Origin: a virus
Taxonomy: Duplodnaviria; Caudoviricetes
Length of the DNA stretch: 54,549 bases
IMG/VR virus record: IMGVR_UViG_3300011126_000071
Coordinates: 1 to 54,549 of that record
Strand: one strand, 5' to 3'
In this document: positions 1 to 54,549 of the stretch, piece after piece
Layout of the letters: every line of letters begins with the position of its first letter
Position numbering within the stretch: position 1 is the stretch's first letter
Notes under the pieces: generated by a model
Seen by the model: the letters and a program-made list of their open reading frames with translations, nothing else
The model's database searches: none
What the model was told of the DNA's origin: nothing
Translations under genes and position numbers: made by a program

Positions 1-243
1 TTGTTAGAAATGTTTGCACAACAGACAAATATGGTTGCTGGTACGTTAATTGGTGACCTTACAAATGTACATATTTACAAAAATCACATAGAACAATGTA
101 AGAAACAATTATCTAGGGAACCCCTTGAATTACCTACGTTAGAGTTAAATAAGGTTGATTCTATCTTTGATTATTGTTACGAAGATGTTAAGATATTAAA
201 TTATTCTTCACACCCAGCGATAAAAGGTGATATTTCTGTTTGA
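1..243 (+). CDS. thyA: Thymidylate synthase, C-terminal fragment (gene begins upstream of the window)
   Basis: GDLTNVHIYKNHIEQCKKQLSREP...NYSSHPAIKGDISV matches the ThyA C-terminus (D/NxHIYxNH, QLxREP, YxxHPxIK). The TTG at position 1 is only the window edge. Confidence 0.92.
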   Translation: MLEMFAQQTNMVAGTLIGDLTNVHIYKNHIEQCKKQLSREPLELPTLELNKVDSIFDYCYEDVKILNYSSHPAIKGDISV

Positions 244-270
244 TGGTTTGTATTTAATATTAAAAGGATT

Positions 271-456
271 ATGTACAAAGGAAGAAATGGGAATAGTATC
301 CCAAAAGGTGGTAGTGTATTTAGAGAGATACAAGCAATTAGGGATAGGGAAATAGACAATGAAATGTATTATGAGGGATTAGTTGAAGACTCATTTAATG
401 AGGATATTTTAAAATCATTAAAACGAATATTAATAAAAATAACTAAAGCATCTTAA
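271..456 (+). CDS. Hypothetical protein
   Basis: 61-aa ORF directly after thyA, ending within a terminator hairpin. Confidence 0.55.
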   Translation: MYKGRNGNSIPKGGSVFREIQAIRDREIDNEMYYEGLVEDSFNEDILKSLKRILIKITKAS

Positions 457-474
457 TTAAAGGATGCTTTTTTT
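445..474 (+). terminator. Rho-independent terminator
   Basis: AAAGCATC...GATGCTTT stem followed by a T run. Confidence 0.75.
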
Positions 475-525
475 ATTGTATCTCAATATTTATTAATATA
501 ATAGTTAAATAAAACAAAAATCAAT

Positions 526-777
526 ATGCCATTACAAAACGGAATAAATTCTATAATCCACACAGCCGCTGATGCTGACCTTACTGGTTTTACATATACA
601 CAAGTATATGCTGGTGCTGGTGCAACACCTACAATTAATGGTACGGCTGTTGTTATGGCTGCTGGTTCAACAATAGATATATTAGTTAGGTCTATTACAC
701 CAACTGGTAGTGTATTTGTTATAGGTGATAAAAAGACTACTAGCGACCCAAGTGGGACAACTGGTATAATTTTATAA
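526..777 (+). CDS. Small putative virion protein
   Basis: 83-aa Thr/Gly/Ala-rich ORF with beta-strand character; TATTTATT variant motif at 487-494 and an A-rich leader upstream. Confidence 0.6.
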   Translation: MPLQNGINSIIHTAADADLTGFTYTQVYAGAGATPTINGTAVVMAAGSTIDILVRSITPTGSVFVIGDKKTTSDPSGTTGIIL

Positions 778-795
778 CTTTACACAATAAGATAA

Positions 796-803
796 TATTT
801 ATA
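796..803 (+). promoter_or_regulatory. Putative phage late promoter TATTTATA
   Basis: Exact motif 16 nt before the ATG at 820; recurs before many structural genes. Confidence 0.7.
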
Positions 804-819
804 TAAAAAGATTAAACAC

Positions 820-1662
820 ATGGAAAATTCAAATATAAGACCAACTGGTAGAAAAGGTAGAGAAAACCTTGACCGTATGAGAGAACTAATGAAACTTACT
901 CCTATTAAGGAAGGTGTTGATAGGTCTACTGAGGTTGTAACTAAATTAGGACCAGATGGTAAGGCTTATGCTATTATCAAAGAGAATAACCAATACTATA
1001 TTAAAGTATCTGAAAAGACAAGTGGGCTTGTAATGGAAGATTTTAAATACATTGGTGGACTTATGAATAAGAAAAGTCAAGCTTATAATTCATATTCTGA
1101 GGCTGGTAAACAATTAAATATGAAATTCATCAACTTGGCAGAATCTGCTGAGGATAAAGTTTTTAATATTCTTAGAAATGATAACCTTTTAAAAGAATCA
1201 ACTGATATTAACGGTGGTGATGCTAAGGAAGACAAAAAGACTTCTGGTGATAATCTTGCTAGTGGTAGTAAAGTTGGTGTTGAAGATTTCGAAAAGGACA
1301 ATGCTGATGGTACTAAAGATGGTGACACTGGTAAGCATGCTGAGAAGTATGTAATGGAAGATGTTGAATTAACTGAGGAAGAAAAGTATATCGATGAAAT
1401 GCTTGACCCAGTTGGTAAAGAAGATGAGGATGTTGATAATGATGGTGATTCAGATAAGTCAGATGACTACATTAAAAACAAAAGAGATGCTATTGGTAAA
1501 GCAATGAAGAATGAAAACATTAGTATTTCTAAAGCAATGGGTATGATGGATAGAATTATCGATGAATCCACTGGTAGTTCTGAGAAAATCGATGCAATAC
1601 TAGAAAGCCTTTCTGATACTGAGAGACTTAAACTTGCTGATAGGTTAAAAAAAAAAGCATAA
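820..1662 (+). CDS. Putative internal head protein, N-terminal ORF of a probable -1 frameshift pair
   Basis: Acidic 280-aa ORF with many (I/L/V)xE motifs (IKE, LAE, LKE, LTE, IDE, ILE); ends LKKKA* over an A10 run. Confidence 0.7.
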   Translation: MENSNIRPTGRKGRENLDRMRELMKLTPIKEGVDRSTEVVTKLGPDGKAYAIIKENNQYYIKVSEKTSGLVMEDFKYIGGLMNKKSQAYNSYSEAGKQLNMKFINLAESAEDKVFNILRNDNLLKESTDINGGDAKEDKKTSGDNLASGSKVGVEDFEKDNADGTKDGDTGKHAEKYVMEDVELTEEEKYIDEMLDPVGKEDEDVDNDGDSDKSDDYIKNKRDAIGKAMKNENISISKAMGMMDRIIDESTGSSEKIDAILESLSDTERLKLADRLKKKA

Positions 1663-1682
1663 CTGAAACCCATTCTGATGGG

Positions 1683-2921
1683 ATGTCTACTGGTCTGTTT
1701 GCAGATGAGGAAGATGGTTATAATTTAGATAAAAATTTAGAAGAAACAAAATACGTTTTGAAGGGCAGTGCCCCTTCAAGCGATTCTTCGGTTATAGATG
1801 AGCCGTTTGATGAACCAAGTGGTGAAGATGCACCAATGGATGATTTAGGTGGGTTAGATGACTTAGAAGATGCACCAGCAGATGATAAACCATTTGATGA
1901 TGAACCATTTGATGCTGAGGTAGAGGCTGATGAAGATACCGACCCAGCAAAATACATACAACAACTTTCTGGAAAATTAGGTCAATCATTAAGACAATAT
2001 ACTGACGATGAAGGACAACCAGATTTTGACCTTGAGAAATTCGCAGTTAATTCTGTATTATCCGCAACGCATACTGGTGAAATGGATAAAGAAGACCAAA
2101 GAGACATTATTAATAAAGTTAAAGGTTCTGGTAAAGACGATGAAGAAGGTGGTGAAGATATTGATATTGAACTTGATGATGAAGTAGAAACTGATGGTGC
2201 TGATGACGGAGCAGAAGATTTAGACTTCGGTGATGAACCAGTAGAAGAGATTGTAGAAGAGTTACCATTAAATCAAGATAAGGGTACGAATAGATTTGAT
2301 AAGCAATCATATGTAGATGATTATAATTCGATGGAAGATTTTGAAGCTGATGAGCGAAATGGTTATTGGAGAGATGAATATCGTTATGATGATTATTATG
2401 ATGATAATGAAAAAGACGAGGAAGAAGTGCTTAGAGACTTAAGTACTGGTGAATATGATTTAACAACTGAAAATAAATTGCAAGAGTCTAAAAAAAGTCG
2501 TATATTTGTTGATAAAACAAAACTCGTAAAAGATTTAAGACTTATGGAGAATACAGAACCAATGGTTGAACCACAACCAATCACAAAACCATCTACTAAA
2601 CCAGCAAGACCTATGAGGGAGACTGAAAGACCGTTTTCACCTAAACCTAGGAGAACAACAGAAGTACAACCAGACCCAAAGGCAACTGTGTCAGAAGAAG
2701 GTGGTGTTGGTAACTCTGTAATGTTTGATGGTAAGGCTGTTGAGATTAGTTCGTTACAAATTGATGGGGTGGACACTAGAGATTATCCAGACTTTACTGA
2801 TGCTTATTTCACTTATGGTGAATATGTTGATGGGATGGAAATGACTGATGATGAATTAATGAAATTCCAAGAAGAAAATTACGATTTATTACATGATTTA
2901 GTACTTGCAATGTTTCATTAA
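1683..2921 (+). CDS. Acidic putative internal head protein, probably also made as a frameshift fusion
   Basis: D/E-rich 412-aa ORF; its frame is open from 1644 through the A10 run; Pro-rich linker and a compact C-terminal DYPDFTDAYF domain. Confidence 0.7.
   Translation: MSTGLFADEEDGYNLDKNLEETKYVLKGSAPSSDSSVIDEPFDEPSGEDAPMDDLGGLDDLEDAPADDKPFDDEPFDAEVEADEDTDPAKYIQQLSGKLGQSLRQYTDDEGQPDFDLEKFAVNSVLSATHTGEMDKEDQRDIINKVKGSGKDDEEGGEDIDIELDDEVETDGADDGAEDLDFGDEPVEEIVEELPLNQDKGTNRFDKQSYVDDYNSMEDFEADERNGYWRDEYRYDDYYDDNEKDEEEVLRDLSTGEYDLTTENKLQESKKSRIFVDKTKLVKDLRLMENTEPMVEPQPITKPSTKPARPMRETERPFSPKPRRTTEVQPDPKATVSEEGGVGNSVMFDGKAVEISSLQIDGVDTRDYPDFTDAYFTYGEYVDGMEMTDDELMKFQEENYDLLHDLVLAMFH
2477..2508 (+). 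promoter_or_regulatory. Intragenic Bacteroidota-type promoter (ATTG-N20-TATATTTG)
   Basis: Same -7 octamer and 20-nt spacing as the intergenic promoters at 16369-16400, 16707-16738 and 40364-40395; in-frame ATG at 2544. Confidence 0.5.
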
Positions 2922-2922
2922 T

Positions 2923-3354
2923 ATGGAAGAGTTATTTTTAATATATATAAACGTTGTTGGTAAGGATTGGAAAGGTGTTAACATCTATGAATTTATCTTT
3001 TCAGATGACAAAGAAAATATTGATGGTGAGGATTGGGATGCAATACCAGCTGCTGGAAGACCATCACCACCAAATGAAGAACATGTTATTAAGGTGGGTA
3101 AGTTATCAACAGATGATTTTAACTTACATGTAATACAAGAAAGTGATTCATTTTCAGTATGGGATGCTATCGATGGTGTTATTGCACTTGGATGGGAGAA
3201 CATGGATGATTATGATGAATATCCAGAAAAGAGATTAGCATTTCATTTTGGAGAAGATATAAAAAGTGTTGAAGATAAACTTTATGAACACGACCTAATA
3301 TTAGAATATAAAAAAGAAACCGATGTCAAACTTAAAGAAGAAGATACTGAATAA
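2923..3354 (+). CDS. Hypothetical phage protein
   Basis: ATG at 2923, just after the upstream stop, is preferred to the track start at 2905; globular, Trp-containing sequence. Confidence 0.7.
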   Translation: MEELFLIYINVVGKDWKGVNIYEFIFSDDKENIDGEDWDAIPAAGRPSPPNEEHVIKVGKLSTDDFNLHVIQESDSFSVWDAIDGVIALGWENMDDYDEYPEKRLAFHFGEDIKSVEDKLYEHDLILEYKKETDVKLKEEDTE

Positions 3355-4075
3355 ATTACACGAGAATAATAAAGCGGATATGCAAACAACATTTGATAAT
3401 AAAATGAAGGATGCTAAAGATGTTGTTACAAAAACATTAGGTTCTGACACACCGCCAGAAGAAGTTGAGGATATCGCTTCACAATTGGCAGTTGGTAAGG
3501 TAAGTGAAAATGATGATTCAACTGGTAGAGGTATTGGTGCTGGTATGAACCCAGAAGTAGAAGCAGATAAGTATGAAGAATACAGAGCACTTATGGCACA
3601 GTTGGCTGCTGAGGAAGGTGGAGAACAACCAGTTAAAGAAGAAGGGACGTTAACAGAAGGTACTAGTGATTATGATTTAACCAATGGTGGTAATATTGAT
3701 AATATGATGAGAGATGTTATATCAATACTTGGTAAGTATGTTGGTACTCATTCAACTAATAATGGTGCTGTTGCGAATGACAATAGAATTATTATGTATG
3801 ATTTAATAAATTCTGGTAAATTTAAAGGAAAGGTTCAACAAATGTTATCACCACAAGATATGCATAAAGGTTCAAGTGGTAGAGAGGTGCTAACTAATAA
3901 TGAAGGTGAAATGGTTAGATTCTTAAAATCTCTTGGGGTTAATACAGATAATTTAACATTTAGAGCAATGCCTGTAACTGAAAGTACTAATCCTAAGATG
4001 ACTAAGAATAAATTAGTTGAGGCAGTTACTGGTAGAAAGGTTATTAAGACAATTAAAGTAAAAGATATTAAGTAA
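3323..4075 (+). CDS. Putative internal head protein
   Basis: 250 aa with repeated LHE/VSE/VKE/LTE/VTE/LVE motifs; lies in the head operon. Confidence 0.6.
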   Translation: MSNLKKKILNKLHENNKADMQTTFDNKMKDAKDVVTKTLGSDTPPEEVEDIASQLAVGKVSENDDSTGRGIGAGMNPEVEADKYEEYRALMAQLAAEEGGEQPVKEEGTLTEGTSDYDLTNGGNIDNMMRDVISILGKYVGTHSTNNGAVANDNRIIMYDLINSGKFKGKVQQMLSPQDMHKGSSGREVLTNNEGEMVRFLKSLGVNTDNLTFRAMPVTESTNPKMTKNKLVEAVTGRKVIKTIKVKDIK

Positions 4076-5322
4076 TGAAATTAAATTATAGAGAATTAGC
4101 GAAAAAGGCTTTAAACGAAGCAAAGACTCCTAGTAAACAAATTAACGAAAGTATTCGTTACGCTGAGGGTCATGTTGAAAGAATGGACCCAAGATTGGAG
4201 AGAGAACTTAGAGATAGGAAACATTCTTTAGGTGACCATCCTATTTTCCCAGAAAGTGATGAAAAGACATTTGAACAAAAGATTGTTGCTGACAGATTTG
4301 AGGAAGTTATGAAAAATTACAAACAAAAATTTGATTGTGAAACAATAAATAACGATGAAGTTAAAGGTATTCAATATCCACTTGTAAAGGAATGTATGGC
4401 AATAGAAAGTTCCCATAAGAAAGAATTAGAGGATTTAGCCGTTAAGATGATTACAGAGGAATTTAACATACCAGAAGATATGGTTGAAATCACTGCTGAA
4501 TTGGTTGATGTGGTAAACATGGAAGGTACTAAAAAAGAAAAGACCCCAACCTCAGTTGAAATTGAATTCCAAGACCATGACCAGATTAAGAATGCGAATG
4601 AGAATGTATATAAAAGAAGGTTCCTTAATGCTATGATACAAGGTGCTGCTCAAAAATCTTCACATATGTATCATATGGTAAATAAAGATTTAACAGCGAT
4701 AGACCCAAGACTTATGACTAAGTATGGTAAACTTATGGCCGCTGCCGATTACTGTTATTTTGTTGAACCAGATATGCATGATGTAATGAAAGTTGATGAG
4801 ATGGGTGGTAAAACATTTGCTGGTGGTATTGTTAAGGTAACGTTACCAACAGAGCAAAACCCTAAGTGTTCTATACATGCACAAGGTATAGTATTCCCAA
4901 TACTTGTTCATGAATTAGTTAAAGGTATTATGGAAATTCTTTCAGCACATGGTTTACCAGAAGATGATAATATTGCTAAATATGTTATTGGTAAGGCTGA
5001 TTTCTTAGCTGCTGAACCATGGGATATGAGAATGGGACCAGCTTTATATGAGAGATTTACAAAATTAATCAACCCAGAAGACTTCCACTTAAAACATAAT
5101 ATATATACTGAATTGGTAGCATTACCTGTTAATGAATTTAATAGAAGTATGAGAGAGATAATGGCTGGTACTAAGTTAGGACAAGAAATTATAAACGAAT
5201 TAGTTGAAGAGTGTAAGAATAGAATTCAACAAGATGAATATCGTGATGAAATCGGTGATGATGATTCTGATGGATTTTCACTCAATGATTTAGATGGTAT
5301 CGACATCAACGACCTATTATAA
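4075..5322 (+). CDS. Hypothetical phage protein upstream of terminase
   Basis: 415 aa, coupled to the upstream stop (TAATG); N-terminal LNE/INE motifs; KRRFLNAMIQG and ILVHELVKG blocks. Confidence 0.7.
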   Translation: MKLNYRELAKKALNEAKTPSKQINESIRYAEGHVERMDPRLERELRDRKHSLGDHPIFPESDEKTFEQKIVADRFEEVMKNYKQKFDCETINNDEVKGIQYPLVKECMAIESSHKKELEDLAVKMITEEFNIPEDMVEITAELVDVVNMEGTKKEKTPTSVEIEFQDHDQIKNANENVYKRRFLNAMIQGAAQKSSHMYHMVNKDLTAIDPRLMTKYGKLMAAADYCYFVEPDMHDVMKVDEMGGKTFAGGIVKVTLPTEQNPKCSIHAQGIVFPILVHELVKGIMEILSAHGLPEDDNIAKYVIGKADFLAAEPWDMRMGPALYERFTKLINPEDFHLKHNIYTELVALPVNEFNRSMREIMAGTKLGQEIINELVEECKNRIQQDEYRDEIGDDDSDGFSLNDLDGIDINDLL

Positions 5323-5325
5323 AAG

Positions 5326-5351
5326 AAAGGCTCACTTAGTGGGCCTTTTTT
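5326..5351 (+). terminator. Rho-independent terminator
   Basis: AAGGCTCAC-TTA-GTGGGCCTT hairpin followed by a T run. Confidence 0.85.
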
Positions 5352-5380
5352 GTTTTTAGTCTTATTTGGTAATAAACGCA

Positions 5381-5388
5381 TATTTATA
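5381..5388 (+). promoter_or_regulatory. Putative late promoter TATTTATA
   Basis: 12 nt before the terL ATG at 5401. Confidence 0.7.
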
Positions 5389-5400
5389 ATAAAAAAGAAT

Positions 5401-7212
5401 ATGCTAACAACGTCCGAAATATTTAAGGAATATGCTAAATGTATACAAGACCCTATATATGCAATAGAAACATATATAGAAACTTTTGATAAAACTCAAG
5501 AGGGGTATGTTCCATTTAAATTATTCCCAAGACAGAAACAGATTGTTAAGGCTTATGAGGATAATAGATATAATTTAGTTACCAAGCCAAGGCAAGCTGG
5601 TATATCTACCACTACACAGGCTTATATGGCCGTTAAAGCTGGATTCGCAGACCCAGATAACCCAGAGGTTATACTTTGTATTGCAAATAAACTTAAATTA
5701 TCACAAAAATTCTTAAAGGGTATTAAGGATTATCTTAAGCAATTACCTAGGTGGATATGGGGACCAGAATTCTATGGTACAGAAGATGCTGAAAAGAAAT
5801 CAATCTTTGTTGTTGATTCTAAAATTGAAATTGAATTACCTAATGGTTCACAAGTTATTGCCGTTGCGACATCGGAAGATGCACTTAGGGGATATACACC
5901 TACTTACTTAGTATTTGATGAGGCTGCCTTTATTGATAATGGCGATGCTGTATATACAGCAGCCATGTCGTCAATATCAACGGGTGGTAAAGTAATACTT
6001 ATTTCCACACCTAATGGTATGGACCCATTATATTATAAAACATACGAACAATCTAAAAGTGGTAAAAATAGATATCACATTGTTGAGATGCGTTGGTTTG
6101 AGGACCCAAGATACAATAAAGACCTTAGATGGTTTAAGAAGATTGAGGATGGTGAGGACATTATTGAGAATGAAGTTGAATTTACCGTACCTTCATATAC
6201 TAAGAGAGTTGAGGATGGTTGGAAACCAACATCTACATGGTATGAAAATATGTGTATGGCCCTTAATAATAACGCTAGAAAGATTGCACAAGAGTTAGAT
6301 GTGTCATTCCTAGGTTCTGGTGGTAACGTAATTGATGATGAAACTATTGATTTCCACGATAAGAAGAATGTTCGTGAACCTAAGTTAACTAGTGGTGTTG
6401 AGGAAGAATTCTGGATGTGGGAAGAACCAATAGAGGGACATCAGTACATTTTAGGGTGTGATGTCAGTAGGGGTGATGGTGAGGATAGTTCAACTATTGT
6501 AATTATTGATTTCACAACTATGGAACAAGTATTTGAATACCAAGGTAAGATTCAACCAGATTTACTTGCTTATCATGTATTTGAATATGGTAACATGTAT
6601 AATGCTTATACAGTAGTGGATATTGCTGGTGGTATGGGTGTATCAACTGTACTTAAGTTGATTGAGATGAATTATAGTCAAAAGTTATTACATTACGATA
6701 AACCAGCCACTGGTACGGGTATATTACCAAATAAGGCTAGATTAAATAGAGTTAAGAACAAGGATAAAATGCCAGGCTTCAACGCCAACGGTGTTCGTCT
6801 TCCTATGATAGCAAACTTAGAAAGAGTACTAAGAGAAGATGCTGTTAAGGTTAGGTCAAGAAGGCTTGTATCGGAAATGAAAACATTCATTTATAAAAAT
6901 GGTAGACCAGACCACATGGATGGTTACCACGATGATTTACTTATGGCATTAGGTATGGCCTTATGGGTATTAGAATACTCATTTAAAAACCTAGAAAAAG
7001 CAAATGCACAAAATAAAGCAATACTTAGTAGTTGGAGTACTGGAAGTTCTGGTGCGAAGGACCCTAAAAAGACTGCTTACGATGGTGGATTTGTATCAAA
7101 TAACAATAAAGGGAAAACTACCGCACCCCGACCAAAATTTAATCCAAATGTGTCTAAGAATATGCAAGACCCAAATGGTGATTATATGTGGTTATTTAGC
7201 GGAACAAGATAA
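5401..7212 (+). CDS. terL: Terminase large subunit (T4 gp17-like)
   Basis: KPRQAGIST Walker A-like motif, LVFDEAAFI Walker B, ISTPNG coupling motif, and nuclease motifs GCDVSRGDGEDSS and HDDLLMAL. The ATG at 5401 is preferred over the TTG at 5350, which lies in the terminator. Confidence 0.95.
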   Translation: MLTTSEIFKEYAKCIQDPIYAIETYIETFDKTQEGYVPFKLFPRQKQIVKAYEDNRYNLVTKPRQAGISTTTQAYMAVKAGFADPDNPEVILCIANKLKLSQKFLKGIKDYLKQLPRWIWGPEFYGTEDAEKKSIFVVDSKIEIELPNGSQVIAVATSEDALRGYTPTYLVFDEAAFIDNGDAVYTAAMSSISTGGKVILISTPNGMDPLYYKTYEQSKSGKNRYHIVEMRWFEDPRYNKDLRWFKKIEDGEDIIENEVEFTVPSYTKRVEDGWKPTSTWYENMCMALNNNARKIAQELDVSFLGSGGNVIDDETIDFHDKKNVREPKLTSGVEEEFWMWEEPIEGHQYILGCDVSRGDGEDSSTIVIIDFTTMEQVFEYQGKIQPDLLAYHVFEYGNMYNAYTVVDIAGGMGVSTVLKLIEMNYSQKLLHYDKPATGTGILPNKARLNRVKNKDKMPGFNANGVRLPMIANLERVLREDAVKVRSRRLVSEMKTFIYKNGRPDHMDGYHDDLLMALGMALWVLEYSFKNLEKANAQNKAILSSWSTGSSGAKDPKKTAYDGGFVSNNNKGKTTAPRPKFNPNVSKNMQDPNGDYMWLFSGTR

Positions 7213-7215
7213 ATT

Positions 7216-7464
7216 ATGGGATTAGGACCAAAAGTATTTACAAGAAAGAATGGTAATCAAAAAGGTGGTAAACTTTATAAGTGGTCACCTGTACAATCAG
7301 ATAAGAGAGCAGATAAAGGTGATGCTGGAGAGCGTAATTTTTATTGTTCGGCTACACCACGTTCCCAAGGTGAAGATTGGATTGTTACTTATATGTACAC
7401 AATAACAGTTGTTGATGGGGTTCAAAAGAAAATAGCTTACGTTGCTTGTGATTATGTGAAGTAA
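7216..7464 (+). CDS. Hypothetical protein between terminase and portal
   Basis: 82-aa ORF packed 3 nt after terL. Confidence 0.6.
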   Translation: MGLGPKVFTRKNGNQKGGKLYKWSPVQSDKRADKGDAGERNFYCSATPRSQGEDWIVTYMYTITVVDGVQKKIAYVACDYVK

Positions 7465-7511
7465 GTATTTATTTATCAGAAAAAATTATTACATTATAGA
7501 AAAATTAAATT

Positions 7512-9563
7512 ATGGCTAAGAAGAAACTTACAGTCTTTCAGAGAATGAATAAAATGTTTGGACCAGATGGTGTTAATGTACCAAAAGACCAAACAAATAG
7601 ATATTCAATAGGGCGTGGAGAATTATTGAAAACAGATAATAAAGCAGACTATGAAGCGGCTAAACTACAGGCACAACAAGCTAAGTATCTTGGTGGTCAA
7701 TGGAAAAAGGTTGATAATGAATTATTTCAAAAGTCAATTCATTATGAAACAACTCGTATTGGTTCTTATTCTGATTTTGAGAATATGGAGTTCTACCCAG
7801 AAATCGCAGCTGCTTTGGATATAATGATGGAAGAGGCTACAACCGTTAATGATAAGGGTGAGGTTATAAACATTTATTCAGATTCAAAAAGGGTTAAAAA
7901 AATACTTAAAGATTTATTTCATAACAGATTAGATATTCATACATCATTACCAATGTGGACAAGAAACACTTGTAAATATGGTGATGATTTTGTATTTTTA
8001 AATATTGATGATAAGGTTGGTGTTGTTGGGGCTAGACAAATGCCTAACTTCGAAATGGAAAGAAGAGAAGGTAGTGTCTATGATGCTATTTCTAGACAAC
8101 ACGCAGTTGGTGAAGAAGATGCTGACGGTAAGGTTAAGTTTTATTGGAAAGGTAGAGATATTGAATTTTCATCTTGGCAAATTGCTCACTTCCGTTTATT
8201 GGGTGATGATAGAAGATTACCTTACGGTACATCTGTATTAGAGAAGGCTAGGAGAATTTGGAAACAATTATTATTATCTGAGGATGCAATGCTTATCTAC
8301 AGGGTGACAAGAGCACCAGAGAGAAGAGTCTATAAAATATATGTTGGTAATATTGATGATGAAGATGTTCCAGCATACGTAGATGAAATTGCTAATAGAT
8401 TTAAACGTTCACCAGTTATTGACCCACAGACAGGTCAAATTGATTTGAAGTATAATCAAATGGCAAATGACCAAGATTTCTTTATTCCAGTTAGAAGTGA
8501 GGATGCTCCTAACCCAATTGATACATTGGCTGGGGCGGCTAACCTTGACCAAATTGCGGATATTGAATATCTTCAAAAGAAATTATTTACAGCACTTAGA
8601 GTTCCTAAGTCTTTCTTAGGGTTTGAAGATGCTGTTGGTGAGGGTAAAAACCTTGCATTACAAGATATTAGATTTTCTAGAACTGTAAATAGAATTCAAC
8701 AAGCCATGCTTATGGAGTTGAATAAGATTGCTATCATTCATTTATACATCTTAGGATTCGAAGAAGAATTAGATAACTTCACACTGTCACTTAATAACCC
8801 ATCAGTACAAGCGGAAATGCTTAAGGTTGAACACTTACAGGCTAAGATGACACTTTACAAGGATTCTGTTAATGATGCTGGTAATGGATTTGGTGCTATG
8901 AGTATGACTAAGGCTAAGAGAGAAATTCTTGGTTGGTCTGATGATGAAATCAAACAAGACCTTCTTGAACAAAGAATGGAGAAAGCAGCAGCAGCTGAAC
9001 TTGAGAATACTGCTAACGTTATTAAGAACACTGGTATGTTTGATAAGGTTGATAGAATCTATGGTGACATTGAGATTGCTAAACAAGGTGGTGCTGCCGA
9101 AGGTGAAGGTGAAGATGCCGAAGGTGGTGGTCCATCTGGAGGTGGAGGCGGTGGCTTCGGAGGTGGTGGCTTCGGAGAAGAAGACTTAGACTTTGGTGAA
9201 GAAGGTGGTGCAGAAGATATTGAAGGTGCACCAGAAGGTGATGAGACTGTTGATGTTGGTGGTGAAGAAATTAGTGCTGATGATTTAGGTGGTGGGGAAC
9301 CTACTGAGGAATCACTTAAAAGAGTTGATAAACTTTTAACCGAACAAAAAGCATTACTTAAGGGTAAGCAAGAGGCTAGGGTTATTAAGAATCAAAAGAC
9401 TTATTTCGATAGACTTTCTGAATCAATAAAAAGTGATAAAAAGCCTAATGTTATCAGAGAAAAGATATACGATAAGAACCTAAAGATTAATGAAGATGTT
9501 AACAATATGATTGGTGATATTGATACTATGATTGATGGCTTAGAAAAGGATATTGACCAATAA
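7512..9563 (+). CDS. Portal protein (T4 gp20-like) with long acidic Gly-rich C-terminal extension
   Basis: EDAMLIYRVTRAPERRVYKIYVGN, DFFIPVR and DIEYLQKKLFTALRVPKSFL are gp20-family motifs. Confidence 0.95.
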   Translation: MAKKKLTVFQRMNKMFGPDGVNVPKDQTNRYSIGRGELLKTDNKADYEAAKLQAQQAKYLGGQWKKVDNELFQKSIHYETTRIGSYSDFENMEFYPEIAAALDIMMEEATTVNDKGEVINIYSDSKRVKKILKDLFHNRLDIHTSLPMWTRNTCKYGDDFVFLNIDDKVGVVGARQMPNFEMERREGSVYDAISRQHAVGEEDADGKVKFYWKGRDIEFSSWQIAHFRLLGDDRRLPYGTSVLEKARRIWKQLLLSEDAMLIYRVTRAPERRVYKIYVGNIDDEDVPAYVDEIANRFKRSPVIDPQTGQIDLKYNQMANDQDFFIPVRSEDAPNPIDTLAGAANLDQIADIEYLQKKLFTALRVPKSFLGFEDAVGEGKNLALQDIRFSRTVNRIQQAMLMELNKIAIIHLYILGFEEELDNFTLSLNNPSVQAEMLKVEHLQAKMTLYKDSVNDAGNGFGAMSMTKAKREILGWSDDEIKQDLLEQRMEKAAAAELENTANVIKNTGMFDKVDRIYGDIEIAKQGGAAEGEGEDAEGGGPSGGGGGGFGGGGFGEEDLDFGEEGGAEDIEGAPEGDETVDVGGEEISADDLGGGEPTEESLKRVDKLLTEQKALLKGKQEARVIKNQKTYFDRLSESIKSDKKPNVIREKIYDKNLKINEDVNNMIGDIDTMIDGLEKDIDQ

Positions 9564-9587
9564 GTGTTTTTTTAAACCCTATAAACA

Positions 9588-9595
9588 TATTTATA
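9588..9595 (+). promoter_or_regulatory. Putative late promoter TATTTATA
   Basis: 15 nt before the ATG at 9611. Confidence 0.7.
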
Positions 9596-9610
9596 TAAAA
9601 ATAGTATACA

Positions 9611-10384
9611 ATGCAAAACTTCGGTAAAATAAAAAATGCGTTCAATGATATCCTTGCTGAATCAATTGTTGATAAGAGCGTGGAGAAAAGAAAGATTGTT
9701 AAAAGATTTATTAGAGCAATTAGTGAAAGTAAAATTCTTAAAGCACAATTCTTGATTTATAATAATATTGAGACTAGGGTTGATGAGAATCAATTCTCTG
9801 CCAATCTATTCATAACTGAGAATATTAACTTGTTAAACAAATTCAAGAAAGAAGAAATTGTATCTGAAAACAACAAGTTAATTAACATGTCTCAAATGGT
9901 TAAACGTAGATTAGAATTAGATTATGATAAGAAAGAATTACACGAATCAATATCATCTTTAATCTTTAATAAGAAAACAGCATCTACTGTTCAAGAGGCA
10001 ACTGATTCTCGTATGAATGTAATTAAGTACATTAATGAGAATAAGGCTAAGGTGATTTTAGAAGCACCAGAAGTGCCAACTAGTATGTTGGCTAATTTAG
10101 CGGTTGATAAGTTCAATGAGAAGTATGCTAATTTAACAGAAGATGAACACAAGGTTCTAAATGTTATTTTAGAATCAGACAACAACGAAAGTAGAGAGAT
10201 TGTATTTAACGAAACAATTAAGAGTTGTATTGACTCCGTTAATAGTAGATTAAAAGAATCTACAAATAAAGAAAAATTACTTAATGTAAAAGAAAGATTA
10301 CTTAGTACAAGTTTTATGAGTGAAACATTCTCAGAAGATATTGTCAAGTTATTAGACTTGAAAAGAACCCTAACAATAGAATAA
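9611..10384 (+). CDS. Helical putative prohead core/assembly protein
   Basis: 257 aa after the portal gene; KFNEKY motif and many (I/L/V)xE sites. Confidence 0.6.
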   Translation: MQNFGKIKNAFNDILAESIVDKSVEKRKIVKRFIRAISESKILKAQFLIYNNIETRVDENQFSANLFITENINLLNKFKKEEIVSENNKLINMSQMVKRRLELDYDKKELHESISSLIFNKKTASTVQEATDSRMNVIKYINENKAKVILEAPEVPTSMLANLAVDKFNEKYANLTEDEHKVLNVILESDNNESREIVFNETIKSCIDSVNSRLKESTNKEKLLNVKERLLSTSFMSETFSEDIVKLLDLKRTLTIE

Positions 10385-10394
10385 CTTAAATATT

Positions 10395-10694
10395 ATGGAA
10401 TTAGAATCATTAGTACAAATATTTGGTGGTGCTGGTGCTACATTCTATGTTATGTGGTTATGGCTTAAAAGTGTTCAAACAGAAAAGAAAGATTTACAAG
10501 TTAAATTAGATAACGTAGAAGAGAAGAGGATTGTGGAGTTAAGAGAAATGTTACCATTATTAACAGATGCCTCTAAAGGACTTCAAGATGTGATTAAAGC
10601 CAATCTTGAAAGTAATACTGAGGTGGTTAAAGAAATAAAATCTCATATTGATGAGAAAGTTACCGAAATATCAGAAAAATGCAAAAAGAAATGA
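10395..10694 (+). CDS. Single-TM coiled-coil protein (holin-like or membrane anchor)
   Basis: N-terminal hydrophobic helix LVQIFGGAGATFYVMWLWL, then a heptad coiled coil and a basic C-terminus. Confidence 0.6.
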   Translation: MELESLVQIFGGAGATFYVMWLWLKSVQTEKKDLQVKLDNVEEKRIVELREMLPLLTDASKGLQDVIKANLESNTEVVKEIKSHIDEKVTEISEKCKKK

Positions 10695-11083
10695 TGTCTA
10701 CCTTACAGTTCACAATAGCTAAATTAGAATTAAAACAATTAGAACTTATTGATAAATTATCAAAAAGAAATAAAGATGAATACATTATTCGTTGTATTAC
10801 TTGTCCAGAAACAAATGAGTTTATAACGGTTAATGGTGATTGGAATAAGGTTCTAGGGTTCAACGAAAAGGATTGTATTGGTAAATCGATATTTGATTTT
10901 ATGGCACCATATGAATTAGGTAGAGCTAAATTAGAAGCAATAAAAATGAAAGATAGTGAAGAATTTGATTCATTTGTTTGTGATATGGTAGATAAAAACG
11001 GTTTACCAGTTAGTGTTGATTGGAAGGCTAAATATTACCCAGACATCAATGCTACCGTATCAATAGGTAGAGTTAAGATATAG
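10691..11083 (+). CDS. Stand-alone PAS-domain protein
   Basis: FITVNGDWNKVLGFNEKDCIGKSIFDFMAP...DKNGLPVSVDWKA...VSIGR fits the PAS pattern (VN..LG..EE.IG....F.HP; KDG...V). ATGA overlap with the upstream stop; alternative start at 10679. Confidence 0.85.
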   Translation: MMSTLQFTIAKLELKQLELIDKLSKRNKDEYIIRCITCPETNEFITVNGDWNKVLGFNEKDCIGKSIFDFMAPYELGRAKLEAIKMKDSEEFDSFVCDMVDKNGLPVSVDWKAKYYPDINATVSIGRVKI

Positions 11084-11085
11084 GA

Positions 11086-11117
11086 TTTGACTTATTGAGA
11101 TATTATCATTATACTTG
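11086..11117 (+). promoter_or_regulatory. Host-type promoter (TTTG-N20-TATACTTG)
   Basis: One mismatch to Bacteroidota TAnnTTTG with 20-nt spacing; precedes the ATG at 11137. Confidence 0.55.
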
Positions 11118-11136
11118 TATAAAAATACCAGGTATT

Positions 11137-11586
11137 ATGATTAAAAAAGGAAAAGAAATTAAAATGGGAAAAACTTATAAAGATTATAAAGTTATTTCGG
11201 GAACAGTAGATTCCAAAAACCCAACAAGTGTTTACATAAACATATCAGCATGGGGAGAACCAACAGATGAGAACATAGAACAATATGTTAGTATCATTAG
11301 TTTACTAAAGAAACATGTTAAGAAACATATACATGATAATCTACCAATGACATTCAATAGAACTAGGACCATTGTAGATTTAGATATGAGAGAGTCTGGG
11401 ATATCATTTGGTAAGAGAAGTTTTATGAATTGTGAGATAACATTATATCAAAACCAACATAGTAGAAGTAATTCTATTCTTATGTCAACAGAACTAAAAA
11501 AGATTATGGGTAACATAACCGATAAATTAATTAAGGAAGTATTTGATGAATATCAACACTTTAAATTTCATAAAAATAAAAAATAA
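11137..11586 (+). CDS. Hypothetical phage protein
   Basis: GTVDSKNPTSVYINISAW and IVDLDMRESGISFGKRSFMNCEITLY blocks. The ATG at 11137 is preferred because the track start lies inside the promoter. Confidence 0.7.
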   Translation: MIKKGKEIKMGKTYKDYKVISGTVDSKNPTSVYINISAWGEPTDENIEQYVSIISLLKKHVKKHIHDNLPMTFNRTRTIVDLDMRESGISFGKRSFMNCEITLYQNQHSRSNSILMSTELKKIMGNITDKLIKEVFDEYQHFKFHKNKK

Positions 11587-11589
11587 ATT

Positions 11590-11621
11590 AAAAGCCGAAT
11601 CCTAACAGTTTCGGTTTTTTT
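11590..11621 (+). terminator. Rho-independent terminator
   Basis: AAAGCCGAA...TTCGGTTTT stem followed by a T run. Confidence 0.75.
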
Positions 11622-11634
11622 ATTTCATGATGTG

Positions 11635-11642
11635 TATTTATA
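11635..11642 (+). promoter_or_regulatory. Putative late promoter TATTTATA
   Basis: 17 nt before the prohead protease ATG. Confidence 0.7.
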
Positions 11643-11659
11643 ATTAAATTCTATAGATT

Positions 11660-12373
11660 ATGTCAAGAAGATTAAACGAAGATATTAAATTACTTAAGGC
11701 TGGCCAAACTGGTTTCGGGGTCATGATTGAAAATGATGCGGGTTATATCGACCCAAATGATTCAAGGAACCAAGAGTTTGTAAATGAGGTTACTAAAATG
11801 GCCTCTGGTGGTATACCAATGGTTGAACCATTAGTAGTTACTGTAGTATTACAGAAGTGGGGAGTTAAAAATAGAAATGGTAGAGTATACCCAGAACGTA
11901 TTCTTAAGAATCAAGCTAAGGCTTACAACGAATTAATACAAAACAAATCAGCGTTAGGTGAATTAGACCACCCAGAGTCATCAATTATATCTGGTGATAG
12001 AGTATCACATAATATCACTAAAATATGGTGGGAAGGTAAAACACTTATGGGTGAGATGCAAATCAATACCACTTTAGGTTTTATTAATATGGGTATTTGT
12101 TCAACTAAAGGTGATGAGGTTGCTAACATGCTTAGACATGGTTGGAGAATTGGAGTATCATCTAGAGGTGTTGGTACATTAGAAGAGGATTATGAAGGTA
12201 ATGCAATTGTACAAGATGATTTTGAATTGATAGGGTGGGATGTTGTTACGGCACCATCGACACCAGGTTCTTGGATATTTGCAAATTCTAAAGATGCCCA
12301 ACCATTTACTGAATCAAGAATTATTGAAAACAAAGATTTAGATGAGGGGTTAGATAATTTCTTAATGGATTAA
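11660..12373 (+). CDS. Prohead core protein protease (T4 gp21-like)
   Basis: KNRNGRVYP, ALGELDHPE, GVSSRGVG and WDVVTAPSTPGS motifs. Confidence 0.95.
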   Translation: MSRRLNEDIKLLKAGQTGFGVMIENDAGYIDPNDSRNQEFVNEVTKMASGGIPMVEPLVVTVVLQKWGVKNRNGRVYPERILKNQAKAYNELIQNKSALGELDHPESSIISGDRVSHNITKIWWEGKTLMGEMQINTTLGFINMGICSTKGDEVANMLRHGWRIGVSSRGVGTLEEDYEGNAIVQDDFELIGWDVVTAPSTPGSWIFANSKDAQPFTESRIIENKDLDEGLDNFLMD

Positions 12374-12510
12374 AATAAAAAAAAATTAACTAAAATAATA
12401 AAAATATAGTTTTTTGTGAAAATAGATTATATTTATTGTTAAATGGCATTATATTTTATTGCCGACCTAAAAAAGAAAGATAAAACTTTTAAAAAATAAA
12501 CAAAACTAAA

Positions 12511-13974
12511 ATGGCTGAAAAAAAGAAATCAATTATTGATGAAGCGGTATTGGATGCGAAAAGAATCCAAGAAGCTTTAAACGCCAACACGAAAGAAATA
12601 CTTCGTTCGATAGCGAAAGAAGAAATTGATGACCTAGTGAAAGAATCTCTTAATGAGTTTGAAGAAGAAGATGTTGACGATGAAGAAGAAGTTGAAATGG
12701 ATGTAGATATGGATGCGGAAGCACCTGTTGATGCAGAAGTTGAAGCAGATGACGAATTCGCTGGCATTGACGATGTAGGTGGTGAAGAAATGGGTGACTC
12801 CGAAGAAGGTGACTTAGAAATGAGTGACGAAATGGGTATGGATGCAGAAGCATCGTACGGAGACGAAATGGATATGACAACTGCATCAGATGATGAAGTT
12901 ATCGCTGTATATAAGAAATTAACAGGTGATGACGAGATTCAAATTGTAAGTAACGAAAATGGTGACATTGAATTAACGGTAAACGAACCAGGTGAATTTG
13001 TGATTAAAGCAAATGATGGTGGTATGGATGCTGAACCAGAAATGGGAATGGAACCAGAAATGGATGCTGAAATTGGAATGGATGATGAAATGGGTATGGA
13101 TGCTGAACCAGAAATGGGAATGGAACCAGAAATGGATTCTGAAATGGGAATGGATGCTGAACTTCCGATGTCTGACCTTGAAGGTGAGGAAGAAGAAGAA
13201 GAAGAAACTTACGATGAGAATGTAAACGAGGTTGTATATGAAATTGCAATAGCGGAAATGGAAGACATTGAAAGTGTTAAAGCTCCTGTAGGAAATGAAA
13301 ATGACGACAACTGGGCTGGTGATAATCTTGAAGGTGGGTTTGATGATGAAGGTCAGAACGGAACTGGAGATTCTCATGGAGAACACATAATGGAAGAAGA
13401 AGTAAACGAAGAAGACGTTAACGAAGAGGCAATCGAAGAAAAGATTCAAGTAGGTAAAGGCAGAAATGTTACTACTAAGAAGACTGAAATCGAAGGTGCT
13501 GGTGCGAAAGCAAACAAAGTTAAGGCTCCTAATGTTACTACTGAATACGTATCTAAAGCAGACTACGATAAATTACTTAGAGAAGCGAAATCTCTTAAAG
13601 CGAAAACAGTTGAAATGACTGCTACACTTAAAGAGCAAAGAACAATGTTAGGTAAAGTGGTTGTATTTAATACTAATCTTACAAATGTAACTAGATTATT
13701 CACTGAGCATTCAACAACTAAAGATGAAAAGAGACAAATCATTGAAAGATTTGATGAGGAAGTTTCTAACATTCAAGAATCTAAAAAACTATTCAAATCT
13801 ATTGAAAAAGAATTAGCAAATAAAAAGCCAATTTCTGAATCAGTAGAAGGGAAATTTTCCAAGGAAAAATCAAGCAGTACTTCAAAATTAAACGAAAGCA
13901 CCGCATATGTAGACCAAGGAACTAAAAGAATTATGGATTTAATCTCAAGAGTTGAGAATAAAGATAAATTCTAA
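12511..13974 (+). CDS. Prohead scaffold/core protein
   Basis: Very acidic, coiled-coil C-terminus, between protease and capsid genes, many xxE cleavage-like sites; TATTTATT variant at 12430-12437. Confidence 0.85.
   Translation: MAEKKKSIIDEAVLDAKRIQEALNANTKEILRSIAKEEIDDLVKESLNEFEEEDVDDEEEVEMDVDMDAEAPVDAEVEADDEFAGIDDVGGEEMGDSEEGDLEMSDEMGMDAEASYGDEMDMTTASDDEVIAVYKKLTGDDEIQIVSNENGDIELTVNEPGEFVIKANDGGMDAEPEMGMEPEMDAEIGMDDEMGMDAEPEMGMEPEMDSEMGMDAELPMSDLEGEEEEEEETYDENVNEVVYEIAIAEMEDIESVKAPVGNENDDNWAGDNLEGGFDDEGQNGTGDSHGEHIMEEEVNEEDVNEEAIEEKIQVGKGRNVTTKKTEIEGAGAKANKVKAPNVTTEYVSKADYDKLLREAKSLKAKTVEMTATLKEQRTMLGKVVVFNTNLTNVTRLFTEHSTTKDEKRQIIERFDEEVSNIQESKKLFKSIEKELANKKPISESVEGKFSKEKSSSTSKLNESTAYVDQGTKRIMDLISRVENKDKF
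13021..13160 (+). repeat. Intragenic ~72-bp tandem duplication (GMDAEPEMGMEPEMD[A/S]E[I/M]GMD)
   Basis: GGTATGGATGCTGAACCAGAAATGGGAATGGAACCAGAAATGGAT occurs at 13021 and 13093. Confidence 0.9.
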
Positions 13975-14010
13975 AAAAATAACAATAAAACAAAAACAAA
14001 AATTATAATT

Positions 14011-15786
14011 ATGTCACAATCACAATTATTAAATTCTGGACAAGTTGGGAACATTGGTTTAAACCACATGAAAGCGGTTAGACAACAAACTCAACAAAAA
14101 TGGAACTCTTTAGGATTCTTAGAAGGTCTTAAAGGTCATGTTAAGGAGAACATCGCTCAATTATATGAGAACGAAGCATCTTACTTATTAAACGAAGCTA
14201 CTTCTGCGGCTGATTCATCTGGTTCTTTCGAGACAGTTGTATTCCCAATCGTAAGAAGAGTATTCTCTAAATTATTAGCTAACGATATCGTTTCTGTACA
14301 AGCTATGAATATGCCAATTGGTAAATTATTCTTCTTCGTACCTCAAACTTCATCTAGAGTTAATGCTGCTGGTGAGGCTGGTAACGTTCACGTTGACCCT
14401 CAATACTCTGCTCACACATCTATGTCTGACCAATTACCAGACTGTGTTGTAGGTGCTGGTTGTAACCCAACAGTATTCGAAGCTAAAAACTTATACGATA
14501 TCTATTACAATGATGGATTATTCGATAACTCTAAAGGTACTGCTACAATCACTATGATGAACGCTGTTCCTGTTGCTATGGATTCTAACGGAAACTTTTC
14601 TGAAACGACTTCTTATGCTACAGCAACTGACGGTACTGTTAGAAATGGTATGTTAAGAGTATCTGGATTCTCTTCTACAAACAAAGGTAGATTAACAGGA
14701 CCAGATGGTAATGAAATGGATACTGAGTCTTTCTTAGCTTCATTAAAAGTTACTTCTGCTAATGCTGTTATTGACCCAGATGGTAATACAATTATCGCTG
14801 CTGGTGCTGAGGTACCATTCAGATTAGTTACTCAAAAGTATGGTAAAGGAATCGTTGCTTATGACGATATCTGTGATGCTGCTGGTGAGTTATACATTGA
14901 CTTAGACTTAAGCCACCCAGTTGATTCTAACGGTACATCTACATTTGATGGTTACGTTGGTGCTGGAACAGGTTTAACTGTTGATACAACAGCGTTTGAT
15001 GCTTCTTGGGCAACTTATGCTAGTCTTGAATTAGAAACTGAAATGGGAGAAGTATCTTTCAAACTTGATGAAGTTGTTGTTTCTGTTGAAGAAAGAAAAT
15101 TAAGAGCTACATGGTCTCCAGAATTAGCACAAGATGTTAGTGCATTCCACAACATTGATGCTGAGGCTGAATTAACAGCTATGTTATCTGAACAAGTTGC
15201 TGCTGAAATCGATAGAGAAATCTTAAGAGATTTAAGAAAAGCTGCTGCATGGACTCTTAGATGGGATTACAACGGTTGGAGAAAAGCTTCTACTGCTGCA
15301 AGTCCATATACACAAAAGGATTGGAACCAAACTTTAATTACTAAAGTTAACCAAATCTCTGCTCAAATTCACAAGGCAACACTTAGAGGTGGAGCTAACT
15401 ACATCGTAGTTTCTTCTGAAATCTCTGCTGTGTTCAATGACCTTGAGTACTTCCACGTAAGTGATGCAAGTCCAGAGCAAGACCAATATAACATGGGTAT
15501 TGAAAGAATCGGTTCACTAGGTGGAAGATTCCAAGTATACGCTGACCCTTATTCTCCATGGTACTCTATGATTATCGGACACAAAGGGAAGTCGCTTCTT
15601 GACACAGGATATATCTACGCACCGTACGTACCGTTACAACTTACGCCTACAATGTACAATCCATTTAACTTCGCACCAGTGAAGGGGATTATGACAAGAT
15701 ACGCTAAGAAAGTTGTTAACAACAGATTCTACGGTCATGTTAGATGTGATGGTGTTCCTCACTTCAACCTTAATGAATTAAGATAG
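14011..15786 (+). CDS. Major capsid protein (T4 gp23-like)
   Basis: FPIVRRVF...DIVSVQAM, RKLRATWSPELAQD, AEIDREIL, GYIYAPYVPL and KGIMTRYA motifs. Confidence 0.96.
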   Translation: MSQSQLLNSGQVGNIGLNHMKAVRQQTQQKWNSLGFLEGLKGHVKENIAQLYENEASYLLNEATSAADSSGSFETVVFPIVRRVFSKLLANDIVSVQAMNMPIGKLFFFVPQTSSRVNAAGEAGNVHVDPQYSAHTSMSDQLPDCVVGAGCNPTVFEAKNLYDIYYNDGLFDNSKGTATITMMNAVPVAMDSNGNFSETTSYATATDGTVRNGMLRVSGFSSTNKGRLTGPDGNEMDTESFLASLKVTSANAVIDPDGNTIIAAGAEVPFRLVTQKYGKGIVAYDDICDAAGELYIDLDLSHPVDSNGTSTFDGYVGAGTGLTVDTTAFDASWATYASLELETEMGEVSFKLDEVVVSVEERKLRATWSPELAQDVSAFHNIDAEAELTAMLSEQVAAEIDREILRDLRKAAAWTLRWDYNGWRKASTAASPYTQKDWNQTLITKVNQISAQIHKATLRGGANYIVVSSEISAVFNDLEYFHVSDASPEQDQYNMGIERIGSLGGRFQVYADPYSPWYSMIIGHKGKSLLDTGYIYAPYVPLQLTPTMYNPFNFAPVKGIMTRYAKKVVNNRFYGHVRCDGVPHFNLNELR

Positions 15787-15806
15787 TCTTAACATTATAT
15801 AAACTT

Positions 15807-15836
15807 AAAAGCCTTCACAATAGTGAGGGCTTTTTT
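15807..15836. terminator. Bidirectional terminator between convergent operons
   Basis: AAAAGCCTTCAC-AATA-GTGAGGGCTTTTTT. Confidence 0.88.
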
Positions 15837-15839
15837 GTT

Positions 15840-16112
15840 TTATATAGTTTCGTTTTCAGTGTACCACATTTTATCTTTAGAACGGTCATAGTCCATCTGG
15901 TCTTTAACAAATTCAATAAAGTCATCAGAAGGAATTGGGCAATCAACTTCTTTAACATAAACTTCCCATAACTCATCTTCTGTTTCAAATTCTTCATCAG
16001 TTAGTTTATAGGTATTTAAATCATTGATTATGTCAATGACTTTAGTTCCTTTATACTTGTTCTCAAAGTTTATAACTGCGTAGTCATAACCATCTATAAT
16101 TAATAATTTCAT
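15840..16112 (-). CDS. Hypothetical protein
   Basis: 90-aa acidic ORF coupled to the upstream HTH gene. Confidence 0.65.
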   Translation of the reverse strand: MKLLIIDGYDYAVINFENKYKGTKVIDIINDLNTYKLTDEEFETEDELWEVYVKEVDCPIPSDDFIEFVKDQMDYDRSKDKMWYTENETI

Positions 16113-16339
16113 TAGTCTGCTTGTTTTTCTAATTTATAAATCGAATAACGAATCTTATCACCAAATTTATTTGTACCTTCTACAATCTCAGATGAAATCT
16201 CATGCCCATCTTTCTTTAAGTTGAAGATAGTTGCAGCCAATCTAGTGTTACCTAATTGATTAATTGCATACCATGGGGAAATTGTTCTACCATTCTGCAT
16301 TGCATCTAATACTCTTTGTTTGTGCGTTACTTTTGCCAT
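16112..16339 (-). CDS. Small winged helix-turn-helix DNA-binding protein
   Basis: KQRVLDAMQNGRTISPWYAINQLGNTRLAATIFNLKKDGHEI...YSIYKL fits a common phage wHTH pattern. Confidence 0.8.
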   Translation of the reverse strand: MAKVTHKQRVLDAMQNGRTISPWYAINQLGNTRLAATIFNLKKDGHEISSEIVEGTNKFGDKIRYSIYKLEKQAD

Positions 16340-16368
16340 AATTTTTAATTTTAATTATTAATAAAGTA

Positions 16369-16400
16369 CAAATATATGGATAATATTCCATACTTCCAAA
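16369..16400 (-). promoter_or_regulatory. Bacteroidota-type promoter TTTG-N20-TATATTTG
   Basis: Exact -33 TTTG and -7 TAnnTTTG on the minus strand, upstream of the HTH gene. Confidence 0.75.
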
Positions 16401-16411
16401 TAAAAAGTGAA

Positions 16412-16702
16412 TTATTTATCCACCGTTACTATTTTAATTCCCTTATCTTCGAAATACTTAACACATGTTTCACATATGATTTTATTTCCTTTAGATGTAA
16501 ATGCTAGTGCTATCATAGAACCGTTAGTGGCCCACTTAGAACCACAACACTTACATGACTTCCTACCACGAGAAAGTTTAGGTCTTTCCGTATATATCCT
16601 AATCCAATCTTCATTGGTGCTGAAATTTAAGTATATCTTAGTGATATCAATGTTAACTGTTGTAATCTCTTCCCACCCATTACTATTCTTTACTCGTCTC
16701 AT
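16412..16702 (-). CDS. Small putative Zn-finger protein
   Basis: CKCCG...CETC cysteine pairs. The ATG at 16702 is preferred because the track start at 16717 lies upstream of the promoter -7 element. Confidence 0.6.
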   Translation of the reverse strand: MRRVKNSNGWEEITTVNIDITKIYLNFSTNEDWIRIYTERPKLSRGRKSCKCCGSKWATNGSMIALAFTSKGNKIICETCVKYFEDKGIKIVTVDK

Positions 16703-16706
16703 ACGA

Positions 16707-16738
16707 CAAATATACAAATAAAAAACGGGAAATACAAA
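16707..16738 (-). promoter_or_regulatory. Bacteroidota-type promoter TTTG-N20-TATATTTG
   Basis: Exact consensus, ending 4 nt before the ATG at 16702. Confidence 0.75.
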
Positions 16739-16757
16739 TGTAAATCCCGTTTTTTTT
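16720..16757 (-). terminator. Rho-independent terminator overlapping the next promoter
   Basis: AAAAACGGGA...TCCCGTTTTT inverted repeat. Confidence 0.8.
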
Positions 16758-16785
16758 ATAGTTAACTCTTTATTTTTAGTTTATA

Positions 16786-17649
16786 TTAAACTCTAGTCCC
16801 ACATGATGGGCAAAATTTAAAATTTGGTTTTTGTTTATTTCCACAGTTGGTACAGTATCTTTTAATTACTGTATCTTGAACTGTATTCACCTTTTGTGAT
16901 ACTGGTAACATCTTGTACTCAATTGAATGGAATGGGGAATGTTCCCAATTCATATAAACCGTTTCAAGTGTTTGGTCTGATTTACTACCAGCCTCAACTC
17001 TTCCAGTCTCAACAGGTTTCTTACTTCTAAGAGTTTTTCTTTTCTTAGATTTAAGTTCTTTCCTAGGTTCTGGTGCAATACTTTTTTCTAATGATTGGTC
17101 CATGAAATCCAAAGTAGCGGTATTAATAGATGTATTAGACCCAATAAGACCATTTACATTAGTACTAGAAAGTGCTGTGTTATAGTAGGTGTGATTTGGA
17201 CCACCGAAGGAACCACCATAATTACTACCACCAAATTGATTACCCATACCGAATGGTCTACTTGGTTTATAAAGGATTGGTGTACTCTCTTTATAGAACT
17301 CTACCTTGAAGTCACCGTTATCTTCAATCGCTACTCTGCTCTCAGACGTATTTGCAACCTCATAGGTGTCGAATTTGAACTTTCTAGCCACATCTATATA
17401 CCTGTCAAGGAAAACTCTCTGAGCGGGCTTTAAAACAAGTCCACCTTGAGCTATGGGTTTTCCATTAAGGAAAATCTTAGCCATGATAGTATCTTTAGTT
17501 GGATTGAATAGTTCGATTTGGAACTCTTGCCCTTTTTGTAGATAGTAAGTAGGGACTTGTGAAGTCTTACTATATAATTTAATCCTACTTTTGTTTATAG
17601 CTAGGTTAGCTACGGGCGTAGGAATACCCTCGTTTGTTGTTTTGTACAT
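16786..17649 (-). CDS. Hypothetical protein with C-terminal zinc ribbon
   Basis: N-terminal beta-rich domain (EFQIELFNP...GLVLKPAQRVFLDRY) and C-terminal YCTNCG...FCPSCG. Confidence 0.8.
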   Translation of the reverse strand: MYKTTNEGIPTPVANLAINKSRIKLYSKTSQVPTYYLQKGQEFQIELFNPTKDTIMAKIFLNGKPIAQGGLVLKPAQRVFLDRYIDVARKFKFDTYEVANTSESRVAIEDNGDFKVEFYKESTPILYKPSRPFGMGNQFGGSNYGGSFGGPNHTYYNTALSSTNVNGLIGSNTSINTATLDFMDQSLEKSIAPEPRKELKSKKRKTLRSKKPVETGRVEAGSKSDQTLETVYMNWEHSPFHSIEYKMLPVSQKVNTVQDTVIKRYCTNCGNKQKPNFKFCPSCGTRV

Positions 17650-17678
17650 TTTTTAACTTTTTTAATTTAATTATTATC

Positions 17679-17741
17679 GTACCAATCTTTTTACTTCCTT
17701 TTGAAAGTTCTAAAGTCAAATTAATGACTCAAGACAAATAC
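17679..17741 (-). ncRNA. Candidate cis-regulatory three-way-junction RNA in a 5' UTR
   Basis: GUAUUUGUCUU/AAGAUUGGUAC encloses hairpins GAGUCA-UUAAUU-UGACUU and ACUUUC-AAAA-GGAAGU. Folded by eye only. Confidence 0.4.
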
Positions 17742-17757
17742 ATAGAGTTAACTTTTA

Positions 17758-17789
17758 CAACTATAATAAAAAAACCCAAAAAAGTCAAG
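17758..17789 (-). promoter_or_regulatory. Host-type promoter (TTGACT-N17-TATAGT; equivalently CTTG-N20-TATAGTTG)
   Basis: About 110 nt upstream of the ATG at 17649; overlaps the terminator hairpin. Confidence 0.55.
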
Positions 17790-17802
17790 CAATTTTGGGT
17801 TT
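17768..17802 (-). terminator. Rho-independent terminator after the Cys-rich peptide gene
   Basis: Minus strand AAACCCAAAA...TTTTGGGTTT followed by a T run. Confidence 0.7.
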
Positions 17803-17813
17803 AAATTTTTAGT

Positions 17814-17879
17814 TTATTTTTTGCAACAGTCACAACCGCAGTCACACGGGCACTTTTCGCAATTACATTTTTCACACAT
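17814..17879 (-). CDS. Metallothionein-like 21-aa peptide MCEKCNCEKCPCDCGCDCCKK (not in ORF track)
   Basis: Translated by hand: ATG...TAA, 9 Cys in CxxC/CxC/CC patterns, GC-richer than its flanks, A-rich leader, 20 nt after the upstream stop, followed by a terminator. Confidence 0.75.
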   Translation of the reverse strand: MCEKCNCEKCPCDCGCDCCKK

Positions 17880-17899
17880 AGTATTAATTTTAGTTATTG

Positions 17900-19315
17900 T
17901 TATTGTGATATTCTCAATTCACTTTGACTTACGATGTCAAATGAAAGAGTTTCTTTTATTGTAGTTACTTCATTGTTTGATGTCACCTTAACATCTAGAT
18001 AATAAGTGTTTGGAATAAGACTTTCAGTGTGAAGTAGGAAATAGTTATGGTTAAATGACCTTTCTACTGGTTGGAAATCGATTACAGTTAATTCATTTCT
18101 ACCCTCTTTAACATATAACCTATATTCTAAATCATCAATTACAGCAGTTTGGTTAGTTGTATAAGGAATTCTAGCAGTTACTTGTACACGTCTAATATCA
18201 CCTCTTTTAATTCTTTCGTCTCTTCTAATTCCAGATACGTTAAATGCGTACTTCTGAGGCATTGTATCATTGTTTCCTATGTTGTAATACTTATTACTAT
18301 CAACCAACGCAAAATCCATCTCTATATCTGGTCTAGAAATACCGTTAATGGTTAATCCTTTCCATACATCGTTGAATAGGTAACAATCAGTGTAAGCACT
18401 TGTAGTTGGTACCATAACCTCAACACAGTAAACACCCTTAGTTACGTGAGTAACAGCACTAGATGTAATACTAGAAAACACTAATCCGTTATTATCAACT
18501 ATATCAACACTTGGTAGTGTATCAAGATTAACTGGGTTGCCACCAGCATTAACGTATAGATAAAGTTTATTTGTTTTATCTAAATAGAAATTCGCTCTAT
18601 CATCAGTAATATGACAATCATAAACAGTTTCAACATGTGGTTCATAGAATGTTTGAGTGTGTCTAGTGAAGAATCCAACATATTGGTATGAACCTGTTTC
18701 AGTTAATTCTAATGCTCTACTAAATGCAATACCTAATCCGTAGTTAGTATCACCAGTAAGGTATCCATTAACAATATCAGAAATATCTAACTCAATATTC
18801 TCATTACCTTGTTCAAAGTGTATTGTATTCAGTGGTGTTGTAGAACCAGTAAAAGTTCCATTACCACCAGACCAAGAAATGTTTGTTTGTGCCTCAACCC
18901 AATTAGAAGGACATATCGATGTTGATGATGCATCACCACCTAATGAGTGTGTTGCACAAGAATCATAATCATACCCAACACCTTCATCCCAAGTTTGGTT
19001 AATTGGGAAAAGAATAAGGTCAAATGAGCATGCTCTATCTTTACCATCACAAGTTGTCTTACCTAATAATTCTTTATCAAATGAACCAGTATTAGTAAGT
19101 CTAAGAGTGTGTTTAAGTTTTGATAAATCAGCATATGTTCCACCGCTATATAATTCTTTTAGGTTGGTTTCATCGAAATAGAATAATAATCTACTGTATT
19201 TATTTTCAGCATCTCTACCACCATAGAATAATTCAGACACAGGGTTTCTACCAGTGTTTGTTATATTATTATATATAATTGTGTTGTTTCTATCGAAAAA
19301 TGTACGTACTACCAT
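17900..19315 (-). CDS. Putative virion structural protein (baseplate/tail-associated)
   Basis: 471 aa; SRLLFYFD...QTWDEGVGYDY...GFFTRHTQTFYEP blocks; late motif upstream. Confidence 0.65.
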   Translation of the reverse strand: MVVRTFFDRNNTIIYNNITNTGRNPVSELFYGGRDAENKYSRLLFYFDETNLKELYSGGTYADLSKLKHTLRLTNTGSFDKELLGKTTCDGKDRACSFDLILFPINQTWDEGVGYDYDSCATHSLGGDASSTSICPSNWVEAQTNISWSGGNGTFTGSTTPLNTIHFEQGNENIELDISDIVNGYLTGDTNYGLGIAFSRALELTETGSYQYVGFFTRHTQTFYEPHVETVYDCHITDDRANFYLDKTNKLYLYVNAGGNPVNLDTLPSVDIVDNNGLVFSSITSSAVTHVTKGVYCVEVMVPTTSAYTDCYLFNDVWKGLTINGISRPDIEMDFALVDSNKYYNIGNNDTMPQKYAFNVSGIRRDERIKRGDIRRVQVTARIPYTTNQTAVIDDLEYRLYVKEGRNELTVIDFQPVERSFNHNYFLLHTESLIPNTYYLDVKVTSNNEVTTIKETLSFDIVSQSELRISQ

Positions 19316-19330
19316 GTTGTTTGCTTTTAT

Positions 19331-19338
19331 TATAAATA
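19331..19338 (-). promoter_or_regulatory. Putative late promoter TATTTATA (minus strand)
   Basis: 15 nt before the ATG at 19315. Confidence 0.7.
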
Positions 19339-19348
19339 CAAACGAAGA

Positions 19349-20335
19349 TTAATTAATACGGATGTTTTTAGATAATATTTGTTCTAAATCATACTCATTC
19401 ATATCTTGCATAACTTTAGCGGTTGCTGATGAACCTTCACTATGTGGTGTAATACCTGGGTATTTATGAGTATGATTACTAATAGCATTTTTAACTAACT
19501 TAAGAAATTCAACTAATTTATCACCAAATACTAGTGGGTGTGCTTCACTTAATATTTTTTGCATTTCTTCATCACTAATAAGATTGTCTTGATTAGTTAG
19601 GTTAAATCTAGGATTACCTTCTTTATGAGTTAATAGATTAATTTTATTTGATACTATATTTGTTACCGAACCGTATTCTGGGGTAGCGTTATTATTTTCT
19701 GGCACATTAATCTGAGCGTTATATTTTATTTGAAGATATCCTTGTGTACGGTTGTTAAATTTATAACCTAACCTTTCATCAAACTCATCATCACTTCTAG
19801 TGTTGTTAGCTAAATCACCTTTGAATACAAACTTACCAGCTCTTAATAATACCTCTTCTTTTTTTAATATTAAATCAGTATTTTTCCTACCTTGTAAAGC
19901 AATATCTTCTTTTTTTGGATAACCACCTCTAATTTTCTTTCTATTTGTTGGTGCTGGACCTAAATCATTTCTACCAAAACTAAAACCATCCCAAGCATGG
20001 ATATCATATTGTGCATCTTCTAGAAATTGTGGTTGTGGTATAATTGGTCCTAGATACATTCTATCTATTTTATTATTTTCGTTTGTGAATGAAAACAATA
20101 AGACCGCTTCTTTTAAATTAGGTACAACATTAATGTGTTTTGGTAACATAGGAAATGCGTATGCTGTATCAGAATCAGTTTCATTGTTATCAACACCCAT
20201 AACTCTAACTTTAATTCTACCAGCATCATTTGGGTCATCAATAGACATAACCTTACCTCTTTGAATAAAAGTTATTTTATTATCACCTTGATATGAGTTT
20301 TTACCCTCTCTATTAAATTTCCCTACAAAATACAT
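19349..20335 (-). CDS. Baseplate spike/hub protein with gp5/GpV-like N-terminal OB fold
   Basis: GKVMSIDDPNDAGRIKVRV...AFPMLP...VP...EAVLL at the N-terminus; HTHKY (HxH) motif near the C-terminus. Confidence 0.75.
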   Translation of the reverse strand: MYFVGKFNREGKNSYQGDNKITFIQRGKVMSIDDPNDAGRIKVRVMGVDNNETDSDTAYAFPMLPKHINVVPNLKEAVLLFSFTNENNKIDRMYLGPIIPQPQFLEDAQYDIHAWDGFSFGRNDLGPAPTNRKKIRGGYPKKEDIALQGRKNTDLILKKEEVLLRAGKFVFKGDLANNTRSDDEFDERLGYKFNNRTQGYLQIKYNAQINVPENNNATPEYGSVTNIVSNKINLLTHKEGNPRFNLTNQDNLISDEEMQKILSEAHPLVFGDKLVEFLKLVKNAISNHTHKYPGITPHSEGSSATAKVMQDMNEYDLEQILSKNIRIN

Positions 20336-20559
20336 TATATATCACCTTTTAATCTTCTAAGTATTATAGCGTTTGCTTCATTAAACCTTTCTTCAACACC
20401 TTCTAATTTACTCCATTTTTTCTTCATATTCTCCTTAAACGCTTCTATCGCATCATAATCTTTAACCATAGATAATTTAAGTGATTCATGTTCAGCTTGT
20501 AATTGCTTAATTTCAAGCAATATTTCATTATTTGATTTATCTTCTAATCTACTCATCAT
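20335..20559 (-). CDS. Small coiled-coil hypothetical protein
   Basis: 74 aa, tightly coupled within the operon. Confidence 0.65.
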   Translation of the reverse strand: MMSRLEDKSNNEILLEIKQLQAEHESLKLSMVKDYDAIEAFKENMKKKWSKLEGVEERFNEANAIILRRLKGDI

Positions 20560-21000
20560 TTATCTTATTATTCCGTTTGCTTCTTTATAACTTGTTGTAT
20601 ACCCTTGAGATATAACAGGTGCACCTGTATTTCCAGCACCAATGGCTGATAAAGGTATACCAGGTGGTACAACAACATTAACAACCGACTCATTTTGTAT
20701 TGCATAAACAACTTCTTCACATATTATAGAAATTATACCTTCCATAACGTTCTCACCATCACCCCATATATCACCAACTGGTGCACCAGCCTCAGATTGT
20801 CTTGATATGACTCTAGATGCTATTTGTTTCGAACTTAAACCCGTTCTTAAATTACCACCTAACAATATTAATGGTGGTGGTAATGGTGTAACTGGTTTTT
20901 GTGGTATTACAAATGCAGCTTGAACAATTTGGATAATATTACTTATTTGACCAAAATTAAATCCAGTTGATGGTCCAGCTTTTTGAGTTGATTGTGCCAT
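20560..21000 (-). CDS. Putative baseplate/tail protein
   Basis: 146 aa, Pro/Gly-rich, in the baseplate operon. Confidence 0.55.
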   Translation of the reverse strand: MAQSTQKAGPSTGFNFGQISNIIQIVQAAFVIPQKPVTPLPPPLILLGGNLRTGLSSKQIASRVISRQSEAGAPVGDIWGDGENVMEGIISIICEEVVYAIQNESVVNVVVPPGIPLSAIGAGNTGAPVISQGYTTSYKEANGIIR

Positions 21001-22418
21001 TATAAACCTTTTATTAATCTTATTACATCTGTAGGTACACCCACTAAACTAAGTGTTTGTGCTACTTTATTTTTTGCCTTTTCAGTAGATATCTCAACAA
21101 TTGTTTCAGAAACAAGGTTAGATATTTCTTTTAATACTTGATTAAGAATTACTTTAATGATTGCATTTCTAACAGCGTTAGCAATATCCCTCATTAAATT
21201 TTTATTTTGTTTCATAAAATCAGTTGCATCAACATAATCTTCATTAATACCGTAGACAATTTTATAATTTATTAAAAATATACTAATAATTTTAGGTGAT
21301 AATAAAAAACTTACAATAGCAATAACCAAGTTTTGTATTAAATCTTCAATGAAATTTAACTCAAGAGCATAAGTATCTTTAACGTCTGGTGCATTACTAC
21401 CTATTGATGCACCAATTGAATTAATAGAATCACTAATCGCTATTTTCTTTTGTTCATTGGTTGTTCCACTTATTCTAGAGTTGGCTAAATCAATTAATAC
21501 TTCTGGAATCGATACTGGTACCGTACCACAAGTCTCTATAACTCTAATACCTTTTTTTCTAAAATTTGCTGAGTTTTCTTGTTGACTGATTTCTTCATTT
21601 GTGAATGTGAAAAAGCTATCATCTATAACATCATCATCATCAGCATTTATAATGGACTTAATGATGGTATTAATTTCTTCTTCTTTTTGTAATTGATTTG
21701 ATGTCTTATTCAATTTAACTGATAATGACCCAAACAAATCATCTAAAATCTTATTTAACAGGTTAGCAGAATCAAATAACTTAATAGAATCTATATATGT
21801 GTTGTTAAGTTCTGTTAATGTCTTACTATCAAAGTTAACATTTGTTTTGAATGTAAGGGTATTATTAGGTGTTGGGTTAAGATTTACAGAATCAAATCTA
21901 ATATCTAGTAATTGGTTACCCCAAGTCTCAGTAATACCATCATTTTGTATCGTACCATAAATAAATGTATTATAATCATTACTGTTGGTTAATGGAGTTA
22001 CCTGTGTGTCAGTGTAAATGAAATTACCTTCTTTTGATATTGGGTCCGTTTTGAACATATCAAAAAAATCTACTTTATTAACTTCTGTAGTAATACCAAC
22101 ACCTGTTGATTTTAAGAAATTAGGTATTGATGGGTCAACACCACAATTAACTAAACTCTTAAGTGATGTTTTCATTGCTATTTTAACAGCAACTTCCATC
22201 TCATCTAATTTATAAGCCAACGTATCAACAATTACCTCACGAAGTTTTTCAATACCGACCAAAGATTTAAGTAGGTCGACAAGGAACGCAATACTATCGC
22301 CATCATTGTTTATTGATGGGAATGACGGGTTAGTCACTAATTTGGGTAAACCCTCAGCAACGGTCCTAGCGGCAGCTATCTTACCAAATATTTCACTTTT
22401 TTGGTCTATTAAAGCCAT
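21000..22418 (-). CDS. Hypothetical putative virion protein
   Basis: 472-aa ORF coupled to its neighbours; hydrophobic helical C-terminus. Confidence 0.6.
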   Translation of the reverse strand: MALIDQKSEIFGKIAAARTVAEGLPKLVTNPSFPSINNDGDSIAFLVDLLKSLVGIEKLREVIVDTLAYKLDEMEVAVKIAMKTSLKSLVNCGVDPSIPNFLKSTGVGITTEVNKVDFFDMFKTDPISKEGNFIYTDTQVTPLTNSNDYNTFIYGTIQNDGITETWGNQLLDIRFDSVNLNPTPNNTLTFKTNVNFDSKTLTELNNTYIDSIKLFDSANLLNKILDDLFGSLSVKLNKTSNQLQKEEEINTIIKSIINADDDDVIDDSFFTFTNEEISQQENSANFRKKGIRVIETCGTVPVSIPEVLIDLANSRISGTTNEQKKIAISDSINSIGASIGSNAPDVKDTYALELNFIEDLIQNLVIAIVSFLLSPKIISIFLINYKIVYGINEDYVDATDFMKQNKNLMRDIANAVRNAIIKVILNQVLKEISNLVSETIVEISTEKAKNKVAQTLSLVGVPTDVIRLIKGL

Positions 22419-22423
22419 TTGTT

Positions 22424-22816
22424 TTAGTTGTTAGATTCTTCGTTAGTATCTTCATCACCATTGTTCTTGATGATGTCTCTAATGGTCTTAAAATCACTAA
22501 TTTGGGCCTTACCTTCGTATCTTTCCTCAACAGCTTTCTCAGAGTTACCACTATGTTTGATTATATCGCTTTGTAGTTTTGCAACTTCCAATTTAATCTT
22601 AATACCAGAATCCTTAACCTTTTGAGCATCTATCTTAGCCTTAGCTATCTTTGTTGCATCTTCAACATCTTCTGGTGTTGTAGAGGTTTGTAATTCGTTT
22701 ATTGTTCTATTAGCATCGTTTATTTGACCACATGCATCGTTATACACCTCTTGCATTAGACCTTCTAATGAAGTGGTGTTATTAACTTTTATTTCTTGTT
22801 TCTTTTTCCTTGGCAT
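22424..22816 (-). CDS. Helical hypothetical protein (terminase small subunit is a weak possibility)
   Basis: 130-aa coiled coil with a basic N-terminus, behind a late motif; no diagnostic motif. Confidence 0.55.
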   Translation of the reverse strand: MPRKKKQEIKVNNTTSLEGLMQEVYNDACGQINDANRTINELQTSTTPEDVEDATKIAKAKIDAQKVKDSGIKIKLEVAKLQSDIIKHSGNSEKAVEERYEGKAQISDFKTIRDIIKNNGDEDTNEESNN

Positions 22817-22830
22817 AAAATTGTTTTATA

Positions 22831-22838
22831 TATAAATA
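22831..22838 (-). promoter_or_regulatory. Putative late promoter TATTTATA (minus strand)
   Basis: 14 nt before the ATG at 22816, immediately after the stop of the sigma-like gene. Confidence 0.7.
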
Positions 22839-23624
22839 TCACGCATATGGATTTTCATCAAAACCATTCTCAAGTCCATCGAACTTTAAGAATTCATACA
22901 TAACCTTATATCTCTTCATTGCAACTCTAATATCCTTTGTTGATAGACTGGTGTAATTACGCATAGTTTCAAGAACTTGGTTCTTGTTGTATTTTGCACC
23001 ACCTTTCATATCATCAAATACGGTCTCCCATTGCCCTAATATTTCAATCAAACATCTACCAACCTTAATTTCATTTTCAGTTAGTTTCTTTTTGTCTGGA
23101 TAATCTTGTGTGATTTCAACTTCAACTTCGATGATAATTTTGTTGATGAAATCCGCTAAGATAAGTTTTTCACTATCTAGTGTATAACTATAATCTTCAT
23201 TCGACTCTATAGAATCGTAGTTGTCTTCAAAAGACGAGAACTGTCTAAGTCCTCTATCATCTTTTTGAAGCATTCCTATCAAATAATTCTTACAAATTGT
23301 ACCGTAGTACGAGTAAGCTTTCTTTCCCTGTGTATGGTCGAACTTGTCGGCCTTGGTTATTAGAAACGATATTGTGTCTGTATGTAATTCCTCAAACGTA
23401 AATGACTTTCTGTAAAGTTTATACGTTCTTATGATTGACTCAACCATTTTTTCGATTGGGTGTCTAAGGAATTTATTATAGATATGGTTTCTCTCTATTG
23501 TGTCATCTGACTCTAAAAATCTTACAACTGCTTCTTCTTGTTCTGGGCCGAAATACAAATCATTTTTCCTTTTGCGACCCCTTTTTTTAGGGGCCTCTTC
23601 GGATTTGTTTTCAGTTTTTCCCAT
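22839..23624 (-). CDS. Phage RNA polymerase sigma-like factor (T4 gp55-like, late transcription)
   Basis: YF..EQEEAVVRF...KMVESII...ITKADKFDHTQGKKAYSYYGTICKNYLI resembles sigma region 2 as seen in gp55-type factors (KFD....AF.YF..I..N). Confidence 0.7.
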   Translation of the reverse strand: MGKTENKSEEAPKKRGRKRKNDLYFGPEQEEAVVRFLESDDTIERNHIYNKFLRHPIEKMVESIIRTYKLYRKSFTFEELHTDTISFLITKADKFDHTQGKKAYSYYGTICKNYLIGMLQKDDRGLRQFSSFEDNYDSIESNEDYSYTLDSEKLILADFINKIIIEVEVEITQDYPDKKKLTENEIKVGRCLIEILGQWETVFDDMKGGAKYNKNQVLETMRNYTSLSTKDIRVAMKRYKVMYEFLKFDGLENGFDENPYA

Positions 23625-24419
23625 TTAGTTTATTTCAGAATCATATGTTAGTTTTCTGTCATGACTATGGTAGTATTCCTTCTTTGCTTGAGCTAACCAC
23701 CACTTAGCCTCTACTGGGTCAAGTTCTTCTCTGTAGTTAAAGAATAAAGAACCTTCTCTTTGGTTAACGTGTTTGTAACCAAATTTTGGTATAACAAATA
23801 TTCTATTATCTTTGAATGCCATTCTAAGTAAAAATTCATATACAAAGGTAAGTTTAACACTTGATTTAAGTCCACCGAACTCTTCAATTAATGATTTCTT
23901 CATAACAACACCATCAATATTAAAATTTTGGTATGCTAACAATGCACTAATATCTAAAACACCCATTTCATCTGAAAAACTTTGAGCCCATACTGCTTCA
24001 TTGGTAAGACCAACAAATGCTTGTTTAGGGTCAACATCTACAATAATTGGCATGAACATGTCAACATCTGAATGTGCACTTCTGTATTCAACAACATTCT
24101 TAAACCATATCTTAGAATATTCATCATCCAATTCCAAGATACTAATCCATTCTGTTTTAGTATTTTCAACACCAAAGTTAATTTGAGATGGGAAATCCGT
24201 TTCACCATCATTATCAATAACCTTAACGATGTCTTTTATTTTACCAAAGTCATATTTCTTTAGTTCTTTTGATACATCACTACCTTTAGGTACAATAACA
24301 AGTACTGTATCTGGTAATGTTAATTGTTCCTCAACACTTTTAATTGCGTTAGCGAATAAAGGTCTAGTTGAATCTGTTAATTCGTGTACTGGTAATAGTA
24401 CTGTAATTTCTGTTTTCAT
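23625..24419 (-). CDS. Glycosyltransferase family 2-like protein
   Basis: ITVLLPVHE, INFGVENTKTEWISILELDDEY (GT-A fold, variant DxD motif). Confidence 0.8.
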   Translation of the reverse strand: MKTEITVLLPVHELTDSTRPLFANAIKSVEEQLTLPDTVLVIVPKGSDVSKELKKYDFGKIKDIVKVIDNDGETDFPSQINFGVENTKTEWISILELDDEYSKIWFKNVVEYRSAHSDVDMFMPIIVDVDPKQAFVGLTNEAVWAQSFSDEMGVLDISALLAYQNFNIDGVVMKKSLIEEFGGLKSSVKLTFVYEFLLRMAFKDNRIFVIPKFGYKHVNQREGSLFFNYREELDPVEAKWWLAQAKKEYYHSHDRKLTYDSEIN

Positions 24420-24421
24420 TT

Positions 24422-25567
24422 TTATGCGTTTGTTTCTACGTTAGTTTCTTTAGGTTTTATCATTGAAGTAAATTCTTTTTTTCTATTGGTAACAAGTGTA
24501 CCATAAACTTCTTCAATTGCCTTTCTTTGTTTATCCATTGAATATTCACCATTTGTAGTTTCCATACTGTCAAGAATATCTTGTGGTACTGAATCTTCAA
24601 ACCAAACCTTCATAAATGTTCCAACTAATTCTGGAATGTTAATAGTTGTATTAGTCCAAACACCATTATTTAATAATGTTGTTTCACCATTTTCTGTTGT
24701 ACTTTCCATCCATTCTGGAATCATATTTGGAATTTTACCAATTACTGGTGTTCCAGATTTCATAGCCTCAAGTGGGAATGTTCCGAAACCAGATTGGTCA
24801 TCAATCCATACCGCCAAACAAGACTTACCTAATTCTTCTGCAAATTGTGCTTTTGGAATACCTCTAAGTTCTTTGAATGTTACAAATTTATAGATTGGGA
24901 ATTGTAAGTAGAACGCATTAGCGATTTTCTTAGCATCACCATGATTCCTAGTAAGGATTGTAACTACTGGTGTTTTAGGTTTCTCACTTGGTTTAAACAT
25001 GTCAGAAATCCCTACTGGAATAATATGTGTGTTAATACCTTGGAATAGACTAGTAACATAGTTAGCTTGCTTTTGTGATGTTGTAATAACATCATAGAAA
25101 CCAAAATCAGTGTGCCATTTCTTACCGATTGGTAACAACTCTAACAAATAATCATAACTTTGTGAGAAAACAATCTTCTTACATGGGAATTGTTTTACTT
25201 GGTCCATGATATTAGCGAAAATTTCTGGAATGATAATAAAATCAGAAGGGTTCACATTTAATTGTTGTCCTTCTATTGAGATGTGAGGTAGGTTTGCATA
25301 TTCTTCACCTAACCAATCAGCAATACCCATACTAGTTTCATCACCACGTAATTTATAGTCATCTTTCTCGTGCATGATAAATGCTTTATATCCCAATTCA
25401 TTTAAAGTTTTTACGTGTTCGTAAATGTTAGCGACACCAGCAACTGGGTTACCTTTAGTGTCAAGTGTAAAGAAGTAAAATGAAAAATCTTTATTATCTA
25501 ATTTAGATAATAATTCACCGATTTGTTCTTCTTGTGTTTTTACAGGTTTGTTTGTTTCTTCTGCCAT
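24422..25567 (-). CDS. GT-B (family 4-like) glycosyltransferase
   Basis: GVANIYEHVKTLNELGY, IIIPE, GFGTFPLEAMKSGTPVIG. Confidence 0.85.
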   Translation of the reverse strand: MAEETNKPVKTQEEQIGELLSKLDNKDFSFYFFTLDTKGNPVAGVANIYEHVKTLNELGYKAFIMHEKDDYKLRGDETSMGIADWLGEEYANLPHISIEGQQLNVNPSDFIIIPEIFANIMDQVKQFPCKKIVFSQSYDYLLELLPIGKKWHTDFGFYDVITTSQKQANYVTSLFQGINTHIIPVGISDMFKPSEKPKTPVVTILTRNHGDAKKIANAFYLQFPIYKFVTFKELRGIPKAQFAEELGKSCLAVWIDDQSGFGTFPLEAMKSGTPVIGKIPNMIPEWMESTTENGETTLLNNGVWTNTTINIPELVGTFMKVWFEDSVPQDILDSMETTNGEYSMDKQRKAIEEVYGTLVTNRKKEFTSMIKPKETNVETNA

Positions 25568-25587
25568 TTTTTTTTATTTAATTATTA

Positions 25588-25953
25588 TTATATTTCTTTT
25601 AATATTCCATACTCTATTAAAGTATTGAAAGCCATTTTAAATGATATTGTAGTTTTACTCATTGCAAGTTCAAAACCTAAACTATCATCTAATTCTTCGT
25701 TATAAGTGAAAAGTATTTCTAAACACATTCTAAGTAAGTCATACTTTGGTCCATCAACTTCTGGAATCTTATCATATTCTCTAGTTGTTATGGTTGTACC
25801 AATTGGGGTACCCGACTCGTCATAATTGATTTTAGTTTCAGTTTCAATTGTTTTATCTGAATCTGTTTTCATTGTTAATAAACTACTAAATGAGTCTAAA
25901 TCAATCATAAATAATTGACCACCTATATCTATTAAATTATCTCTTTTGTTCAT
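25588..25953 (-). CDS. Hypothetical phage protein
   Basis: ATG at 25953 follows the upstream stop; C-terminal FKMAFNTLIEYGILKEI. Confidence 0.65.
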   Translation of the reverse strand: MNKRDNLIDIGGQLFMIDLDSFSSLLTMKTDSDKTIETETKINYDESGTPIGTTITTREYDKIPEVDGPKYDLLRMCLEILFTYNEELDDSLGFELAMSKTTISFKMAFNTLIEYGILKEI

Positions 25954-25954
25954 A

Positions 25955-26566
25955 TTAAATTTCTTCAAAATCTGCTGTCTTAGTTCTAAGTATTCTTTCT
26001 CTTAATTCGATATCATTCATAAATTCGAATAAATCATCTATTTCAAAGTCAGCCTTAACGTCTTTATTGTAAGGTGCGTTAACCTTTACTGAAATCTTAC
26101 CAGATGGTTTAGCTTCTAATGCTGTTGGACATGCAGTTATTAATACATCAACACCATCCCATTTATCCGCATAAGCAGTGACAAACCTAATATTTGGTGC
26201 TTTACAAAGTGTTTTAGATAAAAACCAGAAAGTACTTGGTATACTTGCTGCTGCTTCTCTACTAACCAACTCTATTTCATGTTCATCTTCATCTCTCATT
26301 TCAAGTAAAAAATGATTAAAGTGTGTCATTATGTTATTATGAGTTTGGTCACCATGACCAAACAACTCTAAAGCTGCCTCAACATACATAAATTTCTTCA
26401 TGTCCATCTCATCTTTAAAATCAACTAACTCGTGATTCATAAGATTAAAATCAGTGATTGGGTTTTTCTTAAGGTCGATTTTAACGCCTCTGTACTTTTC
26501 ATATGTATAAGCAAATTGACTTATAAAATCTCTCAGTACTTCATTTAATGTAATTCCTATTTTCAT
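25955..26566 (-). CDS. HAD-fold 5'(3')-deoxyribonucleotidase-like protein with degenerate motif I
   Basis: MKIGITLNEVLRDF (canonical IGIDxDGVLxDF), DVLIT and VNAPYN. Confidence 0.65.
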   Translation of the reverse strand: MKIGITLNEVLRDFISQFAYTYEKYRGVKIDLKKNPITDFNLMNHELVDFKDEMDMKKFMYVEAALELFGHGDQTHNNIMTHFNHFLLEMRDEDEHEIELVSREAAASIPSTFWFLSKTLCKAPNIRFVTAYADKWDGVDVLITACPTALEAKPSGKISVKVNAPYNKDVKADFEIDDLFEFMNDIELRERILRTKTADFEEI

Positions 26567-26602
26567 GATTTAAAAATATTATAAAATCGTTATAAGTAAA
26601 CC

Positions 26603-27496
26603 TTACCAAGTAAAATTCTTCTTAAACCATATTTTTATTTTTCTAATTAGTTTAGATTTAGGTTTTTTATTTTTAATATAACGTGGTTCAACATTAATAA
26701 CATCTGATTTCTTAACCCCACTATTATTTGGTAGATACCCTTCCTTAATTATCCTAATTTCTGGTGGGGTTGGTTTAACTAAATTCTTAGGTTTGTAATT
26801 TTCAAGAATTCTTGAAATCAATGGATTTCTAACAATTTCAGATTCATTAAATTCAATGACACCTATTTCGTCTAATTTACCATGTTTACTAATTGCATCA
26901 TAAAGACCACTTTGTCTAAAATCACCATACCTATCAGATTGGTCAAGGTCACCAGAGATAATAAATTTACTACTAAAACCAATTCTAGTTAGAAGTGTTT
27001 TCATTTGATTTGGTGACATATTCTGTGCTTCCTCCATAACAAGTATAGTATGGTCAATGGTCTTACCTCTAATGAAACCTAACCCACCAACTTCAACTAT
27101 CCCAGCACCTTCTAACTCAACCCTTTTGGTTATACCTACGATTTTATCAATTATATCAATTGATGGTGCAACGAATGGGTCTAGTTTCTCACGAATAGAA
27201 CCTGGTATGAAACCTAATTTCTCTTCTGCCTCAACCGCTGGGTTGATTAAAATTATCTTATTGTATTGATTTGAAGTATTTTGTAGTAATTCAATCGCCC
27301 TAGCAATAGCCACATAACTCTTACCAACACCAGCTGGACCAGTCGCTAAAACTATTTCCTTATCGGTGATTAGATTAGCAAAAACCTTTTGTTTCTGATT
27401 CTTACACTTTAATCTGTGTCTAGTTGGTAGAATTATACTTAACGGTGAGGTAGGAGTTTCTTCTACAACTTTTGTTGTACTTTTTCTTTTCGTCAT
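26603..27496 (-). CDS. phoH: PhoH-family ATPase
   Basis: GPAGVGKSY, EKLGFIPGSIREKLDPF, FIRGKT, EEAQN, LLTRIG, GDLDQSD, IVRNPLI. The ATG at 27496 directly after gmd is preferred. Confidence 0.93.
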   Translation of the reverse strand: MTKRKSTTKVVEETPTSPLSIILPTRHRLKCKNQKQKVFANLITDKEIVLATGPAGVGKSYVAIARAIELLQNTSNQYNKIILINPAVEAEEKLGFIPGSIREKLDPFVAPSIDIIDKIVGITKRVELEGAGIVEVGGLGFIRGKTIDHTILVMEEAQNMSPNQMKTLLTRIGFSSKFIISGDLDQSDRYGDFRQSGLYDAISKHGKLDEIGVIEFNESEIVRNPLISRILENYKPKNLVKPTPPEIRIIKEGYLPNNSGVKKSDVINVEPRYIKNKKPKSKLIRKIKIWFKKNFTW

Positions 27497-27497
27497 A

Positions 27498-28493
27498 TTA
27501 TCTAGTTGAAGGTTTACCTTGAAGAACATCCATCCAATGGTCACACATTTCATGCATCAATGCTTCGAATGTATAATCTGGTTTCCAGTCAAAGGTTTCT
27601 CTTAGTTTAGTTGAATCTCCTTTTAAATAAGGTAATTCTTCTGGTCTAAGGAATTTAGGGTTTTGTGTTACATAATCCTCATAATTCAATCCTAGGTATG
27701 AGAAAACAACCTTACACATTTCTCTAACTGAATGTGTTTCCATTGTTGATACAACGAAGTCATCAGCAACATCATGATTTATAATCTTATGCATTGCCTT
27801 CACATAATCCTTTGAGTGACCCCAATCTCTATAAGAGTCCATATTACCCAATTCTAATTTATCTTGTAAACCTAATTTAATACTACATGCAGCCTTAACC
27901 ACTTTGTTGGTTACGAAGTTACTACCCCTTCTTGGTGATTCATGATTAAATAGAATACCATTTACAGCATGTAAACCATAAGCACGTCTGTAGTGTCTTA
28001 CAACATTGTAACCAAATACTTTAGAACACCCATAAGGTGATACTGGATTCATAATAGTACTTTCTCTTTGGAAGTCGTCATCATCAACTGTTAAACCAAA
28101 CATCTCAGATGATGATGCTTGATAGAATTTAGCCTTTGGACAAATTCTCCTATACGCTTCTAATATATTAATGACCCCAACAGCGTTTGTTTGTACTGTA
28201 AATTGTGGGATATCAAAACTAACCCTAACATGACTTTGTGCACCAATGTTGTAAATCTCATCTGGCATAATTTCAGTTAGTAATCTTTCTATTGATGTCT
28301 GGTCTAATAGGTCACCATAGTGTGTGAATAATTTACCACTCTTAAATGCTTCACCTAATCTTGCTGATTGATTTTCAGATGTTGAATTTCTTCTTACCAT
28401 CCCATGAACTTCATATCCAAGGGATAATAAATACTCTGTTAGATACGAACCATCTTGCCCGTTAATACCTGTAATAAATGCTTTTTTATTCAT
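27498..28493 (-). CDS. gmd: GDP-mannose 4,6-dehydratase
   Basis: AFITGINGQDGSYL, AQSHVRVSF, YQASSSEMFG, PVSPYGCSK, GILFNHESPRRG, RDWGH. Confidence 0.97.
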   Translation of the reverse strand: MNKKAFITGINGQDGSYLTEYLLSLGYEVHGMVRRNSTSENQSARLGEAFKSGKLFTHYGDLLDQTSIERLLTEIMPDEIYNIGAQSHVRVSFDIPQFTVQTNAVGVINILEAYRRICPKAKFYQASSSEMFGLTVDDDDFQRESTIMNPVSPYGCSKVFGYNVVRHYRRAYGLHAVNGILFNHESPRRGSNFVTNKVVKAACSIKLGLQDKLELGNMDSYRDWGHSKDYVKAMHKIINHDVADDFVVSTMETHSVREMCKVVFSYLGLNYEDYVTQNPKFLRPEELPYLKGDSTKLRETFDWKPDYTFEALMHEMCDHWMDVLQGKPSTR

Positions 28494-28496
28494 TCT

Positions 28497-28760
28497 TTAT
28501 TTTATTTTTGTTTTATTAGTTGATAGAGGTAAACGTCTATATATTCCTTTACCGTCTGGTGATTCATATACTGACATTGTTGTGTCGAATACTTTACCAC
28601 CATTTTCTCGTGTTACGATTAATACTGGTCCATCTTCGTTAACGTTCTCGTCAACATAAGTAACCGTTTTATTTAAAATGTCTGATTCGAATAATTTGGT
28701 AAATGGAACCAATGGTTCACCATGACCATAACTTACCGTATCCCATACTTGATATTTCAT
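28497..28760 (-). CDS. Hypothetical protein
   Basis: 87-aa ORF packed between the aminotransferase and gmd. Confidence 0.6.
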   Translation of the reverse strand: MKYQVWDTVSYGHGEPLVPFTKLFESDILNKTVTYVDENVNEDGPVLIVTRENGGKVFDTTMSVYESPDGKGIYRRLPLSTNKTKIK

Positions 28761-28761
28761 A

Positions 28762-29364
28762 TTATTTGTTTTTAAAAATTTTCATTTGTGTTAAATCTGG
28801 CCAATCAGTCGATACCCATTGTCTAGGTTCTGTTTCTATTGCATCTTTTAACTTATCTAGACCTTTTTGTGCTGTTTCTGGTGTCATATAATAATGGTAA
28901 CCCATAGTTTCTATGTTTTGTTCTCTCCAAGGTGTGTTTGGTAGTCTACCATCGTATGACATCTTCTTTAGCATTTTAGCATCATCTTCGTTGTCACATA
29001 ATATCATACCACCTCTACCAAGACTTAAATGTTTTTGGAATTGGAAACTTAGGGACATCATAGTATTTGGAATATAACTGTCTTTCTTCCAAAGAACTGC
29101 CGCATCAATTATTCTTTTATCATCATAATTAAGAGTATAAAAGTTTTTCCAATCGTCATTACGCCACTCTAGTTCTATACCTAACTTATCAGCCAAGAAT
29201 GGTACTGATAAATAGGTTCTTTTTGGTACGTTTATCTTTGTTGTGTTGGTTAGTCTTAGACATAATTCTATCCCGTGAGTACAGCAATCAACAGCTACTG
29301 CGTATGGAGCACCAAAGAACTTGGCTATCTCATTTTCGAATTCGGTTATTGTATTAAAATCCAT
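28762..29364 (-). CDS. Compact DegT/DnrJ/EryC1/StrS-family PLP sugar aminotransferase
   Basis: FENEIAKFFGAPYAVAVDCCTHGIELCL, IIDAA, LSFQFQKHLSLGRGGMI (PLP lysine), GYHYYM. Confidence 0.85.
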   Translation of the reverse strand: MDFNTITEFENEIAKFFGAPYAVAVDCCTHGIELCLRLTNTTKINVPKRTYLSVPFLADKLGIELEWRNDDWKNFYTLNYDDKRIIDAAVLWKKDSYIPNTMMSLSFQFQKHLSLGRGGMILCDNEDDAKMLKKMSYDGRLPNTPWREQNIETMGYHYYMTPETAQKGLDKLKDAIETEPRQWVSTDWPDLTQMKIFKNK

Positions 29365-29410
29365 ATTTTATTTTAATAATACCGATAATTGTTAATTAAG
29401 TAAATATTAC

Positions 29411-30112
29411 TTATCCATCAATTTCATTTTTTGTAACTCTTTCTTCTGAAATGTTATAACTTTTAATTATATTGATGTAATTTTCATTATCTATTGGGTT
29501 TGAAAATAAACCACCAGTAAAACTATGTCTACTTATATTGATATCCCAATTGTCAAAATATTTACCACTAACTGTTTGATTAAAAGAATTATCCCCAAAG
29601 TTAACACCAATAAAACAAACCTTAAAATTTTCAAATCCATGTACAACCTTTAATGTGTCCACAATTTCTTCCATATCTGAAAGTCCTATATCATTTTCCC
29701 ATTTGTTATATGTGTAGTTAAATAAAGTATTATAATTCTTTAGTTTCTTGAACCTTTCCTTACATTTGACAAAATGATTATAATCTTTCTCAGTGTTTAA
29801 ATCGTGATGTGGAAATATTGCACCATGAACATCCGTATGGTCAACATCATAAAACTTATTACTAGTCCTAACTGACGTTGGTAGTTGTGTACCAGTCTCT
29901 GGGTCAAGTGTCATTTGATTACAAGTTAAACTAAAATTATTTTCTGGTTTAAGTATCTCATTAAAATCATCCGCTAAAATGTGTTTGATGTTCTTAACGT
30001 TTAATGTATTCATAAAGTCAAAAAAACCAGAAAATTCTCTATATTTGTAGTGTTTTAATATTTCAGAATTCTGACATCTACTACCTAGACTATGTATTGT
30101 ATTATATTTCAT
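29411..30112 (-). CDS. DUF1796-like (putative papain-like) protein
   Basis: SLGSRC...YREFSGFFDF...FPHHD matches the SLG..C/PFDW/F.H pattern of this family. Confidence 0.55.
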   Translation of the reverse strand: MKYNTIHSLGSRCQNSEILKHYKYREFSGFFDFMNTLNVKNIKHILADDFNEILKPENNFSLTCNQMTLDPETGTQLPTSVRTSNKFYDVDHTDVHGAIFPHHDLNTEKDYNHFVKCKERFKKLKNYNTLFNYTYNKWENDIGLSDMEEIVDTLKVVHGFENFKVCFIGVNFGDNSFNQTVSGKYFDNWDINISRHSFTGGLFSNPIDNENYINIIKSYNISEERVTKNEIDG

Positions 30113-30914
30113 TTTCTAAAAAGTGTTTATATATGTAATCTTCGGCAACTAATAATTCATTTGCCAATTTAAAGTTATCATTAACAGCATCTAATTTACT
30201 CTTATACAACTCAACAGATAAATCTTCAATCCTAAAGTTATCATCTAACATGATAATACCATCTTTATTGAAGAAGTCCCCAATGTTCGTTATTCCGTAA
30301 TAGATTGGTATTGTCCCAGTCATAAAACAATCCGTAATCTTTTCTGTAAACATATTAGAATAGGTTGCATTCTCCATTGCAAAAGAAAAATAGTAATCTT
30401 TAAGACCGTCAACTTTATTAGTTATTGGGTTAAAACCCCTACCATAATGGTCACACTTATTAGAGTATTTGTTAATCATTTCTTGTCTAATTCTATGTTC
30501 AGCACACATGACCTTATTAGATGCAATCATCGACACTAATTTTGTTTTATCATAAACCTCACCATAAGGTAAGAATGATTTACCACTACATTGTGTTAGT
30601 TTAAATATACTAGAAATTGTAGTTAAGTAAACGTCATGAGTAAATACACATTTAAAATTATCAATTAAATATTCTACATTATTCACACACCAATCATATA
30701 TTGATGGGTTTATAGTTTTAGATTCAACTAACCAACCATAATTCTTAGTATTTGGATTAGTTGGTTGTTTAATTGAATGGTCAACATATATAGATATTGG
30801 AGCAGTCTGTTGACCTTTAACCCATTTCATATATAATGGTTCATAACCAGACGTTGAAGGGCTGTGTTGAAAACCACCACCGATTAAATTTATTTCTTGT
30901 CTACCATCTTGCAT
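30102..30914 (-). CDS. GT10-like (alpha-1,3-fucosyltransferase-type) glycosyltransferase
   Basis: YYFSFAMENATYSNMFTEKITDCFMTGTIPIYYG is the GT10 GDP-fucose-binding motif. Confidence 0.85.
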   Translation of the reverse strand: MQDGRQEINLIGGGFQHSPSTSGYEPLYMKWVKGQQTAPISIYVDHSIKQPTNPNTKNYGWLVESKTINPSIYDWCVNNVEYLIDNFKCVFTHDVYLTTISSIFKLTQCSGKSFLPYGEVYDKTKLVSMIASNKVMCAEHRIRQEMINKYSNKCDHYGRGFNPITNKVDGLKDYYFSFAMENATYSNMFTEKITDCFMTGTIPIYYGITNIGDFFNKDGIIMLDDNFRIEDLSVELYKSKLDAVNDNFKLANELLVAEDYIYKHFLENEI

Positions 30915-31591
30915 ATTATATCATTAAATTCTTCTTGTAATAAAGGCATAGCCTCTTGAGATAGGTGAATATCATCCATTATATACTTTTCATCAGTTGT
31001 ACCATCTGGTAACATCATTTGTTTTGAGATATCTTTTAATATAATTCCATTCTCATGAGATTTATGTTTTAGGTAGGTGTTAAAATGAGAGGTCATAATA
31101 TTTCTAAATGTAACATCTTTATATTGTCTACCAGAAGTTGGCCAACCAACAGACGATGCTGGTGGTGCATATATACCAACGTTAAAACCTTTATCTCTTA
31201 AATATAAAACAGTTTTCATATAGCGATTAACAGTTTCTTTTATCACATCAAATACCGTTTGATTCTCACCAATATTAAAACCAATATGATTCCTAATATC
31301 AATTTCACCGAAACATGTAAATACATAATCATCATTACTGACATTATATTCAGATAATGCTTGTTCAATCCTAGATAGTTTATTGTATGAATTCCATGCA
31401 GTGTTAGAACCAATTTTAATTGGTGTGAAATATGGTATCTTTTGTTCAAACCTATTTATTCGTGACCTTAGTTGACCACCACTAAGTGTATAACAAGTAC
31501 CAAATTCTGGTTGTATATGTCTAAGACCGTCAAATGTCTTATCAGTACCAGAAAAAACAGACACATGACTATCACCTATTATATAAATCAT
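30890..31591 (-). CDS. SGNH/GDSL hydrolase-fold protein
   Basis: IIGDSH, FGEIDIR and DDIHL motifs. Confidence 0.75.
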   Translation of the reverse strand: MIYIIGDSHVSVFSGTDKTFDGLRHIQPEFGTCYTLSGGQLRSRINRFEQKIPYFTPIKIGSNTAWNSYNKLSRIEQALSEYNVSNDDYVFTCFGEIDIRNHIGFNIGENQTVFDVIKETVNRYMKTVLYLRDKGFNVGIYAPPASSVGWPTSGRQYKDVTFRNIMTSHFNTYLKHKSHENGIILKDISKQMMLPDGTTDEKYIMDDIHLSQEAMPLLQEEFNDIICKMVDKK

Positions 31592-32412
31592 AACTTAAAA
31601 ACCTCTTTAATATTTTCAGATAAAATACTAGCAATAATCGATACCGAAGATATATCTGCTTTAAATAAATAATCACATTTTGCTAGAGTAAATATTTCTT
31701 GTATACATTCAATACCTAATTTATACCTATGATGTTCTCTTTCAGCTTTGAATCTATCATATGGGTGAAGATGTGGGTTTGCAGCATCAGCTCTAAACAT
31801 ATCTTCATAACATAATACAGGGATATCTAATGCTTCCCTAATTGACTCTATTATTGTTCCGTCATCAGTAGCTAGAAATATTTGTTGGATTTCTGGTTTA
31901 TCATTTAGTATTACCTTAACTCTATCAATGTAAGAACTAACTGGAGATACATTGTGATAGTGTTTCATATCTGTCAATCTAACTTGCATACCTAGAGTTA
32001 CTTTACCTTTAATATTTTCATTGTAATAATCATCTAACAATTTAACCAAATATGGTTTAAGTTGAAATGAGTTAAAGAATTTTTCTTTAAGGTCAATGAA
32101 ATTCTGTGGGTACATAAAAACATCTCTATTCTCATAATGTATATTCGCTGAAATTAAACTATCCATCTCTTTTACTGGTTCGTCATTTGATATGGTTGTC
32201 TGGTCAAAGTAATACTCCCAACTATTATTCGTATCATGAAGTATATCTTTCTCAGTACAAACACACTCATTTGTTTCCATATCAACAAATAACTTATCAC
32301 CATCAGAGGTATGTGTTAATGCATTTAAGGTAATGAAAATATTACCAGCAAAGCCAACCCCAGCAAATTCATGTGCTGGAGATATCTTAACGAATTTTAA
32401 TTTATATTTCAT
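31588..32412 (-). CDS. NodZ/GT23-like O-fucosyltransferase-family protein
   Basis: TLGMQVRLTDM, IFLATDD, EIFTLAKCDYLF..SSVS. Confidence 0.75.
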   Translation of the reverse strand: MKYKLKFVKISPAHEFAGVGFAGNIFITLNALTHTSDGDKLFVDMETNECVCTEKDILHDTNNSWEYYFDQTTISNDEPVKEMDSLISANIHYENRDVFMYPQNFIDLKEKFFNSFQLKPYLVKLLDDYYNENIKGKVTLGMQVRLTDMKHYHNVSPVSSYIDRVKVILNDKPEIQQIFLATDDGTIIESIREALDIPVLCYEDMFRADAANPHLHPYDRFKAEREHHRYKLGIECIQEIFTLAKCDYLFKADISSVSIIASILSENIKEVFKL

Positions 32413-32926
32413 ACCCTAATTTTTTAGCATTTTCTATTATCTTTGAACCATCAATTTTCTTAACTAATTTTGCTGGGTTCCCTTTATACACACCCCATTC
32501 TTCTGTATCACCCATTAATAAACTACCAGCTGTGAGTAATACACCCTTTCTTAGTATAGACCCAGCCAACACAATAGAGTTAGTCCCTATGTTTGAAAAT
32601 TCTTCCATGATAACTGGTTCAATTATTTGAGTCCCTTTCAATTCATTTGGTATCATAGCACCGAATAAACCACTACCATCAAATCTATCAGAACCACAGA
32701 CTATTCTAGCACCAGCCATTATGTTATTAAAACCTTTTGCGATGAATTGACCATTCTTACCACCAATACAAGTTACATATGGACTTATATGTACATAATA
32801 CCCAATAGTTAATTTAGTTGTGCAATAGAAACCATCATCGATTGCGACATGATTACCAATAACGCAATAATCTGGTTGTTTAATTGTGATATTATCACTT
32901 AATATTACATCATCACCTATTATCAT
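32402..32926 (-). CDS. Hexapeptide-repeat (left-handed beta-helix) acetyltransferase
   Basis: IGNHVAID, IGYYVHISPYV, IGTNSIVLAG, WGVYKGNPAK. Confidence 0.88.
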   Translation of the reverse strand: MIIGDDVILSDNITIKQPDYCVIGNHVAIDDGFYCTTKLTIGYYVHISPYVTCIGGKNGQFIAKGFNNIMAGARIVCGSDRFDGSGLFGAMIPNELKGTQIIEPVIMEEFSNIGTNSIVLAGSILRKGVLLTAGSLLMGDTEEWGVYKGNPAKLVKKIDGSKIIENAKKLGYEI

Positions 32927-33501
32927 AACATATTTTTGAATTCATCAACACTGATTAAATTCAATAATTCTATTCTATTTGAATCTAATAATTCCCATGT
33001 TAAATCTTCACTAACTTTTATCTTCTTTTGTTTACCTTTGGTAATAACCCCGCAACCATAATCACTATCAACCACAGACATTTTAATATCATTTCTTTCT
33101 GTCTTTAGTTTTACCCAAGCTTTCCAGCAATCACCAGTCCATTCAGTATTAGGTTTGTATTGCGGATAACGTTGTATCAATTCAGAATGTGGATTCATAT
33201 CATGACAAATAATATAACCACCATCATTTAAGACATTTAAAGAGTTTATGATGTCTTTATAAACTTGTTCTGACCAATGCAACCCATCAATAAAGATAAC
33301 ATCATACATCTCTTTATTTTGCTCAAAAAAAGCATCTGATGTTAATGTAAAGGTAACTGGAACTGTGGGTGTTGGGTCAACACAAACTTTATGTTCACAA
33401 ACAACACCAGCAAAATTCTTACCAGGTCCCATACCGATTTCTAAATATTTTTTACCACCAACCTTATCAATTAGTGATTGAATAATTTCTGTTCTTGTCA
33501 T
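32923..33501 (-). CDS. Class I SAM-dependent methyltransferase
   Basis: YLEIG, SDAFF, YDVIFIDGLH, GGYIICHD, WTGDCWKA. Confidence 0.88.
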   Translation of the reverse strand: MTRTEIIQSLIDKVGGKKYLEIGMGPGKNFAGVVCEHKVCVDPTPTVPVTFTLTSDAFFEQNKEMYDVIFIDGLHWSEQVYKDIINSLNVLNDGGYIICHDMNPHSELIQRYPQYKPNTEWTGDCWKAWVKLKTERNDIKMSVVDSDYGCGVITKGKQKKIKVSEDLTWELLDSNRIELLNLISVDEFKNML

Positions 33502-34361
33502 ATCTTATATACTTTTTTAATATTTTCACTCCAAAGGACACCACCAGCCAACATTCCAGACAACCTACCAAATAAATAATCACACTTACCCATTAATTTT
33601 GCTTGAATTATAACTTCTTCACCTAATAATCTACAGTGGTTTTCTCGTTTAGTACTAACATTTGGCCAACAATGAACTCTATTAATATATTCCATTGTTT
33701 CATCTGTACGTCTAAACACATCTGGTATGAAGTAAGACTCTGGGAATGCTTTACTAATAGCATTTATATATTCCATATCTTCACTAACAATGAATATTTT
33801 TGTTATTTCTTTATTCTCTTCTAATATTTTCTTAACCTCGTTGATATAATCTTGCACACTAAACACACCATACATTGGATGGTGGAGATTGTATTCAGTG
33901 CCTCTAGCCATTAACCCTAATACTGTGTGACCCTCAAATTCTTCTTTATATATCTTATCAATTTTATCTAAAATATATTGTTTAGGTTTAATATATAAAT
34001 TATCAATCGTTTGTTGTCGTTTAAGTTCCGTTTGATTATCGAAATAATGTTGTGCATGGTCAATTAGTGTACCGTATTTAGAAGGTGGGTAAGTATTTAA
34101 TGTTGATGTGTCACCACTACCTATAATTGGTTGTTCAAACCAAAAATCAAAAGGGTTTATATCTGATGTTTCAACTTTATTCTCAAAAGGGTTAATACTT
34201 TCAACCCAAGTTGTGTTAGCCCAACTAATGTAAGGTATACTATCATTACCACTATCATGATGATGAATTAATTCTTCTAAACATATCCTATAATTAGAAA
34301 AAAACCCATAACCATAATTCCAACCATGTTTTGTTGGTGATATTATTGAATAATTACCCAT
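33498..34361 (-). CDS. NodZ/GT23-like O-fucosyltransferase-family protein
   Basis: YGFFSNY, VLGLMARGTE, IFIVSED, LMGKCDYLFGRLSG; paralogue of 31588-32412. Confidence 0.72.
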   Translation of the reverse strand: MGNYSIISPTKHGWNYGYGFFSNYRICLEELIHHHDSGNDSIPYISWANTTWVESINPFENKVETSDINPFDFWFEQPIIGSGDTSTLNTYPPSKYGTLIDHAQHYFDNQTELKRQQTIDNLYIKPKQYILDKIDKIYKEEFEGHTVLGLMARGTEYNLHHPMYGVFSVQDYINEVKKILEENKEITKIFIVSEDMEYINAISKAFPESYFIPDVFRRTDETMEYINRVHCWPNVSTKRENHCRLLGEEVIIQAKLMGKCDYLFGRLSGMLAGGVLWSENIKKVYKI

Positions 34362-34362
34362 A

Positions 34363-34770
34363 TTAAATAAACCTCTTGTCTAATTCTTGACCCTCGTAAG
34401 GACCAGTTTTATATTCATATACAATTGTATCATCTTCTAGTATTTCATATGTATGACCACCGTAAAGTGTGAAACTAGCATCCCCAGCACCAAGTATTGG
34501 TTCAGCAATTAACGTATCGTCAATATCATAGAACTTACATCTAACACGACCTTTGATAATAACCCAAGATTCTTGAGCAATTTGTTCATCATAAGACCTT
34601 TTCTTAGTTATGTGTTTGTGTGGTGGGAATGTTTTACCTTTCTCCATTCTAAGAGTCGCACATTGGATGAAGTGTTCCCCATCTACAACGTCATGTCTAC
34701 CCTCTATTTCTGCTAATCGATTGATTATATGTAATAACCTACCGTCTATTCTTGAGTATATCTTTTCCAT
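34363..34770 (-). CDS. Cupin-fold protein (WbuC/sugar isomerase-like)
   Basis: PHKH...QESWVIIKG...GGHTYEILED...EYKTGPY. Confidence 0.8.
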   Translation of the reverse strand: MEKIYSRIDGRLLHIINRLAEIEGRHDVVDGEHFIQCATLRMEKGKTFPPHKHITKKRSYDEQIAQESWVIIKGRVRCKFYDIDDTLIAEPILGAGDASFTLYGGHTYEILEDDTIVYEYKTGPYEGQELDKRFI

Positions 34771-34773
34771 TTA

Positions 34774-35574
34774 TTAAATTTTTATCCATGATTTTGGGAG
34801 TATATCACTAGTGTCATGTTTTATTGCTGGACCAAACCATTTTGAAGGTCCAATAACTATTTTATTTTCGTTTCTATTTAACCAAGCACCCCACCAAGAG
34901 AATGATGAATTTGCAATAATGTTATTATTACAGAATGACATTAAATATAATTCAATATAATCTTTTTCATTTTGAATGTAAACACTATTATTGACTTTTA
35001 AATTATCCTTACACCATTGAATATCATCACTAAATATAATAAATCGGTCTGTTTTATCTTTAACTAGTTCAATAGCTTCATTGTAATATTCAACAGATTG
35101 AACTGGATGGTGATTCGGATGTTTAACATAATCACCACGTCTTACATGTATAGATGTTGTTTTACCTTTAATGATAGATTTGTATTTACCAACTATAATT
35201 GTATGTAATGTTTTAAGTGATGGAGTTAAAAAGTCTAATATTTCTTCCCTATGTGTTACAAAGTATTTCTCACTCTGGAAAAACCCATCAATTATAACAT
35301 CTTCCTTAAATAAAGGTGATGGTGTATATTCAAATGGGTATACTGCTGTTTTAGCCGATGCGTGTGGTGATGTATTCAAATGACCTAAGAAGTCCTTATA
35401 TTCATTACTATGTTTAAGTGATGGGTTATAAGTTTTATCTGAATTTAAGTAATGTAGGTGCGAATCTAAATTAGGAAATGAACAATCTGTATTACAATCA
35501 ATTGCAATGGCCTTTGCTGCCGCAATCTGAAAGAACATATTTCCTAAACCTCCTTTTAACTTACAGTATATCAT
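34774..35574 (-). CDS. GT11 alpha-1,2-fucosyltransferase-like protein
   Basis: GGLGNMFFQ, GFFQSEKYF, SIHVRRGDY, FSDDIQWC, IIANSSFSWWGAWL. Confidence 0.93.
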   Translation of the reverse strand: MIYCKLKGGLGNMFFQIAAAKAIAIDCNTDCSFPNLDSHLHYLNSDKTYNPSLKHSNEYKDFLGHLNTSPHASAKTAVYPFEYTPSPLFKEDVIIDGFFQSEKYFVTHREEILDFLTPSLKTLHTIIVGKYKSIIKGKTTSIHVRRGDYVKHPNHHPVQSVEYYNEAIELVKDKTDRFIIFSDDIQWCKDNLKVNNSVYIQNEKDYIELYLMSFCNNNIIANSSFSWWGAWLNRNENKIVIGPSKWFGPAIKHDTSDILPKSWIKI

Positions 35575-36290
35575 CTTACCAATCTTTCGTATTTAGGTCT
35601 ATTCCTCAATATTTTAACTGCGTTATTTACCTTATCCATATTAACCTTATGGTCATTAAGAGGGTTTTGTTCGTTATAGATATAATTAATCTCATCCATA
35701 AAGTAATAATGTTCTGGTCCAGCCATTTCAAGCATTGGGAACATAAATGCTAAATCACCAGCAACCTCCCAATAAACACCATTATCATCTTTCAAGTAAT
35801 CTTGTTCTATTGCTCTCCATAAGAACGCTCTCCATGTTCTAATATGACTTGCAGTAAATTGGTCTTGTCTAATATTATCAAAATCCCTTGGTTCTGCTGC
35901 GAATCCTCTAGTGCCATTTGAGTACATGAAACAGCCATTAGCAATCCAAATGTTCTCTACTTTATACGTTGCATCAATCCTAGCAAGTGTCTTAGAGTCT
36001 GGGAGCCAATCATCACCATCAATTTCAACAATTACTTCGTTATCGTCAATGTCTGGATTGTTACGAATTACTTGGTCATAGTTACCAGGTTGGTAGAACT
36101 TCTCCGTATTCTCAATAAGAATAAATCTATCATCACCTTGAATCATATCTTTAACCTTTTTAACTGAATTATCTGTTGACATATCATCGGTGATATAACA
36201 TTTAAAATCAGTAAATGTTTGACCCATTATGGAACCTAAACATTGTTCTATATATTCTTCACAATTGTAAAGTGTTGTTACTATTACCAT
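35571..36290 (-). CDS. Glycosyltransferase family 2
   Basis: YNCEEYIEQCLGSI..QT, DDMSTDNS, IDGDDWL, DLAFMFPMLEM. Confidence 0.9.
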   Translation of the reverse strand: MVIVTTLYNCEEYIEQCLGSIMGQTFTDFKCYITDDMSTDNSVKKVKDMIQGDDRFILIENTEKFYQPGNYDQVIRNNPDIDDNEVIVEIDGDDWLPDSKTLARIDATYKVENIWIANGCFMYSNGTRGFAAEPRDFDNIRQDQFTASHIRTWRAFLWRAIEQDYLKDDNGVYWEVAGDLAFMFPMLEMAGPEHYYFMDEINYIYNEQNPLNDHKVNMDKVNNAVKILRNRPKYERLVR

Positions 36291-37204
36291 TAATCTCGTT
36301 CTTTTCTTTTTTCCTTATTTTCATATCTCTTATCCAACTCATCATCTCTGAACTTCTCATAGATAGATTCACCATTCTTAAGTACCTCAGCCTTGAACTT
36401 AATAATATAATAACCATCAAATTCAACTATCTTATCGAAACCGCTAATTTTATAATCAAATTCCATTAAGTCTTTAATACCAACTGTATTGTAAGATATA
36501 AACATGACGTTGGATATATCTAAGAAATCTGTCATCCTAGGGTTCTTAATTGACTTCTTAATTTCAGATAGAAAGAATCTACTTTTTCTATTATCCTCAT
36601 CAGCATATTTTGTAACATAGAATTCTAATAATTTTTCAGTATCAGAAATAGTTCTCACATGCATTTTCTTAGTGTAATCTTCTATGTCAAACTTTGGTCT
36701 AAATTCTCTTTCACATTTTAACACACGTTCTGGTTTTTCCTTTTCGTCTACTAGAACATCTGACAAACTCATTGTTATTATGTCATTATTGACCAATAAT
36801 TCTAATGGGTAATATTCATAACCATCAGCAATAGCCTCATCAGTTTCAGAATATTCAGTATCATCCATCTTAATTTTACTTAACGTATTCTTACCAAGAT
36901 TACCTTCTTCGATAAGTGTTTGTTCTGTCATCATAAAACCATCCTCATCATACCCAACAACCTCAGTCTTAAATTTTTGGGCTTGTTCAAGAACTTTATA
37001 CATCCTCCAACGTAATTCTTGAACTTCTTGAGTTACTTCACCTTGATTTAAAGCATCGGCTAAAGAGCCTTGTCTATGTCTCTGATGTTTTGATGTACTA
37101 CCTAGTTCATTCCCACCACCTTGACCTAGAGCTGTTTTTTCAACACTAGATGTTGCTAACGCTATCGCAGCTAACTTATTTTTAACCCAATCACCTATTC
37201 CCAT
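36290..37204 (-). CDS. Hypothetical phage protein
   Basis: 304-aa ORF coupled on both sides; GEVTQEVQELRWRMYKV block. Confidence 0.7.
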   Translation of the reverse strand: MGIGDWVKNKLAAIALATSSVEKTALGQGGGNELGSTSKHQRHRQGSLADALNQGEVTQEVQELRWRMYKVLEQAQKFKTEVVGYDEDGFMMTEQTLIEEGNLGKNTLSKIKMDDTEYSETDEAIADGYEYYPLELLVNNDIITMSLSDVLVDEKEKPERVLKCEREFRPKFDIEDYTKKMHVRTISDTEKLLEFYVTKYADEDNRKSRFFLSEIKKSIKNPRMTDFLDISNVMFISYNTVGIKDLMEFDYKISGFDKIVEFDGYYIIKFKAEVLKNGESIYEKFRDDELDKRYENKEKRKERD

Positions 37205-38850
37205 TATTGAACAATTTCTTTATATTCCTCTATTATTTCTTTGGCAACATTATCTGACCTAAATTTATCGATATCATCTGGAACTTGATGTAATTCTTTA
37301 CCTTTAATATTTCCAGATTCATCAATATCATAAATCCAACCAGCCTTACCACATAACCACCCTTCAATAGTTGTTCTACCTAATAAGATACCAGCCGTTT
37401 CATCACACTTCTTAACGAATTCCTCAACTTTCCAACTTGGACCATGATAAGTAACGTGTTCGTTATCAGAACCTATTAAATCATTAACAACAACACCATT
37501 CTCCTTACCAACTAACCAAAGGTCTTTACCATCCGCTTTAGTTGTTTCAATTAAATCCTTAATTGCTTTCTCACGTAAATAATCTATTGTACCAACAAAT
37601 AATACAATTGGCCTTTCATTATTTACATTAGTTGGTTTAAACCTAGAATAATCAATCGGATTATAAACAACGTCAATCATATCAGCATCAATGTTAAATC
37701 TATCAATTAGAAATTCTTTAATTTCTGGTCTAATAGCGATATACTTTTTAATTTGTGGGTGTATAACTGGATGTTCCAATTCAATAACCTCAGAATGGAT
37801 ACTACAAATAGTTTCAGTGTCTGGGTATAATTTAAGTAGATGTTCTGTAATCGGTTTGTGATTCAAATGTAGAACATCGAATTGAATATCTGACACTTTA
37901 TATAGATTATTCTTAGTTGATTTTACTGGTCCGTTTGGTGTATTTAACATCCATTCACCATCACCTAATTTATAACCTGGTGGTTCTTGAATAGAATACA
38001 ACTTAGCACCCAATTGGTGAGCCTTTCTAGCCAATGGTTCACCAAGTGATGAACAAATAGAAACATCACAACCTTGTTTTAACAATTCCTTTGTTAATTC
38101 ATAAACATATAATTCAGAACCAGTATGGTTTGCAAAATTAAGACAACCAATAAGAACTTTAATTTTCTCATCCTTTCTAAATTCTTTCTTAATATTAACT
38201 GGTAAATTATCTTTATACTTTTCAGAAAACAATTTTCTATTTTCTTCCCATTGTTCGTTAGTTTGACCAACAGATTGATGATTTACTCTTAAGTTCGTAT
38301 GAACACCAACCTTAACACCATCTAAATAATTTTGAAAGCAGAAGTCAACGTCATAGAAGTGGAAACCTTCTACAGATTCATCAAAGTCTTTTTTGATTCT
38401 TCCCTTATGTATGGAAAAGAATACACCATCAACAACAACAACATCTTCAATATCGTTATTAATATCTGGACTATAAGCAGACAACCATGATTTACCATCA
38501 CTAGTATGTTTAACTCTACCGTACATCTTCTTTCTTTTAGCCCACCATTGACCACTCTCTGGTAAGAATTTAGAACCAGCAACACCTAATATACCATATT
38601 CTTCATTGTTATCGTAAAGTCTTTTTAACTTCTTACCCCATTGCTTGGTTTCGATAGTAATATCATCATGACAAAATACCACAATATCGTTTTTAGCTTG
38701 TTTTAAGCCACGATTATAACACTTAGTTAGTGATTCACCATTATTTATTATTTCTATAACCTCAGCGTTCTTATGTAGCCCAGAAGACTTAATAAGATGT
38801 TCAGTATGTTCTGGGTTTGATTCTCTTGTACAGTATACTATTGTTATCAT
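37204..38850 (-). CDS. Two-domain glycosyltransferase (GT2-like N-terminus plus GT-B C-terminus)
   Basis: YNRGL...VFCHDD...VDGVF...GFHFYDVDFC, then TGSELYVYEL...VYNPIDYSRF...GRTTIEGWLCG. Confidence 0.85.
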   Translation of the reverse strand: MITIVYCTRESNPEHTEHLIKSSGLHKNAEVIEIINNGESLTKCYNRGLKQAKNDIVVFCHDDITIETKQWGKKLKRLYDNNEEYGILGVAGSKFLPESGQWWAKRKKMYGRVKHTSDGKSWLSAYSPDINNDIEDVVVVDGVFFSIHKGRIKKDFDESVEGFHFYDVDFCFQNYLDGVKVGVHTNLRVNHQSVGQTNEQWEENRKLFSEKYKDNLPVNIKKEFRKDEKIKVLIGCLNFANHTGSELYVYELTKELLKQGCDVSICSSLGEPLARKAHQLGAKLYSIQEPPGYKLGDGEWMLNTPNGPVKSTKNNLYKVSDIQFDVLHLNHKPITEHLLKLYPDTETICSIHSEVIELEHPVIHPQIKKYIAIRPEIKEFLIDRFNIDADMIDVVYNPIDYSRFKPTNVNNERPIVLFVGTIDYLREKAIKDLIETTKADGKDLWLVGKENGVVVNDLIGSDNEHVTYHGPSWKVEEFVKKCDETAGILLGRTTIEGWLCGKAGWIYDIDESGNIKGKELHQVPDDIDKFRSDNVAKEIIEEYKEIVQ

Positions 38851-39002
38851 TATTTTTCAGTTAATCTTTTTAACTGTTCTTCTAAGACAGTTAATTCTTT
38901 TTCAAATCCTTCAATAGTCCAACCATCACTATAATTCCCCATAACGATTTCTACGTTTAAGAATCGGATTCTTTCTTTTATTTTTTCTATATTATCTTCC
39001 AT
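38850..39002 (-). CDS. Small hypothetical protein, 50 aa (not in ORF track)
   Basis: MEDNIEKIKERIRFLNVEIVMGNYSDGWTIEGFEKELTVLEEQLKRLTEK fills the dut-GT gap exactly, with a TAATG overlap. Confidence 0.7.
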   Translation of the reverse strand: MEDNIEKIKERIRFLNVEIVMGNYSDGWTIEGFEKELTVLEEQLKRLTEK

Positions 39003-39003
39003 A

Positions 39004-39591
39004 TTATTTTATACCTGTTGAACCGAAACCTCCAGCCCCTCTATCAGTATCTTTTTCAATCTTAGATACCTTATTTAGTTTAATAATATTCTTACCTGTA
39101 ACAGTTGCAATAACTGCTTGTGCGATTCTATCACCTTTATCAACATTAAACACTTCATTACCATGGTTGATTAATATCACTTTTATTTCTCCTGTGTAAT
39201 CAGAATCAATCGTACCTGGTGAGTTTAAAACCGTAACACCCTTCTTTGCAGCAAGACCACTTCTAGGTCTAATTTGAATTTCAAAGTTTTCTGGAAGGTC
39301 AAAGAATAAACCAGTTGGGATTACTTTAAACTCCTTAGGCATTATACTACCATATTCACTTGCTCTAAGGTCAAAACCAGCAGAACCAGAAGTTTCCCAA
39401 TCTGGGTCTTGATTATCAGACTCATTTACAAATGATATATTAATCATTGGTGATAATCCACTAGGTATGATTGTTTTTTCACTACCATATTCCGACATAA
39501 AATCGTCATGTGTATAATCATCATTTGGGTCCATAGCCCTATCTAATTTAGACCTAGCATCATTCACACTAAAACTACCCCAACCTTCCAT
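39004..39591 (-). CDS. dut: Trimeric dUTPase
   Basis: All five motifs present: AGFDL, RPRSGLA, GTIDSDYTGEI, GDRIAQ, RGAGGFGSTG. Confidence 0.97.
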   Translation of the reverse strand: MEGWGSFSVNDARSKLDRAMDPNDDYTHDDFMSEYGSEKTIIPSGLSPMINISFVNESDNQDPDWETSGSAGFDLRASEYGSIMPKEFKVIPTGLFFDLPENFEIQIRPRSGLAAKKGVTVLNSPGTIDSDYTGEIKVILINHGNEVFNVDKGDRIAQAVIATVTGKNIIKLNKVSKIEKDTDRGAGGFGSTGIK

Positions 39592-40151
39592 TATACACCA
39601 AATTTTTCCTCAATAATAGCCAATTCATTCGCTTGTTTAAGTATTACGCCTAAAGTACTAGAATGCCATTTGGCTTGTTTGTCCGAATCATCCTTATCGT
39701 GGTTGATAATTGCTTGGTATTCATCTTCTGATAATTCAATACCATTACTAAGAGCATAAATTGCTGAACGTTCACCAACACTCATAGATACAAGGTCATT
39801 ATTGAATTCATACATAATACCTCTTTTATTGTGCCAATCAGAGTTAAATGGTTTATATAGTTTAGCCTTACCAATTTGGTGTAGTAAGCATACTTTAAGT
39901 AATGAAGGTAATTCAACTTTCATTTCTTCTGGTAAAATATTATTAATCGATACGGCATACTTAGCAGTTAATAGTAAGTGTGCAATAAGACCACCTTCAA
40001 ACGCATTGTGTAAGTTAGTAGCTGTTGATGCTGGTGCACCGATAAAATCTTCACCTAAAAAATCAAGTAGGTTGTCGTTCATGAAACCATGAGTTTCAGC
40101 GGTTTTAAAATACTTCTCAGTATTCTTTAAAATTTTTTGTTCTGTTAACAT
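39591..40151 (-). CDS. HD-superfamily (YhaM-like) protein with HQ in place of HD
   Basis: APAS...HNAFEGGLIAHL...CLLHQIGK...AIINHD...QANEL. Confidence 0.75.
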   Translation of the reverse strand: MLTEQKILKNTEKYFKTAETHGFMNDNLLDFLGEDFIGAPASTATNLHNAFEGGLIAHLLLTAKYAVSINNILPEEMKVELPSLLKVCLLHQIGKAKLYKPFNSDWHNKRGIMYEFNNDLVSMSVGERSAIYALSNGIELSEDEYQAIINHDKDDSDKQAKWHSSTLGVILKQANELAIIEEKFGV

Positions 40152-40162
40152 TTTGTTAATCT

Positions 40163-40354
40163 TTATTCATCGTTATTTTTAACAACTACTGTCCATCTTA
40201 AATCATTAATATTGGGCCAACCATCTTGTTTTCTTTCGAAATCGGCAAGTGGTCCAATAACATGAGATAAATCTTGTACAGTAATCATATTTTCTATTTC
40301 AATTATTTTTAAATCGTAATTGATAGAAACTGGTGAGTTATTTTTCTTACTCAT
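40163..40354 (-). CDS. Hypothetical protein
   Basis: 63-aa ORF directly behind a host-type promoter. Confidence 0.55.
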   Translation of the reverse strand: MSKKNNSPVSINYDLKIIEIENMITVQDLSHVIGPLADFERKQDGWPNINDLRWTVVVKNNDE

Positions 40355-40363
40355 AAGTTAAAA

Positions 40364-40395
40364 CAAATATACTATAAAAATTATTGTGATGCAAC
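40364..40395 (-). promoter_or_regulatory. Bacteroidota-type promoter GTTG-N20-TATATTTG
   Basis: Exact -7 octamer with 20-nt spacing; heads the HD-dut-glycosyltransferase run. Confidence 0.7.
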
Positions 40396-41667
40396 CTCAC
40401 TTGTGTTATTTTCTTTCTTTTTTTCTAAAGCCGATAAATATAAATCACGTCTATTTTTAGTTACAGTTTCCATACTGTAAGTATCCTTAACGGTATTATA
40501 TAGATTATCTTGTAAAACCTTGATTCTTTCTGGGTTAGTTAATAATCTTTTTAAATGTTGATACCACTGTTTATGATTTTTATTTGATGAAACTAATAAC
40601 GAGTTAGCATTTTCATCAAAAGTTGGTAAATCATTCTTAGTTGCTGGTTTCTTATAAGCACTAACCAAGTCAATTTGGTAAGGTCCAAAATCCTGTGCAA
40701 TAATTGCTTTCTTGTGGAACCCAGCCTCGATAACTTTTAATTGACTCTTAACCTTATTAAACATGTTTTCTTCAATTGGGGCTAATGAGATATCAAATAG
40801 ATTATAATTAGATGCATATGTTGAGATAGGTTTAGTCCAAACTCTTCTGTATGGTTCATTTGCAATATTATCATATTCTTCTTTCTTAAAACTAAGTAAA
40901 AAGTCTTTATATTCCTTAGATACAATACTGTAATTGTCAGTAAAGATTTGTTCATACCTATACCAAACACTTTCTTTTGGTAATATTGGTCTTACGGTTT
41001 CCTTACCGTCTGGGCCAATCATAGTAACTTGACCTCTAAGGTCAAAACCACATAATACAAATTGAACCTTATCGATTAAACCATCACCTTTTAATTTATT
41101 CACAAGTCCTTTTAATAATCCAAGGTCCTTCTCATGTGATGAACCACCTAACCAACCAATTCTAATTCTATCAGAAGGTTCTGGATTTGGTGTAAATTGT
41201 TTTTCTCTAGGGTCAATAGCATTTGGTAATACAAAAGTATTTTCATTCTTTGTTACCCTCTTTAATTCATCGGCAAATATTGATGTTGTTGTGATTAAAT
41301 TTTCAGCGGTTTTTAAATTACTAAGAATCTTTTTATCGATTTCGTGTTTCTTAATGATTACGTATGCTGGGTGATGTTGACCTGGTGCCCAATGGTCATC
41401 AATATCCATAAACGTAACAATACCTAAATTCTTACATCTCTCAATCAATTGAGCATGTTGTTCATATGGTCCGAATGTTCTGTGGTAATGGATTATATCA
41501 TATTGTTTAAGCCAATCATCACTATCAATTCTTGGTTCATAGTCGATATCAACGTGAAATTCGTTAGGGTACATCTCTTCTAATGTAATGTGTGGTTTAG
41601 TGCTTCTGAAAAAAGATACACCAGTTCTGTCGCTTGGGACTACTAAAACTTTAATTTTTTTACTCAT
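40381..41667 (-). CDS. GT-B glycosyltransferase
   Basis: GVSFFRS..PH, DIDDHW, VLPNAID, RIGWLGGSSHEKDL, DISLAPIEENMFNKVKSQLKVIEAG. Confidence 0.88.
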   Translation of the reverse strand: MSKKIKVLVVPSDRTGVSFFRSTKPHITLEEMYPNEFHVDIDYEPRIDSDDWLKQYDIIHYHRTFGPYEQHAQLIERCKNLGIVTFMDIDDHWAPGQHHPAYVIIKKHEIDKKILSNLKTAENLITTTSIFADELKRVTKNENTFVLPNAIDPREKQFTPNPEPSDRIRIGWLGGSSHEKDLGLLKGLVNKLKGDGLIDKVQFVLCGFDLRGQVTMIGPDGKETVRPILPKESVWYRYEQIFTDNYSIVSKEYKDFLLSFKKEEYDNIANEPYRRVWTKPISTYASNYNLFDISLAPIEENMFNKVKSQLKVIEAGFHKKAIIAQDFGPYQIDLVSAYKKPATKNDLPTFDENANSLLVSSNKNHKQWYQHLKRLLTNPERIKVLQDNLYNTVKDTYSMETVTKNRRDLYLSALEKKKENNTSEVASQ

Positions 41668-41730
41668 ATTTGATTTAATTTTAAAAACTTATTTACCTAA
41701 TAATAATAAACATCAAATAATTGTAAATGC

Positions 41731-41763
41731 AAAAAGGGGAAAACAATTAAGTAATCCCCTTTT
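41731..41763 (-). terminator. Rho-independent terminator
   Basis: AAAAGGGGA...TCCCCTTTT inverted repeat downstream of the 41784-44553 operon. Confidence 0.75.
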
Positions 41764-41783
41764 ATAATAAATAAAAATATCTT

Positions 41784-42401
41784 TTAACCCTTTACTGGTG
41801 CTTTTCTTTTAACATTTATCTTACCTTCCTTTAAAAGTGTTTGAATTGTTTTCTTAACAACATCTTCACTTAAATTTTGAGTAAATGTTTGTGTCATAAA
41901 TTCCAATAACATATCTTTAACAATTGCTCTAAGTGCGGATTCAGAAACCGTAAATGTACCATTACCATTAGCACCCATTTGTTGTTGTTCATAAACTGGT
42001 TGTGGGTTAGTCTTTGGTGTAGATGGGAATTGTGGTGGTTTTTGGTATTGTGGTTGAGGTGTGTCTTGAACATCTTCTAAATTAAAAGTATGTCCTTGTG
42101 GGCCAGCCATTTGTGGTATTGGTGACTTCATCATTGCTTCTTTTATTGCAGAAGGCATTTTAGAAGTACTCATGTTTTTATACATAGGTTGATTGGCTTG
42201 AATTTGAGGTGCAACACCTTGTTGAATCTGTGGTCTTGTGATACCTTCGGCCATCATTTGTTGTATCCCATCTTCATTTAATGCTCTACTGTCAACATTA
42301 CCAGTTGTATAATCACCAGTTTCTACTTTGTTCATAATAGCCTTCGCTCCACCTAAGATATTCTTAAGTCTACTTACGTCTATTGGTTGTGGCGTATTCA
42401 T
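41784..42401 (-). CDS. Gln/Pro-rich putative internal head protein
   Basis: SKMPSAIKEAMMKSPI block; LNE/VYE/VSE/LSE/LKE sites. Confidence 0.6.
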   Translation of the reverse strand: MNTPQPIDVSRLKNILGGAKAIMNKVETGDYTTGNVDSRALNEDGIQQMMAEGITRPQIQQGVAPQIQANQPMYKNMSTSKMPSAIKEAMMKSPIPQMAGPQGHTFNLEDVQDTPQPQYQKPPQFPSTPKTNPQPVYEQQQMGANGNGTFTVSESALRAIVKDMLLEFMTQTFTQNLSEDVVKKTIQTLLKEGKINVKRKAPVKG

Positions 42402-42403
42402 AA

Positions 42404-43144
42404 TTAATAATTTTTTATTTCATCTTCTTCGTCTTCAATGTCTTCTTCTTCATAATCATATTCTGATTCTTCTGGTTCAGCATTTAAAGCCGCTTTTATT
42501 CTTTCATCTTCAAAACCAACACCATCTTCTTTATTATCAAATGTTGGTTCTTGGTTTATCTCTTCCGCATTATCAACTTCTGGTTCAACAGGTGTTGGTT
42601 CTGCGTTATCATATCTATAAGTATCTGCTCTAGGGTCAATATTCCTATTATCAGAATCTATCTTATCATTTACATCACTGTTCTTAGGTTCAAAATTAAC
42701 AATATTAAGAACTTCTGACATAGAATCATCACCAGACATATTAGTAGGTTGTCCAGCAATTTCTATTGGTTCCCAATACTTTAAGTTAGTTGGTTCCCAA
42801 TGGGTAATTCTATCAAGTCTGAATAATTTCCAACCAGAAGGTTCACTCTCATTTCTAAGACTATCACCGTAAACTTGATATGCTCTGATTGCTTCACGTC
42901 CACCGTTCTTCAACCTACCATATGCATGTACAACAATATCTCTCCAACCCTTACCTTTTCTGACTACATTGCCAAACTTATCCTTAACATCATCACCATC
43001 GTAATGAATCTTAATTCTTCTAATGAACTTTTTACCATTATTGGCGTACTCACCATCAATAGTATTGATAATCTGGTCAGTATTTACACTCTCAGTTATC
43101 AACCCTTCCAATATAATCTCTTCGAATAAATTGTAAAGTTTCAT
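42404..43144 (-). CDS. WYL-like domain protein with acidic tail
   Basis: IKIHY...WRDIVVHAYG...AIRAYQVYG...GWKLFRLDRITHW resembles the WYL C-terminal signature (FRLDRI). Confidence 0.65.
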   Translation of the reverse strand: MKLYNLFEEIILEGLITESVNTDQIINTIDGEYANNGKKFIRRIKIHYDGDDVKDKFGNVVRKGKGWRDIVVHAYGRLKNGGREAIRAYQVYGDSLRNESEPSGWKLFRLDRITHWEPTNLKYWEPIEIAGQPTNMSGDDSMSEVLNIVNFEPKNSDVNDKIDSDNRNIDPRADTYRYDNAEPTPVEPEVDNAEEINQEPTFDNKEDGVGFEDERIKAALNAEPEESEYDYEEEDIEDEEDEIKNY

Positions 43145-43156
43145 TAGTATTTTATT

Positions 43157-43483
43157 TTAGTGGAATGAGAATTGTCCTTGGTTACCAGATGTGTCTGGAT
43201 GTTGATATGTATTGTCTGGATTAAACTCATTCTTAGCCACGTTTTGGATTCTACCAGAACCCGCAGCAGCTGGGTTACCATTAATATCTAATGAACCACC
43301 ACCGTTATATGTATCTAAGAATACTCCTGTACCTTTACCAGCAACTGGTGTTTGTTGGTCAGAAAGTGCTCTACTGTGTGTCGCACTATATTCATTCCCA
43401 GCAGCATCACCTTTATAAGTGTTAGTTGGGATTAATGCGTTTCTTGCAGCGATTGCTGCTTGTTCTAATTTATTACTTGCCAT
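43157..43483 (-). CDS. Hypothetical putative virion protein
   Basis: 108 aa, Gly/Asn-rich, in a late operon. Confidence 0.6.
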   Translation of the reverse strand: MASNKLEQAAIAARNALIPTNTYKGDAAGNEYSATHSRALSDQQTPVAGKGTGVFLDTYNGGGSLDINGNPAAAGSGRIQNVAKNEFNPDNTYQHPDTSGNQGQFSFH

Positions 43484-43488
43484 AATTT

Positions 43489-43950
43489 TTATTGTTTTTT
43501 ATTGTTAGTCATGTATTCTATTAAATACTTAGCAGCATCAATTTCTTGATTAACCGATTCGTATGTTGCAGAATTACTCATTATTTCTCTAGAACCACCT
43601 TTAATTTTAGCCATTCTAACTCTAGTTGGGTCAGCGTTATCATCGTCCTTACCTTTGAAGTTCTTAAAGTGGTTTGAATTGGCTCCATCGGCACTCTTCT
43701 TAGTACCTGGTGCATCTGTTTCCATACCTATCCTTTTCTTAGTGTCTTCTGGTCTATGAACCTTTTCAAATTCATCATCAATCCATTTAATTACCTTTTC
43801 ATCATTACCATCTTTATCTTCCTTATTCGATAATTCAGATTTAACCTTCTTCATATATTCCGTAGTAGCAGTTTCATTACCACCAAAATAGTTTTTGAAT
43901 GCTGGGTTCTTAATTTGAAACACTTGACGTTCTGTTGATAATCTAGGCAT
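43489..43950 (-). CDS. Hypothetical putative internal head protein
   Basis: 153 aa, charged; C-terminal TYESVNQEIDAAKYLIEYM. Confidence 0.6.
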   Translation of the reverse strand: MPRLSTERQVFQIKNPAFKNYFGGNETATTEYMKKVKSELSNKEDKDGNDEKVIKWIDDEFEKVHRPEDTKKRIGMETDAPGTKKSADGANSNHFKNFKGKDDDNADPTRVRMAKIKGGSREIMSNSATYESVNQEIDAAKYLIEYMTNNKKQ

Positions 43951-44553
43951 TTATAATTGTTTTCTAATAATATTTTTATAATCAGATGGGATTTGACTTG
44001 TATCAACATTACTTAGAAAGTAATTAAGTGTTATACCTAATTCTTCTCCATTCATATTAGTTGAAGTCATAGTATCCATTAAATCTTTTAATTTACCAAC
44101 AACAATCATTTGAGTGTCGGAAAGGTCTTCAATATCTGGGATATTATTTCTATTAACATCACTAGTATTCCCTTTTCTAACTATATCAGAATTATTAGAT
44201 TTTTTAGACATTATATCTTCAACCATCTTTTTCATTCTTTGTTCAGAAGTTAATTCTGATTCCCCTATATTACTAGCAATTGGATTAGCACCAGTTCCTG
44301 TACCTTGACCATAACCATAGGTTAATGACCACCACCAATTACGAGGTTGTATTGCACTAGCAGCATGTTTGTTTGTTGTTAGGGCTAAACCTTTCTCATC
44401 ACCAGGCATATTAATCGGTCCAGTCTTAACATCAACACCTTTGTTGTATCTTTCATCACCACCTATAATTCCACCATCATCATCAACGAATTCTTCGATA
44501 GGTGTTGACTCAACAACCATCTTTTTAAACTCTTTCTTTTTAAATGTACCCAT
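43951..44553 (-). CDS. Hypothetical putative internal head protein
   Basis: 200 aa; VVE/IEE/IGE sites; first gene after a late motif. Confidence 0.6.
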   Translation of the reverse strand: MGTFKKKEFKKMVVESTPIEEFVDDDGGIIGGDERYNKGVDVKTGPINMPGDEKGLALTTNKHAASAIQPRNWWWSLTYGYGQGTGTGANPIASNIGESELTSEQRMKKMVEDIMSKKSNNSDIVRKGNTSDVNRNNIPDIEDLSDTQMIVVGKLKDLMDTMTSTNMNGEELGITLNYFLSNVDTSQIPSDYKNIIRKQL

Positions 44554-44567
44554 AATTATACTTTTTA

Positions 44568-44599
44568 TATAAATATAAGGAACTATGGGAATATTTATA
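44568..44599. promoter_or_regulatory. Back-to-back divergent late promoters
   Basis: TATAAATA at 44568-44575 (TATTTATA on minus, 14 nt from ATG 44553) and TATTTATA at 44592-44599 (16 nt from ATG 44616). Confidence 0.78.
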
Positions 44600-44615
44600 A
44601 TAAAACATATTAATT

Positions 44616-46535
44616 ATGAACTTTAGAACTAGATTAGATTTCACAAATAGACAAGCAAAACAATATGAAAAAACAGATATTAACCTATCTGGTACCTCAG
44701 TATTTGGTGTACCGTATAGTTATTTAACAACTGGGCCAGACCTATCTGTGACTGGTGTAACATTTTTCGACCTTGCATTAATAAGCACATTTTCTGGTAA
44801 TACTGGAACAACAGTATATTCATTTTCAGACTCAAGAATGGTTGATGATAGTGCTGGTTTATCCGCATTAACACCTTCAAACAGTGGTACAACACAATTC
44901 GCTGGACCAACATGGGTTGGTTATGATATGTTTACAACAGCAGATGGTTACACTGGATATACAAACTATTCCGCAGTAACATATAATGTTGATGTTAATG
45001 AGATGATTGATTTAGGTGGTGGTAATTATTCTGGTAATATAACATCAGATTTATATGTTTATAGTTCCCAAACACTTGATTATAGTGGTAGAACTATTTG
45101 GGTTGATGTTTCTGGGATTACTAGAACTGAGGACCTTATAGTCTCAAATAACCCAACAATTGGTTATGTGTTGACTTGTATTGATTCTGAGGGTAAGGCA
45201 ACTTGGCAACCATCTTCTGGTGGTACAAGTGGTGGTACTAATACCTTTATAACAGGTTCATCATATAATTCAAATACTTTAACATTAGGTAGAAATGATG
45301 GTGTATTTCTAACTGCTGAATGGACAGGTAATACTTCTGGTGACTGTATAACAGATTTGTATGTAAGTAATATACATTCTTGCTCACCTTTAAATGTAAA
45401 CCCACTAGATGAAGGTAATATGTATTTTGGTAGTGAAGCTTTAACGATAGATGTTGAAGGTGGTAAAAATAACATATATAGTAAAGCATGTACTGTATTA
45501 ATTTCAGATGATTATGATTACCCAACATATTCTGGGGTTTGTAATTTAATAAAGGGTGTTGTTAGTGCTTCTAATTGGGGTGGTTCAACTGGTGCTATAG
45601 CATCTAATGCTGACCCTACTGGTCTTGCTGGTTATGTATTTGGTAATTATTCTGGTGGTACAACTGGTGGTACCCTTGCATATTATGGGATTAACCATTC
45701 TAGAGGTGGTACCCCACCAACTGGTGCAAATTTTTATAGAAATAAGATTGTACTTTCAGCTAATGAAAATACTGATGGTATGGTTATTAAAGGTAAGGCT
45801 GGTGACCCAAATGGGACACTTTGGTTTGAAATTGATGGTGAAGCTGTTGGTGTTGTTCATTCTAGTAATGGTTATTGGGGATTCGGACTTAATGTTGACG
45901 GTACTGAGATGCCAGATACTCATTTACAAGTAGGTGGGACTGGGACAACTGGGTCATTCAAGTTCTTAGACGGTAATGAAGGTTTAGGTAAGATAATGAC
46001 ATCTGATTCTAGTGGTAATGTTAGTTGGTCCGATAGTACATCTGGTGCATTCACTTCAACAACAGAAAACAATAACATTATACCGACTAATAGCACTGGT
46101 AACACTAATGGTTCTAATTTCTCATCCATATTAGGTGGTGTTAGTAATGATATAGGTAAATCAACTCATTCAACAATCGCTGGTGGGGATACTAATTCAA
46201 TGTATCTATCACCAAGGTCATTTATTGGTGGTGGGTATAGTAATGTATTGTATTCATCAACTTATTCATCTATTGGTGTTGGTAAGGGTAATAATATAAA
46301 TTCGGCCACATACTCAGTTATTGGTGGGGGTGCTGCTAATGGTGTAACTGGTTCAACACACTCCTTTATTGGGAATGGTTTTAGAAATGAAATAACCTCA
46401 ACAGGTGATTATAATTCAATTATCAATGGTCATAATAATAATATAGATGGTACGGTTACACAATCATCAATTATTGGTGGGAATAATAATTTAATAAAAA
46501 ATGTTAGTTCCAAAGCCTACTATTATAGGTGGTGA
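44616..46535 (+). CDS. Tail fibre/adhesin, N-terminal part (frame-split from the next ORF)
   Basis: Ser/Thr/Gly-rich; GYVLTCIDSEGKATW and GKIMTSDSSGNVSW fibre motifs; ends within SxIGGGxxN beta-roll repeats that continue in the +1 frame. Confidence 0.8.
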   Translation: MNFRTRLDFTNRQAKQYEKTDINLSGTSVFGVPYSYLTTGPDLSVTGVTFFDLALISTFSGNTGTTVYSFSDSRMVDDSAGLSALTPSNSGTTQFAGPTWVGYDMFTTADGYTGYTNYSAVTYNVDVNEMIDLGGGNYSGNITSDLYVYSSQTLDYSGRTIWVDVSGITRTEDLIVSNNPTIGYVLTCIDSEGKATWQPSSGGTSGGTNTFITGSSYNSNTLTLGRNDGVFLTAEWTGNTSGDCITDLYVSNIHSCSPLNVNPLDEGNMYFGSEALTIDVEGGKNNIYSKACTVLISDDYDYPTYSGVCNLIKGVVSASNWGGSTGAIASNADPTGLAGYVFGNYSGGTTGGTLAYYGINHSRGGTPPTGANFYRNKIVLSANENTDGMVIKGKAGDPNGTLWFEIDGEAVGVVHSSNGYWGFGLNVDGTEMPDTHLQVGGTGTTGSFKFLDGNEGLGKIMTSDSSGNVSWSDSTSGAFTSTTENNNIIPTNSTGNTNGSNFSSILGGVSNDIGKSTHSTIAGGDTNSMYLSPRSFIGGGYSNVLYSSTYSSIGVGKGNNINSATYSVIGGGAANGVTGSTHSFIGNGFRNEITSTGDYNSIINGHNNNIDGTVTQSSIIGGNNNLIKNVSSKAYYYRW

Positions 46536-47619
46536 TAATAATAATATTTTAGCTGAGTCAGCTAACTCATTTATTGGTGGTGGTAATTATAATTCAATAG
46601 AACCAGCACAAAATGCATCAATAATTGGTGGTGCGTTAAATACAATAGGTAAAGTATATGGTGGTATTGGTGGTTCTTCTGTTAGTAGGTCATCAATAAT
46701 TGGTGGGTTTTATAATGCAATTTCTGCCACAACAACAAATCATCAAGATTCAACAATTATTGGTGGTGATAATAATCTTATTGATACATCAGATAAATCT
46801 GGTATCTTTAGTAGTAGTTATGCTTTAATGGATAATTCAGATTTCTCAACTATAATTGGTGGTGTAAATAATATATTAAGTGGTGTTTCTAATTCAGCAA
46901 TCATTGGTGGTCAAAATATTACTGGTACATCCTCAGATATGGTTTATGTTCCAGACCTTGTGATAGATGGTCTTACATCAACTGACCCAATCGCTACTGA
47001 TGCAAATGGTATGATAGTGGCTGGTGCTTCTGATGCTAGACTTAAAACCAATATAAATGATTTAGAATCCGCTTTAGATAAGATTAAAAAACTTAGAGGT
47101 GTTTCGTATGAGTGGACAGAAGAGTCTAATATGGGTGCTGGTGTTAAGAAGTATGGTCTAATAGCACAAGAAGTTCAAAAGATTATACCAGAAATGGTTA
47201 GAGAAAGGTCTAAGGGTGATAATATGCTTACACTTAGTTATACTGAATTAGTACCTTGGTTAATTGAGGCTATTAAGGAATTATCAAGTGGTGAAACAAT
47301 TACTGAAAATGTAAAACTTAATACTCAAACTATTGTTGCTGAGGATAATAATATTGAGTTAAATTATAATGGTAACCATGAAACATCTATAGGTGGGGGT
47401 ATCACAGTTTTAAATTCAATTAAAGATGGTGAACATTCTGAAATTAAAACAGATGAAAATGGAAATTGGATAATGAATCCACCATTAACAACAAAAGAAT
47501 ACACTCCTACGTCAACTAATGATGATTATGGTAAAATTGGTGATACGGTATGGGATAATAACTATATTTATATAAAGACTAATGACGGATGGAAGAGAAG
47601 TTCTCTTGAAAACTTTTAA
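46501..47619 (+). CDS. Tail fibre C-terminal part with peptidase S74 intramolecular chaperone
   Basis: IIGGxxN repeats, then SDARLKTNI...LRGVSYEW...GLIAQEVQKIIPEMV...LIEAIKEL. Confidence 0.85.
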   Translation: MLVPKPTIIGGDNNNILAESANSFIGGGNYNSIEPAQNASIIGGALNTIGKVYGGIGGSSVSRSSIIGGFYNAISATTTNHQDSTIIGGDNNLIDTSDKSGIFSSSYALMDNSDFSTIIGGVNNILSGVSNSAIIGGQNITGTSSDMVYVPDLVIDGLTSTDPIATDANGMIVAGASDARLKTNINDLESALDKIKKLRGVSYEWTEESNMGAGVKKYGLIAQEVQKIIPEMVRERSKGDNMLTLSYTELVPWLIEAIKELSSGETITENVKLNTQTIVAEDNNIELNYNGNHETSIGGGITVLNSIKDGEHSEIKTDENGNWIMNPPLTTKEYTPTSTNDDYGKIGDTVWDNNYIYIKTNDGWKRSSLENF

Positions 47620-47621
47620 TA

Positions 47622-49487
47622 ATGGGTAATATTTCAAATTTTAATGTAAACAAGATTGATATGAGACTTAGTAATTTCGATTACTGGGACTTTTACCTAT
47701 CTGATGGTGATTTCTCTATCGCACCTAAAGATACTATAATATCTGGTGATTGTCTTGTTGCACATTATGATTTTAATAATAATAACATATACGCTAATGA
47801 CACTGCTTATAATTATGAATATACTGACCAATATGGTACATTATTACAACATGGGCAATCTCAATATACAAGTGAATATTCACCAGAATACGGTGATGTT
47901 TTAGGTCTTGTAAGAAATATATACAGCCTTACAACATGGAAAGATGCAACAAATACTGGTTATACTCTTGATACTATTGGTCTTACTGGAATAGATAATG
48001 GTTTACTATCATTTGATAAACAATCTGGTGATACTTCAAACCAAACACTTTTAAATACACTTACTGGAACCACATTATATATCCCTTCTGGAGAAACTAG
48101 ACTTTGTTTAACTGCCGTTAGTGGTATGACTGGAAAATATGAATACCCAGTTGAGATTGTTCCTAGTTTAAAGTTAGAGGGTGATTTCCTAAGGTTATGT
48201 GGTGGTTTCTACCAAGGTTATTATAAATTAGATGGAAATTCATATGAGGTACTACCAAATAGGGTCCCTAAGACATGGACTGCTGAGGTTTGGCTTAGAA
48301 GGCCATGTGGTGGAGGTTATACTAACGAATATTCACATGAATATGGTGTTACTTGCACAGGAGTCACAGGAACGATTTTAAATGATGTTTATACTGGTAA
48401 CACAGGTTTCTTCTTATACTTCGGTACGAGGGCTGAAAATAAGTTCTGGAATATATTTGAAGGTCTTAACACTGGAACAACTTCTGGTTGTACTTCTGGT
48501 CAGACAGAATGGTGTACAATACCAAAAGAAACTGATATCTCAGTAGTTGATGATAATGGAAATATAATTCCACTTTCTCCACCGCCAATAGACCTTATGG
48601 TTACAGATAATAAATTCCTTTTCTTTAGTAGGGCTAAAGCAACTGGTAATAGTGGTTGTAATAGATGTGGTGATGCACATGAAGATGGTGAAACAACTTG
48701 TAGTTGGACTGGTGGTACTCATGGAACTAAAACACTTAGAAGTATTAGAACTAAAGTTACTGATGATAGAAATCCATTCTTAGTTTATAGTAGGGCTTCT
48801 GACACGACAAGTAGTGGTAATTGTGGTAGATGTGGTGGTTCACACCCAGCTGGAGAAACGGTTTGTACATTCTCTGGATTTACAGCACCATTAGAAGAAT
48901 TAGATAGAGATGCTGACTTAATTGACAATGCGTTAGGTTTTAGAATCACACCAGAAGGTGCAATTGGATATAGAAAATTAGTGGTTACCGCTACTTGTGT
49001 AAATAATGTAACAGTAACTGGTTGTTCTGTTGAAGAATCTTATTCTGCTGATGGGGTTATAGATTGTGGTGATTGGAAGATGATATCAATTAGATTTGTG
49101 GCCAATGAAACACTTGATGAATGCGAATTAAAATGGAGACCAGCAAGAAAGGGTAAATTGATGTTCTATGTTAATCGTAGACTTATTCATGTTGTTGATG
49201 AATTCGATGAGTTTATCGCTAGACGTTTAATGGAACACAGTGTTAAACAAGTAGCGGTACCGTATAATATAAGTCTTGGTGGTGGAACACAAGGATTAAT
49301 TGAGTCTATGACATTTGATGGTCAAGACCCAGAAGATATGGGTTCATGTCTACAAAACAACTTCGCTGGTACGTTTATCGGTGATATTTCTCAGTTTAGA
49401 TTTTACATATGTGGGATGAATTACTGTGATATTAAAAATAATTTTGAAAAAGAAAGACAAAGATATGGTTTATCCATAAACGACTAA
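47622..49487 (+). CDS. Cys-rich virion protein with LamG/concanavalin-like domain
   Basis: CLVAHYDFN, WTAEVWLR, KLMFYVN, FAGTFIGDISQFRFY. Confidence 0.7.
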   Translation: MGNISNFNVNKIDMRLSNFDYWDFYLSDGDFSIAPKDTIISGDCLVAHYDFNNNNIYANDTAYNYEYTDQYGTLLQHGQSQYTSEYSPEYGDVLGLVRNIYSLTTWKDATNTGYTLDTIGLTGIDNGLLSFDKQSGDTSNQTLLNTLTGTTLYIPSGETRLCLTAVSGMTGKYEYPVEIVPSLKLEGDFLRLCGGFYQGYYKLDGNSYEVLPNRVPKTWTAEVWLRRPCGGGYTNEYSHEYGVTCTGVTGTILNDVYTGNTGFFLYFGTRAENKFWNIFEGLNTGTTSGCTSGQTEWCTIPKETDISVVDDNGNIIPLSPPPIDLMVTDNKFLFFSRAKATGNSGCNRCGDAHEDGETTCSWTGGTHGTKTLRSIRTKVTDDRNPFLVYSRASDTTSSGNCGRCGGSHPAGETVCTFSGFTAPLEELDRDADLIDNALGFRITPEGAIGYRKLVVTATCVNNVTVTGCSVEESYSADGVIDCGDWKMISIRFVANETLDECELKWRPARKGKLMFYVNRRLIHVVDEFDEFIARRLMEHSVKQVAVPYNISLGGGTQGLIESMTFDGQDPEDMGSCLQNNFAGTFIGDISQFRFYICGMNYCDIKNNFEKERQRYGLSIND

Positions 49488-49495
49488 TATTTATA
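49488..49495 (+). promoter_or_regulatory. Putative late promoter TATTTATA
   Basis: 17 nt before the ATG at 49513. Confidence 0.7.
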
Positions 49496-49512
49496 ATAAA
49501 ACAACTTTAATT

Positions 49513-50064
49513 ATGGCAACAACAGCAACGACTCCTAGTGAATTAATTCTAGCGATAAATTCAACAATTAGGACTAAGGTAACACCTAACAGTATTACCC
49601 CACAAACACATTCTGATTTACTTGATAGTGTCGTAATGGTATTAAGTGCTGACACATACACAACTAGCGGTATTTATGATGCTAATTCATCAATCATAAA
49701 CTTTACAACATCTAATACTGGTGTGACTTATAGTGTTAGTGGAATCACAGATACTGTAATAACTGGTGGTACTTATGATGCTAGTGCATCAACAATTACA
49801 TTTGATAATAATCAAGGTGATAATTTTGGTGTTACTGGTATAACTGTACCGACAACTTATAGTGTTGTGACAACATTAAGTGCTTCAACACCAACACAAG
49901 TAACACATAACTTAAATACCGCTAATATTATGGTCCAAACTTGGGATTCAAATAATGACTTAGTTGATATGTATGTTGGTAAATTTAGTGGTGACACTAA
50001 CAATGTGATAATTGTAGAGTCAACAGTTAGTGACACATTTAGAATAAATATATTAGGATTATAA
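49513..50064 (+). CDS. Putative tail fibre-associated protein
   Basis: Thr-rich, DT.ITGGTY repeats, VTHNLNT.NIMVQTWD motif. Confidence 0.7.
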   Translation: MATTATTPSELILAINSTIRTKVTPNSITPQTHSDLLDSVVMVLSADTYTTSGIYDANSSIINFTTSNTGVTYSVSGITDTVITGGTYDASASTITFDNNQGDNFGVTGITVPTTYSVVTTLSASTPTQVTHNLNTANIMVQTWDSNNDLVDMYVGKFSGDTNNVIIVESTVSDTFRINILGL

Positions 50065-50076
50065 AAATAAGAAACA

Positions 50077-51084
50077 ATGCCAAATAATAAATTAATACTT
50101 AGGGCACTTAATAGTAGTTTCCCAACACCATTCCAAGACATTACACTTGGTAGTGTGTTGAGTCATGCTGATGTGGACAATAACTTCATTTATTTAAAGG
50201 GTGAATTAATTTATACTGGTCAAACTTCTGGAACAACACTTACATTAAATAAAATTAATGGTAATAATGTATCTGTTGATTTAAGTGGGTTGGTTGTTAC
50301 TGGTGGTACTGAAACATACACAAACGCTACACCAATGCCAGTTGCTGTTGGTGGTTGGAGTGCTGGTTCTACATTTAGTAGTCTAACACAAACTCAAATG
50401 TGGGATGGTTTATTATATCCATATCAATACCCAGCAATTACATCATTTAGTAGAAGTGGTTTAAGTGGTGAATATGAAATTGGTGATTCTGTAACTATTG
50501 GCTCTCAGACATTTAGTTGGGTAACATCAAACTCATCTAATGTTGATGATGGGATTGCTGGAAGTATTAGGATTGACGATTTAAATGCAGCATCAACAAT
50601 TGCAGATTCATTAAGTAATACTGGTTCATATGGTGCTACAATAACTAATGCTATATCTTACAATACAATAGGTAGTAGAAGTCTTTATAGGGTTTACGCT
50701 AAGAATACTCAAGGTGGTTCTATTAATTCTACAATATCTAGAACATGGAAAGTTAGATGGTATTATGGAAAAAACGCAAGTGCAAGTATAACAGATGCTC
50801 AAATGACTGGTTTAACTAGTGATTTAGTTACTAGTGTTGTTAATGGTTATGTTAATATACCAGCAACAGTTGGTGGTGAGTACGGGTATTTATGTATACC
50901 TAACACACTTACACAATTAACTGATATTAGAGATTCAGTTGCTGGTTGTTTTGGAACTAATATACCATATACAACTTTAGCAGATAAGACAATAACTAAC
51001 CAATTTGGTGTTAGTGTAACGTATAAGGTTTATAGATTTGTAAACCCAACGGCTGGTAGTGTTAATGCTTGGTTGTGTAATTAA
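50077..51084 (+). CDS. Putative virion structural/fibre protein
   Basis: GSVLSHADVDNNFIYL N-terminal motif and a beta-rich body. Confidence 0.7.
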   Translation: MPNNKLILRALNSSFPTPFQDITLGSVLSHADVDNNFIYLKGELIYTGQTSGTTLTLNKINGNNVSVDLSGLVVTGGTETYTNATPMPVAVGGWSAGSTFSSLTQTQMWDGLLYPYQYPAITSFSRSGLSGEYEIGDSVTIGSQTFSWVTSNSSNVDDGIAGSIRIDDLNAASTIADSLSNTGSYGATITNAISYNTIGSRSLYRVYAKNTQGGSINSTISRTWKVRWYYGKNASASITDAQMTGLTSDLVTSVVNGYVNIPATVGGEYGYLCIPNTLTQLTDIRDSVAGCFGTNIPYTTLADKTITNQFGVSVTYKVYRFVNPTAGSVNAWLCN

Positions 51085-51113
51085 AGATAAGTAAAAGAAA
51101 AAGAAAGAATAAT

Positions 51114-51722
51114 ATGGCAGATTTTGGTCCTTTAGGTGGTGTTAAGATTGGTGGATTTATATCACCATTCGATACTACTGACAGCTATGCGGTAATTGAC
51201 CCACTATACGGTATTGACGGATTAAGAAACGTTGATTTAATAACTGATTTGGATAGTATTCCAGACCAAAGAAGACGTGCGGGTATGATTGTTGGTGTTA
51301 GTGCGGTTACTGGTACAGATTATTATTCGTTATTACCAGCTGGTACAGGGTGGACACATACGATTGCTGATTGGACCCCTTTCGCTGGTTCATCTGGTAG
51401 TACAACATTTAGTGGATTAACCGATACAGTCGTAACGTCACCATCAAATGGAGATTATTTAATTTATTCTGGTGGAAATGTAATTAATATAAGCGAGAAA
51501 GATATTTATTTTACAGCGACCACTAGTGGACAAACAATATTCAATGGTGTATTAACAACAACACCAGTAAATATTGACAAAACACGTATGTTTGTCAATG
51601 GTGTGAAGCAAAGATATGGTGCTAGTCATGATTATATAATCACTGGTGGGACAGACGTAGTTTGGGTGAGTAATAAACATGTAATTGATACGATAGACGA
51701 ATTAGAAATAATTTATATATAA
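51114..51722 (+). CDS. Putative virion structural/fibre protein
   Basis: LDSIPDQRRRAGMIVGV, FSGLTDTVVTSPSNGDYLIY, MFVNGVKQ. Confidence 0.7.
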   Translation: MADFGPLGGVKIGGFISPFDTTDSYAVIDPLYGIDGLRNVDLITDLDSIPDQRRRAGMIVGVSAVTGTDYYSLLPAGTGWTHTIADWTPFAGSSGSTTFSGLTDTVVTSPSNGDYLIYSGGNVINISEKDIYFTATTSGQTIFNGVLTTTPVNIDKTRMFVNGVKQRYGASHDYIITGGTDVVWVSNKHVIDTIDELEIIYI

Positions 51723-51757
51723 CAAATAAAATAACAAAAAAAAACAATTAAAACACA

Positions 51758-52795
51758 ATGAGTAATTTAATTAGAACTAAACAAATAGCGGCTGGGACAA
51801 ATGGACAGGTGCTAACAACAACTGGTGGTGTAACAACATGGGCTAACAATGTAGACCTATATATCACTGGAACAACATTCAACACTGGTAATTATCAATT
51901 ACTTGTTGAAAGAAATGATGGAACAACATTCACTGAGGATTTATCAATCCTTTCTAGTGATATGGTTGTTACAGGAGGTACATATAACATCAACACAGGT
52001 GTTGTAACTTTCACAAATAATAGCGGTGGTACATTCAATGTAACTGGATTCTCAAGTGGAATGACTGATACATACGTTACTGGTGGTACTGTTGCGTACA
52101 TAGATGAAGATGGTACAGCAACGTATACAAAGAATGATGCATCAACATTCCAAGTAACTGGATTTAAAGATACTAACATTACTGGTGGTACATATAGTAA
52201 TGCTACTGGTGATGTAACACTTACAAAGAATGATGGTACTACAGTTGTAGTTGATTTAAGTGCAATGGACTTAAACGATACTTACACAACTGGTACAACA
52301 CTTGTAGGTTCAACACTTTATTTTGATACAACAGATGCACTTTCTGCGTATACTGCTGACTTATCACCATTATTAGATGATACTAACTTCTACGCTACTG
52401 GTGCAACATTGGTTGGTACTACAGCATACTTCGATAGAAATGACACACTTAGTGCATTTACTTTAGATTTATCTGCAATCGACCAAGCAGTTCCAAGTAT
52501 TAGTAATAAGGAAGAAGCGGTTACTGGGACAACTTCTGGTGATGAGGCTAGAACATTCATAACAATGGCAGCAACACCAGCCGCAGATGGTTATGTAGGT
52601 GTATCTGTAAATGGTATTTTATATATCGTTGGTGATGGAGTTAAGACTAAAGATGCTTATTTCTCTGCCGATGGTGGTACAACAGCTAAGGCTATGACAG
52701 CAATCGCATCTGGTGATGAATTGATTTGGAATGGAGTTATTGCTGGTTTTAATTTAGAAACGACTGATAACATTGCTTTATATTACGATTTGTAA
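51758..52795 (+). CDS. Tail fibre-like protein with DTxxTGxT repeats
   Basis: About six repeats of (D)xYVTGGTY...LT.NDG.T..VD.S. Confidence 0.75.
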   Translation: MSNLIRTKQIAAGTNGQVLTTTGGVTTWANNVDLYITGTTFNTGNYQLLVERNDGTTFTEDLSILSSDMVVTGGTYNINTGVVTFTNNSGGTFNVTGFSSGMTDTYVTGGTVAYIDEDGTATYTKNDASTFQVTGFKDTNITGGTYSNATGDVTLTKNDGTTVVVDLSAMDLNDTYTTGTTLVGSTLYFDTTDALSAYTADLSPLLDDTNFYATGATLVGTTAYFDRNDTLSAFTLDLSAIDQAVPSISNKEEAVTGTTSGDEARTFITMAATPAADGYVGVSVNGILYIVGDGVKTKDAYFSADGGTTAKAMTAIASGDELIWNGVIAGFNLETTDNIALYYDL

Positions 52796-52859
52796 TATAA
52801 TATAAACTGATTAAGTTGGGACTTGATTGTTCCACTTAATCCAACTTTAAATAAAAAAC

Positions 52860-53525
52860 ATGAGTAACTTAATTAATGTAAAACAATTAGATAGTGGTGG
52901 TAATGGTCAAATCATTAGTACAAGTGGTAGTGTGGTAACATGGACTGATGCTATCAATGTAACTGGATTCACCTATACCGATACTAATAATACATTAACT
53001 ATTAATGATAGTGTAGGTTCAGTTTATACTGCATACATTAATCAAATGAGTGGTCTTACAATTAATTCAGTTTCAAGTGCTGATGCACTTAAAGTAATTA
53101 CAACTGGGGATTCAAACACACTTACAGTTTATTCTGATGGTACCGTAGGAGTTAAAACAACGGGCTCTACGGCCTTCGACCTTGAAGTTAATGGTACATT
53201 TGGTGCATTATCTAAATCGTTCGTTATACCTCACCAAACAAAGGAAGGTAAGAAATTAGTACATGGTGCAATTGAGGGACCAGAATTTGGTGTTTATTAT
53301 AGAGGTAAGGTTGATGGTGATGTAATAGATTTACCAGACTATTGGGAATGGCTTGTTGATGAAGAAACTATCTCGGTTCAATTAACTGCTGTTGGTGGTA
53401 AGCAAGATTTATTTGTTAAGGAGATTAAAGATAATAAGGTTTATATTAGTAATGGTTCATGTTATTTCACTGTTTATGGTGAAAGAAAAGATATTGATAA
53501 GATTAACTTAATCATAGAAGAATAA
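52860..53525 (+). CDS. Short tail fibre-like protein with putative C-terminal chaperone domain
   Basis: N-terminus paralogous to 51758; LEVNGTFGALSKSFVIPH...LVHGAIEGPE.GVYYRG...LPDYW...VQLT...YGERKD C-terminal domain. Confidence 0.7.
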   Translation: MSNLINVKQLDSGGNGQIISTSGSVVTWTDAINVTGFTYTDTNNTLTINDSVGSVYTAYINQMSGLTINSVSSADALKVITTGDSNTLTVYSDGTVGVKTTGSTAFDLEVNGTFGALSKSFVIPHQTKEGKKLVHGAIEGPEFGVYYRGKVDGDVIDLPDYWEWLVDEETISVQLTAVGGKQDLFVKEIKDNKVYISNGSCYFTVYGERKDIDKINLIIEE

Positions 53526-54241
53526 TGAGTACGGCATTTGGTCACATACCAATTGTGAATGATGGACTTGTGTTCTTTGTTGATACATATAATAATAAGT
53601 CATATGTAAGTGGTGATACTACGACTAATGATTTGGTTAATGACCTTCAATGTTCATTATCTAATGGTGTCGGTTTTAATGATAAGTCATGGACATTTGA
53701 TGGTGTTGATGATTATATAGATACAGATTCTTTACTTCCTGTAATACAGAACGATACACAAGGGACAATAGAGGCTTGGGTTAAAATGAATGATGCATCT
53801 GCATCAAATATAACTACAATATTTGGAATTGGGGATGCTAATGTTGATACTTATATCAATTATAGAGTACAAAGTAATGGGACATTAGTGGGTGTATGTC
53901 GTTTTCAAAGTACAGTACAATGGAGTTTAGTTAGTAATAGTTCTTCATTTAATGATAACGAATGGGTACATGTTGTCATAACCCAAAATGCGATAACACC
54001 CAAAATGTATATAAATGGAGAACTAGTTTCATCCCCAAGTGTTACTTTAGATACAACAAGGTGGATTGGTGATTTTCCTCTACTTGACACTATAAGAATC
54101 GGTTGTACAAGGGCAAATATTGGTGGTCCTAACGTTTGGTTTTGGGATGGTGATATATCAAATGTTAAATATTACAATAGACCATTATCAGCAGAAGAAA
54201 TAAAACAGAATTATAACGCATTAAAATGGAGATTTAAATAG
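53525..54241 (+). CDS. LamG/concanavalin A-like lectin-fold protein
   Basis: IVNDGLVFFVD, FDGVDDY, TIEAWVK, WVHVV, MYING, GDISNVKYYNRPLSAEEIKQNYNA. Confidence 0.9.
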   Translation: MSTAFGHIPIVNDGLVFFVDTYNNKSYVSGDTTTNDLVNDLQCSLSNGVGFNDKSWTFDGVDDYIDTDSLLPVIQNDTQGTIEAWVKMNDASASNITTIFGIGDANVDTYINYRVQSNGTLVGVCRFQSTVQWSLVSNSSSFNDNEWVHVVITQNAITPKMYINGELVSSPSVTLDTTRWIGDFPLLDTIRIGCTRANIGGPNVWFWDGDISNVKYYNRPLSAEEIKQNYNALKWRFK

Positions 54242-54242
54242 T

Positions 54243-54549
54243 ATGGGGTTTAATACAAAAATACCGATTGTAAATGATGGACTTGCGTTCTCTATTGATG
54301 CGTATAATAGGAAATCTTATGTAAGTGGTGACACATTAACTTATGACCTATCATATAATGATGTGAGTTATGGAACTTTAATTAATGGTGTCGGGTTTAA
54401 TAATAACACATGGACATTTGATGGAGTTAATGATTATATAGATTTTGGAACTAACGGTATATTAGATGGATAACTTAATTGGTCAATTGATGTATGGTTT
54501 AATCCCAATACTAATCCCGATGGTACAATATTTGTCGCAAGAGATTTAA
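54243..54549 (+). pseudogene. Second LamG-fold paralogue interrupted by an in-frame TAA at 54471-54473; runs off the window end
   Basis: IVNDGLAFSID...FDGVNDYIDFG...ILDG*LNWSIDVWFNPN: LamG-like sequence continues in the same frame after the stop. Confidence 0.65.

Follow-up and report, generated by a model that had tools for sequence, protein, structure and literature searches.

The window, i.e. the whole 54,549-nt stretch of viral DNA analysed here (Duplodnaviria; Caudoviricetes; IMG/VR record IMGVR_UViG_3300011126_000071), contains two neighbouring open reading frames, ORF A and ORF B, with a run of ten adenines at the end of ORF A. The relevant features are collected in Table 1. The 3' end of ORF A reads GAT AGG TTA AAA AAA AAA GCA TAA, so that the first A of the run is the wobble base of a Leu TTA codon, after which come three AAA Lys codons. 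A_AAA_AAA heptamers in phase with the zero frame are found at 1647-1653 and 1650-1656. ATG 1683, with which ORF B begins, is located 21 nt past the stop codon of ORF A and in the -1 frame relative to it. Since an upstream TAG closes the frame of ORF B, this frame is open only from 1644. The run, the ending of ORF A, the TAG and the open -1 frame had been described in a previous sequence-only reading of this DNA, and all were confirmed by direct reading. A shift on the run would give the reading ...LKKK-SITETHSDG-MSTGLF..., corresponding to a fusion with a predicted length of 279 + 9 + 412 = 700 aa. The tryptic peptide SITETHSDGMSTGLFADEEDGYNLDK of this predicted fusion would represent the -1-frame translation upstream of ATG 1683.

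Table 1. Features of the A/B locus and its surroundings (positions in the window)
Feature	Position	Strand	Basis
Terminator-like hairpin ahead of the operon with A and B	445..470	+	Consensus scan only
ORF A, short product, 280 aa	820..1662	+	Sequence read directly
Predicted whole recoded gene, A-B fusion of 700 aa	820..2921	+	Natural in-frame fusions in relatives
TAG closing the -1 frame, 5' limit of the shift window	1641..1643	+	Sequence
Candidate A10 slip site	1647..1656	+	Sequence; A9-A12 in 78/82 loci
Putative linker S-I-T-E-T-H-S-D-G, read only after the shift	1656..1682	+	-1-frame variation pattern and motif
TAA that ends ORF A in the zero frame, 3' limit of the shift window	1660..1662	+	Sequence
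Five-bp hairpin CCCAT-TCTG-ATGGG	1669..1682	+	RNAfold and terminator-like scan
ORF B, C-terminal part of the predicted fusion, 412 aa	1683..2921	+	Sequence
Terminator-like hairpin past ORF 4075-5322, closing the A/B operon	5323..5351	+	Consensus scan only
T4-type prohead protease	11660-12370		phrog_207 match, 1.1e-40

According to the structure model, protein A is composed of a conserved N-terminal domain (residues ~1-125), an acidic disordered middle part and C-terminal helices. It terminates in LKKKA, and K277-K279 are nearly invariant in the alignment. In protein B, three conserved helices form a core (aa ~65-150, KPFDDEPFDA...IINKVKG), other stretches are acidic and disordered, and the C-terminal domain (aa 345-412) is folded with confidence. 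The A family comprises 1257 protein clusters at E<=0.001 and the B family 508 protein clusters. Both genes are part of an operon that precedes the large terminase gene of a distant T4-like phage, with the conserved gene order ts-o526-A-B-o2923-o4075-TerL. No tape measure gene is found near A/B, and a consensus scan of the + strand revealed no promoter-like or terminator-like site between them. The relatives form a large set of T4-related phages that are uncultured, and contigs above 350 kb occur among them. The region just past the run takes up extra modules in several of the lineages.

Furthermore, the identity of the two proteins was addressed by sequence and structure searches. While they had been called head proteins in the sequence-only reading, neither matched a named family or fold. 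The Pfam search gave no match for A or B, and in PHROGs only families of unknown function were found, on residues 82-238 of A. Profile searches against the PDB returned no match for A and a single one for B (8wpe_D, E 0.0012), which was judged not meaningful. Foldseek retrieved only uncharacterised proteins among viral models and nothing from the PDB at E<=0.001, the ESM Atlas contained only hypothetical viral clusters, and the best Z score obtained with VIA-align (wide, model A) was 5.1, which is within the noise range stated for the tool. When A, B, the N-terminal domain of A and the core of B were compared with the phage collection by tblastn, no match, and hence no cultured relative with A or B, was obtained with a low-complexity filter that may hide the acidic parts of A/B. 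Cyanophage blastn matches cover residues ~183-230 of A. The cyanophage gene pair S-SSM7 195/196 lacks the A run, and its gene 196 is unrelated to B; this pair says nothing about recoding. A search of the literature outside subscription journals returned no published account of the A/B family or of the slip site.

At a GC content of 32.8%, 0.5-0.7 A runs of at least ten are expected in the window by composition, and the A10 run is therefore not significant on its own. The case for recoding rests on the relatives. Within the window, the run is the sole A/T run of at least 8 inside a gene, and the other four such runs are all located in the non-coding 5.2%. Both this position and the conservation across relatives go beyond chance. 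The length of the run in the source material was checked at the contig level. No gap at the A10 is present in the contigs of X2, a second run of the same sample that covers 1406-2060, or in the contig of X4, a ~94% identical relative from an independent study that covers 1000-1670.

A run of A9-A12 at the end of the A homologue was found in 78 of 82 related viral loci (A10 in 72, A9 in three, A11 in two and A12 in one). The remaining four loci comprise two that are truncated by a contig end and two in which A and B are naturally fused in frame. At all 78 run-bearing loci ORF B is in the -1 frame, and at none is it in frame. The 77 sequences compared contain 61 distinct 300-nt contexts, with strong divergence of the flanks. 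The last base of the zero-frame stop lies 4-21 nt past the run, in most loci 6 nt, and upstream of the run the -1 frame remains open over just 3-36 nt. The flanks of the run follow the consensus TT-A10-G, and the codon supplying the first A varies between Leu, Val, Ser, Pro, Gly and Ile. Lys codons within the run are always AAA, as compared to an AAA fraction of 0.785 elsewhere in the A ORFs; this comparison assumes independent contexts, and since the contexts are related, their independence is overstated. KKK plus 0-5 residues form the C-terminus in 116 of the best 120 A homologues. Thus, the ending of homologues in KKK-x-stop over a poly-A with the next ORF in -1, proposed as a check in the sequence-only reading, is a general property of this family, and the two products expected from a -1 shift, of 280 and ~700 aa, are supported by these loci. 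Neither outcome named there as refuting was seen, since the contigs have A10 instead of A11 and the homologues retain the run. This comparison indicates that the A10 run is a slip site that is programmed and under selection.

Conserved RNA elements around the run were searched for in the 61 contexts. No conserved structure flanking the run was detected (mean z -0.56 upstream and -1.02 downstream; downstream z below -2 in 16 of 61 contexts), nor was a conserved stimulator 5-9 nt downstream or a conserved Shine-Dalgarno-like element upstream. The Rfam scan gave no frameshift element but merely sub-threshold snoRNA-like noise. The hairpin at 1669-1682, which had been noted in the sequence-only reading, is present and begins 12 nt past the run. 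Because it is not conserved in the relatives, it was rejected as a stimulator; its sequence encodes T-H-S-D-G, and it is probably not part of the signal.

Our favoured explanation, held with moderate confidence, is that A and B constitute one recoded gene and that RNA polymerase slippage on the A10 run makes the shift. On the T10 template, the nascent A tract would sometimes slip back by one base within the host RNA polymerase, and a share of the mRNAs would then carry A11. Translation of A10 mRNA would stop at the TAA and give the 280-aa protein A, and translation of A11 mRNA would continue through the SITETHSDG linker to give the 700-aa A-B fusion. Polymerase slippage at the run would thus result in two products in a ratio fixed by the run. 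Published bacterial sites of A9-A11 yield roughly 20-60% shifted product. In PMC3711429, the shifted share for poly-A cassettes with 7, 9 and 11 A's is 10, 40 and 63%, and transcriptional realignment is the process assigned to dnaX genes with A10. For the A11 run of tssM1 slippage amounts to 20-25% and was shown to be transcriptional (PMC4256274). The A/B locus shares the hallmarks of slippage sites, i.e. a run of at least nine, B in the frame reached by a one-base insertion and nucleotide conservation beyond what the protein needs.

The same two products could be generated by -1 programmed ribosomal frameshifting on unaltered A10 mRNA, which we regard as possible but rather unlikely. Here, the tRNA-Lys in the P- and A-sites would slip on A_AAA_AAA at either of the two in-phase positions given above, with the stop codon two codons downstream possibly helping. 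As such heptamers are in phase with the reading frame, ribosomal -1 slippage would yield the same protein. A run of at least nine offers an in-phase heptamer in every phase, the zero-frame stop follows closely in 78/78 loci, and the comparative evidence for recoding fits equally well. A stimulator is not obligatory for a -1 ribosomal frameshift. A_AAA_AAA is also listed among known -1 motifs in PMC3711429. However, seven A's suffice for ribosomal slippage, yet all 78 runs have at least nine, which is the length of the RNA-DNA hybrid, and none is shorter. The downstream hairpin or pseudoknot and the upstream Shine-Dalgarno-like element that would speak for the ribosome are not conserved in the 61 contexts, and bacterial RNA polymerase reportedly slips on runs as long as these. 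Transcription is favoured because the runs are at least nine, no conserved RNA structure and no Rfam frameshift element were found, and the other A/T runs of at least 8 in the window are all outside genes. Judged from these sequence features, RNA polymerase slippage adding one A appears more likely than -1 ribosomal frameshifting, and both processes may contribute.

Polymerase slippage and ribosomal frameshifting have in common that B is reached by a shift, and we consider it very improbable that A and B are instead two ordinary neighbouring genes, with B translated from ATG 1683, its start perhaps coupled to the termination of A, and with the run as a Lys-rich tail in an AT-rich genome. Such an arrangement would agree with the short distance between the stop of A and ATG 1683, with the separate proteins in the gene-caller output and with an A10 that is not improbable by composition. 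The Met at the start of MSTGLF is also kept in the window's own clade, where some separate initiation of B is possible. The sequence-only reading had mentioned this ATG, but its counterpart is ATA in two relatives (L002/L003) and it is absent from many others. No ATG, GTG or TTG precedes the conserved K[YF]x[LIVM]K motif of B in 41 of 61 contexts, and in 13 of 61 no start codon precedes even the KPFDDEPF core; in most relatives B would thus have no start of its own and is predicted to be incapable of starting alone. At 11 loci with the same spacing the entropy at -1-frame third positions is 1.05 vs 0.43 and 0.36, and the peptide past the run, S/R-[LIV]-x-E-T-K..., is conserved in relatives. 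This pattern of variation is that of -1 coding upstream of the ATG and indicates translation of the stretch between the run and ATG 1683 in the -1 frame. The exclusive use of AAA in the run, with the first A at a wobble base, and the -1 relation at all 78 loci likewise stand against two independent genes. Moreover, natural in-frame A-B fusions that read across the junction are found (P0072, P0241, P0242, P0243), and two loci (L073/L074) contain an in-frame fusion as ORF 1038-2489. P0072 reads ...EALKKKSLTETKADGMSTGLF, which is exactly the predicted shifted product, and implies an A11 genome or an assembly slip. These fusions indicate that the A-B fusion is a real protein of the A/B family.

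An artefact (a true A11 misread through homopolymer error) or an A10/A11 phase variation in the DNA by replication slippage is the least probable explanation, for while homopolymers are prone to error and make DNA polymerases slip (PMC3711429), the fused homologue P0072 would fit an A11 genome and the run length in the source DNA is known from contigs, not raw reads, the contigs show A10 and not A11 in both the second run and the independent study, separate assemblies agree on A10 in 72/78 loci with none of the 78 in frame although a switch should leave both states among assemblies, and the A9, A11 and A12 loci also keep the -1 relation and are therefore not flipped states.

Several known systems resemble the A/B pair in part. 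In dnaX, slippage gives the shorter product, whereas at A/B it would give the longer fusion. In addition, dnaX is a cellular replication gene while A/B is a phage-borne family with an inferred mechanism. Like A/B, the dnaX genes of Thermus thermophilus (A9) and of the Chlorobi type (A10) carry 9-10 A's within the gene, their two products share the N-terminus, the run is conserved among homologues, and no elaborate RNA stimulator is needed (PMC3711429). In tssM1 of Citrobacter rodentium (A11) and in the Shigella type III genes mxiE, spa13, spa33 and mxiA, a poly-A/T run just before the stop codon allows an extra mRNA base to restore the frame, the long form accounts for 15-55%, and the ratio of forms matters for the assembly of large machines, as described in PMC4256274. 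These proteins are unrelated to A/B, and the tssM run is rare among homologues, where it 'rescues' an interrupted gene, whereas the A/B run is near universal.

Among phage examples, systems of the lambda G/GT type use a ribosomal -1 shift on heptamers such as G_GGA_AAG, unlike the A/B signal, which is a homopolymer of 9-12. G/GT is flanked by the genes for the tail tube and the tape measure, whereas A/B lies upstream of the large terminase gene. A tail assembly chaperone of the G/GT type was considered and rejected, given the lack of a chaperone match in PHROGs and Pfam and the unlike gene order upstream of TerL. As predicted for A/B, a gene of the morphogenesis region encodes a short product and a frameshift-extended one in a set ratio in lambda (G/GT) and in phages such as A2 (capsid), which are named in PMC5009743, PMC10885494 and PMC4256274.

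With respect to a possible function, the residues just past the run deserve attention. [LIVM]-x-E occurs within 15 residues past the Lys run in 61/61 contexts, as compared to 507/1744 (29%) of control windows. The window instance is I-T-E at 1659-1667, so that the remark of the sequence-only reading on its likeness to cleavage sites holds across the family. The exact T4 cleavage motif is L/I-x-E. Head proteases of the T4 type cleave x-X-E motifs behind the Glu (PMC5694885 and PMC9026906), and the phage itself encodes a T4-type protease; the sequence features of a protease substrate are thus present at the junction. More speculatively, the conserved motif suggests cleavage by the prohead protease, which would cut at [LIVM]-x-E and detach the A part from the B part following assembly.

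One arrangement of this kind is known from the Gag/Gag-Pol proteins of retroviruses and totiviruses, where a minority -1 fusion with a protease site at the junction ties cargo to carrier. In Gag-Pol, it is the ribosome that shifts, aided by an RNA stimulator. There is no homology to A/B, and carrier, cargo, incorporation and cleavage in A/B are proposed by analogy only. With this proviso, A10 slippage might serve as a comparable dosing device, an idea that we regard as doubtful: protein A would be an abundant carrier in the prohead core, and a set minority of A-B fusion would build the acidic, modular B into the prohead, where the protease would free it at [LIVM]-x-E, perhaps for delivery with the DNA. 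The head propeptides of T4 and of giant phages, with capsid targeting sequences and the long propeptides of SPN3US, which the prohead protease removes, offer a second comparison, as a prohead protease of the T4 type is likewise encoded in the window. There, proteins are directed into the prohead by N-terminal propeptides that are 10 to more than 100 residues long (PMC5694885 and PMC9026906). The T4 and SPN3US proteins are head proteins, whereas A and B are at most putative ones, and the A/B 'propeptide' would comprise all 280 aa of a protein that is produced by itself as well, unlike in T4 and SPN3US.

Overall, hundreds of clusters, now annotated as two hypothetical proteins without relation to each other (1257 A-like and 508 B-like), probably represent one recoded gene, whose 700-aa product is missed by gene callers in every genome of the A/B group. 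Recoding of this kind is already well known, and the A/B pair adds a further case. The site is cleanly conserved, with 9-12 A's, B always in -1, flanks that vary freely and RNA structure lacking; these loci are a natural data set, and the site should be useful for defining how run length and flanks set bacterial RNA polymerase slippage during phage infection. Cleavage of the fusion at this motif, if it occurs, would point to how a modular cargo protein is loaded by these phages. If the dosing reading is true, the A/B junction could be among the most widespread programmed transcriptional slippage sites in DNA phages.

ORF A, which ends in the A10 run, is very probably joined to the downstream ORF B by programmed recoding, yielding both A and an A-B fusion. 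Read with one extra A, the run leads into ...LKKK-SITETHSDG-MSTGLF... and gives a product of 700 aa (279 + 9 + 412). The description of the run, the ORF ends, the frames and the hairpin in the sequence-only reading proved accurate on direct reading. At the GC content of the window of 32.8%, composition predicts 0.5-0.7 A runs of at least 10, and the run taken alone is therefore unremarkable. It is the only A/T run of at least 8 within any gene of the window, 94.8% of which is coding. The other four are all intergenic, which looks like avoidance of slippery runs within genes; several intergenic A/T runs lie directly 5' of start codons, as A-rich leaders. By consensus scan, no promoter-like or terminator-like site was detected on the + strand between A and B, and terminator-like hairpins flank ORF 526 through ORF 4075 (genes named by their start). 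These six genes may form one transcription unit.

Features of the window around the slip site and elsewhere
Feature	Position	Strand	Remarks
Terminator-like hairpin	445-470	+	consensus scan
ORF A	820-1662	+	280 aa; ends ...GAT AGG TTA AAA AAA AAA GCA TAA
N-terminal domain of A	820-1194		aa 32-125
Acidic motif of A	1405-1515		aa ~183-230
TAG closing -1 frame upstream	1641-1643	+	frame open only from 1644
A10 run	1647-1656	+	read directly from sequence
Small hairpin	1669-1682	+	present in window sequence
ORF B	1683-2921	+	412 aa; -1 frame relative to ORF A
C-terminal domain of B	2715-2918		aa 345-412
ORF 2923	2923-3354		shares 32 bases (3323-3354) with ORF 3323
ORF 3323	3323-4075
Terminator-like hairpin	5323-5351	+	consensus scan
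Large terminase	5398-7209
A/T run of at least 8	12377-12385		intergenic
Major head protein	14011-15786		591 aa
A/T run of at least 8	16750-16757		intergenic
A/T run of at least 8	25567-25575		intergenic
A/T run of at least 8	51736-51744		intergenic

The conservation of the site was followed in 82 loci on 80 contigs, collected by scans of viral contigs with A (two loci) and with B (best 80 of 93 relatives) as queries. A run of at least 9 A's ends a long upstream ORF in 78 of them (72 A10, three A9, two A11 and one A12), with B in the -1 frame in all 78 and in frame in none. The zero-frame stop ends 4-21 nt past the run (mostly 6) in all 78 loci, and the -1 frame is open just 3-36 nt ahead of it; since in several loci the -1-frame stop adjoins the run, the shift must occur inside the run. 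Two of the four loci without a run are cut off by the contig end, and L073/L074 contain a single 483-aa ORF in which an A-like N-terminus is fused in frame to the B core. Among the 61 distinct 300-nt contexts obtained from 77 sequences (the window and 76 contigs), the flanks are strongly diverged; TT 5' of the run (T at -1 in 51/61) and G 3' of it (58/61) are common. At the protein level, homologues of A comprise 1257 related clusters in a large protein collection, and 116 of the best 120 terminate in KKK followed by 0-5 residues; among the other four, two ends are truncated and two have fewer Lys in the run. Thus, the KKK ends and the poly-A with the next ORF in -1, for which the sequence-only reading had proposed a check among homologues, are both kept.

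In most cases the first A of the run is the wobble base of a codon that varies (Leu TTA, Val GTA, Ser TCA, Pro CCA, Gly GGA or Ile ATA), and three AAA Lys codons make up the rest. AAA makes up 1357 of the 1728 Lys codons elsewhere in the same ORFs (0.785), which predicts three in a row for roughly half the sequences; they were found in 61/61 contexts, the formal probability of this excess being overstated because the contexts are related. To judge from these codons, selection acts on the bases of the run, beyond the protein alone. Recoding probably proceeds through polymerase slippage: RNA polymerase would insert one extra A in the run, and the A-B fusion would be made from the shifted mRNA. 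At the sequence level, the site has the features of a transcriptional slippage site. Slippage of the ribosome by -1 on A_AAA_AAA would give the same protein, and the site does contain this heptamer; we nevertheless consider this route rather unlikely. Slippage of the ribosome by -1 requires only seven A's, whereas all runs are 9 or longer, and no stimulator is conserved. In the 61 contexts neither a conserved flanking RNA structure nor an upstream element was found (mean z of -0.56 upstream and -1.02 downstream of the run, with z below -2 in 7/61 and 16/61 contexts, respectively), and an Rfam search returned no frameshift element. The polymerase is favoured over the ribosome because of these run lengths and the lack of such conserved elements, because the phage keeps the rest of its genes free of such runs, and because bacterial poly-A precedents match. 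Passages of PMC3711429 report 10, 40 and 63% shifted product for cassettes with 7, 9 and 11 A's and attribute dnaX genes with A10 to transcriptional realignment; for tssM1 (A11), slippage of 20-25% is described as demonstrated on RNA (a passage of PMC4256274).

That A and B are separate genes is highly improbable; B is usually without a start of its own. No ATG, GTG or TTG lies ahead of the conserved K[YF]x[LIVM]K motif in 41/61 contexts, or ahead of the KPFDDEPF core in 13/61, and the ATG of the window is ATA in the related loci L002/L003 and missing from other clades. The linker between run and ATG is evidently translated in the -1 frame: over its 26 bases in 11 loci spaced as in the window, entropy is 1.05 at -1-frame third positions versus 0.43 and 0.36 at the others, and the -1 peptide is kept as S/R-[LIV]-x-E-T-K..., often leading directly into E-T-K-Y-K-L-K. 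Four in-frame A-B fusions occur among the longer relatives of A, namely P0072 (648 aa; ...EALKKKSLTETKADGMSTGLF..., exactly the shifted product predicted), P0241 (750 aa; ...DESDKKSLIETKADGMSTGLF...), P0242 and P0243. Together with L073/L074, these proteins show that the joined A-B is a functional form and that in-frame genomes are rare. In several lineages, 100-540 bases of extra -1-frame coding sequence lie between the run and the conserved B start, and new modules can apparently be taken up just 3' of the slip site. Extra coding bases after the run are found in L004/L005 (3452-4001), L014 (3794-4001), L030-L034, L041 and L033.

A split that is an artefact or a DNA switch is likewise highly improbable: two contigs, one (1406-2060) from another run on what is probably the source sample and one (1000-1670) from a relative of ~94% identity in an independent study, have no gap across the run and so both carry A10, and the A11 of an assembly error was not seen. 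Six public runs contain parts of the window, all as contigs and none recorded as RNA. The independent relative has ~414 extra bases following ~1665-1670.

The window belongs to a distant T4-like phage, which also encodes members of phrog_213 (portal), phrog_207 (prohead protease) and phrog_138 (major head protein). Among cultured phages, Flavobacterium phage immuto and Microcystis phage Mel-JY01 have the closest capsids (~38-42% identity). The best match to the T4-type family phrog_138 covers residues 333-568 of the major head protein, so a long extension at its N-terminus is possible. In nearly all loci the genes keep the order ts - ORF 526 - A - B - ORF 2923 - ORF 4075 - TerL; ORF 3323 is present in just 7/82 and its neighbours in 69-80. 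Neither A nor B matched a named family or solved fold in family and fold searches, and their earlier designation as head proteins was a guess from position.

The model of A (mean pLDDT 58) comprises a small alpha/beta N-terminal domain, an acidic disordered middle and C-terminal helices. The best structural rows for the N-terminal domain include PARP WGR domains, at Z 4.0-4.2 inside the noise range and a lead only. The acidic motif (LDPVGKEDEDxDNDGDxDxSDxYxKxRRxAIGKAMK, also in L083 at 3021-3851) underlies the PHROG matches of A and is 67% identical to a T4-like cyanophage hypothetical protein (S-SSM7 gene 195 and 16 further records). The motif resembles a mobile acidic module and might bind metal. 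Some long matches of the A query (P0246, P0249, P0253, P0254, P0257, P0260 and P0262) contain Pfam PF11450 or PF19846. B is modelled as mostly disordered with a conserved three-helix core and a C-terminal domain at pLDDT >95, built of strands and two helices, for which Foldseek gave no PDB match at E<=0.001. C-terminal modules vary among B homologues, and this domain is replaced in many. Long B-like proteins (P0063, P0079, P0111 and others) contain additional modules, among them Cys-rich stretches and a basic block, KGKTVKLGKP...NMEIKRDNPERRKSFRARHKC.

The exact T4 cleavage motif is L/I-x-E. At most 15 residues past the Lys run, [LIVM]-x-E is present in 61/61 contexts versus 507/1744 (29%) control windows taken elsewhere in B, and the ITE previously noticed in the shifted reading corresponds to this kept motif. 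Passages of PMC5694885 and PMC9026906 describe that T4-type head proteases cleave after Glu at x-X-E motifs and that N-terminal propeptides direct proteins into proheads. A-B might enter the prohead by its A part and then be cut at the junction, a model that the junction motif supports but does not show.

No description of the A/B gene family or the slip site was found in the literature outside subscription journals. The pair is unlike the tail-chaperone G/GT in both position and family. Events of this kind, in which poly-A slippage or a -1 shift yields one short and one long product at a set ratio, are already known; the slip site is notable for the breadth and exactness of its conservation.

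Follow-up and report, generated by a model that had tools for sequence, protein, structure and literature searches.

A predicted small membrane protein and a PAS-domain protein form a probable mobile two-gene cassette in the head module of T4-like jumbo phages

The stretch of viral DNA analysed here (the window; 54,549 nucleotides, IMG/VR record IMGVR_UViG_3300011126_000071) contains two small genes, located between a portal gene and a prohead protease gene, which encode a predicted membrane protein, tm99, and a stand-alone PAS-domain protein. We found that these genes are inherited and lost together, and they very probably represent an accessory mobile cassette and not a fixed part of the head module. 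In large aquatic phages the two genes form an optional insert and strictly travel together, which suggests that the pair is probably a host-membrane accessory device and does not serve head building. No sensor module is commoner in cells than the PAS domain, yet we know of no role established for it in the phage life cycle. Here, a PAS domain appears to be tied firmly to a small membrane protein, in a cassette that jumbo-phage lineages gain, lose and share. The case also calls for caution, since a position between portal and protease is by itself insufficient to name genes "head proteins".

Results and Discussion

The pair consists of two real genes that form one unit

A sequence-only reading of this DNA had described two overlapping open reading frames between the portal and the prohead protease genes. 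Both frames, 10395–10694 (99 aa) and one ending at 11083, were found, and the Pfam matches on either side (Table 1) confirm their location. Intact orthologues of both genes occur in dozens of metagenomic loci, and both genes are under purifying selection, with dN/dS values of 0.10–0.17 for tm99 (four close pairs) and 0.24 for the PAS gene (one pair; ungapped comparisons with L005 and L008 were excluded as unreliable, since the sequences differ by indels). They are thus real genes. Among GenBank phages, blastn with the region and tblastn with tm99, the PAS protein and their orthologues from locus L017 returned nothing beyond one chance match (E 0.4).

Table 1. Positions of the two genes, their conserved segments and the neighbouring features in the window.
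Feature	Position	Strand	Description
T4-type portal protein	7512-9563	+	PF07230, E 2e-76 (context)
Recurrent gene-start/promoter-like motif ATATTTATATAAAA	9587-9600	+	10 nt ahead of orf257; likely expression signal
orf257	9611-10384	+	helical protein without assigned function; fixed left flank of the variable slot
tm99	10395-10694	+	99-aa ORF; predicted bitopic membrane protein, new narrow family
tm99 hydrophobic helix, residues 6-24 (LVQIFGGAGATFYVMWLWL)	10410-10466	+	highest conservation in tm99; small-residue G-x-A-G patch
tm99 conserved tail motif, residues 45-64 (R-I-x-E-L-[KR]-E-M-L-P-L-L-x-D-A-S-K-G-L-Q)	10527-10586	+	candidate docking surface
Stand-alone PAS-domain protein	10679-11083	+	134 aa from conserved MQKE start; 130 aa from 10691
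PAS protein N-terminal amphipathic helix, residues 8-28 (TLQFTIAKLELKQLELIDKLS)	10700-10762	+	best-conserved part of the PAS protein
PAS core, about residues 41-128	10799-11062	+	Pfam PAS_9 at 41-112, PAS at 46-128 (134-aa form)
Sigma-70-like TTGACT-17-TATACT	11087-11115	+	consensus scan 10/12; just past the PAS stop, ahead of orf142; putative promoter
orf142	11137-11586	+	149 aa from ATG 11137; without assigned function; fixed right flank of the slot
T4-type prohead serine protease, S77	11660-12373	+	PF03420, E 4.9e-27; phrog_207, E 1.1e-40 (context)

The same reading had the two genes translationally coupled by an ATGA. This tetranucleotide is indeed present at 10691–10694, but an in-frame ATG at 10679 is the likelier start and gives a 16-nt overlap. 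As the resulting N-terminus MQKE is retained by most relatives, the PAS protein probably begins there. In all 33 distinct junctions the PAS gene directly follows tm99, with an overlap of 16–35 nt in 18 of them and a spacer of 3–18 nt in the other 15; three loci show a single gene and are truncated by contig ends. The proposal that tm99 and the PAS protein make up a two-part unit is supported by this adjacency, by their joint occurrence in a second genomic context and by their joint loss in the close relative L070, both described below. Taken together, the 33/33 adjacency, the frequent start-stop overlap, the joint transfer and the joint loss argue for a joint function.

Only 10 nt separate orf257 from tm99, and the motif upstream of orf257 is likely an expression signal for orf257, tm99 and the PAS gene. 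It has eight matches in the window with at most one mismatch, compared with 1.0 expected, and none of 100 shuffled sequences reached this number; the mapped matches are intergenic and lie ahead of o280, terL, orf257 and an ORF at 44616. The late motif that had been placed before the pair was not recovered: no T4 late box (TATAAATA) is found below position 16000, and the phage's own motif precedes orf257 and not the pair directly.

The pair occupies a variable slot of the head module

The genes flanking the pair are constant. In every related locus that covers the slot, pair-bearing or not, orf257 follows the portal gene, and orf142 precedes the protease gene in pair-bearing and pair-less loci alike; Pfam and PHROG searches assigned orf257 to no family. 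A protease-seeded search yielded 19 loci. Among those with orf257 and orf142 both visible, seven contain the pair and eight do not, which is not the pattern of a core head gene, although L070 and the other pair-less records are fragments of 3–18% completeness and the pair could sit elsewhere in those genomes. The slot is empty in L070 (97 nt), L080 (59 nt) and L083 (65 nt), and in sister lineages (L078/L079, L081, L082 and L084) it is filled by a different, cupin-like gene of 131–138 aa.

L070 is a close relative with 91% identity in portal and protease. When L070 is aligned with L056, the flanks share 90% DNA identity over 982 and 624 nt, and between them lie 687 nt including the pair in L056 versus 35 nt in L070. 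In a tree of orf257 and orf142 (30 rows), L070 is nested among the pair-bearers as sister to L056 (support 99/100), and at least two changes in the presence of the pair are needed to explain the tree. The sigma-70-like stretch, which as a putative promoter marks the right edge of the cassette, follows the PAS stop in L056 and likewise the deletion point in L070.

Extra genes are termed morons, a concept from lambdoid phages, when they separate two neighbours that directly follow each other in related phages, and the comparison of L056 with L070 reveals this arrangement. The pair further resembles morons in its clean presence or absence between fixed neighbours, in the alternative cargo of the slot and in its occurrence in a second phage lineage; it differs from them in that, in this clade, neither a promoter nor a terminator belonging to the cassette itself is evident.

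These data bear directly on whether the two proteins are head-assembly factors, with tm99 tethering a portal/prohead initiation complex to the inner membrane, a task in which gp40 of T4 takes part, and the PAS protein acting as a prohead-core or chaperone partner. The pair occupies the position of genes 67 and 68 in T4, whose products have similar sizes (80 and 141 aa), its co-transcription with orf257 behind the gene-start motif is likely, and the conservation of tm99 approaches that of the portal and protease (57–65% where the portal has 65–68%). T4 gene 40 is also located among replication genes, so the second context described below would be compatible with a role in the head, and prohead assembly close to the membrane is described in PMC7824862. 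Nevertheless, we consider this explanation very unlikely. In hhalign comparisons the probability was 1.0% for T4 gp67 and 0.3% each for gp68 and gp40, and neither the gp67 and gp68 PHROGs (phrog_1064, phrog_1049) nor any other head PHROG was matched. Moreover, the slot lacks the pair in L070 and in seven other loci that share this head module, no comparable pair separates the portal and protease genes of Flavobacterium phage immuto, and the pair is also present in a fragment whose remaining genes look unrelated. With the pair thus optional among close relatives and absent from the slot in sister lineages, the link to head-assembly timing that had been proposed is not supported.

The same pair is present in a second genomic context

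The fragment G004, which includes locus L017, apparently derives from a different jumbo phage sharing the same pair. Its 36 ORFs were compared with those of the window, and the pair alone matched. In G004 the pair is surrounded by genes for a cytidylyltransferase-like protein, an NTP-pyrophosphohydrolase, a family-B DNA polymerase, a helicase, a primase and SSB. A 1251-aa protein of this fragment matches huge phages, PAU, pT24 and similar phages, and four other G004 proteins had no match in the complete related genome G001, which is weak evidence by the search's own warning. In the tree of the pair, L017 is found on a long unplaced branch that gives no direction of transfer. The sequence ATATTTATATA, 5 nt ahead of tm99 in G004, is not significant, as it has two matches and 24 of 200 shuffles equal this number. 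The replication-gene setting would be odd for a late lysis gene and counts against a role in lysis.

Patchy, accessory genes that are horizontally common to apparently different jumbo-phage lineages could also constitute an exclusion or competition module, in which a PAS sensor in the cytoplasm and an effector in the membrane would keep out superinfecting or rival phages or alter the host envelope. RexA and RexB of lambda are a sensor and membrane-effector pair of this kind, small phage membrane exclusion proteins offer a further analogy, and the build of the present pair, a sensor-like protein with a membrane protein, is similar. In addition, the transmembrane helix of tm99 is conserved well above the need of a passive anchor. 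However, none of 5027 defence models (PADLOC) was matched at E≤0.1 by tm99, the PAS protein or the L017 orthologues, their distant relatives gave sub-significant matches only (E≥0.0045), and no homology to any annotated exclusion protein was found in PHROGs. Exclusion genes are usually early, whereas the expression signal in this clade looks common to late structural genes. We therefore regard an exclusion module as unlikely.

The PAS protein is conserved most strongly in its N-terminal helix

The assignment to the PAS domain is supported at the level of the family. The window protein taken alone does not display the clear PAS domain initially described, as three models score below their gathering cut-offs (PAS_9, 23.5 vs 27 bits; PAS, 20.7 vs 22.6 bits; PAS_3, 19.6 vs 25.6 bits). 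Across the family, PAS_3 is matched by 21 of 33 members at E≤0.01, and the L017 orthologue exceeds the cut-off of this model with 29.7 bits. Moreover, the family profile matches a PAS histidine kinase (E 1.9e-9, database-wide), and the best 10 of 10 named clusters in the ESM Atlas are PAS (score 0.98). The best sequence-profile match in the PDB is weak (8px4, E 0.049). N-G-D-W and W115 are invariant in the core. Mean conservation reaches 0.82 in the N-terminal helix, where A-K-L-E-L-K-Q-L-E is invariant or near-invariant, as opposed to 0.60 in the PAS core.

In line with the initial description, the protein carries neither a kinase nor any other output domain: the 23 relatives of near length all comprise 129–143 aa, and a search for fusions among proteins of 266–2000 aa retrieved only three bacterial multi-PAS proteins and no fusion. 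With a maximum hydropathy of 0.55 it contains no hydrophobic segment, which indicates that it is probably cytoplasmic. Its closest look-alikes in the ESM comparison are bacterial single-domain PAS proteins of 111–143 aa. Proteins of this type (PF08447, PF13426, PF00989) likewise have N-G-D-W, a later W, a length of 130–150 aa, an N-terminal cap helix and no output domain. The close family studied here, in contrast, occurs on phage contigs only, always with the tm99 gene ahead, and its N-terminal helix is more conserved than its core.

The CITC motif that had been pointed out together with two more cysteines is present in the window but poorly kept. Cys39 is found in 20 and Cys42 in 16 of 33 members, relatives have FIES, LIQS, VIMS or AITD in place of CITC, and as Cys66 (30/33) and Cys101 (22/33) vary as well, none of the four is invariant. 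A cysteine-based redox or metal site is therefore not supported.

The best-known task of PAS domains is the sensing of ligands, redox state or light, and the pair might accordingly be a host-state sensor with a non-lytic output, in which a membrane-tethered PAS complex would bind a small-molecule ligand or register the energy state and adjust the metabolism of host or phage during infection. The bacterial look-alikes and the nucleotide-metabolism genes next to the pair in G004 are in keeping with this explanation. On the other hand, conservation is lower in the PAS core than in the N-terminal helix, no cofactor motif or residues were recognised in the PAS protein, and it has neither an output domain nor a known partner, all of which makes such a sensor distinctly unlikely.

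tm99 is predicted to expose a conserved helical tail to the cytoplasm

The tm99 family is narrow; a search of 1.84 billion proteins returned only 16 representative clusters at E≤1e-3. Sequence comparison with the PDB produced only stathmin and SNARE coiled-coil noise, the contig search with the distant relative P0028 gave back only the close family, and two further distant relatives (P0029, P0037) were not located in viral, metagenome or genome contigs.

The single transmembrane segment that had been claimed for tm99 is plausible in that residues 6–24 are hydrophobic, but the 19-residue Kyte-Doolittle mean of 1.42 is borderline. A charge bias points in the same direction: 27 of 29 members have no K or R before the helix, and 2–6 K/R follow within 15 residues after it. 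These flank charges predict an N-out/C-in orientation with a cytoplasmic tail. The hydrophobic helix has a mean column conservation of 0.91 and the segment 45–64 of 0.88, compared with about 0.6 across the remaining tail. This segment is a candidate docking surface, and its LPLL core is retained in the distant relatives P0028, P0029, P0032, P0039 and P0040. The tail is helical, 43% charged (K/R/D/E) and ends in KKK; it consists of a two-part helix with a proline break at LPLL, and a C-terminal Cys is near-invariant (24/29). When the pair is read for T4-type protease sites, tm99 contains a conserved I-x-E48, while the PAS N-terminal helix has no (L/I)-x-E.

Several of these traits, namely the N-terminal hydrophobic helix, the two-part tail with its proline break and the C-terminal Cys, are reminiscent of an i-spanin, and among the 21 members of alignment A2, six weakly matched an Rz-like spanin PHROG (best E 3e-4). 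tm99 could then be an i-spanin-like or other lysis effector acting alone, with the PAS protein as a mere neighbour that has a separate soluble role. This seems highly improbable. The predicted orientation is the reverse of that of an i-spanin, the downstream gene product has no signal or lipoprotein-like hydrophobic start and hence cannot provide an o-spanin partner, and the linkage of the two genes in all junctions, their overlap and their shared transfer and loss favour a joint function. Correspondingly, an Rz/Rz1-type i-spanin/o-spanin pair was discarded on account of the reversed topology and the hydrophilic N-terminus of the PAS partner.

A late membrane event is the output ranked first

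We propose that the pair is a moron-like, horizontally moved cassette of two genes and that it entered the late head operon of a T4-like jumbo phage at a variable slot. In the mechanism we favour, tm99 would insert into the host inner membrane by its conserved N-terminal helix, N-out/C-in, self-associate via the small-residue face of this helix and display its charged helical tail in the cytoplasm. The co-translated PAS protein would dock by its N-terminal helix on residues 45–64 of tm99 and so set or sense the state of tm99. The tm99 helix, the tm99 tail motif and the PAS N-terminal helix are the conservation peaks of the pair. The output ranked first would be control of a membrane event late in infection, chiefly the timing of lysis; tm99 would then be an auxiliary protein that is holin-like or modulates lysis, and the PAS protein would regulate it from the cytoplasm. 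We think it rather probable that tm99 and the PAS protein act jointly at the membrane, give the explanation as a whole, from mobile cassette to late membrane event, an even chance, and put forward lysis timing as the specific role only tentatively, as a possibility that may well prove wrong.

With respect to lysis, tm99 has the build of a holin, that is, 99 aa, one hydrophobic helix (borderline) and a charged C-terminus. It matched no holin, antiholin or spanin family convincingly, and no Pfam or PHROG holin was obtained at E≤0.1 for the window protein. Weak leads towards lysis are the spanin matches mentioned above, matches to a hemolysin PHROG in five of the 21 members of alignment A2, and one cluster of ESM look-alikes with 10% Holin_BhlA members. 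Linkage to an endolysin was not observed. A Pfam scan of the window ORFs revealed no lysin gene, and the Phage_lysozyme family had no match in four related records. In the complete genome G001, an Amidase_2 endolysin candidate is located at 62.8 kb and tm99 at 258.7 kb. As this candidate has no membrane protein as a neighbour, the lysis genes appear to be scattered. If relatives manage without the pair, it cannot be the sole holin of the clade.

A more far-reaching version of the preferred explanation is an undescribed phage sensor-effector pair. The PAS protein would sense a metabolite of the host or its redox or energy state, its N-terminal helix would gate the oligomerisation of tm99, and the time of lysis or the exclusion of rivals would thereby be coupled to host physiology by a unit exchanged between unrelated jumbo phages that share hosts. 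We regard this as speculative and improbable. Should the pair tune lysis or exclusion according to the state of the host, it would amount to a compact device for timing that phages can transfer, and to a clean test case for the sensing of the host by phages. No phage PAS/membrane-protein pair was found in the literature, the coverage of which was incomplete.

Known lysis proteins offer two points of comparison. The T4 holin T is oriented N-in with a large periplasmic domain, unlike the predicted N-out tm99 with its cytoplasmic tail, and neither tm99 nor the PAS protein yielded a PHROG or Pfam match to T or the antiholins RI and RIII. The concept is the same, as a soluble partner that binds one extramembrane part of a membrane lysis protein sets the time of lysis (PMC11413866), and lysis genes are scattered in T4-like phages. 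The GAF-like domain that the sequence-only reading ascribed to the T4 holin goes unmentioned in PMC11413866. The second is LysF1b, a genetically tested mycobacteriophage lysis protein with one TMD in N-out/C-in orientation (PMC13056207). Proteins of the LysF1b type (92–150 aa) resemble tm99 in their small size, the one N-terminal TMD with a predicted N-out/C-in topology, the basic residues after the TMD, the long, helical and highly charged cytoplasmic tail and a gene that is start-stop coupled to its partner. There, however, the gene belongs to a lysis cassette beside endolysins and its partner is an upstream holin with two TMDs, whereas tm99 has a downstream soluble PAS partner and no endolysin nearby; the likeness is one of build, with no sequence relation shown. 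The extracellular stub measures 22 aa in LysF1b (PMC13056207) and a predicted 5 aa in tm99.

The pair forms a strictly linked unit

A PAS-seeded scan of IMG/VR yielded 26 loci, to which a scan of viral and metagenome contigs seeded with relatives of tm99, the gene of the 99-aa predicted membrane protein, added more. Both tm99 and the downstream stand-alone PAS gene were intact in every related locus covering them, and they were adjacent and in the same order at 33/33 distinct junctions, with an overlap of 16–35 nt in 18 and a gap of 3–18 nt in 15. Three loci hold only one gene of the pair, each being cut by a contig end. The two ORFs are real genes under purifying selection (dN/dS 0.10–0.17 for tm99 with four close relatives, 0.24 for the PAS gene with one), and, in line with the sequence-only reading, they constitute one strictly paired unit. 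The ATGA coupling described by that reading is present, but another ATG in the same frame, 12 nt further upstream, yields the N-terminus MQKE; since this start is kept in most PAS relatives, position 10679 was taken as the likely start, resulting in a 16-nt overlap.

The supposedly clear PAS domain scores below the Pfam thresholds for PAS_9, PAS and PAS_3 in the window protein, whereas at family level the assignment appears to hold: PAS_3 is matched by 21/33 members at E<=0.01, the orthologue at locus L017 lies above the cut-off (29.7 vs 25.6 bits), the family profile matches a multi-PAS histidine kinase (database-wide E 1.9e-9), and the ten best named clusters among the ESM-Atlas look-alikes are all PAS (score 0.98). 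The best match in a PDB sequence-profile search was weak (a diguanylate-cyclase PAS chain, E 0.049), and PHROGs, which includes T4 head and lysis families, returned none. As stated before, the protein carries no output domain; near-length relatives comprise 129–143 aa, and no fused form occurred among the longer proteins searched with the family. The CITC motif and two further cysteines fared differently: no cysteine is present in all members (Cys39 20/33, Cys42 16/33, Cys66 30/33, Cys101 22/33), i.e., CITC is not conserved.

The sole hydrophobic stretch of tm99 comprises residues 6–24 (LVQIFGGAGATFYVMWLWL), with a borderline Kyte-Doolittle mean of 1.42 (scale values of the standard table). 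The remaining 75 residues (43% charged) gave only coiled-coil-type noise in Pfam and PDB (FlgN, stathmin). In 27/29 family members no Lys or Arg precedes the stretch, and in 29/29 two to six follow within 15 residues, so that the positive-inside rule predicts an N-out/C-in topology. Conservation reaches 0.91 in the hydrophobic helix and 0.88 in a tail motif (residues 45–64, R-I-x-E-L-K-E-M-L-P-L-L-x-D-A-S-K-G-L-Q), as compared with ~0.6 elsewhere; in the PAS protein it is 0.82 in the N-terminal helix (T-I-A-K-L-E-L-K-Q-L-E) vs 0.60 in the core. The cassette thus has three conserved surfaces: the predicted membrane helix and a single tail motif in tm99, and the N-terminal helix in the PAS protein. 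The tm99 family is narrow, with only 16 matching representative clusters among 1.84 billion proteins, and distant members retain the G-x-A-G...M-x-L-W-L helix and the LPLL motif.

A variable slot in the head module of a jumbo phage

The window record is a virus genome fragment (54.5 kb, estimated ~16% complete, 32.8% G+C). The identity of its major capsid protein to any GenBank phage is at most ~42%, the best matches being an uncultured huge phage, Microcystis phage Mel-JY01 and Flavobacterium immuto phages. Because of this capsid similarity and the complete related genome G001 (287,855 bp, terminal repeats present), the window phage is a jumbo phage whose head is distantly T4-like. With its T4-like structural core, PhoH and numerous glycosyltransferases, it recalls the aquatic 'moraphages' described in PMC12619734, of which it is a putative member.

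Features of the window and of related loci
Feature	Position	Strand	Remark
Large terminase (terL)	5350/5401-7212	+	T4-type head module
82-aa ORF	between large terminase and portal	+	head module
Portal	7512-9563	+	PF07230, E 2e-76
orf257	9611-10384	+	head module, after portal
tm99	10395-10694	+	99 aa
PAS gene	10679-11083	+	overlaps tm99
Sigma-70-like sequence	11087-11115		before orf142; conserved in L056 and L070 at the cassette boundary
orf142	11137-11586	+	before prohead protease
Prohead protease	11660-12373	+	PF03420, E 4.9e-27
Acidic scaffold-like protein	12511-13974	+	head module
gp23-type major capsid protein	14011-15786	+	PF07068, E 9.6e-71
ATATTTATAWAAAA copies	795-808, 5380-5393, 9587-9600, 44591-44604, 47564-47577, 49487-49500
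ATATTTATAWAAAA copies	22826-22839, 44563-44576	-	motif scan
Sugar-modification gene run	23625-38850	-
PhoH	26603-27553
dUTPase	39004-39591
Unrelated slot gene	L078:4082-4489, L081:4088-4489, L082:2296-2691, L084:2594-3010		sister lineages
ATATTTATATA	L069:10747-10757 (G004 30747-30757)		before tm99
Split head genes	L002:6750-8148, L008:2339-3701, L023:1521-4439		also L014, L016, L021, L025, L026
Second terminase-like stretch	L005:3-659, L006:3-659, L007:2-676		upstream of large terminase

A protease-seeded scan gave 19 loci. Where both orf257 and orf142, the fixed flanks of the slot, were visible, the pair was present in seven and absent in eight. The pair-less slot measures 97 nt in L070, 59 nt in L080 and 65 nt in L083, and in L078/L079, L081, L082 and L084 it holds one unrelated gene (131–138 aa; sub-threshold Cupin_2 matches in 3/4 tested, E 3e-4 to 1.5e-3). 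As sister lineages carry a different gene there, the slot is a cargo site. In Flavobacterium phage immuto, three unrelated genes and no such pair lie between portal and protease.

In a maximum-likelihood tree of orf257 and orf142 (30 distinct rows, after removal of duplicates, loci without full orf257 and those with <100 aligned orf142 residues, including L078, L079 and L084), L070 is the sister of L056, which has the pair (support 99/100), and is deeply nested among the pair-bearing rows; the remaining four rows without the pair fall on the other side, requiring at least two changes of state. L070 and L056 share 90% DNA identity over 982 nt left and 624 nt right of the slot, between which L056 has 687 nt vs 35 nt in L070, and the two sequences become alike again from the PAS stop codon onward, immediately ahead of the sigma-70-like TTGACT-17-TATACT preceding orf142. 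The cassette is thus optional in the head module. Neither gene was found elsewhere on the pair-less records, which are only 3–18% complete, so that the pair could lie elsewhere in these genomes; the same profile detected tm99 in 4/4 pair-bearing records.

The sequence-only reading had linked the pair, correctly placed between portal and prohead protease, to the timing of lysis or assembly. A role in head assembly is very doubtful, given the absence from eight slots including that of L070, whose portal and protease are 91% (capsid protein 87%) identical to those of the window, and given profile comparison probabilities of 0.3–1.0% for T4 gp67, gp68 and gp40 as relatives.

Expression signals

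The late motif said to precede the pair is not the T4 late box TATAAATA, none of which was found in the head region by a scan of the window. Differing from it, the motif ATATTTATAWAAAA occurs in 8 copies vs 1.0 expected (0/100 shuffles reach 8) and ends 7–12 nt before the start codon in five measured cases (o280, terL, orf257 and the genes at 44616 and 49513); it is probably the late promoter or gene-start signal of this phage. Since one copy precedes orf257 and tm99 follows this gene after a spacer of just 10 nt, both genes of the pair are most likely expressed together with orf257. In record G004, from a second phage lineage, ATATTTATATA, with the same core as ATATTTATAWAAAA, is located 5 nt upstream of the tm99 start codon and is followed by GGAG; its count is not significant (2 matches; 24/200 shuffles equal).

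A second genomic context

G004 (38 kb, ~13% complete, 28.1% G+C), the source of L017, carries the pair with 47% and 46% identity to the two window genes and a 19-nt overlap, surrounded by genes for cytidylyltransferase-like proteins, NTP pyrophosphohydrolase, family-B DNA polymerase, ribonucleotide reductase, helicase, primase and SSB. Only the pair of its 36 ORFs matches any of the 68 of the window, which proves little alone as the fragments hold different modules. In the complete genome G001, no match was obtained for the two proteins that flank the pair, for the helicase or for a protein of 1251 aa (weak negatives); the last of these matches a 462-kb uncultured huge phage (43%), Sphingomonas phage PAU, Tenacibaculum pT24 and Chryseobacterium and Flavobacterium phages. 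From these comparisons, a transfer of the pair as one unit between two lineages of jumbo phages is probable. In the pair tree the branch leading to L017 is long and unplaced and gives no direction of transfer.

Possible function of the cassette

No GenBank phage carries either gene. Pfam gave no holin or spanin family for tm99 members; in PHROGs, tm99 itself matched one unknown family (E 0.0098), and the best matches across members were weak (Rz-like spanin family 6/21, best E 3e-4; hemolysin family 5/21). A full-text search, mostly without subscription journals or supplements, found no description of a phage PAS/membrane-protein pair; the word 'PAS' does not occur in the available text of a jumbo-phage comparative review, and in that of the moraphage paper its two word-start matches both fall in the reference list.

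We propose that tm99 would sit in the inner membrane, as judged from hydropathy only, with its tail in the cytoplasm. Its conserved small-residue helix may mediate specific helix-helix contacts, either by self-association or with a host membrane protein, and the cytoplasmic PAS protein may bind the tail motif through its N-terminal helix. As the output, control of lysis timing is tentatively ranked first, at a fairly low probability, because of the LysF1b-like build of tm99, the T4 precedent for holin partners and the dispensability of accessory lysis regulators, whose loss need not kill the phage. The build matches N-out/C-in single-TMD lysis proteins of the LysF1b type, genetically required for efficient lysis (PMC13056207), and in T4 soluble partners can bind extramembrane parts of the holin (PMC11413866). 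Exclusion of rival phages, for which PADLOC matched no defence model, ranks second and is unlikely; non-lytic host sensing by the cassette is quite improbable and precedes only head assembly. G001 has a single tm99 copy at 258.7 kb and its best endolysin candidate (PG-binding and Amidase_2) at 62.8 kb with no membrane-protein neighbour; thus, lysis genes are scattered, as in T4.

Further observations

The protein in the scaffold position matches no Pfam family; it is extremely acidic and contains repeated units of the M-G-M-D-A-E-P-E-M type. The long sugar-modification run encodes GDP-mannose 4,6-dehydratase, a DegT-type aminotransferase fragment, several GT2 enzymes, GT10/GT11 fucosyltransferase-like and NodZ-like enzymes and a methyltransferase. 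Inserts of ~0.6–1.3 kb interrupt the match to the protease or portal in several relatives, and in L026 extra DNA spreads out the terminase-to-capsid genes; this suggests that head genes contain introns, inteins or homing-endonuclease genes. Moreover, in three relatives a second terminase-like stretch, spanning residues 74–300 with 44% identity, immediately precedes the gene for the full-length large terminase.

Follow-up and report, generated by a model that had tools for sequence, protein, structure and literature searches.

Downstream of a conserved gene in a large tailed phage lies an open reading frame (ORF) of only 21 codons, nine of which specify cysteine. This locus raises two questions: whether so short a frame is a gene at all and, if it is, what a peptide of this composition would do in an infected cell. 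The initial annotation, made from the DNA letters alone, had proposed a late-expressed peptide of the metallothionein kind that buffers or delivers metal.

The window and its cysteine-rich micro-gene

The DNA analysed here (54,549 nucleotides, the window hereafter) comes from an IMG/VR virus record as a fragment of 54.5 kb; its GC content is about 32%, and its estimated completeness of 16% implies a genome size of roughly 340 kb. A block of T4-like morphogenesis genes is present (terminase, gp20-type portal, prohead protease and gp23-type major capsid protein), with tail/baseplate-like genes, a large glycosyltransferase cluster, PhoH and dUTPase on the opposite strand; no tRNA genes were found in the window. 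With A-rich leaders and Shine-Dalgarno (SD)-like 4-mers ahead of only 5 of the 59 long ORFs, the window points to a host that probably starts translation independently of SD sequences. Neither a megablast of positions 16300-19400 nor a tblastn with p471, the 471-residue product of the gene upstream of the micro-gene, gave a match among GenBank phages. The product of the gene downstream, p287, had homologues of 31-50% protein identity in GenBank, in 15 records of Lak megaphages and 7 of other huge phages; in the distant loci found through p287 (L001-L005, from Lak megaphages and LR7565xx huge phages) there was no Cys-rich micro-ORF within 4 kb. The features of the region are given below in the 5' to 3' order of the minus strand.

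19330..19339, minus strand: promoter-like motif GTATTTATAA, about 15 nt ahead of the p471 start; candidate (perhaps late) promoter of a unit comprising p471 and the micro-gene
17900..19315, minus strand: p471, a conserved all-beta multidomain protein of 471 aa (29 related loci, 39-88% identity)
17880..17899, minus strand: A-rich spacer of 20 nt from the stop of the 471-aa gene to the ATG of the micro-gene, with no SD and no terminator
17814..17879, minus strand: micro-gene, ATG to TAA, 21 codons plus TAA, product MCEKCNCEKCPCDCGCDCCKK
17768..17802, minus strand: intrinsic-terminator-like hairpin and U-run (hairpin 17772-17802), with a 10-bp stem and an 11-nt loop
17760..17788, minus strand: sigma-70-like promoter of the next unit (TTGACT, 17 nt, TATAGT; 10 of 12 matches), kept across 10 aligned loci
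17660..17745, minus strand: structured 5' leader of p287, strongly conserved and outside the micro-gene unit, with two predicted hairpins
16786..17649, minus strand: p287, 287 aa, with a C-terminal zinc ribbon (Pfam Zn_Ribbon_1, E = 1.6e-6, residues 265-286)
16412..16717, minus strand: ORF of 96/101 aa with CxCC and CxxC motifs seen by eye; no Pfam match

Re-reading of the sequence returned the minus-strand ORF exactly as it had been described, with 9 Cys among 21 residues (43%). The initiator Met is the sole aromatic or aliphatic residue of MCEKCNCEKCPCDCGCDCCKK, so that the statement that the peptide has none needs only this amendment. The CxxC, CxC and CC spacings that had been pointed out are present and are conserved across the family alignments described below. 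The ORF was also said to be richer in GC than its flanks, to have an A-rich leader and to start 20 nt past the upstream gene; its GC content is 39% against 29% in each 300-nt flank, and both statements about the start were confirmed. Given how rarely SD-like 4-mers are found ahead of the long ORFs of the window, the missing SD is not evidence against translation of the micro-gene. When the highest Cys count per 21-aa window of ATG ORFs was compared with 100 first-order Markov simulations, the real sequence reached 9 and the simulated ones 4-6; with a simulated maximum of 6, nine Cys are not attributable to chance. Since 21 residues are too few for a signal peptide, and none is present, the product would stay in the reducing cytoplasm.

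Fusion to p471 by read-through or frameshifting was entertained and rejected. The stop-to-stop frame of the micro-gene overlaps the end of p471 in the window, L006 and L098. In L009, L012, L013 and L036 a stop codon lies directly upstream of the ATG, so that independent initiation is the feature that the loci share.

A family of related micro-genes in phage contigs

An anchor search with p471 gave the 29 related viral loci, two of which end at the gene with no downstream DNA. A Cys-rich micro-ORF followed the p471 homologue in four of the 29 (L006, L009, L012 and L013). When the loci with downstream sequence were ordered by p471 identity, the micro-ORF was present in 4 of 14 at 59% or above and in none of 13 at 52% or below. 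Scanning viral contigs for the C-terminal motif gave 6 stretches: four members, including one on the L009 contig and one truncated at a contig end, one possibly related 68-aa ORF (L037) and 1 chance match. The same scan of metagenome contigs gave more than 118 stretches, and 12 of the 80 loci examined had family-like micro-ORFs; the other 68 were made up of 4 long Cys-repeat proteins, 63 chance matches and one locus (L108) that is the contig of L037. A looser scan of viral contigs for CxCxCCKK followed by a stop gave 26 stretches with 6 members, one of which was new (L228, on a 197-kb contig). As these scans favour intact C-termini, decayed copies cannot show up in them.

Among the matches listed, the family comprises at least 16 distinct DNA sequences and at least 14 distinct peptides on about 19 phage contigs. 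Its peptides have 18-37 residues with 7-10 Cys (24-44%), and most end in CCKK. The ATG start and the reading frame are kept in all 16 distinct sequences, and the differences in length are whole codons. The filler residues are K, E, D, N, G, T, S and P; 11 of the 14 distinct peptides are without F, W, Y or H, and a single Trp in L006 and in L113 and a single His in L091 are the exceptions. Cys begins at residue 2 in 10 of the 14. Members other than that of the window include the following.

MCEKCKCETCPCDCGCDCCKK, in L046 and L098
MCNCEKCNCNGKCGENCKCDCCKK, in L036, L038 and L111
MCTCEKCDCGGNCGENCTCDCCKK, in L009
MCNCENCNCGENCTCDCCKK, in L072, L090 and L099
MSECENCNCGCNGECENTCNCTCNKN, in L013
MDEEKECTCKDCNPNGQCECTGECEETCTCGCCKK, in L012

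The variant in L006 and L113 has a Trp- and Pro-containing stretch in place of three central Cys, which leaves 7 Cys and indicates that the full set is not always required. At positions 4502-4516 of L006, an extra A in the terminal A-run (7 versus 6) moves the stop, so that the product gains two residues (KKIN); L113, otherwise near-identical, terminates at KK.

Several further observations were made during these scans. At positions 1289-1527 of L228, the 30-aa member overlaps, through ATGA, the stop of a 49-aa basic ORF with a CKKGCGCKMCK stretch, and the two are possibly a translationally coupled pair. Look-alikes ending in CDCCKK were found in L050, next to a terminase-like gene on a GC-richer contig that uses SD sequences, and in L091, among genes that match PHROGs; these may be either homologous or convergent. 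Four metagenome contigs (L048, L076, L103 and L105) carry ORFs of 134-174 aa built of repeated Cys-rich modules, which also end in CDCCKK and have 13 Cys within the last 30 residues; they look like multi-domain metallothioneins of some other organism. In prokaryotes, a scan for CDCCKK followed by a stop in one genome per species (about 185,000 species) gave 60 matches, none of which was a member, with a pattern that would miss variants.

The cysteines are under purifying selection

The initial annotation had suggested looking, at the same intergenic position in related phages, for a conserved Cys pattern with synonymous changes, and this is what we found. Selection was assessed in the five members that are 24 aa long and align without gaps. 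Synonymous differences between them are near saturation (pS 0.55-1.1), while pN is 0-0.17, and the variable sites are distributed over codon positions 1, 2 and 3 as 4, 6 and 20 (binomial P = 2e-4). All 9 Cys columns are invariant in this set, and 7 of the 9 use both TGT and TGC. Close pairs follow the same pattern: all 5 differences between L036 and L038 are synonymous, so that their peptides are identical, and the single difference between L046 and L098, from the 21-aa group, is likewise synonymous. The peptide of the window differs from that of L046 and L098 by two amino acids (N6K and K9T). In the alignments, the residues between the Cys vary fast, while the Cys and the C-terminal CCKK stay fixed. 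On this pattern of substitution, the micro-gene is a real protein-coding gene whose Cys are under purifying selection.

As selection acts on the protein, and specifically on its Cys, both a chance ORF and a purely nucleic-acid element are excluded. The ORF is very short, has no SD and belongs to no database family, as would a fortuitous frame or a non-coding TG-rich element; the Markov control, the frame kept in 16 of 16 sequences and the concentration of changes at third positions refute this interpretation, to which we assign a negligible probability.

The micro-gene probably shares a unit with p471

The micro-gene was described as following a late virion gene. In an AF2 model (pLDDT 72) p471 is all-beta; its best matches in BFVD are uncharacterised Myoviridae proteins and its PDB matches are generic Ig/FN3-type folds with low TM, and it belongs to no PHROG or Pfam family. 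It lies in the T4-like morphogenesis region and is probably structural; the designation as a late virion gene is plausible. As there is no terminator between p471 and the micro-gene, the two would be co-transcribed. A search of sequencing runs found no RNA run that contains the stretch.

The window has a TATTTAT core before p471, and all 14 relatives of 52-88% identity that were compared have it at the same place. The motif at 19330-19339 is a one-mismatch copy of ATATTTATAW, which has 8 copies in the window (at 795, 5380, 9587, 22830, 44567, 44591, 47564 and 49487) against 3.0 +/- 1.9 expected, mostly 10-25 nt ahead of the starts of structural genes. We regard motifs of this type as candidate phage promoters, perhaps late ones.

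At the other end of the unit, the terminator that had been proposed after the micro-gene was borne out by folding. The hairpin and its U-run lie 11 nt past the end of the micro-gene and have a folding energy of -10.7 kcal/mol (z = -2.8), which was matched by 1 of 200 shuffles; since its loop exceeds 8 nt, a simple terminator scan left it uncalled. Its arms vary between loci and yet remain complementary, and its loop CTTGAC is invariant, as read by eye from the alignment. The hairpin is also found in relatives without the micro-gene.

The hairpin forms part of a compact terminator-promoter module (17760-17802, minus strand), in which the terminator loop CTTGAC holds the -35 element TTGACT of the next promoter, TTGACT spanning the loop and the 3' arm. 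Beyond it, the p287 leader of about 85 nt is nearly invariant among loci whose flanking proteins share only 47-69% identity. It recurs in L006, L007, L008, L012, L013, L014, L040, L046, L063, L072, L098, L099 and L113, has compensatory changes in 3 of 14 predicted pairs, and travels with the 287-aa gene even where a GalE-like gene is inserted upstream. An Rfam search of 17400-18100 gave sub-threshold noise and no family. The leader is a candidate cis-regulatory RNA.

The two genes downstream had been credited with CxxC zinc motifs. For p287 this was upheld by the Pfam zinc ribbon; the motifs of the 96/101-aa ORF are visible by eye and have no counterpart in Pfam. This second ORF adjoins a winged-helix gene at 16112-16339.

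The micro-gene is accessory cargo of a variable slot

The interval from p471 to the terminator-promoter module is a variable cargo slot, a hot spot that lies between 17650 and 17900 in the window and has p287 as its downstream border. Its content in the loci compared was as follows.

Slot empty: L007 and L008 (p471 81-82% identical)
Micro-gene alone: the window, L006, L098, L113, L012 and L013
127-130-aa ORF and micro-gene: L046 and L063
127-128-aa ORF, micro-gene, then GalE-like epimerase: L081 and L090 (epimerase ORF cut by the contig end in L090)
Order as in L081 and L090, with the contig ending inside the upstream ORF: L072 and L099
90-aa ORF, micro-gene, epimerase: L009
90-aa ORF region as in L009, then micro-gene and another terminator: L036, L038 and L111

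The cargo of the slot can also include a GP88-family gene. Two complete genomes of the clade were available, a 362-kb one with one copy of the micro-gene and a 353-kb one with none at the level of the CxCxCC pattern. Since the micro-gene is found with different genes upstream (p471, the 90-aa ORF or the 127-130-aa ORF) and different elements downstream (the terminator or the GalE-like gene), it moves as a unit of its own. Read from these arrangements, the micro-gene is self-contained, mobile within the clade and dispensable accessory cargo, and its absence from L007, L008 and one complete genome means that any benefit is conditional.

Two suggestions about its partners lost their footing here. 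Supply of metal to Cys-rich virion proteins is unsupported, as the micro-gene is missing from close relatives that keep the same neighbours and from one complete genome; a gene that is absent where its neighbours persist is dispensable cargo and not part of a fixed assembly pathway. A linkage to the zinc-ribbon genes downstream fares no better, as elsewhere a GalE-like gene or other ORFs sit between.

Comparison with metallothioneins

The peptides have the features that define metallothioneins as a class: low molecular mass (21 aa in the window, 18-37 aa in the family), a high content of Cys in CxC, CxxC and CC arrangements (9 of 21 residues; 24-44% in the family) and few or no aromatic residues (none in the window peptide). 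They matched no model of the named metallothionein families (the Pfam Metallothio_ series and the SmtA type). Pfam, PHROGs and NCBIfam gave no real match to the peptides at E <= 10 (7 peptides in the case of Pfam), a profile search of 1.84 billion representatives gave none at E <= 0.001, and a profile search of the PDB gave only noise. These blank searches place the peptide in no described family, and they weigh little, since a compositionally biased profile of 24 positions has little power. Around the 35-aa member, the ESM Atlas showed a single named family, the metallothionein family PF02067, at 0.82 and thus below the 0.9 mark, which we take as a lead only. An AF2 model of the same member, built from 6 sequences and without metal, had a pLDDT of 62.6 and a pTM of 0.24, with no confident fold. 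The designation as metallothionein-like therefore stands at the level of size, Cys spacing and lack of aromatics, and does not extend to homology with any described metallothionein family.

The beta-domain of vertebrate metallothioneins has nine Cys, which are the ligands for three divalent ions. Like the phage peptide, this domain arranges its nine Cys as CxC, CxxC and CC and is Lys-rich and free of aromatics; it belongs, however, to a protein of about 60 aa with two domains, and there is no homology signal between domain and phage peptide, the latter being shorter by about 30%. Fungal copper-thioneins, such as that of the Neurospora crassa type, have roughly 25 aa. They share with the phage peptides a single domain of about 20-30 aa dominated by CxC, with small polar fillers and no aromatics, and in both one metal-thiolate cluster per peptide is likely, which for the phage peptides is a prediction. 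The phage peptides differ in reaching 44% Cys, in ending in CCKK and in being phage-encoded, and no sequence relationship to the fungal proteins was detectable with Pfam. The zinc-finger micro-proteins of archaea and bacteria hold a single Zn with two CxxC pairs in 40-70 aa. Like the phage family, they are encoded by small ORFs that annotation overlooks, as is described for small proteins generally in the available part of one source (PMC13525628), and they use Cys to hold metal, whereas the phage family packs 7-10 Cys into 18-37 aa.

The bacterial SmtA/BmtA and Pseudomonas metallothioneins have in common with the phage peptides a prokaryotic context, small size and richness in Cys (PMC10612145, available text). 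The same text describes the bacterial proteins as longer, with His and hydrophobic residues and a zinc-finger-like fold, and gives SmtA as binding 4 Zn and PflQ2MT as binding 3 (PMC10612145). In contrast, the phage peptides are without a hydrophobic core, 11 of 14 are without aromatics and His, and none matches a Pfam model. In these respects the peptide resembles animal and fungal metallothioneins more closely than the bacterial SmtA type, as far as composition and spacing can indicate.

Our searches of a literature library for phage-, virus- and prophage-encoded metallothionein peptides found none of this form, and we know of no characterised phage peptide like it. The notion that phages carry metal-sequestering genes is itself shared with published candidates for viral auxiliary metabolic genes (AMGs): the accessible part of a fumarole-virus preprint lists metallothioneins among AMG candidates (PMC13317609), and that of a review states that temperate phages transfer metallothionein genes in metal-contaminated soil (PMC12917443). 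In the accessible part of a phage paper, metallothionein appears only in the gene table of a genomic region (PMC3974807). As far as the accessible text of the preprint and the review goes, those candidates are homology-based annotations of known families, whereas the micro-gene is below gene-caller size and has no family.

Alternative explanations

The composition that suggests metal binding could also serve other ends. A small Zn-organised or thiol-based binder of a specific host or phage protein, acting as an inhibitor or against host defence, would use its Cys as a scaffold and not as a buffer. Patchy small accessory genes in variable slots are typical of host-takeover and counter-defence cargo, the residues between the Cys change quickly while the Cys and CCKK are fixed, and the L006/L113 variant tolerates the loss of three Cys, all of which would suit such a binder. 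Against this, there is almost no conserved non-Cys surface from which a binding interface could be made, no partner gene co-occurs, and zinc-finger micro-proteins are far less dense in Cys; we consider a binder unlikely. Metal-independent thiol chemistry, with the peptide buffering the redox state, scavenging oxidants or electrophiles or storing cysteine for the infected cell, draws on the same evidence of composition as the metal reading, and the available text of one source reports metallothioneins to be protective against reactive species (PMC10612145). The conserved CxC, CxxC and terminal CC spacing is nonetheless what cluster geometry would call for and not what a simple thiol pool needs, and free thiolates so dense would presumably take up Zn or Cu in any case where these are available, which makes a metal-independent role less probable still. 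Taken together, a protein binder and a metal-independent thiol role form a minority prospect of appreciable size.

Two further explanations would give the ORF a function without a thiolate-rich end product. As a short Cys-rich ORF, it might encode the precursor of a ribosomally synthesised and post-translationally modified peptide (RiPP), for instance with a Cys-rich core modified by a radical-SAM enzyme; one member has a noise-level resemblance (E = 1.1) to the NCBIfam 'Cys-Xaa-Xaa-Xaa repeat radical SAM target' model, and L036/L111 and L228 have, no more than about 500 nt away, a gene of the GP88 family with a cluster of Cys. We found no maturase family among the 61 window proteins scanned, and no co-occurring enzyme; the neighbours differ between contexts; and the peptides offer no leader or follower, 10 of the 14 having Cys from residue 2 on. 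The GP88 linkage was rejected because GP88 runs opposite to the micro-gene in the two complete genomes: G001 carries the micro-gene and no GP88, whereas G002 has GP88 in two places and no micro-gene. A RiPP is accordingly very unlikely in our estimation. The ORF might also be a Cys-codon leader peptide that attenuates the terminator behind it, in which case its translation and not its product would matter: 9 of 21 codons are Cys codons, and 11 nt separate the ORF of the window from the hairpin behind it. Synteny contradicts this idea, as in L009, L072, L081, L090 and L099 a GalE-like gene directly follows the ORF with no terminator, while L007 and L008 keep the terminator without the ORF. Folding of the whole region gave no competing anti-terminator pairing, the genes downstream encode a zinc-ribbon protein or a GalE-like epimerase and not cysteine metabolism, and the conservation of CCKK, with purifying selection on non-Cys residues too, suggests that the product itself has a function; attenuation seems to us slighter even than a RiPP as a prospect.

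A putative metal-thiolate peptide of huge phages

The reading that we favour, and hold to be probable from sequence features, is that the micro-gene encodes a cytoplasmic metal-thiolate micro-protein, metallothionein-like in kind, which buffers or sequesters metal in the infected cell. The micro-gene would be transcribed with p471 from the conserved TATTTAT-type promoter-like motif, in a unit ended by the hairpin terminator, and translated independently as a 21-aa thiolate-rich cytoplasmic peptide. With this thiol density, binding of Zn, Cu(I) or Cd would be expected; most likely the peptide folds around a small cluster of metal ions, as metallothioneins do, and nine Cys would suit about three Zn or Cd ions or several Cu(I) ions. 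Its role would be to buffer or sequester metal ions or thiol-reactive species during infection, with a conditional benefit, and the gene would be an optional cargo of a variable slot in a clade of roughly 350-kb phages, with look-alikes in other phages.

A bolder version of this proposal, which we rate at somewhat under an even prospect, is that no gene-encoded peptides of the metallothionein type shorter than these (18-24 aa, up to 44% Cys) are known, and that they form a phage-specific family with no cellular counterpart at the level of the pattern scanned in one genome each of about 185,000 prokaryote species. The micro-gene would then move between variable slots of jumbo and other phages and, where the habitat is sulfidic or rich in metal, reset the zinc, copper or thiol homeostasis of the host.

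The locus shows that ORFs far below the thresholds of gene callers can be conserved and selected cargo of huge phages. Judged on its sequence, the product of the micro-gene would be a phage-specific relative in kind of the metallothioneins, metal binding being the best supported reading. If this is true, it would be the first characterised phage-borne peptide of the metallothionein type and among the smallest metal-cluster peptides that are directly encoded by a gene. The peptide is accessible by chemical synthesis, so that metal binding and its stoichiometry are quickly testable. If the metal reading holds, the presence and absence of the micro-gene could be read against the chemistry of the habitat, and it would represent a new kind of auxiliary gene.
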